Positions 1 to 64,000 of a DNA stretch of 64,000 bases are shown piece by piece. The notes beneath the pieces are model-generated. The model ran no database searches, had not been told where the DNA came from, and worked only from the letters and a program-made list of their open reading frames with translations. Within the stretch, counting starts at the first letter, position 1; each line of letters begins with the position of its first letter. The position numbers were made by a program, and so were the translations under genes. Source of the DNA: Anthoceros angustus (Eukaryota > Plantae > Anthocerotophyta); the NCBI GenBank assembly GCA_010909165.1, contig VJWM01000119.1, positions 620,001-684,000 of the forward strand, read 5' to 3'.

Positions 1-1
1 G

Positions 2-1252
2 GGGTGGCATTCCTCCACGTCTACCAAGCTGTTGATTGCTTTTGGGGTATTCGGCTTGGTGACTTTGGCGTTTCTGCTCTTCTACAAGTCTCCTGCTGGG
101 GCTCCCAGCTATGGTTCCTATCTAGGCACGAGTTCTGCCACATGGGGGGGCCGGGCGTGGGAGAAGAAGGTGCTGCACTCCGTCCGCCCTAAGAAGGACA
201 AGGAGGATGCCATGACCGTGCTGGTGACAGGTGCAGCAGGGTTTGTGGGGACGCATGTCTCGCTTGCGTTGAGGAAGAGAGGGGACGGTGTGGTGGGTCT
301 GGACAACTTCAACAACTACTACGATCCCTCGCTGAAGAGAGCGAGGCAGGAGCATCTGAGCAATTCTGGGGTGTTTGTGATCGAAGGAGATATTAATGAT
401 GCAGAGCTCCTGAAGAAGTTGTTTGACATGGTTCCGTTCACGCATGTGATGCATCTGGCAGCTCAGGCAGGTGTGAGGTATGCCATGGAGAACCCCAAGT
501 CGTACGTGCACAGCAACATTGCGGGGCTGGTCACCTTGTTTGAAGCCTGCAAGTCGGCAAACCCCCAGCCAGCTATCGTGTGGGCGTCGTCCAGTTCCGT
601 TTATGGTCTCAACCCCAAGGTCCCCTTCTCGGAGGCTGATCGCACGGACCAGCCAGCCAGTTTGTATGCTGCTACCAAGAAAGCTGGGGAGGAGATAGCG
701 CATACATACAACCACATCTACGGTCTCTCAATAACTGGACTGCGCTTCTTCACGGTGTATGGGCCTTGGGGTCGTCCTGATATGGCATACTTCTTTTTCA
801 CGAAGGATATTCTGCGTGGCACTCCCGTCTCGATCTACGAAGGGCAAGGGAAGAAGGACCTGGCACGGGACTTCACTTACATTGATGACATTGTCAAGGG
901 GTGTATTGCGTCTTTGCAGACTGCGGAGAAAAGTACAGGATCCGGAGGTAAGAAGAAAGGAGCTGCTCAGTTCCGTACATTCAACTTGGGCAACACCTCG
1001 CCTGTGACTGTGAAGGACCTGGTCAGCATTCTTGAGAAGCATCTGAAGTTGGAGGCAAAGAAGCAGTTTATCAAGATGCCCAGAAATGGTGATGTTCCAT
1101 TTACGCATGCAAACATCACCCTGGCCAGAGATCAACTCCACTACAGGCCGACCACAGACCTAAAGACCGGCCTGAAGAAGTTTGTGAACTGGTACAAAGA
1201 CTACTACGGGGAGAACGAACGTGGACCACGTGGTAGCAGGAAAACAATATGA
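2..1252 (+). CDS. GAE: UDP-glucuronate 4-epimerase (GAE family, Golgi type II membrane SDR); 5' end lies outside the window
   Basis: Frame is open from position 2. It has an N-terminal TM helix (LIAFGVFGLVTLAFLLFY), the GAAGFVG Rossmann motif, HLAAQAGVRY, the YAATKK catalytic motif and FFTVYGPWGRPDMAYF. Intronless, like plant GAEs. Confidence 0.95.
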   Translation, partial: GWHSSTSTKLLIAFGVFGLVTLAFLLFYKSPAGAPSYGSYLGTSSATWGGRAWEKKVLHSVRPKKDKEDAMTVLVTGAAGFVGTHVSLALRKRGDGVVGLDNFNNYYDPSLKRARQEHLSNSGVFVIEGDINDAELLKKLFDMVPFTHVMHLAAQAGVRYAMENPKSYVHSNIAGLVTLFEACKSANPQPAIVWASSSSVYGLNPKVPFSEADRTDQPASLYAATKKAGEEIAHTYNHIYGLSITGLRFFTVYGPWGRPDMAYFFFTKDILRGTPVSIYEGQGKKDLARDFTYIDDIVKGCIASLQTAEKSTGSGGKKKGAAQFRTFNLGNTSPVTVKDLVSILEKHLKLEAKKQFIKMPRNGDVPFTHANITLARDQLHYRPTTDLKTGLKKFVNWYKDYYGENERGPRGSRKTI

Positions 1253-2415
1253 GCGTCTGCTAGTTCTATGTCTATTTGTAGGCACAATTGTAGTCTGAGA
1301 TGTTTCTCATCTTGGGACCTGAAAACTAGGCCCAACTGCCCTTGGCCAGTGTTCTGCGAGACATGATTGCATCCAGTCTGGTGGTAGCGAGATAACATAT
1401 TGGTGTGCCGAGGGACAGGATTCAACCTGCTTTCGGGAGCTTGGAAATAGTGGAAGCAGAAGACTTAGGTGAGAGATGGGATTGCTTCTTAGGAAGATGT
1501 GAGAGTAATCATCTGTTGATAAAAAAGGACCTGCAGCTCTTGTGCACTCTGCTTAGTCATGTGGGGCTGAGTGAGTTCCATTGCGACAGCTCGTATCTCG
1601 TGGAAGATGTAATTTGTTTTAGTAACCCCAACCATTTTTTGGGTTTTAGCTTTGCCAAGCCAATAACTCACTGGCCTTCCTGATGTGCCCTGCTTGATTT
1701 GAAATTGAAAAGTTGGCTATGTACAAAGAAACAAGAACCTGACTTCTGAGCACGCACTAATTTGTTACCGGGAACGAGCAGAACATGGAAATTGGCCTGA
1801 ACGTATGAATGGCAGAAGCTATGTACCGTGTTTGTGTTCTGAACTACACACGTGGACTCCATTCTGATCACAACCTCACATTTCAAGCTGCTATGTAGAC
1901 ATGTTCTTCGTACTTGTACATTAAATCCTGGCCTGCAAATGCGACCTTCACATCCGAGCAGCTTCCTAATTGTACGCGGTACGGTGGGAATAGGGAAATT
2001 CACGAGGCTATCATCATCATCGGCTCTTGCAGACAAATGAGAATGCACAACGACCTATTTTGACTTGAATTGGCATTTATTCATCCGAATAAATGATGTT
2101 TTACAAAAGCACAATAAAAGCGCGTCCCCCAGCAAACCTACAATACAGGGGACGCCCCATCTTGTCCTCCGGAAATCTCAGGAAACGTCCCACCTGCCCC
2201 ACATGTCCAAAGCATTCACAAAAGCAGCTTATTCAGAAAAGGAGACATGACTAATATACAAGTAGACCTTCCAGTAAACTTGCTACTCTGAGCACCGGAC
2301 GCGCAGACCTTTCAGTTTAACTCACTAATCTGAGAGAACCAGGCGCAAAAGAAACCCAGCATATCTGAAATCCGCTGAGGGCACTGAAATGCACGCTCTC
2401 TACACTGAGGGTAGG

Positions 2416-3207
2416 TCACACGGACTCTACTAGAGATCCCTGTGCTGCCAGGTCCTCAGGATTCATGAGGGAACACATGCCATACATGTGCCCGTTGAGA
2501 CAAACAAAGCATTCAATGTTGTCATCATACGCAGCCATTCTCTTGGAGGCATTCCCGGGTAACAGTCTTGCATCACGCATACTCCACACTCGGGCGCGGC
2601 AGAAAGGACAATACTCATGCTGTTCAAGTTGCGCACACCTTTCGATGAGCAGTCTTCTAGTTTTAGAGCTTCCGAAGGCCTTGAACACCCCTCGGAACAC
2701 ACCCACATCATCATCATCCACGTCATCCATGTGCTCGCAGCCATCCGAGACATAGAGCGTGTCAGATCTGCAATGGAAGTTGAGGAAGTTCTTGCCAGAG
2801 GTTTTTGAAAACCTTGTCTTCCAAGCAAAGTGGCCAGGTACCACCCTCGCTTTGAAGTTACGCGTGTCATGACAGCCCGGGCAATAGAACATCAACTTCC
2901 CGAGTGCTTCCCAGCCACCTTCTACTGCCCCATGCTTGGCTCCGGCCAGCAAATCTGAAACCATCTTCGGTGCCCGCGACAGACAAAACTCCCTCCACAG
3001 AACTCTCTTTGACAAGTTCGAGAACTGCTTGCATACCTTCGCTGAAGTGCAGATTAGGAAGGGGTTCCAGTTCTGAGCTTGGAACACGAGAACATAGATG
3101 GTCTCGTTCAGAAGCGGACTGACTGTCGAGCCTCCGTCCACAGCATCTGCGATAGTTTTTCGATGCTTGGCCAGTATGACTGGTGCAGCTGGCCTGGAGG
3201 CCAACAT
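2416..3207 (-). CDS. EID1-like F-box protein (EDL3-type)
   Basis: F-box-like LLNETIYVLVF...LW, followed by the EID1-like signatures GHF..KTRFSKTSGKNFL..CRSDTLYVSDGCEH, CPFCRARVWSM and FVCLNGH. First in-frame ATG at 3207. Confidence 0.88.
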   Translation of the reverse strand: MLASRPAAPVILAKHRKTIADAVDGGSTVSPLLNETIYVLVFQAQNWNPFLICTSAKVCKQFSNLSKRVLWREFCLSRAPKMVSDLLAGAKHGAVEGGWEALGKLMFYCPGCHDTRNFKARVVPGHFAWKTRFSKTSGKNFLNFHCRSDTLYVSDGCEHMDDVDDDDVGVFRGVFKAFGSSKTRRLLIERCAQLEQHEYCPFCRARVWSMRDARLLPGNASKRMAAYDDNIECFVCLNGHMYGMCSLMNPEDLAAQGSLVESV

Positions 3208-4559
3208 CTTCTGCTGTGGTTTCACAAGTCAGTCCGATACGCATCATCATCAGACCACACGCAGCCGCCAAGCTCGAGCGACAACACAGCCACATCACTG
3301 GCGGCAAAAAGACAGGAGCTGAACAGAACCGTACCTCCAAGGACGCCACTCCTTGATCCGCAGCGCTGATTCTACGCAAAATAGAGCCACCCCCTCCAAA
3401 GGCCCCTCTCTGTCAGAAGAACTGACAGGACCCTCCGCCGACCATGAGCGTCAGACTGCTTTCTCCTCACGCTGGACCAGGACCAGATGAAAGGAGGACT
3501 CATGCAGCCACTTCCTTTGAGCCTCCAACGCCCTCGCTGTGCTAGAGAGCTTTGCAGCGCATAGCGCATCTAATGACCGCCAGCAGCACCCACCGGAAGA
3601 AGCGGTGCCACAGTCCCTGGACCTTACTGAGAGAGAGGGAGAAGGGAAGACAGCAGTAGAAGACAGCAAGAACAAGACAGCAGCACGCTGCTCAACGGCA
3701 TCTCCCTCCTCGCACCTCTGTATCCATCTTCCGCCTCACACCATCACCGCCACCGAGCACCCGCAATCTCCACCCACCCGCAATGCAGATTCCTCCCCAC
3801 ACCAAACCCACAACCAGACGGGACCACTCCACACTGCTAAGCCCGTCTACAGCTTAAACGCATGGCACCCAGCCGCTGGCCATACAGAACCAGCAACCAG
3901 CGGTTGCATTGCCCGCAACACGGAATGGGCTGTGAGATATCTCTCGGCTCTGGCAGCATCCGCCGAGGTCTGCTCTGGGCACAGCACGGCAGAGCGAAGG
4001 GACCATGAACTGCTCTGGTACCCGCACGCCGAGCAGCAGATAAGACGGCAAGGTCGCCTGCTTGCTGCGGCTGGCACTGCACTGGCGCTGGAGCGTCAGG
4101 CTGGACCTCGAGTGCGAGCACCTGGATGAAGCTTCCGGCGGGACTGCAGCTTCGGGCCGAGCCTCAAAGTAACTGGATACTTCCAGGCTCGGCACCGCGT
4201 ACCCGGCGTTCTCACTGGAAAAGCGCGCGAAAATCTTCGCCATCTGTAGGGGCTTCACAAGTGCATTTCACGGGGTTAAACTCGTCTTGGTCGAGAGTTA
4301 AGCCGACGGAGAGAGGCCGCCGATTGGAACACGTCAGTGCGAGCGTATTATCCAGGCGAAACTAGTCCTGACGAAAGTTCTGAAAATATCTCTGGAGATT
4401 TCGCATGTACTGAGAGTCCATGAGTTCTCTGGTCGCCATGTGTGACGGCTTTTGGTCGGTCGGCTACCATGTGGCATTCAACTGCTTTCTCTTGAGACCA
4501 CTTGTGGGCCTTCCACCGCCATGGCGACCTCCTTACTTGTCACCTCACAATGGGATCCC

Positions 4560-4830
4560 CTCATCCCAAACCCAACTTGAATCAGAAGGCTTCTGTTTTG
4601 TTTGGGCCAGAAGCAATAATTTTGGCTAAGTCCTCAAGTGCCCCCAAATGGGGCATCAAGGTGGAAGGAGGATATGTAATAGGTTCTCAAGGAAGTCATT
4701 GATCCAAGACCAAATGTATACATGTTTGTTTTCAAATTCCCAGCTATGAGATCAAAAGAGCACTTTGAAAGCTGGAAGGACATTTTCAAGTGTGCGACCA
4801 CTTGAAGCGACATTCAAGATCTTCGCTTCA
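4560..4830 (+). mobile_element. Possible decayed hAT/BED zinc-finger transposase fragment at the start of an AT-rich repeat-rich block
   Basis: Broken reading KTKCIH...AMRSKEHF...IFKC resembles a BED finger. It is followed by AT-rich sequence with direct repeats (5074/5352; 5268/5393). Confidence 0.3.
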
Positions 4831-6728
4831 CTATCATAAATGCTTAGTTGGGATCATTCCATCTATGTATACATATATTTTGTAAATAACTTAATTATCC
4901 AAAAAATACATCAATTTTATACATGTCTGGTCATTTCATTTGTAACGTCTGGTCTTTACATTTCAAAATTATTTACATACCTCAACAGCCCCAAAGTCAG
5001 AGAAAAAAGATCTAACGTTAGAAGTATGATTTGATTTGTTCTACGTGAATGTGTAAAAATAATATTTTTAATTAATCAACTAGTTGAAAACCCTATTCAG
5101 ACAAGTAGCGACATAGCATCAAAACCGCACTAGTCCAAGAAATTAAATAGCACCTAAGGAGGGGGAGAGGGAGACCTCCACCAAAGAGGAAAAGGAAGTC
5201 CACGCCAATAAAAGATTAAAGATTCATCTACCTCTCATAGATTTGTTGCAAGGAATCCAACCTTGGTTAACCAAGTGAAAGCCAAATAATTGTCTAAACT
5301 ACAACGAATTGAGTACTTATCACATACGAAGGATATCAATTAGTTAAAAATAATCAAGTAGTTGAAAACCCTACTCAGACCAGTAGCAGCCTAACCCAAG
5401 TGAAAGCAAAATCTCCTAATTGTCTAAACTACAACAGATTGAGTACATATCACATACTAAAAGGATATTACAGAATCAAGAATTATTTTATTAATATTAG
5501 AGTTAATAACTTTTTATATCACAGAAAAGCTTTTTGGACCATGTTGGAATAATACAAGAGAGAGATAACATGGACAATTCATCACACATTCATAATATTT
5601 TTAAATATATAGGATATGAGCTACGAATTTACAAGTTCTAAGTTAAAACCTATAGTATAGGTAGCTGTTCCCATATCTACATTCTTTAAGGAGGACCGGG
5701 TAGGGACATCACCCACATTTAGCTCCTTATTTACATTTCTTTAAGGTAGATCAGATAGAAATATTAATCATATCTACTTTATATCTATATTTCTCTAAGA
5801 AAACCAGATAAAAATATTAGCCACATATACAGGTTAGACTTTATCTTAATAAGGTCTATGATTACTGAAAAACCACCAGAGTCACGTATGCAAGATGTCA
5901 AATCACGCACGGAAACACACGGAAATGGAAACATGTTGCATACTTTGGTACAAATGAGAATAACTTAAATATTAGAATAAGTGAAAGTCATATACAGGTG
6001 CAAACTTAAGGTTTGATCTTTGATCGCTTTGAATTTAGGTCTCTTTCACCGAGAGTGCGATTATGACAAGACTCGAATAAATAAGAAGCCCCGGGGTGCT
6101 ATCCAAAAGACTCTTCCGCTGTTTCCGGGCAAAACCATGTGACAGGTAGTGGACGCAAATGCAGCTGCCTTGTCTGAATATACCCACTAGACATGAGCGA
6201 TCACCTAAATCACACGGTGTGAGTCTGCGTCGAATGCTACGAAAGACACATGGACGGATCTCCTGCAAGAAAAAAATGTGAGCAAGAACAAGGAGATTAG
6301 GGTCGAACATCTGCTGTTGACAACGCAAATGCAGCCTCATAACGATGTGGTCTCTATCTGCTTGATGTGTGTCCATTTCGTGCTTCCTGGCAGAAGCAGG
6401 ATCGAGCACGGGCAGAAAGTGGCGCAGTTTTTCGTCACCAGCACCGGGTGCCCTGTATGTGAAATATGGCCAAGCTTGCTTTCTGCTCGCGCAAGAAACA
6501 GGCTGGAACACACAAACAAACAAACCCTGAGTAGCCGGAACACACACCTGTCAGCTGATCACACAGATTAGGAAGCTGCTCGGATGTGAAGGTCGCATTT
6601 GCAGGCCAGGATTTACTGTACAAGTACGAAGAACACGTCTCTGGAGTCTCAAAAATCGCAGAAGCCGTCCGTAGCTAGGGCCGGAAATTTACATTCGCCT
6701 CAGGAAATCAGCACCTGGCACCTGCTCT

Positions 6729-7640
6729 CTAAGCGGCAACCCTCACGTCCTCCCCAATCAAGCTCCCTATGCTGAGCATCTCATCAGCGGAGAGATCCGG
6801 CCAATCCAACACCTCAAGGTCCGCCTGCATATGGGCAGGAGTGGTGGTTCCATTGAGCGGAACAATCCCTAGCTGCATCACAAACTTGTACCACACCTGT
6901 TCCGCACTCCCGCCCCTCTTCTCAGCCACGGCCCGCACCGGCCCGCTCCTCAGCAGATCCGGGTTGCCTGTCAGCGTCCAGAAGCTCTGGTACACGATCC
7001 CCTTCTGCCGGCAGAAGCGCCGGACCTCCCTGTCATACAAGGTCTGCGAGTAAAACCTATTCTGCACCACCGCGGGCTTGATGCTGGCCTCCTCGTAGAT
7101 CCGGCGCAGAGCCGAGGGGTTGTAGATGTTGCTGATCCCCAGCTGCCGCACGGAGCCGGAGCGGGCCAGGTCCTCCATCACCCGCCACACCCGCATGGAC
7201 TGCTGGTGCGTCGGCATCGGGGAGTGCAGCACCAGGGAGTCGATGTAGTCCGTGCGCAGGTTGAGCAGGGACCGGGCGAAGGACTGGCGCACCTGCTCCT
7301 CCAAGGGCACCCGCGGGTCGTAGGGGATCTTGGTCGGGTCTTGCCCGTCTATGGACGTGAACTTGGTCTGCAGGAAGAGATCCTGCCGCGGCACCGTGTC
7401 CTGCAGCCGCACCAGGGCCTCTCCCACCAGGTCCTCCTGGTAGTGCTTGGGCTGGCAGGCAGTATCGATCCCCCGGAACCCGGCTCCCACTGCGCGCTCC
7501 ACCAGGTCGGCTGTGCGCTCCTTCTTCCACGCCGTGCCGTAGATCATTTTCGGCATGTTCACCCCGGCCGCCGTCTTCACGAAGTGGCCGCCTGCAGCCG
7601 CCACGGCTGCCAAGCTTCCAGTTGCAGCAGTGGACGTCAT
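6729..7640 (-). CDS. Aldo/keto reductase, intronless, microbial-like subfamily
   Basis: MPKMIYGTAWKK, GFRGIDTACQPKHY (catalytic D and Y), LFLQTKF (K), YIDSLVLHSP (H), LGISN and VVQNRF. Very GC-rich codons. First ATG at 7640. Confidence 0.9.
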   Translation of the reverse strand: MTSTAATGSLAAVAAAGGHFVKTAAGVNMPKMIYGTAWKKERTADLVERAVGAGFRGIDTACQPKHYQEDLVGEALVRLQDTVPRQDLFLQTKFTSIDGQDPTKIPYDPRVPLEEQVRQSFARSLLNLRTDYIDSLVLHSPMPTHQQSMRVWRVMEDLARSGSVRQLGISNIYNPSALRRIYEEASIKPAVVQNRFYSQTLYDREVRRFCRQKGIVYQSFWTLTGNPDLLRSGPVRAVAEKRGGSAEQVWYKFVMQLGIVPLNGTTTPAHMQADLEVLDWPDLSADEMLSIGSLIGEDVRVAA

Positions 7641-8394
7641 GGCGTCCGGGTAGGTATTTACGTAGCTGCTACAAAGCACAGCTCCCTACACTCTCTTCAT
7701 CAATCGCACTGCAGCACAGCGATAAAAGGATGCCGGCAGACAAGGTAGGAAGACGCCTGTAAAAACTGGAACCCTTTCGGAGACGTCTCCAAATTCAGTC
7801 GCCAACCATATGGGTTCGTTCCATCGTCAGCAACATTTGTTCGAATGTATTCGTAAGCGAACCCATGCATGAACGATCCGTGAAACACATCCCCTAACCC
7901 GTCCAGCTTCAAGTTCTATGTAATTACTGGAGTACATACTACGACATTAGTACTGCTAGTGGAAAAGAGCAAGCAAAGGGCGTTGGCCAACGTAGTCTAT
8001 AGAACAACAACGAGCAAGGGAGATGCAGCTTCTTCGACACCGGTGGCAAGTAGGTGTTCTTCGGGCGGTTGATAGTTTTAAAATGCGTGATTGTGGGACT
8101 ACTCCCCCTGGCATGGTGCCCTTCCTTGGGTTTTTCCCCCTTCGTTTTTGGGGTGGATGGATTTTTCCATCTCTTTTTCATAGTAAAGTCTTCTTTTCCA
8201 CCACGAAAAGAGAAAGCTAGGTATACAGTTTGATACTAGTACTTATGCACCTACATTATCACTATGATAAAAAATAATAATTTATTTGTATCATATTAAA
8301 ACTTAAAAGCTAAAATATATCTCCTCCTCCCTTCAAGAGTAACACAGATAGCAAGGAGTTTTTGGAACTCGTGGTCAAGCAATCCTTCGAATGA

Positions 8395-8575
8395 ATCACT
8401 ACTAGGATGGGGTACTTCCCTCCTATACCCTCTAGACGGATCACTACTGGGATGGGGTACCTCTCTCCCAATCACCACTCGCATGGGGTACCTTTCTCCC
8501 CGACCATTACTGGGATGGGGTACCTCTCTCCCTTGCCCTCTAGACAAATTACAATTGGGATGGAGTACCTTTCAT
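8395..8575. repeat. Degenerate minisatellite with core (G)GGATGGGGTACC
   Basis: About 5 copies of actgggatggggtacctctctccc-like units. Confidence 0.7.
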
Positions 8576-10753
8576 CCTCGATAACTTTGGTCCTTAGTGG
8601 CTTGCCTATGTTCTAAAGGCCTTGGTGGCTTGCCTATGTTTAAAGGCCTTCGGGGTCGCTCAGTACCTCACGGATCCGAAAAGCTATCTTAGACCTATTT
8701 TTCTTATTACCATTATGTCTTTTCACGCTATTGTTGAAATATTAGATGAATTAGGAACAATCACATGAATGTGGAACATTATAGAAACCTAAAATATAAG
8801 ATGAATCTAGAGCATCAGATGAATCTGGATCTTTAGATGAAGGATCATCAAGGAGGTGACAATTTGTGCATGCATAGATCATTTCTCCACTACACTCCAT
8901 TTCTTGTTTTTCCAAGTTTATCAAGGGTTTAGATTTCTCCTTAAGTAGTCATCTAGATCCACCTCTAATCTTAGTCTATGTTTATTTTATGCGAGCAACT
9001 ACTAAATCTTCTCTTCAAAACTATTGATCATTTGAATCTTTTTAAACTTAATTCTTGTCAAAATATTTTTTTATAAAATATATGATTTAACTATTTCCTC
9101 CCTACGTAGAATAGCTAAGAAAAAGTGACATTTATCCTCAATTAAAGCTATCTTTATATTAAAATTTATTTTTTGGTGAATATCCAATCTTAACTCATTT
9201 GAATTTTTATCCTACTAGGAACTACTACCAGTCATTTGAACCCTTTTTTAAATTAATCTTTGCTAACTTATATTAAAAATATTTTTAATGGTTTTTTATA
9301 TTTTGAATGATCTTCTCCCTACCTCAAATGACAAAGAAAGGGACACTTGTCCTCTATAATACCTTATTTATCATGCTTGGAGATGACCTCAACCAAGATG
9401 GCCGCATAGTCATTCTCAAGTCACGCCGTAGCCACCAGCTCCTCATTAGGATATCGACATAGAGTGACGTTTTTACTTCCCTTGTCTCCAACCCATATGA
9501 CGTTTGAATTTCAGATGGAACTTCCCCGCTCACGCTTATGTGGGGTGAAGTCGAAATAAGTTATTCACACACGTAGTTCTTGCGAGAGGGAAACCGATAC
9601 CACTTGAGAAAAGCGAGGATTAACCTGTGCTGGCTTCTTCTTCTTGCAAGACTACATCATGTGGCTGCTATTGGGACCTCCCAATTTGTGGAAGAGAGAC
9701 TTCACATATTGATTGGTCTAGGAAACAGTTATCAAATTTGAGTTTGCTTTATGTTAAGATCTCTAAGGGTTCGCACAACAAATTCCCACATGACTCGGAG
9801 GTATGGATGAAAAAATTAATAGTAATAGGAAATATACCATATATGAACAGGTCGGTGATGATCTTTATGGGAAGGGACTTTCAGAAGCTATGCAAATGAT
9901 ACATTTTGTAAACAAAGGAGAGCCATGAGATGTAGATATGACAACAATCTCCATAAGAACTATCATGAATGGCCCGATAAGGCTTTATACAACAGGGTAT
10001 GGGTATCACTCCATCCCAAGGGAGACGAACTCGGCAAGGAAGCAAAACAAATCGATTGAAAAAAAATTGTACGGCCACGAAGGCAGAATGTGCCCGGAAT
10101 CTTGTTCCCATTGGAACCCGGGCAGCGATTGAACCACATCCCGTGGCTCGCTTATCCTGTTCGCTTGCCACGATTTCACCTCACCGGCTGCCTCGGTGGA
10201 GAGCTGGGAATGCTGCCTGACTGCAAATGCACCTCAAACTGAGTCGCACGCCGAGCTTCCCCCGTGTGGGTATTTGATTTTGTGGTGAAGCAGTCCAGCA
10301 CGGGAACTTACAAAGCCAAATTTTGCTTCCAAGCTCAGCTGGCTGAATTTATTCCAGGCGGAGGCGGAGGTGGAGGTCTCTGAGCTTTCACGTTCATGCT
10401 GCAAATGCCTGCAGGGTTTAGGGGACTGGTGCCGCATTGCTTTCGGGCAATGGTATAGCGAGCCACTTCTCGTGTGCTGAGGTGCTGGATGAAGCCGGGA
10501 TCCGCGTTCTGAAGCAGCGAAGGTGTATGTGCAATTGAGAGTCTCTTCGGGCTCGATGGTATTTGCAAGTACTGCCCCTGCACCTCCAGTGCTGACCGCG
10601 TCTTGGAAGGGATTCAAGGGGCCAAGGACCGAGTTGGGGGCCAGCAGCATCCCTAGTTCTTGGCAAGCTGCCCTGTACCTCCAGGCTCCGTTTCCAGGGT
10701 CGTTGCCCCGGTGTAGCGCTTCCTCTGGACGGCATGCACTCATAAGCTCTGAA

Positions 10754-13315
10754 ATGGCGTTGAGCACGGCGGGGCTTCTGGACCTCCAAGCGGGTGGTGG
10801 AATCTGGCACTGGAGGGGTGTGCCTCAGGATTCATGGCATGGGAGGGCAATGCATAGAGTGGTGAGGCATGGGGTTGGACACCGGGTGAGCAGTAGATGT
10901 CAAGGTCTGTTTCCTGCTGGTTCGAGAAGTTGGTTCCATAGTGTGGCCTCGGTGAGGCAGCAGGTTGTGAGAAGGAAGGGAGTAGTGAGGTGCGAGAGCG
11001 GTGATGGGGAAGGAGATAAAGGGAAAGTGGGCTCCTCGTCTACTGCCACGGAAGAGCCAGAAGTTGAACCATCCTTGCCAACTACACCGTCAGCTGCTCC
11101 TCCTCCGTCGAGCCAGGTACATCTTGCTTAGGTTTGGTTGTTTGGGAGGTTTGTTTGTTCCATTTCAGGGTGCTGATCTCCATGTTGTGCTGTTTCTGTG
11201 TCTGTGGTCTCCAGTCTGAAAACCAATCCGTGCCACATGCTTTCTCGTTGGTGGATCTCATTGGTCCAGAGAAGGTTGATCCAGATGATGTGAAAGTCCT
11301 GAAAGAGAAAGTCTTTGGGTACACAACGTTCTGGGTCACCGGACAGGAGGCGTTTGGTGATTCAGGGGAAGGTGTGCTGCTTCTTGGGAATCTCCGAGGC
11401 AAGAGAGAAGATGTCTTTGCCAAGCTACAGCGTAGCTTACAGGAAGTGATGGGTAATAAGTATGACATGTTTATGGTGGAGGAGCCGAATGCAGAGGAGG
11501 AAGATCCAAGAGGGGGTCCACGTGTCAGTTTTGTTTTATTAAGAAAAGAGGTTTCCGATCCTGGGCCTACAGCGTTGTGGCAATATGTTATTGCTTCTTT
11601 GCTGTTTATTCTCACTGGGTTGTCATGTCTGGAGCTTGGAATCGCTTCTCAGGTACTTACTTCCTTTGCTCTGCTGTGTGGCTTCTGAAGCGGGGCGCCA
11701 ACTGTTCTGCTTGGTCTGCAAAAAGTTTATGAAGACTTACTGTGAAATCTTCACATATACTGATGTGCCTCTTCTCCAGTTGTCGAGGTTGCCGCCAGAG
11801 TTGGTTCGGTACTTCACGAATCCAGAAGCGGTTGATCCTCCCGATATATCCTTACTGGTGCCCTTTGTTGATTCTGCATTGCCCCTTGCTTATGGCGTAT
11901 TTGGGATACAGTTGTTCCATGTAAGGAATTTGTTTCCTCATCCTTTGTAAACAATTTCCGTGGATCTCAGTAAGTTGTTAGTGTAATGCAGTTCCTACAA
12001 AGAACTGAATTTCTGCGTTTGTATCAGGAACTGGGGCATAGACTGGCGGCTGCCCCCCTGAAGGTGAAGATGGGTATTCCGTTCCTGATACCAAATATAA
12101 CTCTAGGGAGTTTCGGAGCTGTCACCCAGGTATTATCACTGTCTCAACGTTTCTTTCGTTCTTTATGCACAGGCACTCATTGCATCGGTGGCTTGTGAGA
12201 CTTGCGTTCTTACACTCTGAGTGGCTGTGTGTCAAACACTGCAGTTTAAGTCAATCTGCCCTGATCGAACGGCAAAGTTCGACATTTCCGTGGCAGGGCC
12301 ATTAGCAGGAGGACTGCTTTCCGCAGGCATGCTTCTCACAGGTCTCGTTCTCTCTGGACAACCAGAATCAACACCTGAGCTCATACAGGTCCCTAGCCAG
12401 CTGTTCCAGGGATCATTGCTCCTTGGATCCGTGAGCAGGGCTATACTTGGCTACAAGTAAGCTTAGATGCAATTGCACTTTACAGAGATCTACATCAGTT
12501 ATTGAGTTGGTATCAATATGGATTTTCTGCCGTTTTCCTGTGCAGTGCCTTGCATGCGGCTACAGTCGGAATACACCCACTTGTAATTGCCGGTTGGTAA
12601 GTTGCCATTCACTGTGCTCATCTGCACTGGCTAGGATTTCGAAGGCGATGGGCACATGTTTCAGTTCGTTAACCGTTCGTTGTTAGAGTGCAGGTGTGGT
12701 CTGACTACCACAGCTTTCAATTTTCTTCCAGTGGGCTGCCTTGATGGAGGTCGAGCTATGCAGGTATGGTCAATCGAGGAAGGCTCCATCCGTGACGTTT
12801 ATTTTGACGGAACCTTCCCCCATTTTGTTGATGTCATATCTTATGCGAGCTCGCTCTGAACATGCAGGCCGCCTTTGGGAAAGTTGCCTTGAACATCTTC
12901 GGCCTATTGACATACCTGTTTCTTGGACTGGGTGTGGTAAGCATCCTGCAGATCCCAACCCCTAGTAGCTCAGAGCACTCTATGGTTGCACCACCTGAAC
13001 GCAATCTTTCTGATGCTTTTGCAGCTCGGAGGCCCGCTCTCTTTACCCTGGGGACTGTACATTCTGATCGTTCAGGTGCGTGTAGCTCGTGACATCGTTC
13101 TTGCTTGGACCACCCCTACCTAAAATCACTCATTCTTAAGTATTGTCGTGCAGCGAGCCCCAGAGCGGCCATCTCTGAACGATGTCACGGAAGTGGGTTC
13201 CTGGAGGCAAGCAGCCCTGGCTGTTGCTCTGCTCTTGGTTATTACAACCCTAGTGCCTCTTTGGGATGGCCTTGCAGAGGATCTGGGCATCGGACTTGGA
13301 GCACCGCTTTTGTAA
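10754..13315 (+). CDS. EGY1: Chloroplast M50-family zinc metalloprotease EGY1-like, 10 exons (10754-11116, 11215-11652, 11780-11920, 12028-12129, 12245-12456, 12546-12596, 12694-12763, 12868-12936, 13025-13075, 13154-13315)
   Basis: The GT-AG exon chain joins in frame. It gives a transit-peptide-like N-terminus, KEKVFGYTTFWVT, the GNLRG motif, HExxH (H|ELGH across intron 3), AGPLAG, NFLPVGCLDGG (NxxPxxxxDG) and a TAA at 13313-13315. Confidence 0.93.
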
Positions 13316-13901
13316 AGACTACTCCTAATGAGGAGTGTTCTTACTCAACTGTCACCACCTGCCGAGTGCTCACAAGTGACTCGAGGGAAAGTTTGGAGCT
13401 ATGTCCATCTTAAAGACGGGAAGGAAATGTAGATCCAGGCCTGGGGTCATCCAAGCTGTAAACCTGGATTCCCTTCCTTTGCTAAAATCAAAGCCTCCGG
13501 TGAAGCATTCGGATCTACTTCTACGGATACATTCCGTTTAACCTTTGGTGCCTGCCTAAGACATGTCGCGCCCTTGGATGCTCCCTAAAATTCACCGTCC
13601 CAATCTGTCCCTCCGACCTCTTGAGTACCGTGGCCGCGCACTTGTGTACACCACCGCAGGTATCGGAGCTTTCATTTCGTGGTATTTCATGTTCCTCTTG
13701 GCTCTATCTTATTCGACCGATCTTATTTGTCCAATAAGATAGAGCCACAGAAACATCAAGAAAATTGGACAGAGTTTAAGGCGAGGTGACACATTGTTAG
13801 CACTGTACAGGACCCACCTATTCGGACCGCCTGCTGATTCTGCCCCGCAACCCACATCCACATTTCACCTGCTGAGCAGTGCACTGGCTGGTTCTTCATC
13901 G

Positions 13902-16508
13902 TCACGGTCGACCTTTACAACTGCAAGAACCAGCTGCAAATCGATGCACACGATACCCATCCCTTACAACAATGTCCCTCTGTTCAACCCTTGACATGAT
14001 CTCCGTGGAACTGTGGCAGTCATTGCACATTCGTAGATTCTTCGTTACCACCAGAGGTGTGCCACTTGGAGTGTTCAAGAGACCAAACGCCAAAGCTAGC
14101 TTCTCAGCATGTCCGCAAAGCACATCTTCCTTTTCCTTCTCAGACAGTGGCTTCAACACCAACTTTGTGTGTGGTACATGGCCCCCTTCCTGCATCAGCC
14201 GTGCATTTACGTCCTCTACCTTGAGCGCAATATCATGTCTGTTTTCTCCTACCACAAATGTATGTACCTGCCTCTTCACCTCAATGCCCGCCACTGCAGG
14301 TTTCTTATTAGCTCCTGCTACCATTCTCTGTGTTTCAATCCTGTCTACATCGGTCCACCTACCTGCATCTGCATAAGCATTGGCCATGAGCACATATGCA
14401 GATGCACACTGAGGCTCCAGTCTAACCAGACTTTCAAAACACCATATCGCCCTCTCTACATCCCCGTGCCTTTTGCATGCATTCAGCAAAGACGTCAACC
14501 CCACAACATTGCTTTTGCTCTCACTTGATAACAGCATGTCCTCTGCCTCATCTAAATGGCCTGCACGCCCAAGAAGATCAATCATGCCATTGTAATGTTC
14601 AATACCAGGTTTGATGCCATGCTGTTCAACCATGGAATCAAAGAGGTTGCGGCCCTCATTCACCAGTCCCTCGTGACTGCATGCTGCTAAAAGGCAAGTA
14701 AAAGTAGTATCATCAGGCTCAACACCAGTGGCTACCATTTCCTCGAAATAGGCCAGTGCATTGTACCCTTCATCACAAGTACCACAACCAGCTATCAAGG
14801 CATTCCATGTCACCACATTTTTCGTGCTCAAGCTGTCAAAAACCGTGCGAGCAGCTTCCAGTTCGCCACATTTTGCATACATGTCCACCAGGCAGTTACC
14901 CAACACAATATTATCTAACAGTCCCCTTCTGACGATCTGCGAGTGCAGCTGTCTGCCCATCTGTAAGGCACCAGCGCTTGCACAGGCCTTCAAAAGGCAA
15001 GCAAAAGTAACCTCGTCAGCCACAATTAGGCAGTCCTGCTGCATTTGCCCATACAGAACAAGTGCCTCCTGGCCGAGCCCTTGCTTTGCGTACCCGGCAA
15101 TCAGGGCCGTCCATGTCACCACGTTTTTTGTGGCCAAACTGTCAAAAACCCGGCGTGCATCTTCCAGTTCGCCACACTTTGCATACATGTCCACCAGGGA
15201 AGTGCCCACAAGTACGTTATGTATCTGTCTTCTTCCCACAATCTCTGCATGGAGGTGCCTGCCTTTCTGTACAGCACCAGCGCTTGCACAGGCCTTCAGC
15301 AGGCAGGCGAAAGTTACATGGTTACAAACAATCAAGCCCTCCTGCTCCATTTGTTCGTACAGAACAAGAGCCTCATGGCCGAGCCCATGATCAGCATACC
15401 CACCAATCAGGGCTGTCCATGTCACCACATCCTTCGTGACCAAGCTGTCAAAAATCCTGCGTGCATGTTCCAGTTCGCCACATTTTGCATACATGTCCAC
15501 CAGGCAGTTGCCAACAAACAGGTTTATAGGGATGCCACTGTGCAACACATCAAGGTGCACTTTTCTGCCAGATTCCAGGTCCGCAGCACATGCACAAGCT
15601 TGAAGGGCTGCTACAAAGACGTGACAGTCCGCCTTCACACCTGAGCTACGCATCTCATGGTACAGTTGTATCGCCTCATCAGGTTTCCCATGTTTGGCAT
15701 GTGCGGAGATAATGGAGCACCACATGAAGGCATCTGGTTTGCCCACCCTGGTGAACACATCCATGGCCTCCTGGAGCCTACCTCCATGTGCATACATGCG
15801 CAAGATATGGTTTCCCAGGTACGTATTTGACTCGTACCCAAGTTTGACAGTGAGATCATGGACTCGTCGGCCCAAAACCAGATTCTCCTCAGCTGCACAC
15901 AATTTGAGCACAGCATAAATCAGAGACTGAGAAATAGGACAGTCTGTATGCGCCAGAGATTCCAGGGCTCCAACGGCCTCTGTGAGCTTCTCCTGCTGAC
16001 ATAACCTGCTCACGGTCACCGCCGTTACGCCGCCCATTTCCAATCCTGCAAGCCCGCCAGGCCCAGGCTTATCAGGAGAGATGGACTTGGAAGGAGAGGC
16101 ACCATGACCCATCCGCACATCCAAAGAAACGAGCTGCTCATCCACCCAATCTGGCTTGAACATGCTGTTTAACCAGAGGACCTCGTGGGACCCCTTGCGC
16201 CGGAAGTCAGGGGAACCTGAGCTCTTCTTACCTCGCCTGTTATCCCACCACATGGCAGGCTCCAGGAAAAAGTGCCGCCACAAGATCTCCTGCTCCTGGC
16301 CACCACCATTGCTGGAAAGGTCTTCCCCAGCCATCCATTTGCTCGGAAGTGCCGGGTTCCTTACACTGCTGCACCTGAGGGCTTGGTTGTTTGCCGGCGG
16401 TTGACTACATGAAGTGAGGTGAGCAGGAGCAGGAGCTCCTGGTAGATTCCCACTCAACCCACAAATTTGTTGGGTCCAAAACCGATCCGGTTGCCATACA
16501 GGGGCCAT
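13902..16508 (-). CDS. PPR editing factor #1: transit peptide - PDF motif - PLS PPR array (3 MYAKCG S motifs) - E1 - E2 - DYW:KP (GRP)
   Basis: Intronless ORF with 102-aa P-L-S triplets, KKPAVAGIEV, LCGHAEKLALAFG, KNLRMCNDCH and the C-terminus CSCKGRP. ATG at 16508 (MAPVWQ) aligns with the paralogs. Confidence 0.95.
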   Translation of the reverse strand: MAPVWQPDRFWTQQICGLSGNLPGAPAPAHLTSCSQPPANNQALRCSSVRNPALPSKWMAGEDLSSNGGGQEQEILWRHFFLEPAMWWDNRRGKKSSGSPDFRRKGSHEVLWLNSMFKPDWVDEQLVSLDVRMGHGASPSKSISPDKPGPGGLAGLEMGGVTAVTVSRLCQQEKLTEAVGALESLAHTDCPISQSLIYAVLKLCAAEENLVLGRRVHDLTVKLGYESNTYLGNHILRMYAHGGRLQEAMDVFTRVGKPDAFMWCSIISAHAKHGKPDEAIQLYHEMRSSGVKADCHVFVAALQACACAADLESGRKVHLDVLHSGIPINLFVGNCLVDMYAKCGELEHARRIFDSLVTKDVVTWTALIGGYADHGLGHEALVLYEQMEQEGLIVCNHVTFACLLKACASAGAVQKGRHLHAEIVGRRQIHNVLVGTSLVDMYAKCGELEDARRVFDSLATKNVVTWTALIAGYAKQGLGQEALVLYGQMQQDCLIVADEVTFACLLKACASAGALQMGRQLHSQIVRRGLLDNIVLGNCLVDMYAKCGELEAARTVFDSLSTKNVVTWNALIAGCGTCDEGYNALAYFEEMVATGVEPDDTTFTCLLAACSHEGLVNEGRNLFDSMVEQHGIKPGIEHYNGMIDLLGRAGHLDEAEDMLLSSESKSNVVGLTSLLNACKRHGDVERAIWCFESLVRLEPQCASAYVLMANAYADAGRWTDVDRIETQRMVAGANKKPAVAGIEVKRQVHTFVVGENRHDIALKVEDVNARLMQEGGHVPHTKLVLKPLSEKEKEDVLCGHAEKLALAFGLLNTPSGTPLVVTKNLRMCNDCHSSTEIMSRVEQRDIVVRDGYRVHRFAAGSCSCKGRP

Positions 16509-18121
16509 CTTGCAGGCACAGCTTTCGGAAAATGAGACGCACAGCAAACCATGTAGGCTGTGGCAGGATGCCTAGGTACTGTGCATAAAAGCACAAGCCT
16601 TAGCGAGCCTTGTGCCGACTTCAGCCAAAGGCACCACAACAAAAATGTTAGACTGCGTGACCCCTGGTTGAGACAGGTTTGCCATCCTTGCCCTGCTTTC
16701 CTCTGTGCTGCGGACTCTTACAGCAGAAGATTTATGAAGTGTCTGGATAGCGCCCTGGGCTGTCATTGGCTTGTTGATCACATCGGGGCGACATGGCAAG
16801 AGTAGCATTGTAGCAGGCCATACATCGGCTGCCGTACTTCACAATCACTTTCTTGTAATCTGTCTGCTGGCTGGTTGGACGCCTGGACATTCCTTTAGCA
16901 GCCGCGGTACCCAGTCATTCACTGCATCCAGCGACAACGTCGGGCTTGCCGATATCCACCAGTGAATAGCTATAGCGAAGGCAAAAACTAGTCGAGGATA
17001 CGCTCGGGCAATACTGCTCCCTCCAACTTAGAGTTTTGCCCAACAAGCCCTGTGCTTCCGCTTGCACACGGCGATGGGAGTTCCCACCAGCAGCGTTTTA
17101 CAATGAGCTCGTTTGCCTAAGCATGTTGTTACGGTGCTAAGCCACATTGTGGCAGCGTACACCACGATGACGTCGGACTTGCCTCGGGATTGTCCCTTCC
17201 ACATTCAGATCTACAGAATAGTGCGACAAAAGCGCTTCTTCTCTCCACAGAGAAAGAAGGCCATGAAGTCTAGATGGACCACATACGAACAATTGCTGCC
17301 TCATTGTCACAGGAACTTACAGAATGTTTGAACCAAGAGTGATGGATTCTTGAGGATCATTATGGAATTTGGGCCCAGCAGGATTGCTCGGATCACCATC
17401 TCAAGACCGTGACAACCGTGGGAGACAACTTGCGATAGGCTTAAACAAGAACCCCCACACGGTAGACAAATGGCCCCCATCATCACCAGTCTAGTCTGGA
17501 ATCCCAGTGCGCCTGCTGCTCCGGATCCCGAAATGGAACAGAAGGACGGGCGCCTCGTCTTCATATTTGCCTTGCAAATCCAAGCGCGTGACGGACGGCG
17601 ATGGTGGACTTGCATGCAAATGGAAACACCGGGCTTGTCGGGTTTTCTGGTTCGCGGTGGGAAGCACTGGGCTCATTAAGGTTTTCGGGTTCATGGCCGA
17701 GCTCGGAGTTGGAAGGTGCAGACAGTATTGCTCGAGTATTTATCGTCTGGTTCAGCAAGCGGTGGTGTATCTAGGTGGAGAGAGGGGCATGTGGCATGAC
17801 ATGCACATGAGGGGGGTGAGATGGGGCCCCCCAACCTGGCTTGATTTCTAAGCCTAGCCCTGCTCATGTGCATCGTCCAATTAGCGTCTCGGAAGCACAT
17901 CGACAGGGATTTTGTAAGCCATTCCGTCTGCAGCATGCTGTGATGCATGACCCAAAACAGGCTTGGTGTGACAGTACTCACGTTCAGGTTAGCGATCACA
18001 GGTAGTGCTCAGAGCGGAGAACATGTTGGCTCGCGCGATAGGCGGGCAACTCTCACGGTTGGGCTCATTTATAAGACGAGGTTGGAGGGCTCCACCTTCT
18101 TATAGCGGTGGGGCTGCGGAT

Positions 18122-18480
18122 AGAAGAAGAAGAATTTTATTTAAGCCCACTGAGGATGGATTTCCGTTATGGGACTTGGTACTTAACAACTTGTATCATG
18201 GTGTGCCTAAGCTACTTGCACCAAAGGCATCCACTCCCTTTAGGCACCCTATCTAAGTACTTGTACCATGGTGTGTTTAAGCTACTTACACTAAGGGCAT
18301 CCACTCCCTTTAGGCACCCCATCTAAGTATCGATCCAAGCTCAGGATGCTTAATCACGGCATTCTTATAAATGTGTGTCCATTTGGCCTAGGCCCCATCT
18401 AAGTACCGGTCCAAGCTCATGATGCTTAATCACAGCGTTCTTATAAATGTGTGTCCATTTGGCCTAGGCCATTTGGACGA
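18122..18480 (-). mobile_element. Short retroposed repeat, copy A (SINE-like or LINE 3' end; AATAAA + (TTC)n tail)
   Basis: Homologous to 40786-40910 and 45820-46031. Ends in cttaaataaaattcttcttcttct on the minus strand and contains internal local duplications. Confidence 0.65.
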
Positions 18481-18696
18481 TAGCTACGTTGGTATAAGAA
18501 CTTTGGTGTTTGGCACCCCATGCTCGGATCAGCACTGGGATGGGGTGCATGAGATCAAGTTATGAAAATCATTTATTTTGAGCTCAGTTAGCTACGTTGG
18601 TATAAGAACTTTGGTGTTTGGCACCCCATGCTCGGATCAGCACTGGGATGGGGTGCATGAGATCAAGTTATGAAAATCATTTATTTTGAGCTCAGT
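18481..18696. repeat. Perfect 108-bp tandem duplication
   Basis: tagctacgttggtataag...gagctcagt occurs at 18481 and at 18589. Confidence 0.9.
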
Positions 18697-18889
18697 TGGG
18701 GCGTCGAGGCATGTTGGCAGGCATATGGCATGTCCGTGCCCTAAACTCTCTCCGGGGATGCTTTATCCTAACCCTGTCTCTGAGACTGCTGTATGATCTG
18801 CGCGAGATTGGTGGAAGTTTGCGCACTCTACGTTTTAAAGCAAAGAAGTTGAACTTATAATGTAGTTTTATGTATTTGTATCAATGCGG

Positions 18890-19200
18890 AATATCCAAGT
18901 GCATTAGTGTAGTTCCTCTCTTCTCTCTCTTCCGCCCCTCCTCTCACGTCCAAACTTTGCTTTTTCAAGAAGGAGTTTTGTGTCAATCCCCCTCTGGTTT
19001 CCTGCCCTGCCACACTACCTTAGTTCTCCCCTCTCCTTCAAACTCCATACACTCATTAGCCAATTCCGTGTTAGCTCCCATCACCTTCGGATCGAAACTG
19101 ACCGCTGGCTCAAGCCCGCACCTCCTCAAGAAGAACGAATTTGCAAGCTCTGCTCCTTAGACCCTGAATCTAAATCGCATTGTGCCAATCCACGTTGTCT
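18890..19200 (+). mobile_element. Non-LTR retrotransposon (LINE) ORF2 C-terminal fragment
   Basis: PHYLS..LISQFRVSSHHLRIETDRW..P..EERICKLC..E...H, the C-terminal zinc-finger region typical of LINE ORF2. Confidence 0.8.
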
Positions 19201-19676
19201 TTGCTCCTTTTGCCGTTCATTCTTCACACACACTCCTAAAAAGAGAGGAAAATACCACAAAAGTATAAATCGGCTGGGACAATCGACGAATTGTGGACTC
19301 CACACCCATGGAGATGCACTACAATAAATGGCCCTCGTTTGTAGATGCGGCATGAAGCACTCGCCGGTTGGGACCATGGCAACGGTTAACCCTGGTTGGG
19401 TGGGCAAGTGTTAGGCAGGCCCCAATGTAGCATGTTCGGGTCCAAGCTTCGATATGAAGCGCTCGCAGGTTAGGGTAGATAGCATGGATAACCCGGGATG
19501 GGTAGGTGGTTGGCGGGCGCCCAAAATTGGCCGCATGGTGGCCTAGGAATGTCGAGTACACTAGCGAGGAATTTGGCCCAATTACACCAAACATTTTCCA
19601 CGTTACGTTAGAAACATGCTCCACAACTGAGAAGACTAGGATTGATCGCTGATCCTCCCCATCACGGACATGAGCC

Positions 19677-20030
19677 ACAACCAACAACAACAACAACAAC
19701 AACAACTTTATTTATGTCCGCTAAGGATGGAAGGACCATCATGGGATAGAGATAGTGAAGCATAAAAGAGGGAAAAAACCAAGTACACATACGCACGTCT
19801 GAACTAGAACTTAAGACAATAATTGTTTGAGATGAGAAAAAGGAGGAAAAACATGAAAAAAGGAGCCGAAACCTATAAGCAGTCCAACAAAGCCTGCCGA
19901 CGGACAAAAAGCTCAGAGAGATAGAGTCCAGAGAGCTTAGTAATGTGAAAAGAGAAGAATTTGCACAAGGAAAAATCAGTACACTCAAAAAGAAGAGTAT
20001 AATGAGCCCGAATATCAACATAGATGGGAC
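19677..20030 (-). mobile_element. LINE 3' UTR fragment ending in AATAAA + (GTT)n
   Basis: Homologous to 21121-21470, which lies directly downstream of a LINE ORF2 end. (CAA)n tail on the plus strand. Confidence 0.7.
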
Positions 20031-21120
20031 AACAAGGCTACTTATGGAAGGCTGGAAGCATGTGTGGTTATGGCTTCCCAAATTGCATATGACTTGCATG
20101 AGGCCTTTTCAAGATGTAATTTTTTCAAGGCTATATATGAATCTGCTTGTCTTTCACAGGCAAATGTATTGGTATTAATTTTGAGGGATTTGGAGCTACA
20201 GCGGTTGAGATAATGGCTGAAAGGTGTATGACCTTACTATTTCTTCCAGAGCATGTGGAGCTCACATGATATTTTGATTCTCTTAAATCTACATACCAAA
20301 ATGTCTTTCACTGCAAGAAAATCCAACGATGTGTCTTGTGAAAGATTCTGAGTTGTTTCCATGGACTGATTGCTGACGAGGGCAAGGTGCACCCCGAGAA
20401 GATAGGAATAGCGACGCAAGTTTAGGGAGTGGCTGAGATTGAAGGAAGCGCCGGAATAATGCCAAAGACGTTGAGCGGGAAGGACAGGAATAGTTTAGTC
20501 TGTTTTTGGCATGCAAGAGGAAATGGTAGCCCGACCCGTAGCCTTAAGAGTGGCCTTGAGAGCCAAGTAATATAGACTGGATTAGCTTAATATGTTTCAC
20601 TTGTGCTTGCGGGATTCCGAAAACTTTGCTGATGCGCTAAGGCTGAGTGTAGCAAATGGCAAGTCTGGTGCTCCTCCCTCTAACACCCAGTGGAGTCTGA
20701 GGGGTCATGAGTCTGATAGTCAAGAGCCTAGGTGACGGGACTCGCCGGGAGCGATGTGTGTGTGAGAGGAGGGGAACTAGGTGAGAAACTCCCCGTGAGA
20801 GTGCGCTCCTAAAAGCCCCAACATTGGGTATGGTTCAAGGAGAAAAGGCTGCAAAGGAGGTGTGGCAAGTACTGGGGCGCTAGTAGGTGAAGGTGAAGTT
20901 CTAACTCTGGGCAGCACGTAAAACGTTTGTGTGTTTAGATTCTGAGATTAGCGAGGGACAGTATCCGAGTTGATAGTTGTGTAAGGTTCATGGCGCTGAG
21001 CTGGGGTGTGGCTGTCCATTCCGTAAAAGAAATTTTAATATCATGACGTGTTCACATTATTTTGAATAAATAGAGCTAGGGGAACTTGAATGTTGTCAGC
21101 CTTCGGCTTCAAAGCCTCGC

Positions 21121-21665
21121 ACAATAACAACAACTGTATTTATGTGCACTAAGGAAGGAAGGACCATCATGGGACAAAGATAGTATAGCATAAAAAGAGA
21201 TGAAACACTGTGTACACGTATATACATCTGAACTAGAGAGACAGAGACTGTTTGAGATGAGAAAAAAAGAAGGGAAAGCTATAAGAAGAAAAAAAAAGGC
21301 AAAACTCTATAAAGAGTCTAATTGGGTCTGCCGATAATCAAAAAGCTCATAGAGACATAGCCCTATGAACTTAAGTCTATGAAAGGAGAAATCTACACAA
21401 GAAAAAACCAGCACACTAAAAAGAAGAGTGTAACAAGCCCGAGCAAGAGTATAGGGAAAGTAATAGAAGAGGAAGTGCAATTCAGATCAGTGTCGAGGGA
21501 GCAGAGCTTGCAAACATGAGCAACTTGAGGATGTGCGGTCTTAAACCAGCGGTCGATCTCGATTCGGAGGTGGTGGGAGCTAACACGGAATTGACCAATG
21601 AGTGTGCTGAGCTTGAAGGAGAAAGGAGAATTGAGGTAACGTGGTAGGGCAGGGAAACCCCACTC
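21121..21665 (-). mobile_element. LINE 3' portion: ORF2 C-terminus + 3' UTR + (GTT)n tail
   Basis: PRYLNSPFSFKLSTLIGQFRVSSHHLRIEIDRW...CKLC at 21480-21660, then a UTR and a short-repeat tail. Confidence 0.75.
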
Positions 21666-22809
21666 CCCGCTCCCCACACCACTCCTCGCACTCCGTCCAC
21701 TCCTCGCTCCCCGCACTGCTCCTTGTAGAAACGGAGTCTGGGTCTTAAAGGAGGGGCAAATGAGAGGGGATCTCTTGCACCGCAACAGCCTTCTGGCCGC
21801 CGCTTGCCACACACCAATGTCTCTATCTCTAGGTGCCACTCTTAGACGAGCTCGTCCGCCTCCTCCAGTCATGAGCAGAAATCCAGGTAGCACTTGGTGG
21901 TGATGTTCTTCTCCACTAGCGTCGCTACCGCAATCTTCAGGCCATTACGACTCCACCATCACCTTGAACTTGGCACGGAGACAAAGGCGAGCGACTATGT
22001 TGTACAACAAGACAGAATGATTGTGTACGAGTGGAGGCAACGGATTTTGGTGCAATTGGTGGAAAGGGTACAAGCCTCCTTTTATCGGTGCTTACATTGC
22101 CTATAAGCGTTCAATCTCTTACCTATCCTCCTTCTCTTTACCTATCTATTTCCTTTACCGTCTCCTCCATTGCTAGTCCCAGCCTTCCCCTACATCTCTT
22201 TCGGTTCAATACTGATTCCCAAGCTTCTTTTTGGGATTTTTTTAAACTTAAAAAGCTTGAATTTAAACCTTTTATTAGACTCTCATCTTGGCCTATTCCC
22301 CATTACCCTTCCCCTTGTTCACCTCCCTCCCTATGACCTCATGCGGTGGGACCTCAAGTTAAGATACCTTCTCTCAAGTTAAGATACCTTCGTTTCAACG
22401 TCACTTCTCTATGCGGATGGGCCGCTACAGGCCTTCAGGGCTCTCTTTCCATGGCCGGACCACAGGGAACTTCTCCGGCTCCTCCTTCTCACCCACCCCT
22501 GCCGGTTGATTTCAATTTCACATGAACTTGGCTGCCGTCCAGCTAATGCTGCCTGCTCCTGCTTAAAATTGGAACCCAGTTAATACCGGGGAGCCAGTGT
22601 AGAGGCGCACGACAGGTACAAAGTACCTGGCCACCAGAAGTTGTACCGTCACAGGATCGCGGGAGCTCTTGACTCGCTGCACGGCGCCGTTCAGCCCTGA
22701 AATTCTGACGCAGACAGGCACTGATATTTCTCGGACTCTGTTTGTGCTAAAACTGTGTACAATTGAGAAATTTCGTTCTGGGGAACGAGTCCGGTACCAG
22801 GACAGAACG

Positions 22810-23215
22810 GCTTCCATAAGGGCAGGCAGCTGCAATCACAGATTGTGAAAAGAGGACTGCTGGCTGACATACTGGTGGGCACCTGCCTGGTGAGCATGTA
22901 TGCACACCAGTTCTAACAAGGCAGTAGAGCTTTCTGAACGAGAATCGAGGGTGCAAAACCACAAGTATACGGGCTTCAACCACAGGAGGACAGCAACGAC
23001 AGATAGCAGGCAGGCCTCGAAGACCTGGATGGACAGCACTGGTTTCTGAAGATGTGCAGCAAGGCATTCATGGTTTATGGAAAAATGGATCAGTAGGGCC
23101 CTGATCGTGGCCAACTTTTGCTTCCCGTCTGAAGGCCTTCGAAGCACTGGTGCCTTACAGAAAGGAGCAGGCAGCTGGACCCGCAGATTGTGAGAAGAGG
23201 GCTGCTGGATAACGA
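22810..23215 (+). pseudogene. Decayed PLS-PPR fragment (same family as the DYW:KP genes)
   Basis: Reads as HKGRQLQSQIVKRGLLADILVGTCLVSMYA...TWMDSTG...LLKA..STGALQKG, with frameshifts and stops. Confidence 0.8.
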
Positions 23216-23898
23216 AATTTAGCTACTTGAATTTGTTCTAGCTACCACGCTTAGCTTTTGGGTTTCTCCTGATGCTGCTAAACCGGGTTATTTTGGAGCG
23301 GCTCCAGAAAAGACAAGTAGGGCTACAAGAAATGCAAGCCACAAAAATACAGTCAATGTGTAGCAAGACCTCTCCCATGGGACATGTACTATAGCTGGAA
23401 TGTGGTTATGGTTGGATTGTAGAGAAGGAGTAGCGAAAGCGTTTTGCCCTTCTTTTAAATCTGCTCCCCTTGCAATGCAAGACTTGCGCAAGCCTGAAGG
23501 GCTGCCAAAGGTTAAATAACATGGCCATCTGGCTTCAGACTCGTCCTGCGAATCCGATGATACTGATGTACGGAATTGTATGAGGATGTATGAGCAGGAA
23601 TTGTGGAAGGCCGGAGTCTGATCACTTGAACTACTAGGCCTTTGGCCCTCCACCTACTTGGCGCCTTTCTATCTTCTGACTATCAGCTGCGTGCTTGCTG
23701 GAATATATGATAATTTATAACTTTTAATGCTTTATAACGTCTTGTTCCACCAAAAACAAAATATCCAAAACGTCGAAGGTCAAGGCTACATATGCAGTCA
23801 CCCCCACGCCCATAGTGTCATACCATAGCTCGGCACATATATATCGGCATCCGGTTGAAATACGAATCAGTCCACTATCTTTCCTCCGATATATAAAC

Positions 23899-25125
23899 AT
23901 GGCGAAGCCAAGGACATCCCAGATGAATGCAAGTCTATGGAGCACGCTGCCTCGCGACATTGTGGCTTCGATCCAAGCTCGGCTGCCGCCGATGAGCCTG
24001 CTGCGGTCGCTCGCGGTGTGTAGAGATTGGAAAGCCACTGTATCATCGAAATGGTTTTGGCGGGAGCGGCTGGAATCGCTAGGAGGACAGCGTGAACGTA
24101 TGCTTTGCGTGGTGGCCTGGGGGAAATTCGACGTGGCGTGCTGCGTCTACGACCGTGCCTCGGACCGCTGGTACAAGCTCCCACTCCCGCAATGGCTGCA
24201 AGAGATCGGAGGTGGCAGTATCCCCGGTGTACTTTTGTATCTCCCCGCGGTGTCGGCGAGCAGCAACGTGCTGCTGTTTGTCTTGCAGGACCAGGAGCCG
24301 TGGGGCCTGCAAAGTCTCGTGCCGCACATAGGCAACCCGGTGGCGGGCTCTTGGATGAGCCTGCCGGAGCTCCCTGAGCCCCTGGAGGTCACCGATGTGT
24401 TGGGCGTGTACGAGGACGCCGGGACGCACTCCTTCAAGCTGGTGGCGATGACCAAGCTTCAGAAGGGCGAGGAAACGGATCATCAAGTACGAGTCTTCGA
24501 CTCCGCGCTCGGGATCTGGAGTATCATAGCCTCGCCCTTGCCCGGGACGGAGTTGTTGAACTTCTGGGCGGACGATGGCGCGTTTGTGGGCTCCGTGCTC
24601 TACTATGTTGCCCAACGAGGTAAGGGCAATCTGCTGGCCTTCGACCTGGAGCAGGAGAGCTGGAGCCGGTTGCAAGTGGCCAAGCCTCGCTACCTCCGCA
24701 TCTTCTACTGCAACCTTGTCAACCTGCGGGAGCGGCTGCTCTGCGTGGCTTTGTGTTTAAATGTGCGGGTGCGAGGTACATCTGTGCAGATCTGGGAGCT
24801 GGATTTCGTAAGCATGGCGTGGACCCCGGTGGACGCAATGCCCGCTGCCATGTATTTCTCTAACTTCCGCAAGGTATGCTTCCCTGGGGGCAGATTCGAA
24901 TTCCGGATCGACAACCGCATCAAGGTCGTGGCGGGGCAGGGTTCGGAAGTATATATCATGCACCAAAAACTGGACAGGCTCGTGGCTGTCAATTTGCTAC
25001 CGAAGCCTGCTGTTTGGAGGTGGCTTCCAGCCTGCCCCTACAAGCAGTTTGCGGGCAAGAGTCGTTGCCGCAAGAGCCTTTACCGCCTGGATCCTTGGCT
25101 GGGATATTCGCCAGACCAAGGTTAA
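23899..25125 (+). CDS. F-box protein with C-terminal kelch-like/beta-propeller region, intronless
   Basis: F-box LWSTLPRDIVASIQARLP..SLLRSLAVCRDWK, plus NPVAGSW..LP, VFDSALGIW and LAFDLEQESW repeats. ATG at 23899. Confidence 0.88.
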   Translation: MAKPRTSQMNASLWSTLPRDIVASIQARLPPMSLLRSLAVCRDWKATVSSKWFWRERLESLGGQRERMLCVVAWGKFDVACCVYDRASDRWYKLPLPQWLQEIGGGSIPGVLLYLPAVSASSNVLLFVLQDQEPWGLQSLVPHIGNPVAGSWMSLPELPEPLEVTDVLGVYEDAGTHSFKLVAMTKLQKGEETDHQVRVFDSALGIWSIIASPLPGTELLNFWADDGAFVGSVLYYVAQRGKGNLLAFDLEQESWSRLQVAKPRYLRIFYCNLVNLRERLLCVALCLNVRVRGTSVQIWELDFVSMAWTPVDAMPAAMYFSNFRKVCFPGGRFEFRIDNRIKVVAGQGSEVYIMHQKLDRLVAVNLLPKPAVWRWLPACPYKQFAGKSRCRKSLYRLDPWLGYSPDQG

Positions 25126-25424
25126 ATCATAGAAACCGACTACCCGACTCGCGACAAAACACGCGACAGGCACCTGGAGGGTACTGCGTATAGGCTAGCC
25201 AGGCACCCAGGGATTTGAGCAGCACAGATCAGTATCCACACCAATTCTCACATCAGTATCGTAGTGTCCAAGCTTCTGTTCTGCAAGCTTCTGGCCGGAT
25301 GATTGGCACGAAGCTGACTTATTACATCCCACCATGTAACTAGGTTATATATAATCTTCCGGGCATAGAACCTCATCAGATGAAAGATCCACACAAATGA
25401 TCAGGTACATATAACTGTCTGCGA

Positions 25425-26290
25425 ATGTCTGCCGGTGATATGGGACGCAAATCTCAATCTCAATCTCAATTTTCCCGTATCTTGGCAAGCATCTATCTAC
25501 TTACTCTACGTCAGCAGTGCTCGACTTTCGTGATGTGTCTGATTTCCAATTGCAAAACCATGCACCAGTCCGTCCATGTCTATCCACCAGCTCAGACCTG
25601 GTCACTTCCAGGTACTGATTCGAATTCTCTCTGCCTGCGTCGCTTGTGCTTGCTCCCAGATTGTACAGTATATGCACATGCTTGACTTGAGCACGTGTAT
25701 ACGCTGCCGCATCTTTTTTGTCTGGCCAGCTTCACTGCTACATAAAAGACCAACGTCCAGCATCAGGAAATACAGGTATTGACTTTACCGAAGCTAGTAC
25801 CTCATCCAGACGGTCTGCACAGCCCTAGAGATCTACCATGCATGTGTAGTGTTCCACCGTGGGGATGAAGCTGTAGACTATGATCATACCTTCAAAGCAC
25901 TGTCTCCCCTTGTTTACTTGTATCCGGCAGTGAGGACATTCCAGGAGAACACCTGTCTCTCCGGAAAGGCCTCAAAAACCTGCTGTGCTTCATATGCTGG
26001 ACCCACAGTTGGCGTACATGTTTATCGAACAGCGGGCTATGACCGCATCACCTTCAAGCCACTGTGCCTCAGTCTGTGCATCTGTTGGGACAAGTCTGTC
26101 AGACAGTCTCTGAGCGTGCTCCAAGCTGCCTGAGGCATGAAGCTCTTAACCTTTCCTTCCCCAAAGCAGGGCTGCCCACACTTGCACATGCTTGCAGGAG
26201 GCAAGCAATTGTCACAGCAATGGGAACAACAATCACCTCGTCTTCCATCATGCTGTAGATACGAAGGGCCTTCTTACCCGTGTCCTATTA
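25425..26290 (-). pseudogene. Decayed tandem copy of the 3' part of the WW-type PLS-E+ PPR gene (27277-30447)
   Basis: Near-colinear with 27215-28200, including the RPG.SWW.DMDGLVH box and the 3' flank. Many deletions and stops. Confidence 0.85.
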
Positions 26291-26523
26291 TGCCAAGTAC
26301 TGTTGCATCCAAATCACCGAATAGCTGAGGGAAGAATCCTTGACCCCCACCGGTAGCTGCGCCTCGCCCTCCAGAGATTGGCTGCCTCGCACAGAACAGC
26401 CAAAGCCGTCGTGCCTGTTAGTACTACAAGTAGACGCCAACATCAAAGGTTGTAGTCACTCGTTCCTCGCTCTTCCTGGAGCTCGGACTCCACTGGAGCA
26501 ATTCATACTACTAGTTGTCATCA

Positions 26524-27016
26524 ATGGCCAGCCGAGGAGGAAAGAATGTGAGTGTGTGGCGCCATGCCGAGGCGCTGATGTACATGGCGGTGTTCTTGCA
26601 GCTGTTGGGTGCCGGATGCGCGCTTGTGGCTGGCAACACCACAAGCCCCGATCCTCATTGGAACGTGACCCCCGCGGCATCGGCGGCTCGGGAAGGAAGC
26701 TCCTAGACACGGGTGTGCATTGTCAGGGCAGCGCCCAGGACTCCAGCGATGCCGTTTACGCCACCACAGGACTGGCTAACTACTTCGGCGGTGGCAGCGG
26801 CTTCTCTGGCTCCATTTCTTCGTACTGGGGATCTGCTGTGGCCTACGGCTGTGACTATGGCAACGGCCAGTGGACTACTTCCAGTCGGATTTGGGGAGAA
26901 GGAAGTGCCATCTCCAACACCTGCGGTGCCTGGGCGTACGCTGGCTGAGACGCGCACGAGAGCTGGAAGAGCAGCTACGACCGATGCTCCAGCTTCGAAG
27001 CTGGATTTTCTGTTAA
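26524..27016 (+). pseudogene. Disrupted small secreted cysteine-containing protein (signal peptide - RKLL pro-site - ~100-aa mature domain)
   Basis: Hydrophobic leader (MAVFLQLLGAGCALVA), frameshift at a C run, then GRKLLDTGVHC...AVAYGCDYGNGQ...TCGAWAYAG*DAHESWKSSY...GFC. The TGA sits where W would fit. Confidence 0.55.
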
Positions 27017-27276
27017 TTCTAGACCACTCAACAATCTTGTCTTGGAGTGGAGGCTCATCACACTCCGCCTGGATCTTCACCAACCAAGCTCCGATCCTCT
27101 ACTGGGAATGTCTTCACAATTACATGTTGTACTGCCCAATTGCAGCACAAGAGGTACACAAACCAGCAGGAGTAAGTCCACAAAAAAGAACAGGCACATG
27201 TATATGTCTGGGTATTCCCGCCGGTGATCGGGGACGAAAATATCAGTTTGATCAATTTCAGTGTCTTCTATCTTCT

Positions 27277-30200
27277 CTACTTCAGCAAAGCTCGACTCTC
27301 GGGATGCTTCTGATTCCCAACTACAAAACTATGCACCAGTCCGTCCATATCTGTCCACCAGCTCTGACCTGGTCGCTTCCAGGCACTGATTCCAATTCTC
27401 TTAGCCTGCGTCGCTTGTGCTTGCTCCCACATCTGGGCACCGGTGTATATGCTTGACATGAGCACATAGGCGGCCGCATCTTTCTTGTCCAGCTTCACTG
27501 CTTCGTCAAAAGCCCAGCGTCCCACCTCCACGCTGCCCCACTTTCGACACGCACCCAACAGAGTCTGCCAAATAGCAGCATCTGGAAGTACAGGCATTGA
27601 CTTTACCAAAGATAGTGCCTCATCCAGTCGGCCTGCCCGGCCCAGGAGATCAACCATGCATGTGTAGTGCTCCACCGTGGGGGTGATGCCGTAAAGTGTC
27701 AACATATCTTCAAAGTACTGTCTCCCCTTGCTTACCAACCCCCGATGACTGCATGTTGTCAGTACGCCTAGAAGCGTGATGCCATTTGGCTGTACCCCAT
27801 CCTCTCTCATTTTGAGAAGCAAGTTAAAAACCTCTTCACTATCTCCTTGGCTGCTGTATCCTGCGATCAGGGCATTCCAGGAGACCACGTTTCTCTCCGG
27901 CAAAGCCTCAAACACCTGCTGTGCTTCATCCATGCTCCCACACTTGGCGTACATGTTTATCAAACTCCGGGCTATGAACACATCACCTTCGAGCCCCTGT
28001 CCTTCAATCTGTGCATGTAACTGCCTTCCCAGATGCAAGGCTGCCACATTAGCACATGCCTGCAGGAGGCACGCAAATGTCACAGAATCCGGGACTGCGA
28101 CGTCATCTGCTTGCATAGCACCGTACAGACGAAGGGCTTCTTGGCCATTGCCCTGCCGGGAATATCCTGAGATCATGGCATTCCATGTCACCACACTCCT
28201 TGCACTAAGTCCATCAAACACGGTTTGAGCGTCTTTTAGGCTGCCACACTTCGCATACATGTTCACCAAGCTGTTGGCAACAACTACATGAGCTTGAAGC
28301 TCTCGCCCTCTGATTTGCTCATGAAGCTGTTTCCCCTTCTCCAGAGCTGGGCTGCCCTCACTTGCACACGCCTGTAGGAGGGACACGAAAGTCTCAGCAT
28401 TTGGTGCTGCCATGCCATGTTCTTGCATCACACTGTAGACACGAAGGGCCTCCTGTCCCATGCCCTGCTGGGCGTACGCAGCTATCATGGAATTCCATGT
28501 CACCACATTCTTTTCAGCAAGTTCATCAAACACTCTCTGAGCATCCTCTAAGCTGCCACACTTTGCATACATGCTCACCAAACTACTGCCTACGAAGACA
28601 TCAGCTTGATATCCCAGTTCTCTAATCTGCGAATGAAGCTGCTTCCCCTTCTCCAAAGCTGGGGGCCCCACATGTCCACAGGCTTGCAGTAGGCAGGCAA
28701 ATGTCACAGAATCTGGTGCTGCATTGCTATCCTCTTGCATAGAACTGAACAGATGAAGCGCTTCTTGGCCCTTGCCGTGCTGGGAATACAGAGATATCAT
28801 GGTATTCCATGTTACCACATCTTTGTTACCGAGTCCATTGAAGACTCTTTCAGTGTCATCCAAGCTACCACACTTTGCGTACATGTTTACCAAACAGTTG
28901 GCTATGAGCACATCAGCTTCATGTCCTGCTTCTCTAATTTGTGTATGAAGTAGCTTCCCCTTATCCAATGCCCGGCTACCCAGTATTGCACATGCTTGGA
29001 GGAGGAACACAAAAGTCACAGAGTTGGGCACAGCAATTCCTTCTTCTTGCATAGCGCTGTAGAGGACAAGGGCTTCCTTGCCCATTCCATGCTGGGAATA
29101 TCCTGCAATTAGAGCAGTCCATGTCACCACATCTTTTTGAACAAGTCCGTCAAACAGTCTCTGAGCATCCTCCAAGCTGCCACACTTTGCGTACATGTGT
29201 ACCAAACTGTTTGCTACAAATACATCAGCTTGATGTCCTCGTTCTCTAATTTGCGCATGAAGCTCCTTCCCCTTCTCCAAAGCTGGGCTGCCCACACTCG
29301 CACATGCTTGCAGGAGGCAAACAAATGTCACCGCATTGGGAACAGCAATGCCTTCTTCTTCCATCATGCTGTAGAGACGAAGGGCTTCCTGGTCCATGCC
29401 CCGTTGAGTATACCCTGCAATTAGGGCAGTCCATGTCACCACATCCTTTTGACCAAGTCCGTCAAACACTCTCTGAGCGTCCTCTAAGCTTCCACACTTT
29501 GCATACATGTCCACCAAGCTATTGCAGACAAACAAATGAGGCTGGACCCGACCAGCCAACACATCAGCGTGCACCTGCTTGCCAGTTTCCAAGTCTGATC
29601 CCCTTGCACAAGCCTGAAGGGCTGCCACAAATACATGCCCATCTGGCTTCACACTTGACCTGCGCATCTCATGGTACAGTTGAATGGCCTGCTTGTCTTT
29701 TCCATCCTTCACATGCGCAAATATTATGGAAGACCACATGAAGGCATCTGGTTCGTGAACCATGGTGAACACATCCATCGCGTCCTGCAATCTGCCATTC
29801 CAAGCATACATTCGGAGTATGTGATTGCAAAGAAACGTATCTGACTGATAACCCCTTTTCACTGACAAAGCATGGATGCGGCGACCCAGAACAAGCTCCT
29901 TCTTCACCACACAGCCCTTCAGGACAGTATAGAAAAGACTAATGTCAATAAAACAGTCCATCTGCACCAGAACTCCCAAAGCCTCAACAGCCTCAGCGAG
30001 AAAACCCTCACGACATAGCTTGCTCACGGATTCAGGAGTCACATCCCTGTTGTATCCTGCAGGCCTGCGAGGATCAGGATCGTCCACTAAGCCCCATTTG
30101 GATTTCGATGCAGAATGGCCCCCCTCCACATCAAGGGCAAGGGAAGCAAGCTCCCCACCCACCCAACCTGGCTTGCAGAAAATGTTAAGCAAGAGCACTT

Positions 30201-30447
30201 CCTGGGACTCTGGACATAAGAGCTCCTGGCAACCACCCTCGCTGGAAGATCCGTCTCCAGCCATACATCCTCTTGGACGGGGTGTCTTAGTGCAGGAGCA
30301 TGCACCTTGGTTGTTTCCCGGGCCTTGGTTCCTTACAGCCAGATGACCAAGAGCCCTGCCACTTGTAGCTGTAAACCGATGACGTTGTCGGGTCCACAAA
30401 ACCTGATCCAACAACGAGTCCTGTCTTGCAACACTCCAGACGGCCAT
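27277..30447 (-). CDS. PLS-class PPR protein with long-L motifs, E1-E2 and a WW-type PG box, truncated before the deaminase core (E+ type)
   Basis: 1056-aa intronless ORF with 104-aa triplets (36-aa P, 37-aa L, 31-aa S). Ends KRPGQSWWTDMDGLVHSFVVGNQKHPESRALLK*. No HxE/CxxC. Confidence 0.92.
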   Translation of the reverse strand: MAVWSVARQDSLLDQVLWTRQRHRFTATSGRALGHLAVRNQGPGNNQGACSCTKTPRPRGCMAGDGSSSEGGCQELLCPESQEVLLLNIFCKPGWVGGELASLALDVEGGHSASKSKWGLVDDPDPRRPAGYNRDVTPESVSKLCREGFLAEAVEALGVLVQMDCFIDISLFYTVLKGCVVKKELVLGRRIHALSVKRGYQSDTFLCNHILRMYAWNGRLQDAMDVFTMVHEPDAFMWSSIIFAHVKDGKDKQAIQLYHEMRRSSVKPDGHVFVAALQACARGSDLETGKQVHADVLAGRVQPHLFVCNSLVDMYAKCGSLEDAQRVFDGLGQKDVVTWTALIAGYTQRGMDQEALRLYSMMEEEGIAVPNAVTFVCLLQACASVGSPALEKGKELHAQIRERGHQADVFVANSLVHMYAKCGSLEDAQRLFDGLVQKDVVTWTALIAGYSQHGMGKEALVLYSAMQEEGIAVPNSVTFVFLLQACAILGSRALDKGKLLHTQIREAGHEADVLIANCLVNMYAKCGSLDDTERVFNGLGNKDVVTWNTMISLYSQHGKGQEALHLFSSMQEDSNAAPDSVTFACLLQACGHVGPPALEKGKQLHSQIRELGYQADVFVGSSLVSMYAKCGSLEDAQRVFDELAEKNVVTWNSMIAAYAQQGMGQEALRVYSVMQEHGMAAPNAETFVSLLQACASEGSPALEKGKQLHEQIRGRELQAHVVVANSLVNMYAKCGSLKDAQTVFDGLSARSVVTWNAMISGYSRQGNGQEALRLYGAMQADDVAVPDSVTFACLLQACANVAALHLGRQLHAQIEGQGLEGDVFIARSLINMYAKCGSMDEAQQVFEALPERNVVSWNALIAGYSSQGDSEEVFNLLLKMREDGVQPNGITLLGVLTTCSHRGLVSKGRQYFEDMLTLYGITPTVEHYTCMVDLLGRAGRLDEALSLVKSMPVLPDAAIWQTLLGACRKWGSVEVGRWAFDEAVKLDKKDAAAYVLMSSIYTGAQMWEQAQATQAKRIGISAWKRPGQSWWTDMDGLVHSFVVGNQKHPESRALLK

Positions 30448-30589
30448 GAGTTTCTGGATTTACACACTCCAGAGCTGCAGCTGATATTGCTGGAGCCGCT
30501 GGAGCACCTAAGTGTGCATAGCTCCTGGTCTTTTCAGTTATCCTGTCCTCTGTCTTCTGAGTTTTGAACTCGTTTGCCTTGAAGATGGC

Positions 30590-32115
30590 TCGATGTTTGG
30601 GAAATGCTGTGCCCATGCTTGCACATACCTGCACATGCCTGCCGTAGGCACGCAAATGTTACAGACGGAGTCAGGTCCGGCCACGTCATGTTCTTGCATC
30701 GAGCTGTGGAGAGACAGTGTGCTGGCTCATCCCCTATCATGGCATTCCATGTGACGACATCCTTTTATTACTGAGTCCGCAAACTCCCTGTGAGCGTCTT
30801 CTAGGCTGCCAAACTTCTCTGATTTCTGAATGAAGCTGCTTTCCATTCTCCAGCTTGGGTCCCACCACGAGCACATGCTTCATAAGGCACACAAATTTCA
30901 CAGATTCCAGTACAGCCAACGTGTCTTCTTGCATAACACTGAAGAGATGAAGGGCTTCCTGGCCCATGCCCTTCTGTGAATACCCTGCTATCATGATATT
31001 CCACCTCACGACCTTTTGAGCACAAGTCCCTCAAAACAGTCCCTAAGCATCTTCCAAGCTGCCAGACGTGGCATCCAAGTAAACCAACCTACCTATCTTG
31101 ATGTCCTCAGTCTCTAATTTGAGCATGAATCTGCTTCCCAATTTCCAAAGCTGGGGTGTCCACACTAGCGCATGCCCGAAGGGCCCACACAAATGTCACA
31201 GAATTGGGTGAAGTGATCCCTTCTCCTTGCATACCACCGCAAATACGAATGGCGACCTGGCCCATCCCCTGCTGAGAATACCCCCGATATCACAGCATTC
31301 CACGTGACCACAGTCCAACAACTTGTTTGCGCGTCTTCCAAGCTGCTACACTTTGCATACAAGTTAACCAAAGTGATCCAGAAACACATCAGCCTGATTA
31401 CCTCGTTCCCTAATTTGTGCATGAAGCTGTTCCTCCAGCTCCAAATCTGGGGTGCCCATGCTTGGACATACCTGCAAGAGGCACACAGAAGTCATGGAGT
31501 TGGTTGCATTTGATCCTTTCTTCTCGCACAGCCGTGAATACGTGTCCCTGCTGGAAATGTCCTGCATCGAGCAGGAAAGTCCACATTACCACATTTTTAA
31601 ACCAAGTCATCAAACAGTCTCTGCGCGTCCTCAAGGCTGCCAAATTTTGCATGCATGTACCAAGCTGTTGGCCACAAACACATCGGCTTCTTGTCCACCC
31701 TTTGTAATTTGCGGCACGAAGCTGGGGTGCCCACATTGGTATGAGGCTGGGGGGTTTCGGTTCCGGTTGCTGCGCTCCAGCTCAAATCTGGGTGCCATGC
31801 TTGGACATACCTGCAAGAGGCACACAGAAGTCATGGAGTTGGTTGCATTTGATCCTTTCTTCTCGCACAGCCGTGAATACGTGTCCCTGCTGGAAATGTC
31901 CTGCATCGAGCAGGAAAGTCCACATTACCACATTTTTAAACCAAGTCATCAAACAGTCTCTGCGCATGTCCTCAAGGCTGCCAAATTTTGCATGCATGTG
32001 CTGTTGTACAAACACATCGGCTTCTTGTCCACCCTTTGTAATTTGCGGCACGAAGCTGGGGTGCCCACATTGGTATGAGGCTGGGGGGTTTCGGTTCCGG
32101 TTGCTGCGCTCCAGC
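30590..32115 (-). pseudogene. Decayed PLS-PPR repeat fragments (WW/long-L family), including a 342-bp tandem duplication (31433-31774 / 31775-32115)
   Basis: Fragments WNIMIAGYSQKGMGQEAL, LVNLYAKCSSLEDAQ and HAKFGSLEDAQRLFDDL occur in shifting frames. Confidence 0.85.
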
Positions 32116-33187
32116 AAGCTCAAGTTCTTAGTTGTGCCTGTTTCCCTCTTGCTTAGGGATTTTCGATGTAAACTATCTACCTATTCGATAAATAAGAATC
32201 CTAGTAGGGTTAAAGCACATGGATAGTGGGAGATACGCGTGGGAATAGGTGGAATGAGGGAGACGTAGATTGGCTTGCAAACGAGGGAGGTTGAGCGGCC
32301 GGGTGTGAGCACTTCAAAGATTCTAACGGTAAGTGCACATGATTTTTCTGCCGAACACAACGTGATTATTAAGCATCCTGCGCTTGGATCGGTACTTAGA
32401 TGGGACATGTTAGCAATTTCATGTAATCGACATGGAAATACCGCGAGGATGGACCAGCTGCACTGACCGCGCTCCAACCGTACTTCAAGTGCGGATGGCT
32501 GCTCACCATACAGGTCCTCAAAACCTGCGTCTGAAACCTTGACCTCCTCCCCGACCAAATGGATTTGTACCTGCCATCCCATGCTTTTCCACCCTGGCTT
32601 TGATGCCCGTCATCTGCGACGCTGCTGAGAGAGGAATTGTTAAGGTATAGTATGTACCCACATACGACAATACAGCAGATATACTGACAAAATCCTTGCC
32701 GGAGTTCAAACACTGCTTCCACAGAGAAGGGCTTGGATTGGTTGATCAGAGCGCCGGACCACACACATTTGGTGAGGCGATCTTATCTCGAATATTGCCA
32801 TTGAAGTTGACAGCTATTGTAGACCGCTTGCTTCAATCTTACTTACGATGTATCGGTGAGTTGAGCTTAGTTGAAGACCGTAGTACTTATACAATACTCC
32901 AGCGACAAGTGATTATTAGTTCTTTGATTTAGATAATCCAACTAGTCTGAGAGGGAGAGTTAGAAGTACAGACTGCATTGGTTATGGTTAGCTTAGCTAA
33001 ACCCAGCGTAGTCATACCCTTTGGTATCTTGTACCGAAGAGGTACAACTCTTCAAACACAGGCTATAAAAGCCCATCTCTTGTAATCAATTGTATCAATT
33101 AGTAAAGCACTAAACTTTGATCAAACGCTTCCGCAAAGCACCTCAAACTAGAGCAATTCAAGAGCGGTGACGGCTTAGAGTACAACA
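32116..33187 (+). mobile_element. Ty1/copia LTR retrotransposon 3' remnant: RNase H end, PPT and 3' LTR (~32958-33187)
   Basis: GIVKV*YVPTYDNTADILTKSLP..FK...REGLGL (copia RNase H C-terminus) and polypurine tract ctgagagggag. The LTR begins (a)gttag, ends tacaaca and contains a TATAAAA. Confidence 0.8.
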
Positions 33188-34198
33188 TGTCTATGATCGG
33201 AAACTCACGAATTCAATTTGGTCCACATCACTTGGTAAGGATACACAGAAATGTTTCGCAAACAAGCAGTGAGGGTCCACGAGCAGTCAATGTGCCTTAC
33301 CATCCGTGTACAAACCAACCTTCCTCAAGGCTTCCGGCGTGTAAGCATTGGTTCCACCAACGAGGTGCAAGAAGATGCTTGTAGGAAGAAAGAAGCAAGG
33401 TCCCATTAGTTCAGACGTGAGCAAACAGGTAACTGCGCACTGTTGACAGCAAGTAAGAAAGGTGCTATTAGGAGTCTGATCCAAGGAGGAAGCCACACGA
33501 GCAGTAATTGCCACTGCAGCCCATGTGGCACCTACACCTATGTCTCCGCTCGAAGGCCGTCCATCCAACTACAATAAGATCTCACAGTGATCAATTAGTG
33601 CAAGAATTACAGCAAGCAAGGGCTCTGGATATATACTAGCTGGAGAAATGAAGGGAAGGGGACGTACCACAAATTCAAGCTTTTCAAAGATGGTTGCATC
33701 ATCATATACATAGCTGCTAAGCTCGGAACCATGGATTCCCGTAGGTCAGGTACAATCCCCTGCAAGCAAGACAATGGCTGGCTGCAAACATTTCATTGTG
33801 CATGCGCGATGTGCATGCACTGGCTGGTGGGGCATGTGGCGCGGGACAGATTGGGCAGACATGCATGTGGAGGATAGATGCTATAAACGAGGCATAACAT
33901 GGATGAATGTGGCAGTCTCATTTGTGTCTATCTAAGTAAATGTCGTCCTAGGTTTGATAGTGAGGAGGGAGGCACAGGTAGCCATGCGAAACTAACATGA
34001 GTTCGATTGTCCATTTGAATTACAAAAATGAATCTCGTACACACGAGAAATGCTAAGAGCCTAATACAAATGGATGGCTACTTGATCTCCATGAAGCCAA
34101 TGCAGCTGCTACCGTGTGCTTTATTCGTGAATCCGAAAAACCTTGTTCATGAAGATAGATGTCCATCAAGCTTGTTGCAGACATCAGCATGATCCGCA

Positions 34199-34630
34199 AT
34201 GGTATCATGTCATGGTTCCTGTTGACAAGCCGCAAAGTCACATGATGTATGTTTGTGAACATCAAACTAGTTAGCCTATACCCACTTTCATTTCATGTAG
34301 CTACGACCTTGAAGCTTATTAGCTGCATGCTTGTGCAATGGGCACCGACTTGAGCCACCTGCTTTAATGACGGACAAATGTATTCCTGAGGAGCCTAATA
34401 GGGAGGGGAGGGGCGGATCATGGTATCATGTCATGGTTCCTGTTGACAAGCCGCAAAGTCACACGATGTATGTTTGTGAACATCAAACTAGGTAGCCTAT
34501 ACCCACTTTCATTTCATGTAGCTACGACCTTGAAGCTTGTTAGCTCCATGCTTGTGCAATGGGCACCGACTTGAGCCACCTGCTTTAATGACGGACAAAT
34601 GTATTCCTGAGGAGCCTAATAGGGAGGAGG
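34199..34630. repeat. ~221-bp near-perfect tandem duplication abutting the purine tract
   Basis: atggtatcatgtcatggttcc...gagcctaataggga occurs at 34199 and at 34420. Confidence 0.85.
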
Positions 34631-35326
34631 GAGGAGGAGGGAGGAGGGGAGGGGAGGAGGGAGGGGAGGGAGGGAGGGAGGGAGGGAGGAGGGAGGGAGG
34701 GGAGGGAGGAGGGAGGGAGGGAGGAGGGGAGGGAGGGAGGGAGGAGGAGGGGAGGAGGGAGGGAGGAGGAGGAGGGAGGGAGGAGGGAGGGGAGGGGAGG
34801 AGGGGAGGGAGGAGGGAGGGAGGGAGGGAGGGGAGGGGAGGGAGGAGGGAGGGAGGGGAGGGAGGGGAGGGAGGGAGGAGGAGGAGGGGAGGAGGGGAGG
34901 GGAGGGGAGGGGAGGGGAGGGGAGGGGAGGGAGGGAGGAGGAGGGGAGGGGAGGGAGGGAGGGGAGGGAGGGAGGAGGAGGGAGGGGAGGGAGGGGAGGA
35001 GGAGGGAGGAGGGAGGGGAGGGAGGAGGGAGGGGAGGGAGGGGAGGGGAGGGGAGGAGGAGGGAGGGGAGGAGGGGAGGGAGGAGGAGGGGAGGGAGGGA
35101 GGGAGGAGGGAGGGGAGGGGAGGGAGGAGGGGAGGGAGGAGGGAGGAGGGGAGGAGGAGGGAGGGGAGGGGAGGAGGGGAGGGAGGGGAGGGAGGAGGGG
35201 AGGAGGGGAGGGGAGGGGAGGGAGGGGAGGAGGAGAGGGAGGGAGGGAGGGAGGGAGGGAGGGAGGGAGGAGGGGAGGGAGGGGAGGGAGGGGAGGGGAG
35301 GGGAGGAGGGGAGGGAGGGGAGGGGG
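34621..35326. repeat. ~700-bp pure G/A low-complexity tract (GGA/GGGA/GGGGA)
   Basis: No pyrimidines on the plus strand across the tract. Confidence 0.97.
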
Positions 35327-35454
35327 TTACCTAATAAGGACATGTAGACTTTTCCCTCTTGATCTACCGGCTCCTTCCGACAAATCCTCTTGGTAATTTC
35401 CGCCACAATACCTTTGTCAGACTGCATCCATCAGCCAGCGCAACGTCAGCATGA

Positions 35455-36420
35455 TCCTAATGCTCTAATGTCACCAGCTATTGCCAACTGGGTTGCAAAT
35501 TTACCTCTGGTCGCTCATCGAACTTAAGCTGCTTGGAGAGATTTTTCATGGTGATACGTCCACCTGCCTGACGCAAAATGTTCTTGATTTCATTTTCAAT
35601 TGCAGCGGCCTTGGACATGAGCGCCCGTCAGGCTCGTGTTTATGGTGGCGCTACCGCGCCTCTCCCGCCCGCATCTACATTTCAAGAGCGGCGATGGCTT
35701 ATGATAGCATGTCTTTGACCTAATGCTCGATGTCACCTATTGCCACCGGGTCGACTTACCTCAGTCGCCGCCAAGCTTAAGCTTAGCGACAACATCTTTG
35801 GTGGTGATACTTCCACTTGCCTTGGACATGGGTGCTCCACGCCCCGCCCGCCTACCTCTACCGTGGGCAAGATCGGAAGCCTCACCGCTACATTTCAAAA
35901 GCAGCGATGGTGTAGAGTTCAACATGTCAATGAATTACTGCTCTGATGCCACCTATTGCCACCTTGGTCGTGAATTTACCTCTGGTCGCCCAAATGAGCT
36001 TAAGCTTTAGCTTAGCGACATCTTTGGTCCTTCCCGCTCTTCAAGCAAATTGTTCCCATTTTCATGTTCAATTGCAGGAGCCTTGGACATGGGTGCTCCA
36101 CGCCCCGCCTCGCCGCTTTGCCACCGTGGCAACATCGGAAGCCTCATCCATTTCAAAAGCGATGGCATAGAGTACAGCATGTCGATGACCTATTGCTCTA
36201 ATGTCATCTATATATTGCTACCTGGGTCGCGAATTTACCTCTGGTTGCTTAGCGAGCTTAAGCTTAGCGACAACATCTTTAGTGTTCCCGATTTCATGTT
36301 CAATCATAAAGCATTTTGGACATGAATGCTATGCCTCGTGGCCAGCCTCTATGGCCTACATCCACATTTCAAGAGCGGCAATAGCTTAGAGTAGTCTAGC
36401 ATGTCTATGACCTAATACTC
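35455..36420. repeat. Degenerate tandem repeat, ~4 units of ~215-260 bp
   Basis: Recurring blocks tgtcacctattgcc..gaatttacctctggtcgc..cttaagcttagcgacaacatcttt..ccttggacatg..catttcaa(g/a)agcg. Confidence 0.75.
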
Positions 36421-36604
36421 ACAAATTCAGTCTGGTCTATATCACTAGGTAAGGATACACATAAATGTTATCGCAGTTGTGTTGAAAACAAGGTACGATA
36501 CGAGGAATAGTCCTCAAAGGCAGTCCAAGAATTAAGCTAGTACAAACAAGCGTTCCAAAGAAGTGCAAGCAAGTGATCAGGGTTGTAGGGTTGTAAGAAT
36601 TAGA

Positions 36605-36760
36605 ACGCACATGATCCTGAGGCTCGTCTTCCCGATCCTGGGGAATAGACTGCACATCATCCTCGTCCTCCTGATCCTGGGGATTAGAGCGCACATGATC
36701 CTCGTCCTCCCAATCCTGATTACTAGAACACACATGATCCTCGTCCTCCCGATCCCATAT
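36605..36760. repeat. 33-bp coding-type minisatellite (QDREDEDHVRSNP-like on the minus strand)
   Basis: About 5 copies of cacatgatcctcgtcctcccgatcctggg... Confidence 0.8.
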
Positions 36761-37302
36761 CCGCGACTTGGCAAGCAGCTTCTTCATTTCTTGCTCGATT
36801 GAGAGACGACTGCCCGGACCTTCTTGCTCTTGCTTGTAACCTTCTCTACCTTGCTCATCCTCATCCTACCCTCCATTTTCAAGAGGATGTACGCCAAGCC
36901 ATGGCCACCAGTACGAGAAATAAATCCAGTTAAATACACACACACAAATCCATTGAGTATTAGTAGTCCAACATCACACAGTACCACTACTTAGGGTGTT
37001 AAGAGATGCATGCACCTGGTCGAACTCTAGGGGAGTATGATTTTGAGGATGGAATCCCACTGTGAGTCCGTCGTGGTCATTTTCGGGTCCAACATGCATG
37101 GCCAGGTCATCGTTTGAGAATGTATCCTCATGGTCCCAGTCATCTCCTACACAAAAAGCAAAACCAGGACGCGCCACTATAATCTAGCTGGGAATCAAAA
37201 GGCTAGCCAGCTGCAGGGGGAGATTAGCAGAAGCAATCGCAAAGCGAATGCTAGCATGAGCGTGCACATAAACAGTGAGCTAGGCATGAAATGAATTCGA
37301 AT

Positions 37303-38540
37303 TCAGTTGAAATCTTGAGAGCTTGCCTTTCTCAGAGTTGTTATCATTGATATCCATGTCAAGAGGGTCAAGGTTGCTTTCATCGTGGTCAAGAGGGTTG
37401 TTGTCATCCAAGTGAAGATCATTTTCATGTGTCGGTAGCGCGCGTGCTCCTCTAGATTTCTTCGTCCCACGTCTCCTCCTTCTGCCCTCTTCGAGCTCCT
37501 CGTCTCCAGATGTGTTTGAGTCAGACATGCATAATTATCATCATCGTTGTCTCCCCTACCCCTACCCCATGAAGGGGGCCAGGCACGGACCTGGGCCCCA
37601 GCAGATGCTCCAAGTGTAATAGCCTCCGGATCCTCGAGCACATCCTTGGAAGCTGCACATCGAGCGGCTACTTTTGCCTTGTGCCTCTGTGCCCAGCCGG
37701 GCTGATAGCCCGATGCTGTTCTGTAACGCTTCGCCATTTTCTCCTCAGCTTCATCAGTTGTAAATTGTTTGCGCACATCTCCCATGTTCTGGAACATATG
37801 CCTTGGAAAGCAAACAAGGAGCTCAGTGCATGCACTTGATGACATATGCCCCAGCCTGCTAGCTTGTAAAGAATGTTAAGGACTAAGACACGCCTGCGAA
37901 AATTAAAATAGGCCTAGGGTAGGATATCGATCATGAGGGGTTTGGAGCCACTCACCAGTTCTTCACGAGAAATGCCGTTAAACCTTTCCCTTGTCGCTTA
38001 ACGTTGATCTGCAAGTACCCAATCGTCCTCCTTCCTTCCGGCCTAGGTAGGACTGCTGACACCGTCATTGAGCCTCAACGGCTTCCCTCGGAGCTTCTCC
38101 TGCACACACACGCACACAGCTTGAACCAATATAAGCTCTTGGTCTGCCAACTGGGCCACAACCTAAACCAACTCAGAGCCAACACAAAACAAGAGAATGG
38201 AAAGATTTCCTACCTGTGGGCCCCTCTTACGCCCTTGCCATTCCACGTTCCACTTTTTGTTACAACCTTCAGCTCCCTTGAGGTTGGGAACACCTCGTCG
38301 CGATCCAAAATGCCCCACGACGATTTCATTTGTCATTGGGGGAGGGGGCATCAAATTACAGGTCTGCAAGCAAAGAGGGCCAATTAAGATTCTTGAAAGC
38401 CATGGATGCATGGTAAGTACCAGAGACACGAGGAACTTCAAAATGAAAGCTTGCAAGCGGAAGGTAGCGGAAATACATACCATGATGAGCCCTGAGATAG
38501 GAGCTCCGCACCCCGGGCAATCCTTCTTGCTACGGGCCAT
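37303..38540 (-). pseudogene. Spliced gene of unknown function with N-terminal CxxC zinc-ribbon, disrupted by in-frame stops (possibly transposon-borne)
   Basis: Phase-0 GT-AG exons 38540-38481, 38363-38214, 38099-37956 and 37893 onward join in frame (MARSKKDCPGCGAPISGLIM|TCNL...). Exons 3-4 contain TAG/TAA stops. Confidence 0.55.
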
Positions 38541-40785
38541 TTCAAGCCACAGGGCTTACACATTGTGAGGCTACAGCACCCGGTGACAGTCGCAGTCTTG
38601 GAGCTCGTTCCGGTATTTCCTTTCATATGGCAACCATGGCAGGTCGACCGGGAGGCATTCCCTTGAGGTGCGACCATGATCGATATTCGGACTAGGTACC
38701 ATTTGCCAAGCCAAGGTGCAAACACCTAGTCACAATCAACTTCCGAATCCGAAGGAATTCGAGGAAGCCTTGCTTGGATACCTAGGTAAAGTACTACACT
38801 TCTCAAGCTTTCGACCACCACCACCTCTCACACCTCTCGCCGTATCACTACCCGCTGATATATACTTTTCTTTTTGGTAACCTAGAGATACATATATAGC
38901 ACTCATGACCTAATATAATTGATATCGATAATTATGTAGTGTTGACTCTTCTTTTAAAATTTACTCATTAATTTTTCTATTCATAACATAAAAGGTCCTT
39001 GTTCTTCAAGTATGGAAGGCATGCACTCCTTAGATATATAGAGTAAAAGTCCGTCAAGAGACTCTTTGGTAATGCCATCATCTTTGGTAGAGATTGAGCA
39101 TCAATTCGAGTTCACACTAATATTTCCTTGGAGCTAGACATCCTCACATCGATGTCACAAAAGAGATTTTGAGAAAAAGTGGACCCGAGAAGCCTAATAA
39201 GAATTCAAAGAAGGCCAAACTGTACCTCTAGTACTTGGGTTTGATGCTTTCGGATTAAAGTCATATGCTGGGTTCTCTTTTAGAGTTCCTATCACCACTG
39301 ATGGGGTCTATAGGCTTTGCGTCTAGAAGCTCAACACCAAGTGGGTTGGCATTGATGGATTTGTGTGTGGTGGGTTGTGACCTGCGAGTGGTGCTGATGG
39401 TTTGCTTGTAGGGGTGTTTAACACTAGGTGGGTTTGTCGAGTGGCGATGGTTTGCTTGTAGGGGTGTTTAACACTAGGTGGGTTTGTCAGTAGCAAGTGG
39501 CGGTGTATGTATTTCCAGGCAGATGAAGCTGCATTGTCTGCTCATTGGTTTAGTCCTACCGGCTTCACAAACCCTGACCTAGATGTGTACATAGTGATTT
39601 TTTGAATTATGCTTGCTGGTCCTCGCCCACAATACATATGTGACTTGATTTTGCGAAGACTTGTCCAGATGTACCAAACACAAGCACAGTGCCAAGACTT
39701 TGTCCAGATGTACCAAAAACAAATATTGAATTGAGATGGTTGAACAATCATGTTGTCTATTTTCTCGCTTTCGACAAGAAAACAACTGCACGAATCTTTG
39801 AGAACATGTCCGACAATTCAATTATTATGACTAAAAACCCTTTAGTGAGTGCATTTCTTCCACATACCCAAAGAACAAGGAACCCGCCAATAGTGCGAAG
39901 GCTCCTTAATCTCCTTTGAGATGTGCGGATGGCCAACACAAAAGAAATGTGGACCTTTTATGTTATAAATCTCTGCAAGCTTAATGCAAGTAGCAAAGAG
40001 TCTCTTGGGCTAACTCTCGCTGTACATACAAAGGAGGGCATTCCTTCCGCATACCCGAAGAATAAGGACCATTTATATTATAAATAAATTAATTGATTAA
40101 TTTAAAAGAAAAACCAACACTACGTAATTGTCAAGATTTATTAGGTCATGAGTGACTCTAGGTTACCGAACAAAGTATATATTAAGAGGTGTGGGAGGTG
40201 AGCTGGCGATCGAAAGCTTGAGGAGTGTTGTAATTTATCCAAGTACCCTACACGACAACAAAACGGGCAGATTTAAGACTGTGGCATATAGGACGCTGGC
40301 CCAGGGGTCTTTCTTGCGTGTTAAAAAGAAGACGGATCTCTTCATTTGAGACGCATGATCGTACCTTCCCGAAATGCTCTATGCTACTATAAGACGTGTC
40401 CCAGCCCCATCTTATACGACGTGTTTGGATGTACGTTCCAACCAGCCAGCCACGGGCTGACAATCGTTGCTGCTGAAGTTAACAACCTGGGTGATTTAAA
40501 CGGACATTTCCGTTCAACGGACACTTTAACCTGGCGCACCCCCAATATTCTCCAGCGGCCAACAGTGTGGATGGCGTCCGCTCAAACAGCTGTGGGTCTT
40601 CATCCACTTGCGTGCTTTCCGACGGCCTCGGATCACAGTGCCTGCCGATGGATGCGCCCAGATCAAATAGAGATATCCCAAAAATTGTCTGTCCCTGTTC
40701 AGATTGCGCGCCTTCCAACCACAGTATTCGGGCTGATATTTCCAAGCGTCATGTACGAGCGTGGGAACGAATTGCAACAGCGGTG

Positions 40786-40910
40786 AAGGGAATGGATGCC
40801 CTTGGTGCAAGTAGCTTAGGCATACCATGGTACAAGTTGTTAAGTACCAAGTCCATGACGGGAATCCGTACTTAGTGGACTTAAATAAAATTCTTCTTCT
40901 TTTTCTTCTT
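40786..40910 (+). mobile_element. Short retroposed repeat, copy B
   Basis: Reverse-complement homolog of 18122-18245. Ends cttaaataaaattcttcttct. Confidence 0.65.
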
Positions 40911-41335
40911 GGAAGAGTATAGCAATAGGTGGGCTTGGAAGAGTGTAGCAACATGAGGGCTTGGAAGACCGTTCCAATTTAGCAGGAGCGTTGGAAGAGT
41001 GTGCAAGTCTGACAGGGCCCTTGGCAGAGCATTCAAGGTTAGCAAGGGCTTTGGAAGAGCGATCCAGATTGGTAGGGGCTTGGAAGAGCGTTCCAGTTTG
41101 GCAGGAGTGTTGGAAGAGCGTGCAAGTTTGACAGGGCCCTCGGAAGAGCATTCAAGGTTGGCAAGGACTTTAGAAGAGCGTTTGAGTTTGGCAGGGCCCT
41201 TGGCAGAGCATTCAAGGTTAGCAAGGGCTTTAGAAGAGCGTTCAAGTTTGGTAGAGGCTTGGAGGAGCGTTCCAGTTTGGTAGGAGCGTTGGAAAAGCGT
41301 GCAAGTTCGGCAGGGCCCTTGGAAGAAAGTACATG
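40905..41335. repeat. 30-bp minisatellite, ~14 copies (ttggaagagcgttccagtttggcagggccc-like)
   Basis: 30-nt periodicity. The minus strand reads as 10-aa repeats (LPNLNALLKP). Confidence 0.9.
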
Positions 41336-42129
41336 TTTTGCAGAAAGGCAATCATTAAGGAAGGTCGATATGTGAACCATCACCAACTGGGATGTACCAA
41401 GGATACGTTATAGCACCAACATCAAGCGAGCAACACGGTGAACCAACCTCCCAGGATTCTCTTTCTGCAAGGACTTCATAGTCCTTCACCAAGTTTCTTC
41501 AAACCCCTATGCCATCCCCTTCCATGTATTCCAGGGCATATTGGACACAAATGGTCAAGGTGTTGATGCAGAGATCTCAAGCACAAGTTAATTGGAACAC
41601 ACGACACACTCACACCACTCAGATGCCTAATGATTTCAGCTAGGCTGCAGAAGATGATGACTTGGTTTCATTGGACTGAAATTCCTTTTCTGGTAACTTG
41701 AGTCTTCACTCTACATGAGTCTTCAGTTCACTTTAGCTCCTTCACACTCCTGAACTCAGTTGCGTTTGTAAGTTGGGCAGGTGCTGTTGCCAACGGTCTC
41801 TTTGTTGAATTTGATTGAATCGATTGAAGTGAACTTCAGTCTTCTTCAGTACTTGCTACACAATTTACATATGGTATGTCCTCGTCAATGTTGCCAAACA
41901 TTGCATGATAAGTACGTTTGGTGCGTACTTTAAACAAAGCCTCTGCAATTGAATCTCGGTGAAGACATTCTTCTTTATATCCAAGCATATCGAAGTCCAT
42001 TGCCTCTTACACTTCGTCCACAACATCGTTGTTGGCTTCATTGTCTCCTCTGCTATTTGGCCGTTGAGACCGCACGCCAATAATCTCGAACAATGCATAA
42101 TATGCAGCTCTAGATGCAATAGCATCAGT

Positions 42130-42589
42130 GGTAGAGGAAGCCACTTCCTCACTGCAACACAAAAATCAATGACTATACGACATGCAGTGGATTTCCCTAC
42201 ACCATATATATGTCACCAACAGTCCATAAAAAGTCTGTAGATGCTAACGTGCGCATAGTAATAGCAATAGGTGTGTCCAAAGGTATTGCTTTCCTAGCAT
42301 CAGTATCATGCTTTTCCATGTATGGTACCACTTGCCGACATATGTACTCAAATGTACAACGATTGACATGCACAAGCCGTTTAAATTGGTCTTCCATGTA
42401 AGTACCAAGCAACTGATTATGCATAAATCCCTGATGATGGGAAACTGTCCATAGACGTCTTGGGTTCCTCAATAAGGACTTCCTGCCATCTTGCTCACAT
42501 ATATGAAGAACATCAATGATAAATACCATCCATAACGCCTCATCTTCTTGACCTAGATCCATTATATCCTTAAACACCTTATATCTCAA
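42130..42589 (-). mobile_element. PIF/Harbinger transposase remnant (N-terminal HTH region)
   Basis: QFKRLVHVNRCTFEYICRQV.PYMEKHDT..RKAIP....AITMRTLAS....TVGDIY[fs]GVGKSTACRIVIDFCVAV. The frameshift is at an AT dinucleotide run near 42205. DDE core not present. Confidence 0.82.
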
Positions 42590-42631
42590 ACCCTAATATC
42601 CAAATCGTAATGAAGAATTTCAAATAAACCC

Positions 42632-42795
42632 TAACATGAGCTGGCAGAGCGCAAAACACCGCTAAATACGAGCTCGCAAAGCGCAAAATACCGCTGCATA
42701 CGAGCTCGTGAAGCGCAAAACACCGCTGAACACGAGTTCCCAAAGCGCAAAACACCGCTGAACATGAGCTCGCAAAGCGCAAAACACCGTTGAAC
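42632..42795. repeat. ~32-bp tandem repeats upstream of the Harbinger transposase
   Basis: About 5 copies of gcgcaaaacaccgctgaacatgagctcgcaaa. Confidence 0.85.
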
Positions 42796-44345
42796 AATCC
42801 GACGGGAGCCGGCACTTACCGCTTCATTATGGCCAAGTGCGTTCTTTATCATGTTATGAGTTAGAAAGTACCCGAGATCTTATCATGTATGTGGGCCCCC
42901 GGTGAATGAAGACCGGTGTGAAGGGACCATGGTCCATATGAGCCTCATGGCATTGCGGACTCCATGTCACCCAGTCTCAAGGTGTAAGTCATACCTAACG
43001 ACCGCTCGTGTGAAGCCGTGCACGATGTGTATGTGGCCAGCAATCATGTATGGCATAAGTGTGGCACATTACAGAGAATGCACGAAATGTGTTTGATAGG
43101 CTTGGACATGAAAAAGTGGTTTGGACTACTCTCAAGGCAGCATATCCCCACATGTGCTAGTGTGGCAGCCTAGAGGATGGACGAAATGTGTTTGACAAGC
43201 TCAGTGAAAAAAATGTGGGCCGGTGCTGTTTGCTGGTGTGATGTTTGAATTAACTTTGGGGCTCATGTTCGTAGGGTTACTAGACTTGGAGGTGGTGATA
43301 AAGTTTGGCACACTGAAAGTTTGAGCCATCTTCCATGCAAGAATTCCCTCTTGTAATCAATATCTCGATGTCATCTGTATCTCTTTGTGGCCAAGTTGTG
43401 TGACATTCTGTCCGGTGCGAAAAAGAATGGGAGGCGAAGATGAGCGGCCTCCAGACGGGACAAGTCCATAACCGCATGTGCATAAAACATGTGTATGTGT
43501 CCTATATGTGAATAAAAAGTGGATGACAAGATCCGAACACCGTGAACATGAGCTCGCAGCGCAAAACACCGTTGAACAATCCGACGGGAGCCGGCACTTA
43601 CCGCTTCATTATGGCCAAGTGCGTTCTTTATCATGTTATGAGTTAGAAAGTACCCGAGATCTTATCATGTATGTGGGCCCCCGGTGAATGAAGACCGGTG
43701 TGAAGGGACCATGGTCCATATGAGCCTCATGGCATTGCGGACTCCATGTCACCCAGTCTCAAGGTGTAAGTCATACCTAACGAGACCGCTCTGGTGTGAA
43801 GCCAGGCCTGATGTGTATGTGGCCAGCAATCACAGTTGGTAACAGTTTGCGAAGTGTGGCACATTACAGAGAATGCACGAAATGTGTTTGATAGGCTTGG
43901 ACATGAAAAAGTGGTTTGGACTACTCTCAAGGCAGCATATCCCCACATGTGCTAGTGTGGCAGCCTAGAGGATGGACGAAATGTGTTTGACAAGCTCGAT
44001 GAAAAATGTGGGCGGTCTTTGTTTGGTGTGATGTTTGAATTAACTTTGGGGCTCATGTTCGTAGGGTTACTAGACTTGGAGGTGGTGATAAAGTTTGGCA
44101 CACTGAAAGTTTGAGCCATCTTCCATGCAAGAATTCCCTCTTGTAATCAATATCTCGATGTCATCTGTATCTCTTTGTGGCCAAGTTGTGTGACATTCTC
44201 ATCCGCGGGTGCGAAAAAAGAATGGGAGCGAAGATGAGCGGGGCCTCCGCACGGGGGGGACAGACAAGTCCATAACCGGCATGTGCATAAAACATGTGTA
44301 TGTGTCCTATATGTGAATAAAAAGTGGATGACAAGATCCGAACAC
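42761..44345. repeat. ~785-bp near-identical tandem duplication differing mainly by small indels
   Basis: aacatgagctcgca..caaaacaccgttgaacaatccgacggg occurs at 42761 and 43545. Both units end gatccgaacac. Confidence 0.9.
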
Positions 44346-44739
44346 CTGTGGGCAAGTTGTGTGATAGAAACTTTCCTGCCGCATGGGCCATTTTGGGGTG
44401 ATGCGGCATGTATAATAGCATAGAATTTGGAAGATGCGGGGTGGCCATCCGATATGGGATGTATAATACCATAGAATCTGAAAGATGACGGGGCATCTGT
44501 ATGTACAATATAGTGGAAAATAATGTTTGCACACACAAGTCGCCTGCCGCTTGCTGACAAGATTGGTATTCCATATGCAACTGCTACACGATAACAACTA
44601 AAAGAAGTGAGGCTTTTCTCTCGCGTAGGCCCCGCGGGAATATCTTACAATCCGGGCGGTCTGCATTCCCATACATTAATTATCAACGTTTGTGTTAGTG
44701 CATTATAGATACGTCCTAAAATGATCGTATCAATGTAGG

Positions 44740-45625
44740 TACATACCTAGATACCGTAGAATTTAATAGGTAGGTACCTAGATACCGTAGGTTTTTAAAA
44801 TTATCAATATTTGTGTTTGTGTCAGTGTATTATGAATACGTCCTAAAATGATTGTATCAATATATGTAGGTACCTAGATACCTAGATACCGTAGATTTTA
44901 ATATACCTACATAAAGCTAAGCTTTTTAATGTAAACCCATCCTACTCCCTTTAGTTTACAATGTAACAAATGGGACGTTTCCCTAAATGGTAATTGGGAC
45001 CTTTTGAAACATACATTCATGTTAGTTTCACCTCCCTAAATGGGATTTCTAATTTTTTTACTAAAAAAAATTTAAAAAAAAAAGAAAAAGGAATCGATTA
45101 TTTCAGAGCACAATAGACTTTTAGGTGTGATTGAAGACTCTGAAGCTAAGCTTTTTCCTCTATGATAGGTAGAGGTTTTTTGATGCTGCTTAGGGAGGGT
45201 GCTAACTTTCAAACAACTATATAGAGAAGTGGTAAAAGTTATTTTCAGTGAAACCTATCAAGCAAAACTTAAAATTTCTTTTTTTGGGTATTTTATTTGT
45301 TTTAAAGTTTATAATATTTTTATTATTATTAAATAGGGAAAATATAATCGGGACACCTCCTTAATGGGACCTCTAAAGGCACTCCGAACCAGTCCCAATT
45401 AGGGGGGGTGGACTGTACCACAGAAACCTAGATACCCTAAAATTTAATAGGTACCTAGATACTACAGGAACCTAGATACCGTAGTATTTAATAGGTACAC
45501 ACCTAAAACCTAGATATCATAAAATTTAATAGGTACCCAGATACCATAAAAACCTAAATATCGTAGAATTTAATAGATACCTAGATACCATAGAAACCTA
45601 GATAGGTACTTAGATGCTGTATAAT
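44740..45625. repeat. AT-rich acctagatacc(g/a)tag repeat array interrupted by a possible Tc1/mariner-type non-autonomous element (~44960-45417)
   Basis: Many acctagatac units flank an insert that ends ...gggggggtggactg|TA and carries internal aat(t/g/c)gggac repeats. The left TIR is not clearly identified. Confidence 0.5.
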
Positions 45626-45819
45626 TTACGAATTTACTTCGAGAAGGTTATGTTTGCCTTTGTTCCCACTGATGCTCGGACGTTTCTATCATAAGGAGCG
45701 TCGCTGACGCTCCACCACCGAGCTGTAGAGGCCAATGACAAAAATTAGTATAATTTTATATTAATAATTTAAAAATATTTTAATAAAAATAAAAATAATT
45801 TTATTTTTTTAATAAGTGA

Positions 45820-46031
45820 GTGTCCAAATGGCTCAAACCAAATGCACACACATGTATAAGAACGCCACCGTGAAGGATCGTCGCGTCGCTTCCCTTCGAT
45901 CCGTACTGAGGTAGGGTGCCTAGAGGGAGTGGACGCCCTTGGTGCTGATAGTTTAGGCACAACATGTACAAGTTGCGAAGTACCAAGTCGCCTATGTATA
46001 GGAAAATCCCATCCAAGTGAACTAAAATAAA
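45820..46031 (+). mobile_element. Short retroposed repeat, copy C (more diverged)
   Basis: Reverse-complement homolog of 18130-18480 (gggtgcctagagggagtggacgcccttggtgc...gtaccaagtc...aaataaa). Confidence 0.6.
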
Positions 46032-46554
46032 CTACCCGCCTTTGAAGAAAGACCAGTGGAACGAGTGACTTGCCTGTATTCAGTCTTCAGTGAGCACGAC
46101 GTCTGCATAAGGAAGGCTTTTTCCAATCATAACTCACTCGAAAAATTGTATGGCCCCGTCGGACCACTTCGGTCCGGAACGCGACAGGGAAGGAACAACA
46201 GAATTCGAAGCAGCCTGTTGCCTGGGCGTTGCCTACAGCTTCTTCCGAGCAGGCGAGAACTTCAAACCTCGTCCGCAGCCTGGATACCTGCAAAATTGGA
46301 CACCGCAAGCAACGACACTAAGCATTCGCCATTTTCGCCGGGATGCATGGAACACGGAGATGGATGTACAGACACACACAGATTAAGCTTGCGCTGGAGG
46401 GATGTGAGGATTTGTCCCGAGCTTGCTCCCTTCCCGCCATCCTTCCGACATACCAGCCGACAACGTGCAAGTGGAGTAGGAAATTTGTGATCCTGTTATT
46501 CCACATGGAACATTTCTCCTGCTGGAGTGCTGAGCACTGGGTACTCCTTCCTCC

Positions 46555-49500
46555 TCACGGTCGACCGTTACAACTGCAACAACCAGCTGTGAATCGATGC
46601 ACACGGTACCCATCTCTTACAACAATGTCTCTCTTCTCCACCCTTGACATGATCTCCGTGGAACTGTGGCAGTCACTGCACATCCGCAGATTCTTCGTTA
46701 CCACCAGAGACGTGCCACTCGGAGTGTTCAAGAGACCAAACGCTAGGGCCAGCTTCTCAGCATGCCCGCAAAGCTCATCTTCCTTTTCCTTCTCAGACAG
46801 TGGCTTCAACACCAACTTTGTGTGTGGTACGTGGCCCCCTTCCTGCTTCAGACGTGCAGTTGTGCTCTCTGACTCGAGAGCAATATCATGTCTGTTTTCT
46901 CCCACCACAAATGTGTGGACCTGCCTTTTCACCTCGATGCCCGCCACTGCAGGTTTCTTGTTAGCTCCTGCTGCCCTTCTCTGTGTTTCAATCCTGTCAA
47001 CCTCGGTCCACCTACCTGCATCTGCATAGGCATTAGCCATGAGCACATATGCGGATGCACCCTGAGGCTCCAGGCCAACCAGGCTTTCAAAACACCACGC
47101 CGCCCTCTCTATATCCCCGTGACTTTTGCAGGAATTCAGCAAGGACGTCAACCCCACAACATTGCCTTGGCTCTCAGATGATAATAGCATGTTCTCTGCC
47201 TCATCGAGATAGCCTGCACGCCCGAGAAGATCAGTCATGCAATTAAAATGCTCAGTACTAGGTTTGATACCATGCTGTTCTACCATGGACCCAAAGAGCT
47301 TGCGACCCTCATTTACTAGCCCCGCGTGACTGCATGCTACTAAAAGGCAAGTAAAAGTAGCACCATCAGGCTGCACACCGGAGACTAACATCTCCTCAAA
47401 ACAAGCTAGTGCTCCCTGACCTTCATCACACGTACCGCACCCAGATATCAAGGCATTCCATGTCACCACACTTTTTGTGGACAAGCTGTTAAAAACCCGG
47501 CGTGCCTCCTCAAGTTCGCCACATTTTGCATACATGTCTACCAGGCAAGTGCCCACCAGCATGTTATCTAGCTGTCCTCTTTCCACAATCTGTGAATGCA
47601 GCTGCTTCCCCTGTTGTAAGGCCCCAGAGCTTGCACAGGCCTTCAGAAGGCAAGCAAAAGTAACCTCGTCAGCCACAATCAGGCCCTCCTCTTCCAATTG
47701 TTCATACAGAACAAGTGCCTCTTGGCCAAGCCCCTGATTTGCATACCCAGCAATCAGGGCATTCCATGTCACCACATCCTTTGTGGCCAAGCTGTCAAAA
47801 ACCTGGCGTGCATCTTCCAGTTCACCACATTTTGCATACATGTCCACCAGGCTGTTGCCCACCAGTACGTTATCCAGCAGTCCTCTTTCCACAATCTGTG
47901 AGTGCAGCTGCCTGCCCTTCTGTAAGGCACCAGTGCTTGCACAGGCCTTCAGAAGGCAAACAAAAGTAACATGTCAGCCACAATCAGGCCCTCCTGCTCC
48001 ATTTGTCCATACAGAGCAAGTGCCTGTCGAAGACCTTGCTGCATACCCAGCAATCAGGGCTGTCCATGTCACCACATCCTTTGTGGCCAAGCTGTCAAAA
48101 ACCTGTGCATCTTCCAGTTCACCACATTTTGCATACATGTCCACCAGGCTGTTTCCCACCAGTACGTTATCTGGCTGTCCTCTTTCCACAATCTGTGAGT
48201 GCAGCTGCCTACCCTTCTGTAAGGCACCAGCGCTTTTCAGAAGGCAAACAAAAGCAACCTCGTCAGCCACAATCAGGCCCTCCTGCTCCATTTGTCCATA
48301 CAGAGCAAGTGCCTCCGCAAGACCTTGCTGTGCATACCCAGCAATCAGGGCTGTCCATGTCGCCACCTCCTTTGTGTGGCCAAGCTGTCAAAAACCCGGC
48401 GTGCCTCTTCTAGTTCGCCACATTTTGCATACATGTCCACCAGGCAGTGCCCACAAGCATATTATCCAGCTGTCCTCTTCCACAATCTGTGAGTGCAGCT
48501 GCCTGCCCTTCTGTAAGGCACCAGCGCTTGCACAGGCCTTCAGAAGGCAAGCAAAAGTAACCTCGTCAGCCACAATCAGGCCCTCCTGCTCCATTTGTCC
48601 ATACAGAGCAAGTGCCTGTCGAAGACCTTGCTGCATACCCAGCTATCAGGGCCGTCCATGTCACCACATCCTTTGTGGCCAAGCTGTCAAAAACCCTGTG
48701 TGCATCTTCCAGTTCACCACATTTTGCGTACATGTCCACCAGGCTGTTTCCCACCAGTACGTTATCTGGCTGTCCTCTTTCCACAATCTGTGAGTGCAGC
48801 TGCCTACCCTTCTGTAAGGCACCAGCGCTTGCACAAGCCTTCAGAAGGCAAACAAAAGCAACCTCGTCAGCCACAATCAGGCCCTCCTGCTCCATTTGTC
48901 CATACAGAGCAAGTGCCTCGTCGCCAAGACCTTGCTGTGCATACCCAGCAATCAGGGCTGTCCATGTCGCCACCTCCTTTGTGGCCAAGCTGTCGAAAAC
49001 CCGGCGTGCCTCTTCTAGTTCGCCACACTTTGCATACATGTCTACCAGAGAAGTGCTCACAAGCATATTATCTAGCTGTCCTCTTTCCACAATCTGAGAG
49101 TGCAGCTGCCTGCCCTTATGTAAGGCACCAGTGCTTATACAGGCCTTCAGAAGGCAAGCAAAAGTAACATGGTTACCTACAATCTGGCTCTCCTGCTCCA
49201 TTTGTGCATACAGAACAAACGCCTGTAGACCGAGCCCATGATTTACATACCCAGCTATCAGGGCTGTCCATGTCACCACATCCTTTGTGGCTAAGCTGTC
49301 AAAAACCATGCGTGCATCCTCCAGTTCTCCAAATTTTGCATACATGTCCACCAGGCTGTTGCCCACCATTAGGTTATCAAGCTGTCCTCTTTCCACAATC
49401 TGTGAGTGCATCCTCCTTCCCATCTGTAAGGCACCTGCACTTGCACACGCCTTAAGAAGACAAGCAACAATAACATGGTCAGCCACAATCAGGCCTTCCT

Positions 49501-50953
49501 GTTCCATTTGTCCATACAGAACCAGCGCCTCTTGGCTGAGCCCATGAGATGCATACCCAGATATCAGGGCCGTCCATGTGACCACATCCTTGTTGGCCAA
49601 GCTGTCAAAAACCCTGCGTGCCTCTTCCAGTTCGCCACATTTTGCATACATGTCCACCAAGGAGTTGGCTACCAGTGCGTTGCCCAACTGTCCTCTTTTC
49701 ACAATCTGTGCGTGCAGCTGCCTACCTTTCTGTACGGCTCCAGCGCTTACACAGGCCTTCAGAAGGCAAGCAAAAGTAACATGGTTACCCACAGCTACCC
49801 CCTCCTGCTCCATTTGCCCATACAGATCCAGCGCCTCTTGACCTAGCCCATGATTTGCATATCCAGCTATCACGGCTGTCCATGTCACCACATCCTTTTT
49901 GACCAAGCTGTCAAAAACCCTGCGTGCTTCTTCCAATTCGCCACATTTTGCATACATGTCCACCAAGCAGTTGCCAACAAACAAGTCAGGAGGAATGTCA
50001 CTGTGCAACACATCGCAGTGCACTTTTCTGCCAGATTCCAAGTCTGCAGCAAATGCACAAGCTTGAAGGGCTGCTACAAAGACATGAGCATTGGCCTTCA
50101 CACCTGAGCTCCGCATCTCATAGTACAGTTGTATTGCCTCTTTGGGTCTCTTAAGTTTGGCATGTGCGGAGATTATCGAGCACCACATGAAGGCATCCGG
50201 TTTATCCACCCTGGTGAACACCTTCATGGCCTCCTGAAGCCTACCTCCACATACATACATTCGTAAGATATGGTTCCCCAGGTATGTATCAGACTCGTAC
50301 CCAAGTTTGACAGTGAGATCATGAACTCGTCTTCCAACAACCAGATCCTTCTTAGCTGCACACATTTTCAGAACAGTGTACAAGAGAGACTGAGAAATAG
50401 GACAGTGAGTCTGCGCCAGAGATTCCAGGGCTCCCACGGCCTCAGTAAGTTTCCCCTGCTGACATAACGTGCTCACGGTAACAGGAGTTACTACGCCCTC
50501 CGACAGTGCACGCGTGCCAGGCCCTGGTTTATCCAGAGAGCTTGACTTGGACGGAGAGGCACCATGACCCATCTGCATATCCAAAGAAACGAGCTGCTCA
50601 TCCACCCAAGCTGGCTTGAACATACTGTTTAACCAGAGGACCTCTCCAGACCCCTTCCGCCAAAAGTCAGGCGAACGAGAGCTCTTCTCACCTCTCCTAT
50701 TATCCCACCACATGGCAGGGTCCAGAAAAAATTGTCGCCACAGGTGGTCCTGTTCCTGCTCTTGCTCCTGCTGCTGGCGTCCACTGTGGGTGAGAATGTC
50801 TTCACCGCTCATCACTCTCATGCAACTGAAGGCTTGGTTGTTTGCCAGCGATTGAGACCATGAAGTGAGGTGAGCCGGAGGTCCTCGTGATATCCCTGTA
50901 CACCCACCAATTTGTTCGGTCCACAACGGATTTGGTTGCCATACTGTGGCCAT
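46555..50953 (-). CDS. PPR editing factor #2: PDF motif - PLS array - E - DYW:KP (GRP); reading frame broken by indels in repeated triplets at ~47950-48630 (pseudogene or assembly error)
   Basis: The 5' ORF 48566-50953 (MATVWQ..., PDF motif, 5 MYAK(C/F)G motifs) and the 3' ORF 46555-47892 (KKPAVAGIEV, HAEKLA, CSDCH, CSCNGRP) are linked by frameshifted 306-bp units. Confidence 0.85.
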
Positions 50954-52442
50954 GTTGCAGGCACCGCTCTAAGAATATGAGACGCACAACAAAGAATGCA
51001 CGCTGTGGCAGGATGCCTGGGGGTTTTCATGACCACACTACTCCCCCTGCATACCCAAGTGCCGTGGAGACGGTTTCTCCATGGAAATCTCTTTTCTTTG
51101 GATATGCAGGCGATGAAAGGAGTCAGTCCAATGAGTCCAATGACCCATAAGCGTAAATGGTTTTATAAGTTATTCCCAACCTGAGTGATCGGCTCGTGTC
51201 CTATCTTGTAGGCATCGGCTTCCGACACCAAAACTTGGGGCGACATGTCGCGGACTTATCGGGGCCATCCTAAAGGATGAACAACGTTACATAGAAGCGC
51301 CTTCAAGCCGGATTGCACTTTCATGCCCGTGATAGTGCAGACGGCGGACTCGAGAGCCGGGGAGCCCCAGGCAGCCGGGATCTCCGCCTCCGCCTGCAGC
51401 AGAGCTCGGTTGTAGGAATTCTCCACCTCCACAGCGCGCCGCAAAGCCTGCACCGTAGGGCCCTTCCGACCGCATCACCACAGCCACGGTATTGTGCACT
51501 GGGGGGCCGGAAGCTGCAGCCACGGCCACATCCCTGTGGTAGAAAAAGACGTCGTTGAGGAATTCGACATGCATCGAGGCGGCGAATGCCAACTCCTGGA
51601 TGCCGGGATGCGCCCGGACATTCTACCTCATTTTCAGCTCCTCCGAGCATAGGGTGCCAACAAGAAAGACTCCGGCATGCAATTCATTGTGGCCCACTGC
51701 GAGCCCGTGGCCATCGTGCGCTCTGAAAATTGCGGGCCGTGCGTGCCATGGTCAGAGTAACCGCGTCTCGGCCCCAGTCCTGGTCCCCGAGGTGGCCAAA
51801 TCCGGGCCTCTGATTTTGCCACTTGATATGTACATACATACATAATTCTTCCTGAATTTTGATGCAAGCCGCTAGCCATTGGGAAGTTCACCATCCGATT
51901 AGGGTTTACCTGGCCGCTGGTGATGGGAAGGCGGTGGGAGGCGCTGTGATTGTTACCCCCCTTTCCTCCGGCCATCCGGCCAAGAGCATCGTTTTCTTGA
52001 GTTTTTTTGAGCATCGTTTTTCGCTGCTTAAGGACAGTTTCGCGGAATCGTCTATCAAGAGATGAAGGTTCGCCCGCGCAGACTCCACACAGGGAGGATG
52101 TGGATATTATGGGCCAGCTGGGGCATGTGCTTCTACACGTACGAAAGTTGTGCAGCTAGAGATTTCAAAATCTCAGCTGAATCGAAATATGTACTATTCA
52201 CGCGTTCGTCGCCTCATGGAGCTTTCTCGTGACTTCCGGCAGGCAACTCTGTCTGCGGGGTCTGCTTTGTTGGAATCTTCACCTGTTCACGCTGCAACTT
52301 TACAAGCTCGTCATGCATGAGCAATGAGCCTGCTCCTGCACCTCAAGCAAGTCCAAAGCAGGGCATTGTCGAGCGTTTGCGCTTAGGTTGCGGAGGTGGG
52401 ACTGGGAAAGTGCTAAGAATCGAGATGCGCGCTGGGCAGAGA

Positions 52443-52712
52443 TGCTAGGTTGATCCAGGAAACCAGTCCGGGGGACCTGCTAGGTTCATCCAGGAAACCA
52501 GTCCAGGGACCTGCTAGGCTCATCCAGGAATTCATCAGTCCGGGGACCTGCTAGGTTCATCCGGGAAACCAGTCCGGGGGCCTGCTAGGTTCATCCTGGA
52601 AACCAGTCCGGGGACCTGCTAGGTTCATCCAGGAAACCAGTCCGGGGACCTGCTAGGTTTATTTAGGGAACTAGTCCAAGCATCTGCTAGGTTCTTCCAG
52701 GAAACCAGTCGC
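52443..52712. repeat. ~33-bp minisatellite, ~8 copies
   Basis: ctgctaggttcatccaggaaaccagtccggggac repeated head to tail without spacers. Confidence 0.9.
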
Positions 52713-53114
52713 TGGTTCGCACCACTCCAACGGTCCAAAGGAGGACGCTCAATTCCTCCTTGACATGGCCAAACGGATGACAAAGAAAATGTCTTCTGCA
52801 TTTTCAAACCTGTGCCACCGGTTAAAATCTTCTGTACGAGTCACGGCTACACCACAACTAAGATGACCGAGTCCAAGAAAATCCCGCACTGAGCGAGCCA
52901 CTCTCCAGACTGAGGAGACATCTAAGCAATGCTTATATCAGCGCTTTTTCCCCCAAGTCTCCTTTTCCTCCAACAGAACATGGTTAACAACTGGACTAAA
53001 TTCATACGCTATGCTTACCACAGTTTCGCCTTACAGTGCCCACATCCTCTTGAAACCCGCTGCTGAAGAAGCAACATTCACCTGCTGAGCACACTGGCTA
53101 GTTCTTCTTCCTTC

Positions 53115-56100
53115 TCACGGTCGACCGTTACAGCTGCAACAGCCATCTGCGAAACGATGCACACGGTATCCATCCCTTACAACAATGTTTCTCTTTTCAA
53201 CCCTTGACATGATCTGCGTGGAACTGTGGCAGTCACTGCACATGCGTAGATTCTTCGTTACCACCAGAGGCGTGCCACTCGGAGTGTTCAAGAGACCAAA
53301 TGCAAGAGCTAGCTTCTCAGCATGCCCGCAAAGTGCATCTTCCTTTTCCTTCTCAGACAGTGGCTTCAGCACCAACTTTGTGTGTGGTACGTGGCCCCCT
53401 TCCTGCTTCAGACGTGCATTCGTGCTCTCTGCCTTCAGCGCAATCTCATCATCTCTGTTTTCTCCCACCACAAATGTATGTACCTGCCTTTTCACCTCAA
53501 TGCCTGCCACTCCAGGTTTCTTGTTAGCTCCTGCTGCCATTCTCTGTGTTTCAATCCTGTCAACCTCGGTCCACCTACCTGCATCTGCATAAGCATTGGC
53601 CATGAGCACATAAGAAGAAGCACCCTGAGGCTCCAGTCTAACCAGACTTTCAAAGCACCGTGCAGCCTTCTCTATGTCCCCATGATTTTTGCAGGCATTC
53701 AGCAAAGACGTCAACCCCACCACATTACTTTGGCTCCCACAGGATAGTAGCATGTTTTCTGCCTCATCTAAATGGCCCGCACGACCAAGAAGATCAATCA
53801 TGCAATTGTAATGCTCAACAGCAGGTTTGATCCCATGCTGTTTAACCATGGAATCAAAGTACTCACGACCCTCATTCACCAGTCCCTCATGACTGCATGC
53901 TCCTAAAAGGCAAGTAAACGTAGCTTCGTCAGGTTGGATACCAGCGGCTAACATCTCCTCAAAACATGCTAGTGCTTTGTGACCTTCATCACAAATACCA
54001 CACCCACTTATCAGCGCCGTCCATGTGACTACATCCTTTGTGGACAGGCTGTCAAAAACCCTGCGTGCATCTTCCAGTTCGCCACATTTTCCATACATGT
54101 CCACCAGGCAGTTGCCCACTAATATGTTGTCTAGCTGTCCTTTTTCCTCGATCAGTGAGTGCAGCTGTCTGCCCTTCTGTAATGCGCCAGCGCTTGCACA
54201 AGCCTTTAGAAGGCAAGCAAAAGTAACCTCGTCAGCCACAATCAGGGCGTCCTCCTCCATTTGTCCATACAGAGCAAGCGCCTCTTGACTGAGCCCTTGC
54301 TGTACATACCCAGACATCAAGGAATTCCATGTCACCACATTTTTTGTGGCCAAGTGGTCAAAAACCTGGCGGGCATCTTCCAGTTCGCCACACTTTGCAT
54401 ACATGTCCACGAGACAGTTGCCTACAAGTATGTTATCTAGGTGTCCTTTCTCCACAATCTGTGAGTGCAGCTGCCTGCCCATCTGTACGGCACCAGCGCT
54501 TGCACACGCCTTCAGAACGCAAGCAAAAGTAACCTCGTCAGCCACATTCACGCCCTCCTGCTCCATTTGCCCATAAAGAATAAGTGCCTCTTGGCCGAGA
54601 CCTTGCTGTGCATACCCACCAATCAGGGCCGTCCATGTTACCACATCCTTTGTGGCCAAGCTGTCAAAAACTCTACGTGCATCTTCCAGTTCGCCGCACT
54701 TTGCATACATGTCCACCAGGCAAGCACCGACAAGGACATTACCCAGCTGTCCTCTCTCCACAATCTGTGAGTGCAGCTGCCTGCCCTTCTGCAAAGCGCC
54801 AGTGCTTGCACAGGCCTTCAGAAGGCAAGCAAATGTAAAGTGGTTACCCACAATCAGGCCCTCCTGCTCCATTTGCCCATACAGAACCAGTGCGTCTTCG
54901 CCGAGACCGTGTTGTGCATACCCGGCAATCAGAGCCGTCCATGTGACCACATCCTTGGTGGGCAAGCTGTCAAAAACACTGCGTGCAACTTCCAGTTCAC
55001 CACACTTTGCATACATGTCCACCAGGCAAGTGCCCACCAAGATGTTATTCAGGAGTCCTCTTTCATTAATCTGTGAGTGCAACTGCTGGCCCTTGTTCAA
55101 GGCAGCAGCGCTTGCACAGGCCTTCAGAAGGCAAGCAAACGTAACTTCATCAGGCACAATCAGCCCCTCCTGCTCCATTTGGCCATACAGAACAAGTGCC
55201 TCTCGACCCAGTCCTTGATTTGCATACCCAGCGATAAGGGCCGTCCATGTCACGACATTTTTAGTGGCCAAGCTGTCAAAAACTCTGCGTGCCTCTTCCA
55301 GTTCCCCACACTTTGCATACATGTCCACCAGGCAAGACCCCACAAGTGCATTATCTAGCTGTCCTCTCTCCACAATCTGTGAGTGCAGCTGCTTGCCCTT
55401 CTGTAAGGCACCAGTGCTTGCGCAGGCCTTCAGAAGGAAAGCAAAAGTAACATGGTTTCCCACTATCAGGCCTTCCTGCTCCATTTGTCCATACAAAACA
55501 AGCGCCTCCTGGCCGAGTCCATGATTTGCATACCCAGCTAGCAGGGCCGTCCATGTCACCACATCCTTCGTGACCAAGCTATCAAAAACCCTGCGTGCAT
55601 CTTCCAGTTCACCGCATTTTGCATACATGTCCACCAGGCTGTTGCCAATATGCAAGTTCGGAGGAATGTCACTCTTCAACATATCAGAGTGCACTCTTTT
55701 TCCAGATGGCAAGTCTGCGGCAACTGCACAAGCTTGAAGGGCTGCTACAAAGACGTGAGCATCCGCCTTCACACCTGAGCTACGCATCTCATGGTACAAT
55801 CGTATGGCCTCGTTAGGTTTCCCATGCTTAGAATGCGCGGAGATAATCGAAAACCACATGAAAGCATCGGGTTTCCCCACCCTGGTGAACACATCCATGG
55901 CCTCCTGTAGCCTACCTGCGTTTGCATACATGCGCAAGATATGGTTTCCCAAGTATGTATTTGATTCGTACCCAAGTTTGACTGTAAGATCATGAACTCG
56001 ACGCCCCACAACCAGATCCTTGCTTGCTGCACACAGTTTTAGCACAGTATACAACAGAGACTGAGAAATAGAACATTCTGTCTGCGCCAAAGATTCCAAG

Positions 56101-56636
56101 GCTCCAACGGCCTCGGTGAGCTTCCCCTGCTGACATAACGTGCTCACGGCTACAGCCCCTGCGACGCCCATGTCCGATACTGCACCTACGTCAGGTATAT
56201 CTGAAGAGCTCGACTTGGAAGGAGAGGGAACATGACCCATCTGCATATCCAAAGATACGAGCTCCTCATCCACCCAAGCGGGCTTGAACATGCTGTTTAA
56301 CCAGAGGACATCGTCGGACCCCTTGCGCCGGAAGTCAGGCGAACGAGAGCTCCTCTTGCCTCGCCTGTTATCCCACCACATGGCAGGGTCCAGAAAAAAT
56401 TGTCGCCACAGAAGCTCCTGCTGCTGCTCCCTCCGATCAGCAACGTTGGAAATTCCTTCCCCAGCCGTCCATTTGCTGGGAAGTGCTGGGTTCCTTACAC
56501 TGCTGCACCTGGAGGCTTGTTTGCTTGCCACCGGCTGGCTCCCTACGGCGAGGTGAGCCAGAGCTCCTCCTTGAATCGTTGTACACCCACCAATTTTTTG
56601 GGCCGACAATGGTTCCGGTTGCCATACTGTGGCCAT
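53115..56636 (-). CDS. PPR editing factor #3: PDF motif - PLS array (6 MY(A/G)KCG S motifs) - E - DYW:KP (GRP)
   Basis: Intact intronless ORF with KKPGVAGIEV, LCGHAEKLALAFG, CSDCH and CSCNGRP. ATG at 56636 (MATVWQ). Confidence 0.95.
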   Translation of the reverse strand: MATVWQPEPLSAQKIGGCTTIQGGALAHLAVGSQPVASKQASRCSSVRNPALPSKWTAGEGISNVADRREQQQELLWRQFFLDPAMWWDNRRGKRSSRSPDFRRKGSDDVLWLNSMFKPAWVDEELVSLDMQMGHVPSPSKSSSSDIPDVGAVSDMGVAGAVAVSTLCQQGKLTEAVGALESLAQTECSISQSLLYTVLKLCAASKDLVVGRRVHDLTVKLGYESNTYLGNHILRMYANAGRLQEAMDVFTRVGKPDAFMWFSIISAHSKHGKPNEAIRLYHEMRSSGVKADAHVFVAALQACAVAADLPSGKRVHSDMLKSDIPPNLHIGNSLVDMYAKCGELEDARRVFDSLVTKDVVTWTALLAGYANHGLGQEALVLYGQMEQEGLIVGNHVTFAFLLKACASTGALQKGKQLHSQIVERGQLDNALVGSCLVDMYAKCGELEEARRVFDSLATKNVVTWTALIAGYANQGLGREALVLYGQMEQEGLIVPDEVTFACLLKACASAAALNKGQQLHSQINERGLLNNILVGTCLVDMYAKCGELEVARSVFDSLPTKDVVTWTALIAGYAQHGLGEDALVLYGQMEQEGLIVGNHFTFACLLKACASTGALQKGRQLHSQIVERGQLGNVLVGACLVDMYAKCGELEDARRVFDSLATKDVVTWTALIGGYAQQGLGQEALILYGQMEQEGVNVADEVTFACVLKACASAGAVQMGRQLHSQIVEKGHLDNILVGNCLVDMYAKCGELEDARQVFDHLATKNVVTWNSLMSGYVQQGLSQEALALYGQMEEDALIVADEVTFACLLKACASAGALQKGRQLHSLIEEKGQLDNILVGNCLVDMYGKCGELEDARRVFDSLSTKDVVTWTALISGCGICDEGHKALACFEEMLAAGIQPDEATFTCLLGACSHEGLVNEGREYFDSMVKQHGIKPAVEHYNCMIDLLGRAGHLDEAENMLLSCGSQSNVVGLTSLLNACKNHGDIEKAARCFESLVRLEPQGASSYVLMANAYADAGRWTEVDRIETQRMAAGANKKPGVAGIEVKRQVHTFVVGENRDDEIALKAESTNARLKQEGGHVPHTKLVLKPLSEKEKEDALCGHAEKLALAFGLLNTPSGTPLVVTKNLRMCSDCHSSTQIMSRVEKRNIVVRDGYRVHRFADGCCSCNGRP

Positions 56637-59600
56637 CCTACAGGCACTGGTCTTGGAAATGACACTGCACAACAAGCTGTGCAAGCCGCAAAAGGATGCC
56701 TACGTACTGTGCATGACGACACCAACTTGAGATCCCTTCAGATAAAATCCAGGAATATCTGAACATATGGAATGCACGGATCGCCCCATCAGCTTCTTCG
56801 ATTCCTTCGGGGAAATCTCAAGCGAAATGGTGTACAGTGTACATACACCGAACGGAGTAGATACGCGAACAACGCTCGAGATCTGCCTCTGACTACAATA
56901 TTATGTATGCATTGGCACTTCATGTCTCAACACAAGTTTACACCAAATCATCCCAACCATCCTCATCCCCTCGTGATCCTTGACCCGCCTTTCTCAGCGT
57001 GTTTGATCTATGTTTTGTATACTTATTTGCCATTCGTGAACCATCTGCACTGCGTCTCTGATGGTGGTATGGTCATGTATAGCACTTCGGAATCCTGCCT
57101 CCGCCTGCATAGCTAGTTGTGGGCAAGATGGGCATAGTAGGCCAACCGGATCGATTGTGGACCCAACAAATTGGTGGGTGTACAGAGATTCTACGAGTAG
57201 CCCCCCACACCTCAGGGAGTCAACCGCTGGTAAACAACCCAGCCTCCAGGTGCAGTAGTGTAAGGAATCGAGCACTTCCGAGAAAATGGATGCCCGGGGA
57301 AGGATATGGTGGTCGGCAGGACCAAGAGCGGGAACAAGAGCTCTTGTGGCGACAATTTTCTATGAAGCCTGCCATGCTGTGGGATAGTCGGCGAGGTAAG
57401 AAAAGCTCTTGTTCCCCTGACTTCCGGCGTAAGGGCTCTGGCGAGTTCCTCCGGTTAAACAACATGTGGAAGCCAGCTTGGGTGGATGAGCAGCTGGTTT
57501 CTTTGGATATGCAGATGGGTTGTAGTGTCTCTACTTTCAAGTCGATTTCCCCGAATAAGCCTGAGCCAGGCAGGCGTGCAGGATCGGAATTTGGCGTCCT
57601 AACGGCTTTAACTGTGAGCACGTTATGTCAGCAGGAGAAGCTCACTGAGGCCGTTGGTGCCCTGGAATCTCTGGCGCAGTCAGGCTCTCCTATTTCTGAG
57701 TCTCTTTTTTATACCGTGCTGAAGCTGTGTGCAGCTAAGAAGGATCTGGCTGTGGGCCGACGAGTTCATGATCTCACTGTCAAACTTGGGTAAGTCAAAT
57801 ACATACTTGGGGAACCATATTTTGCGCATGTATGCATCTGGAGGTAGGCTACAGGAGGCCATGGATGTGTTCACCAGGGTGGGAAACCAGATGTCTTCAT
57901 GTGGTTTTCCGTAATTTCTGCACATGCTAAACATGGGAAACCGATTGAGGCCATTCAACTGTACCATGAGATGCGTAGCTCAGGTGTGAAAGCGAATGCT
58001 CATATCTTTGGAGCAGCCCTTCAAGCTTGTGCATTTGCTGCGACTTGGAAGGAGAGGAACATGACCCATCTGCATATCCAAAGATACGAGCTCCTCATCC
58101 ACCCAAGCTGGCTTGAACATGCTGTTTAACCAGAGGACATCGTCGGACCCCTTACGCCGGAAGTCAGGCGAACGAGCTCTCTTGCCTCGCCTGTTATCCC
58201 ACCACATGGCAGGGTCCAGAAAAATTGTCGCCACAGAAGCTCCTGCTGCTCCTCCGATCAGCGGAAATTCCTTCCCCAGCCGTCCATTTGCTGAAGTGCT
58301 GGGTTACACTGCTGCACCTGGAGGCTTGTTTGCTTGCCACCGGCTGGCTCCTACGGCGAGGTGAGCCAGAGCTCCTCATGAATCGTTGTACACCCACCAA
58401 TTTTTGGGCCGACAATGGTCCGGTTGCCATACTGTGGCCATCCTACAGGCACTGGTCTTGGAAATGACACTGCACAACAAGCTGTGCAAGCCGCAGGATG
58501 CCTACGTACTGTGCATGACGACACCAACTTGAGATCCCTTCAGATAAAATCCAGGAATATCTGAACATATGGAATGCACGGATCGCCCCATCAGCTTCTT
58601 CGATTCCTTCGGGAAATCTCAAGCGAAATGGTGTACAGTGTACATACACCGAACAGGTAGATACGCGAACAACGCTCGAGATCTGCCTCTGACTACAATA
58701 TTATGTATGCATTGGCACTTCATGTCTCAACACAAGTTTACACCAAATCATCCCAACCATCCTCATCCCTCGTGATCCTTGACCCGCCTTTCTCAGCGTG
58801 TTTGATCTATGTTTTGTATACTTATTTGCCATTCGTGAACCATCTGCACTGCGTCTCTGATGGTGGTATGGTCATGTATAGCACTTCGAATCCTGCCTCC
58901 GCCTGCATAGCTAGTTGTGGGCAAGATGGGCATAGTAGGCCAACCGGATCGATTGTGGACCCAACAAATTGGTGGGTGTACAGAGATTCTACAATGTACC
59001 TCAGGAGTCAACCGCTGGTAAACAACCCAGCCTCAGGTGCAGCAGTGTAAGGAATCGAGCACTTCCGAGAAAATGGATGGGGAAGGATATGGTGGTCAGC
59101 AGGACCAAGAGCAGGAACAAGAGCTCTTGTGGCGACAATTTTCTATGAAGCCTGCCATGCTGTGGGATAGTCGGCGAGGTAAGAAAGCTCTTGTTCCCTG
59201 ACTTCCGGCGTAAGGGTCTCGGCGAGGTCCTGGTTAAACAACATGTAAGCCAGCTTGGGTGGATGAGCAGCTGGTTTCTTTGGATATGCAGATGGGTCAT
59301 GGTGCTCTACTTTCAAGTCGATTTCCCGATAAGCCTGAGCCAGGCAGGCGTGCAGGATCGGAATGGCGTCCTAACGGCTAACTGTGAGCACGTTATGTCA
59401 GCAGGGAAGCTCACTGAGGCCGTTGGTGCCCTGGAATCTCTGGCAGACAGACTCTCCTATTTCTGAGTCTCTTTTTTATACCGTGCTGAAGCTGTGTGCA
59501 GCTAAGAAGGATCTGGCTGTGGGCCGACGAGTTCATGATCTCACTGTCAAACTTGGATTTGAATCAAATACATACTTGGGGAACCATATTTTGCGCATGT

Positions 59601-59810
59601 ATGCATCTGGAGGTAGGATACAGGAGGCCATGGATGTTTTCACCAGAGTGGGTAAACCAGATGTCTTCATGTGGTTTTCCGTAATCTCTGCACATGCTAA
59701 ACATGGGAAACCGATTGAGGCCATTCAACTGTACCATGAGATGCGTAGCTCAGGTGTGAAAGCGAATGCTCATATCTTTGGAGCAGCCCTTCAAGCTTGT
59801 GCATTTGCTA
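56211..59810. repeat. ~1.8-kb tandem duplication (56211-58040 / 58041-59810) of the divergent PPR 5' ends
   Basis: cgacttggaaggagag.. occurs at 56211 and 58041. Both units end gcttgtgcatttgct. Differences are mostly small deletions. Confidence 0.92.
56637..57127. promoter_or_regulatory. Short intergenic region between divergently oriented PPR genes #3 and #4 (putative bidirectional promoter)
   Basis: Start codons at 56636 (-) and 57128 (+) are separated by 491 bp. Confidence 0.5.
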
Positions 59811-61798
59811 CGGATGTAAAGTCTGGCAGAGAAGTCCACTGTGATGTGTTGAACAGTGGCATGCCTCCTAGCTTGTTTGTTGGCAACTGCTTGGTGGACA
59901 TGTATGTAAAATGTGGCGAACTAGAGGATGCACGCAGTGTTTTTGACAGCTTGGCCACAAAAAATGTGGTTACATGGACGGCTCTTATAGCTGGTTATGC
60001 AAATCATGGGCTCGGTCAAGAGGCGCTTGTTCTGCATGGACAAATGGAGCAGCAGGGCCTGATTGTGGGCAACGATGTTACTGTCGCTTGTCTTTTGAAG
60101 GCATGTGCAAGTGCTGGTGCCTTACAAAAGGGCAGGCAGCTCCACTCACAGATAGTGGAAAGAAAACAGCTAGATAACATAATCGTGGCCAACTGCCTTG
60201 TCGACATGTATGCAAAGTGTGGGGAACTGGGAGATGCACGCAGGGTTTTTGAAAGCTTGGCCACAAAGGATGTGGTGACATGGAATGCCCTTATAGCTGG
60301 GTATGCCAATCATGGACTGGGCCAAGAGGCGCTTGCTCTGTACGGGCGAATGAAACAGCATGGCTTGATTGTGGGTAACCATGTTACTTTTGCTTGCCTT
60401 CTGAAGGCCTGTGGAAGCGTTGGTGCCTTACAGAAGGGTAAGCAGCTGCACTTACAGATTGTGGAAGGCGGACACCTAGGTAACATAATTCTGGGCAACT
60501 GTCTGGTGGATATGTATGTAAAATGTGGGGAATTGGAAGATGCACGCCAGGTTTTTGACAGCTTAGCCACAAAGGATGTAGTGACATGGACGGCGCTTAT
60601 ATCTGGGTATGCAAATGAAGCTCGTGGTACAGAGGCGCTTTTTCTGTATGGACAACTGGAGAAGGAGGGCCTTATTGTGGCTGACGAGGTTACTGTTGCA
60701 TGTCTTTTGAAGGCCTGTGCAAGCGCAGGTGCCTTACAGAAGGGCAGGCAGCTGCACTCACAGATTGTGGAAAGAGGACAGCTAGATAACATAATGGTGG
60801 GTACTTGCTTGGTGGACATGTACGCTAAGTGTGGGGAACTGGAAGATGCACGCAGGGTTTTTGACAGTTTGGCCACAAAAAATGTGGTGACATGGAATGC
60901 CCTGATAGCTGGTTGTGGTAGTTGTGATGAAGGTTCCAATGCACTAGCTTGTTTTGAGGAGATGTTAACTGCCGGTATTCAGCCGAATGATGCTACTTTT
61001 ACTTGCCTTTTAGCAGCATGCAGCCACGAGGGACTGGTGAGTGAGGGTCGCCAGCACTTTGATTCCATGCTTGAGAGCCATGGCATCAAACCTGGGATTG
61101 AGCATTACAATTGCATGGTTGATCTTCTTGGGCGTGCAGGCCATTTAGATGATGCAGAGAACATGCTATTATCATGTGAGAGCCAAAACAATGTTGTGGG
61201 GTTGACGTCCTTGCTGAATGCCTGCCGAAGTCACGGGGATCTAGATCGGGCAAGGCGGTGTTTTGAAAGCCTTGTTAGCCTGGAGCCTCAGGGTGCATCC
61301 TCATATGTCCTCATGGCCAATGCCTATGCAGATGCGGGTAGGTGGTCTGATGTAGATAGGATTGAAACACAGAGAATGGTAGCAGGAGCTAACAAGAAAC
61401 CTGCAGTGGCGGGCATTGAGGTGAAGAACCAGGTACATACATTTGTTGTGGGAGAAAACAGACATGACATTGCTCTGAAGGTAGAGATCACAAATGCACG
61501 TCTGAAGCAAGATGGGGGCCATGTACCGCACACAAAGTTGGTGCTGAAGCCACTGTCTGAGAAGGAGAAGGAAGATGCGCTTTGTGGGCATGCTGAGAAG
61601 CTAGCTTTGGCGTTCGGTCTCTTGAACACTCCAAGTGGTACCCCTCTGGTGGTAACGAAGAATCTACGGATGTGTAGTGACTGCCACAGTTCCACGGAGA
61701 TCATGTCAAGGGTTGAGAAGAGAGACATTGTTGTAAGGGATGGGTACCGTGTGCATCGATTCGCAGCTGGTTGTTGCAGTTGTAAGGGTCGACCGTGA
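57128..61798 (+). CDS. PPR editing factor #4: degenerate PDF motif - PLS array (4 MY(V/A)KCG S motifs) - E - DYW:KP (GRP); split by the 1.8-kb duplication
   Basis: An intact 5' end at 57128-57790 (MGIVGQPDRLW...VKLG) and an intact 3' ORF at ~59450-61798 overlap in sequence and reconstitute one gene. Ends KKPAVAGIEV...HAEKLA...CSDCH...CSCKGRP. Confidence 0.85.
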
Positions 61799-62859
61799 GG
61801 AAAGAAAAAAAGAGCAGCCAATGTTTAGCAGGGTGAAATATCGCATGTGGGAGTGAGGGCAAGAATCAGCAGTGAGGTTCAAGAGGCAGTGGGTCCTGTA
61901 AGCCAGGGGACTGCGCTATAGGTATGATGTGAATTTCAGTTGGCGTGAGGTTTGATGTGAACTGTATGTGTTATGCGTGTCTCCAAGTTGTTGGGGACAT
62001 GATGGAGAGTGGCTAGCAGGCTGTTGCTGCTCCGAGGTGTGCCTGCGCTGAGTACGCTCCCATATCCTGCTGGGATCGCCCGGGATGACCTAATTCTGGT
62101 TGAACTGTGGCAGGGGGAGAGGAACCTTGGGCTGCATTTTGGTGATAATTTTTTGTTGGTCTCCTGTCAAGGAGCAAGACTGGGTGCGGGAGTTCCACGA
62201 CCTCCAGGACTTCTTGCTGGCTTGTCAAAGGTAGTGCTTTCTGTCTGCTCTGATCCAAATGGTGGAGTTAGAGGGAACGTAGCAGAACGCGTCCATGGGC
62301 CTTGGGTGGATGGACAATCACGCTCATTTTTCGGAAAGTCAAGGTAAGGCACAAGGGAAATTCTTGGGAGTGGATGTGAAAGAATAGGTATGTCTTTGCT
62401 TCGCAGCGCAGACCTGATAGATATGAGGCACTCTGGCTACTATCGTTTATAGGTGAAGGATATCATTGAGAGTGATGATGAACTAGTCAGTACTCCGCAG
62501 GTGCAAATGTTGTATGTGGGAGTCCGTGAAGAACAGCGGTCGGTTCTTACAGGAGATGGCCCTTGGCTGTTAATGATATAAGTCTGCAAGCACGAAGAGA
62601 AGTCGAGGAATTAGCTACCAAATTTTCATCACGAGCTCTCTCTCGTCCTCTAAAACAGATCCTGAGTTTGTAGATCGGAGATCCAAGAAGGTCTGACACG
62701 AGGTTCTCGACTTCATTCCTGCACTGACGCGCAGGCCACCAATTTCTGAATGTCTTGGAGTCTAATTACATCACGATAAACAGATCTCCGGATCTGAAAG
62801 CAGATACCGAGATTTGATTCAAGAAGCTCGGAAGCCATGGCAGTCAGCTAAATCGGCTC

Positions 62860-63400
62860 CGGATCATGGAAGTCTCAGCATTAACACAATTTCCAGATCC
62901 ACCAGCAGCAAGCAAGCTGGGAGGGAAAGCGAAACACGCTGAATTTGCCATGAGCACGAGTTTGCCGGAACGGAGAAAACTGATGACTCTCTATCTGGAT
63001 GTTACGGTGCGTCCGATGCGCAGAGAGGTAATGCGGGCAGATGCTGTCATTACAATCCAATCCAGAGTTTTTTTTCACCTGAAACAGGTACCAAGTTTCA
63101 AAATCCAATGTGCATCACAGCTGCGCTCACAGAAATTTGCCTTGACAGCATCAATCTCTTTACCTCGATAGCATCAATCTCCAATTTCCAATTGCACTTG
63201 CATCAGGAACTCCCAAAGCCCTTTTCTTCCCTGCGCAGGGTACGAACTGAAAAGCCACCACAGGTACATGCACACTGTATGCGGACAAGCTGAAAAACAT
63301 TAACATTGACAGTCAATAGAAACTTCGCAACTTCATTGATCAGTCAATAAGCTCATGACCTGGTCAGTGTAGAGATCAGATGTCAAGCATCAGAGTTGAT
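62860..63400 (+). pseudogene. Possible decayed LRR-protein fragment
   Basis: Broken reading LPERRKLMTLYLD...ITIQSRVFFHLKQV...QELPKPFSSLRRV resembles LRR units. Weak evidence. Confidence 0.3.
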
Positions 63401-63476
63401 ATTAAAACCTAGCAGAAGAAAAGTTCTCTCTGCTCTCAAGCTTTTCAGCATCATTTCTGATAGTTCTTGTTTGTTC

Positions 63477-64000
63477 TCATGGTCGACCCTGACAACTGCA
63501 AGAACCAGCTGCAAATCGATGCACACGGTACCCATCCCTTACAACAATGTCCCTCTTCTCCACCCTTGACATGATCTCCGTGGAACTGTGGCAGTCGCTG
63601 CACATGCGTAGATTCTTTGTTACCAACAGAGGTGTGCCACTTGGAGTGTTCAAGAGACCAAACGCCAGAGCTAACTTCTCTGCATGTCCGCAAAGCATTT
63701 CTTCCTTTTCCTCCTCAGACAGTGGCTTCAAAACCAACTTTGTATGTGGTATGTGGCCCCCTTCCTGCTTCAGACGTGAATTCATGCCCTCTACCTCGAG
63801 GGAAATCTTATCTTTGTTTTCTCCCACCACAAATGTATGTATCTGCTTCTTCACCTCAATGCCCGCCATTGCAGGTTTCTTGTAAGCTCCTGCAACTAAT
63901 CTCTGCGTTTCAATCCTGTTCACATCGGTCCACCTACCTGCATCTGCATACGCATTGGCCATGAGAACATATGCAGATGCACTCTGAGGCTCCAGTCTAA
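63477..64000 (-). CDS. PPR editing factor #5, C-terminal part (E2 + DYW:KP, GRP); 5' part lies outside the window
   Basis: SAYVLMANAYADAGRW, KKPAMAGIEV, LCGHAEKLALAFG, KNLRMCSDCH and CSCQGRP. Confidence 0.93.
   Translation of the reverse strand, partial: RLEPQSASAYVLMANAYADAGRWTDVNRIETQRLVAGAYKKPAMAGIEVKKQIHTFVVGENKDKISLEVEGMNSRLKQEGGHIPHTKLVLKPLSEEEKEEMLCGHAEKLALAFGLLNTPSGTPLLVTKNLRMCSDCHSSTEIMSRVEKRDIVVRDGYRVHRFAAGSCSCQGRP

Follow-up and report, generated by a model that had tools for sequence, protein, structure and literature searches.

An OSB-type PDF motif precedes the PPR array in DYW:KP (GRP) genes and in other PLS editing factors of seed-free plants

The PDF motif of OSB proteins was found in frame, N-terminal to the PPR array, in DYW:KP (GRP) genes of the window (the whole 64,000-nucleotide stretch of DNA that was analysed). 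The fusion is real and makes a variant type of PLS editing factor; it is broader than first claimed and it is not specific to U-to-C enzymes. We regard this architecture and its OSB origin as close to certain, and the PDF-PPR fusion has probably been undescribed so far. Our preferred explanation, to which we give a probability of roughly 0.45, is that the fused PDF acts as an optional, non-specific single-strand-binding tether that would bring the editor to nucleoids and nascent RNA.

The window had a GC content of 49% and reads as plant nuclear DNA. PLS-class PPR genes were clustered in it, beside a nucleotide-sugar epimerase gene and an F-box gene (Table 1). A PLS PPR array and E1/E2 motifs were present in the window proteins, as revealed by Pfam PPR and E_motif and by P-L-S periodicity. 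Five of the PPR genes were closed by a deaminase domain that carried KPAxA, HAEK and CxDCH and ended in GRP, and these GRP proteins possessed the KP box, the HxE and CxxC zinc ligands and the GRP end; GRP is a hornwort subgroup of DYW:KP (PMC9478123). The PDF was carried by all four GRP genes having their 5' ends inside the window (g1 to g4). The 5' end of the fifth lies beyond it.

Table 1. Positions of the genes, domains and other features in the window.
Feature	Position	Strand	Description
g1	13902..16508	-	868 aa, intact ORF: leader-PDF-linker-PLS PPR-E1/E2-DYW:KP(GRP)
g1 leader, aa 1-73	16290..16508	-	transit-peptide-like; few acidic residues, dN/dS ~1
g1 PDF domain, aa 74-129	16122..16289	-	helix / small beta-sheet / helix (predicted)
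g1 linker, ~35 aa	16017..16121	-	disordered; pLDDT < 60 across much of it
g1 PLS-class PPR array	14601..16016	-	N-terminal repeats degenerate
g1 E1/E2 motifs	14307..14600	-	Pfam E_motif
g1 DYW:KP deaminase domain	13902..14306	-	KPAxA box, HAEK, CxDCH, GRP end
g2	46555..50953	-	g1-like architecture; frameshifted by several small indels around 47900-48600, inside a noisy internal repeat
g2 PDF domain	50582..50749	-	motif at 50591-50746
g3	53115..56636	-	1173 aa, intact ORF; g1-like architecture, PPR array longer
g3 PDF domain	56250..56417	-	motif at 56259-56411
g4	57128..61798	+	divergent to g3; from 59375 on, open frame for the PPR-DYW:KP(GRP) body
g4 PDF domain, first copy	57338..57505	+	degenerate, WWDNR -> LWDSR; 40 bits; motif at 57344-57496
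Extra (fifth) PDF copy	58088..58225	-	45 bits; in duplicated fragment of g3 5' end
Fifth DYW:KP (GRP) gene	63477..64000	-	C-terminal part
gX	27277..30447	-	PLS-E+ gene, WW-type PG box, stop ahead of deaminase core; no full DYW
gX PDF remnant	30139..30228	-	~26 core residues (WWDNR...PDF) missing in frame
Shared upstream element	~16572-16590, 56700-56715, ~51015-51030, ~30510-30525	-	~60 nt 5' of the ATG
Nucleotide-sugar epimerase (GAE-like) gene	2..1252	+	ordinary-looking
F-box/beta-propeller gene	23815..25125	+	ordinary-looking
Long repeat	34500..35430		purine-rich, low-complexity, ordinary-looking

The PDF peptide that the earlier note had read in g1 was confirmed in frame at 16131-16283 on the reverse strand (aa 76-126), in an ORF without stop or frameshift. 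The leader and PDF of g1 were covered gap-free by contigs of sequencing runs that are guessed to be RNA. One run contig was identical to the window over 16230-16690, relatives spanned 16082-16494 and 16119-16469, and paralogous run contigs were stacked in number on the PDF motif. These data consist of contigs only and the RNA status of the runs is a guess; they show co-linearity and a large gene family, not an expression level. Upstream of the ATG, the paralogs had a short element in common (ATG, two or three codons, YAG|G). It could represent either a conserved splice acceptor or a very small upstream ORF, so that an upstream exon may exist and the true start of g1 may be further upstream than the leader given here.

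A search of 1.84 billion cluster representatives with a profile made from the four motifs of the window found 492 proteins; many were composed of an OB fold (Pfam SSB) plus PDF, and a later search gave one named OSB2-like. An HMM was built from OSB PDF motifs, a check proposed in the earlier note, using 122 motifs from 66 OB-fold proteins with PPR and window sequences excluded. Run on the six-frame window, this OSB-only HMM gave 59-60 bits for g1-g3 and 40 bits for g4, and the claimed copies in g2 and g3 and the degenerate one in g4 were all located. The isolated g1 motif scored 72 bits, compared with 10.9 for the best of 2000 shuffles, and a chance match was rejected. Both this HMM and column conservation recovered a motif of about 50 aa, W..WWDNR..K...PDF.H/RK...LW....P.W. 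Eleven residues were fixed in 95% or more of the OSB copies (W, W, D, R, K, F, K, L, W, P and the N-terminal W), and each of them was 90-100% conserved in the fused copies.

The predicted fold agreed with this assignment. A 61-residue segment was modelled by AlphaFold with a pLDDT of 92.6 as a compact helix / beta-sheet / helix, giving a domain of about 55 residues; with the PPRs attached, the PDF stayed confident and was followed by a disordered linker. A shape search, with predicted models on both sides, matched the domain to an SSB/OSB cluster (TM 0.92, rmsd 0.9), to three streptophyte PPR clusters (TM 0.82-0.92) and to two tailed-phage clusters of the ESM Atlas (TM 0.69-0.75). An ESM feature search gave phage gp49-like clusters at 0.81 or below, which is a lead only. 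Taken with the HMM scores, the conserved residues and the introns shared by fusion genes of other species, the predicted fold identifies the segment as an OSB PDF motif, as had been proposed.

Other searches returned little. Pfam held no model for the PDF motif. Sequence searches of the PDB returned nothing beyond weak matches to CP29 (E 0.6-1.4), regarded as chance. Neither Foldseek nor VIA found a structural match in the PDB (best Z 3.1) or BFVD, and no solved structure was found. Querying the word index with the motifs of g1 and Selaginella gave no hits, which we attribute to the sensitivity of these searches, the profile having found 492 proteins. No SSB match was observed in the window proteins, and OB fold and PPR occurred together in none of the retrieved proteins. 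The window proteins are therefore not OSB proteins, as they have no OB fold. PDF arrays of up to nine copies without an OB fold were seen in P0014 (Cladocopium), P0093 (Sanguina), P0003 and P0007, and some such arrays belong to dinoflagellate and green-algal proteins; the PDF domain extends beyond OSBs and land plants. In P0067 (1526 aa), three PDF motifs stand before a kinesin motor domain, which may reflect a fused gene model.

A phase-0 intron right after WWDxRxxK was present in fusion genes of Selaginella, Sphagnum and Diphasiastrum (in the last, in each of the three PDF copies), and those of Sphagnum and Diphasiastrum also had a phase-1 intron a few codons 5' of the domain. Both introns lay at matching positions in three OSB genes; a Sinapis multi-PDF OSB gene had no introns inside its PDFs. 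The shared positions strongly support DNA-level capture, in which the PDF exons of an OSB gene were taken into PPR genes. In the gene L006 each PDF copy formed its own phase 1-1 exon pair, a unit that accounts for tandem PDF copies. The capture was probably early in land plants, because hornwort-type, liverwort, moss, lycophyte and fern genes all include fusions; a later spread of the fused domain with the editing-factor family is likewise strongly supported. The PDF tree, poorly resolved at 60 columns, had 4 changes, and a single fusion origin was compatible with it, although only "not rejected" (AU p = 0.36). The window copies had no introns at these positions and look like intron-less retrocopies, in line with a published account in which retroposition drove the expansion of PPR genes in hornworts (PMC13386178). 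An assembly artefact as the source of the fusion was rejected, given the intron-containing genes of other species and the single contigs of sequencing runs.

PDF-PPR fusions were found in ferns (Ceratopteris, Adiantum and Pteridium), lycophytes (Selaginella and Diphasiastrum), moss (several Sphagnum species) and a liverwort (Calypogeia). A PDF was called in 142 of the 145 PPR proteins that a query with the motif retrieved, always before the PPR array and sometimes in 2-3 copies; two or three tandem domains were seen in P0169-P0182 (Diphasiastrum), P0002 and P0030. By C-terminal type, 49 of the 145 were HSE-type canonical DYW proteins (36 ending in DYW), 1 was HAE/GRP and the remainder were E-class or fragments, a ratio that is no census, the set being biased by a Sphagnum query and poor hornwort coverage. 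PDF-bearing proteins fell on KP, PG and E-class branches in a tree of the C-terminal region.

The fusion had originally been described as one to candidate U-to-C enzymes. The in-frame join to a domain with KPAxA, HAEK, CxDCH and GRP held; its reading as a feature of U-to-C enzymes did not. Mosses and liverworts stand outside the U-to-C clades (PMC9478123), so that even a biased set refutes specificity to U-to-C editing; canonical DYW and E-class proteins headed by the PDF came from Sphagnum, Calypogeia, Selaginella, Diphasiastrum and ferns. Further, synthetic GRP proteins made of a PLS array and C-terminal domains edited U-to-C at 22-26% in E. coli (PMC9478123), indicating that the PDF is not needed for catalysis. 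A PDF specific to U-to-C enzymes, or one enabling action on ssDNA (organelle DNA editing), would agree with its presence in every 5'-complete GRP gene of the window and with the loss of its core in the sole non-KP PPR gene there. It is nevertheless highly improbable given the 49 HSE-type fusions against a single KP one, mosses and a liverwort included, and the spread of PDF bearers over the C-terminal tree; nothing in the present data supports DNA deamination.

Amino-acid identity among g1-g3 was 85% in the motif, 54% in the leader and 60% in the linker, in agreement with the earlier observation that the leader diverges while the motif is nearly identical. The dN/dS values, pooled over pairs of few sequences, were 0.18 for the PDF, 1.07 for the leader, 0.48 for the linker and 0.25 for the first PPRs. 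Judged by these ratios, the PDF domain is under purifying selection and constrained at least as strongly as the PPR array. The leader evolved like a targeting peptide, and its composition also fits, with the start uncertain owing to the possible upstream splice acceptor. A constrained PDF behind a relaxed leader suggests that the mature protein may keep its PDF after import.

The paralog gX retained a leader and linker homologous to those of the window GRP genes, while its PDF core was gone; the module would thus be older than the KP/WW split or have moved between the two types. The in-frame loss also indicates that the PDF module can be lost, and gX offers a natural deletion control for the core. 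Such a loss would be expected if the PDF had arrived with OSB exons, or with a targeting sequence borrowed by a PPR gene, and were now functionless or merely stabilising; degenerate copies in g4 and P0045, and a PDF unnecessary in heterologous assays (PMC9478123), agree with this. However, the low dN/dS of the PDF already weakens a passive role, and the core was near-invariant in moss, liverwort, lycophyte, fern and hornwort-type copies. In OSBs the PDF is placed behind the OB fold and well away from the transit peptide, whose borrowing would therefore not bring it. We consider a passive passenger quite improbable.

Under the preferred tether explanation, the PDF would remain on the mature editor after organelle import and bind single-stranded nucleic acid weakly, without sequence preference. 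Such binding would keep the editor close to nucleoids and to transcripts still being made, raising its local concentration or adding avidity. Site choice would be left to the PPR array and the direction of editing to the DYW domain, the PDF being an optional helper that does not determine U-to-C chemistry. In AtOSB1 the PDF motif suffices on its own for ssDNA binding (PMC6963530), and nucleoid association is common among PPR proteins (PMC10226603). Fused domains from outside the window were more basic than OSB ones (mean net charge +2.2 versus -0.2), but the four window copies averaged only +0.25. RNA binding is not given, as OSB1/2 favour ssDNA over dsDNA or RNA (PMC4166229). Also weighing against a tether, the PDF is dispensable for editing in E. 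coli (PMC9478123) and its core is missing from gX; PPR56, whether a PDF carrier or not, has been used in E. coli without its N-terminus (PMC10482289), and the single origin of the fusion has the tentative standing given above.

A PDF that contacts RNA could alternatively work as a built-in chaperone, opening structured target RNA by the PPR site as a cis counterpart of the MORF/ORRM helpers. Fusions were found in seed-free lineages only and MORFs occur in seed plants alone (PMC13386178); editing by PPR56 is blocked by RNA structure (PMC10482289); and in the predicted arrangement the PDF would sit on a flexible linker at the PPR end facing the 5' side of the target. This role is rather unlikely, however, given the OSB preference for ssDNA over RNA (PMC4166229) and the action of MORFs on the PPR protein instead of the RNA (PMC10226603). 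No PDF-PPR fusion of a seed plant was seen in database searches, which were too insensitive to show absence.

A protein-protein module, docking the editor on OSB, nucleoid or editosome partners or pairing editors (for instance E-class with DYW donors), would suit the many E-class or truncated members among the fused proteins, for which a deaminase would have to come from a partner. The conserved tryptophans are many, tandem copies (2-3) occur in Diphasiastrum and multi-copy algal proteins have no OB fold, all of which would suit such a module, and OSB2 is a tetramer (PMC6963530). This proposal is doubtful, because ssDNA binding is the only measured activity of the motif (PMC6963530) and the PDF was as frequent in complete DYW proteins as in E-class ones.

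Known OSBs (OSB1-4 / pTAC9) consist of a transit peptide, an OB fold and 1-5 C-terminal PDF motifs, and act in DNA recombination control. The fused proteins share with them the PDF signature, the predicted fold and, in fusion genes of other species, the phase-1 and phase-0 intron positions, but they have no OB fold and place the PDF N-terminally, joined to a PPR array and deaminase. They resemble the hornwort DYW:KP (GRP) PLS editing factors, candidate U-to-C enzymes, in PLS array, E1/E2, KPAxA, HAE, CxxCH and GRP end; these are described as transit peptide, PLS, E and DYW, and an N-terminal PDF was unmentioned in the literature examined. RRM-PPR (PPR4), PPR-SMR, PPR-LAGLIDADG and RRM/MORF-PPR fusions (PMC13386178) likewise add a nucleic-acid-binding module to a PPR scaffold. 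In contrast to those, the PDF derives from a protein of DNA maintenance, lacks a Pfam model and is found on large PLS editing-factor families.

Catalogues of accessory-domain PPR fusions are without a PDF module. PPR goes unmentioned in a 2026 survey of how OSBs evolved (PMC13393729), a survey of editing-factor domain fusions from the same year mentions neither OSB nor PDF (PMC13386178), and the Physcomitrium PPR catalogue lists no PDF-like domain (PMC9459714). The missing Pfam model and solved fold are the likely reason why fusion surveys missed the PDF. Our literature search, which covered the subscription literature in part only, found no paper describing the fusion; the novelty suspected in the earlier note is thus probable, not proven.

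Editors of seed-free plants have been treated as self-sufficient PPR+DYW proteins, and constructs for E. coli and human cells omit everything before the first PPR. An extra domain under selection on many editors would alter this picture. The fusion ties organelle DNA-maintenance proteins to RNA maturation and makes editing-nucleoid coupling, an open question in a 2023 review (PMC10226603), directly testable. We tentatively suggest that seed-free plants may equip a large share of their RNA editors, of both directions, with a captured ssDNA-binding domain coupling editing to nucleoids or transcription bubbles; it would amount to an intrinsic, so far overlooked equivalent of the editosome helpers of seed plants, trimmed from standard heterologous constructs. 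GRP-type U-to-C designer editors, whose efficiency is low, might also become more efficient with a PDF.

What the window contributes is a pair of intact GRP genes together with a paralog from which the PDF core was lost naturally. The broken g2 and g4 were left unjoined and searched piecewise. The 5' part of g4 was present twice, owing to a direct duplication at 56211-59812. The 5' ends of g3 and g4 sit in this 1.8-kb direct duplication, whose copies differed by 23 substitutions and 36 gap openings; those of a second one at 47600-49300 likewise differed mainly by 1-2 bp indels. Differences made up mostly of indels suggest that both regions probably reflect long-read assembly noise and not true pseudogenes. 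The fifth PDF copy, on the reverse strand, is probably such noise as well, and a sixth, broken by indels, was found near 59130 within the g4 duplication.
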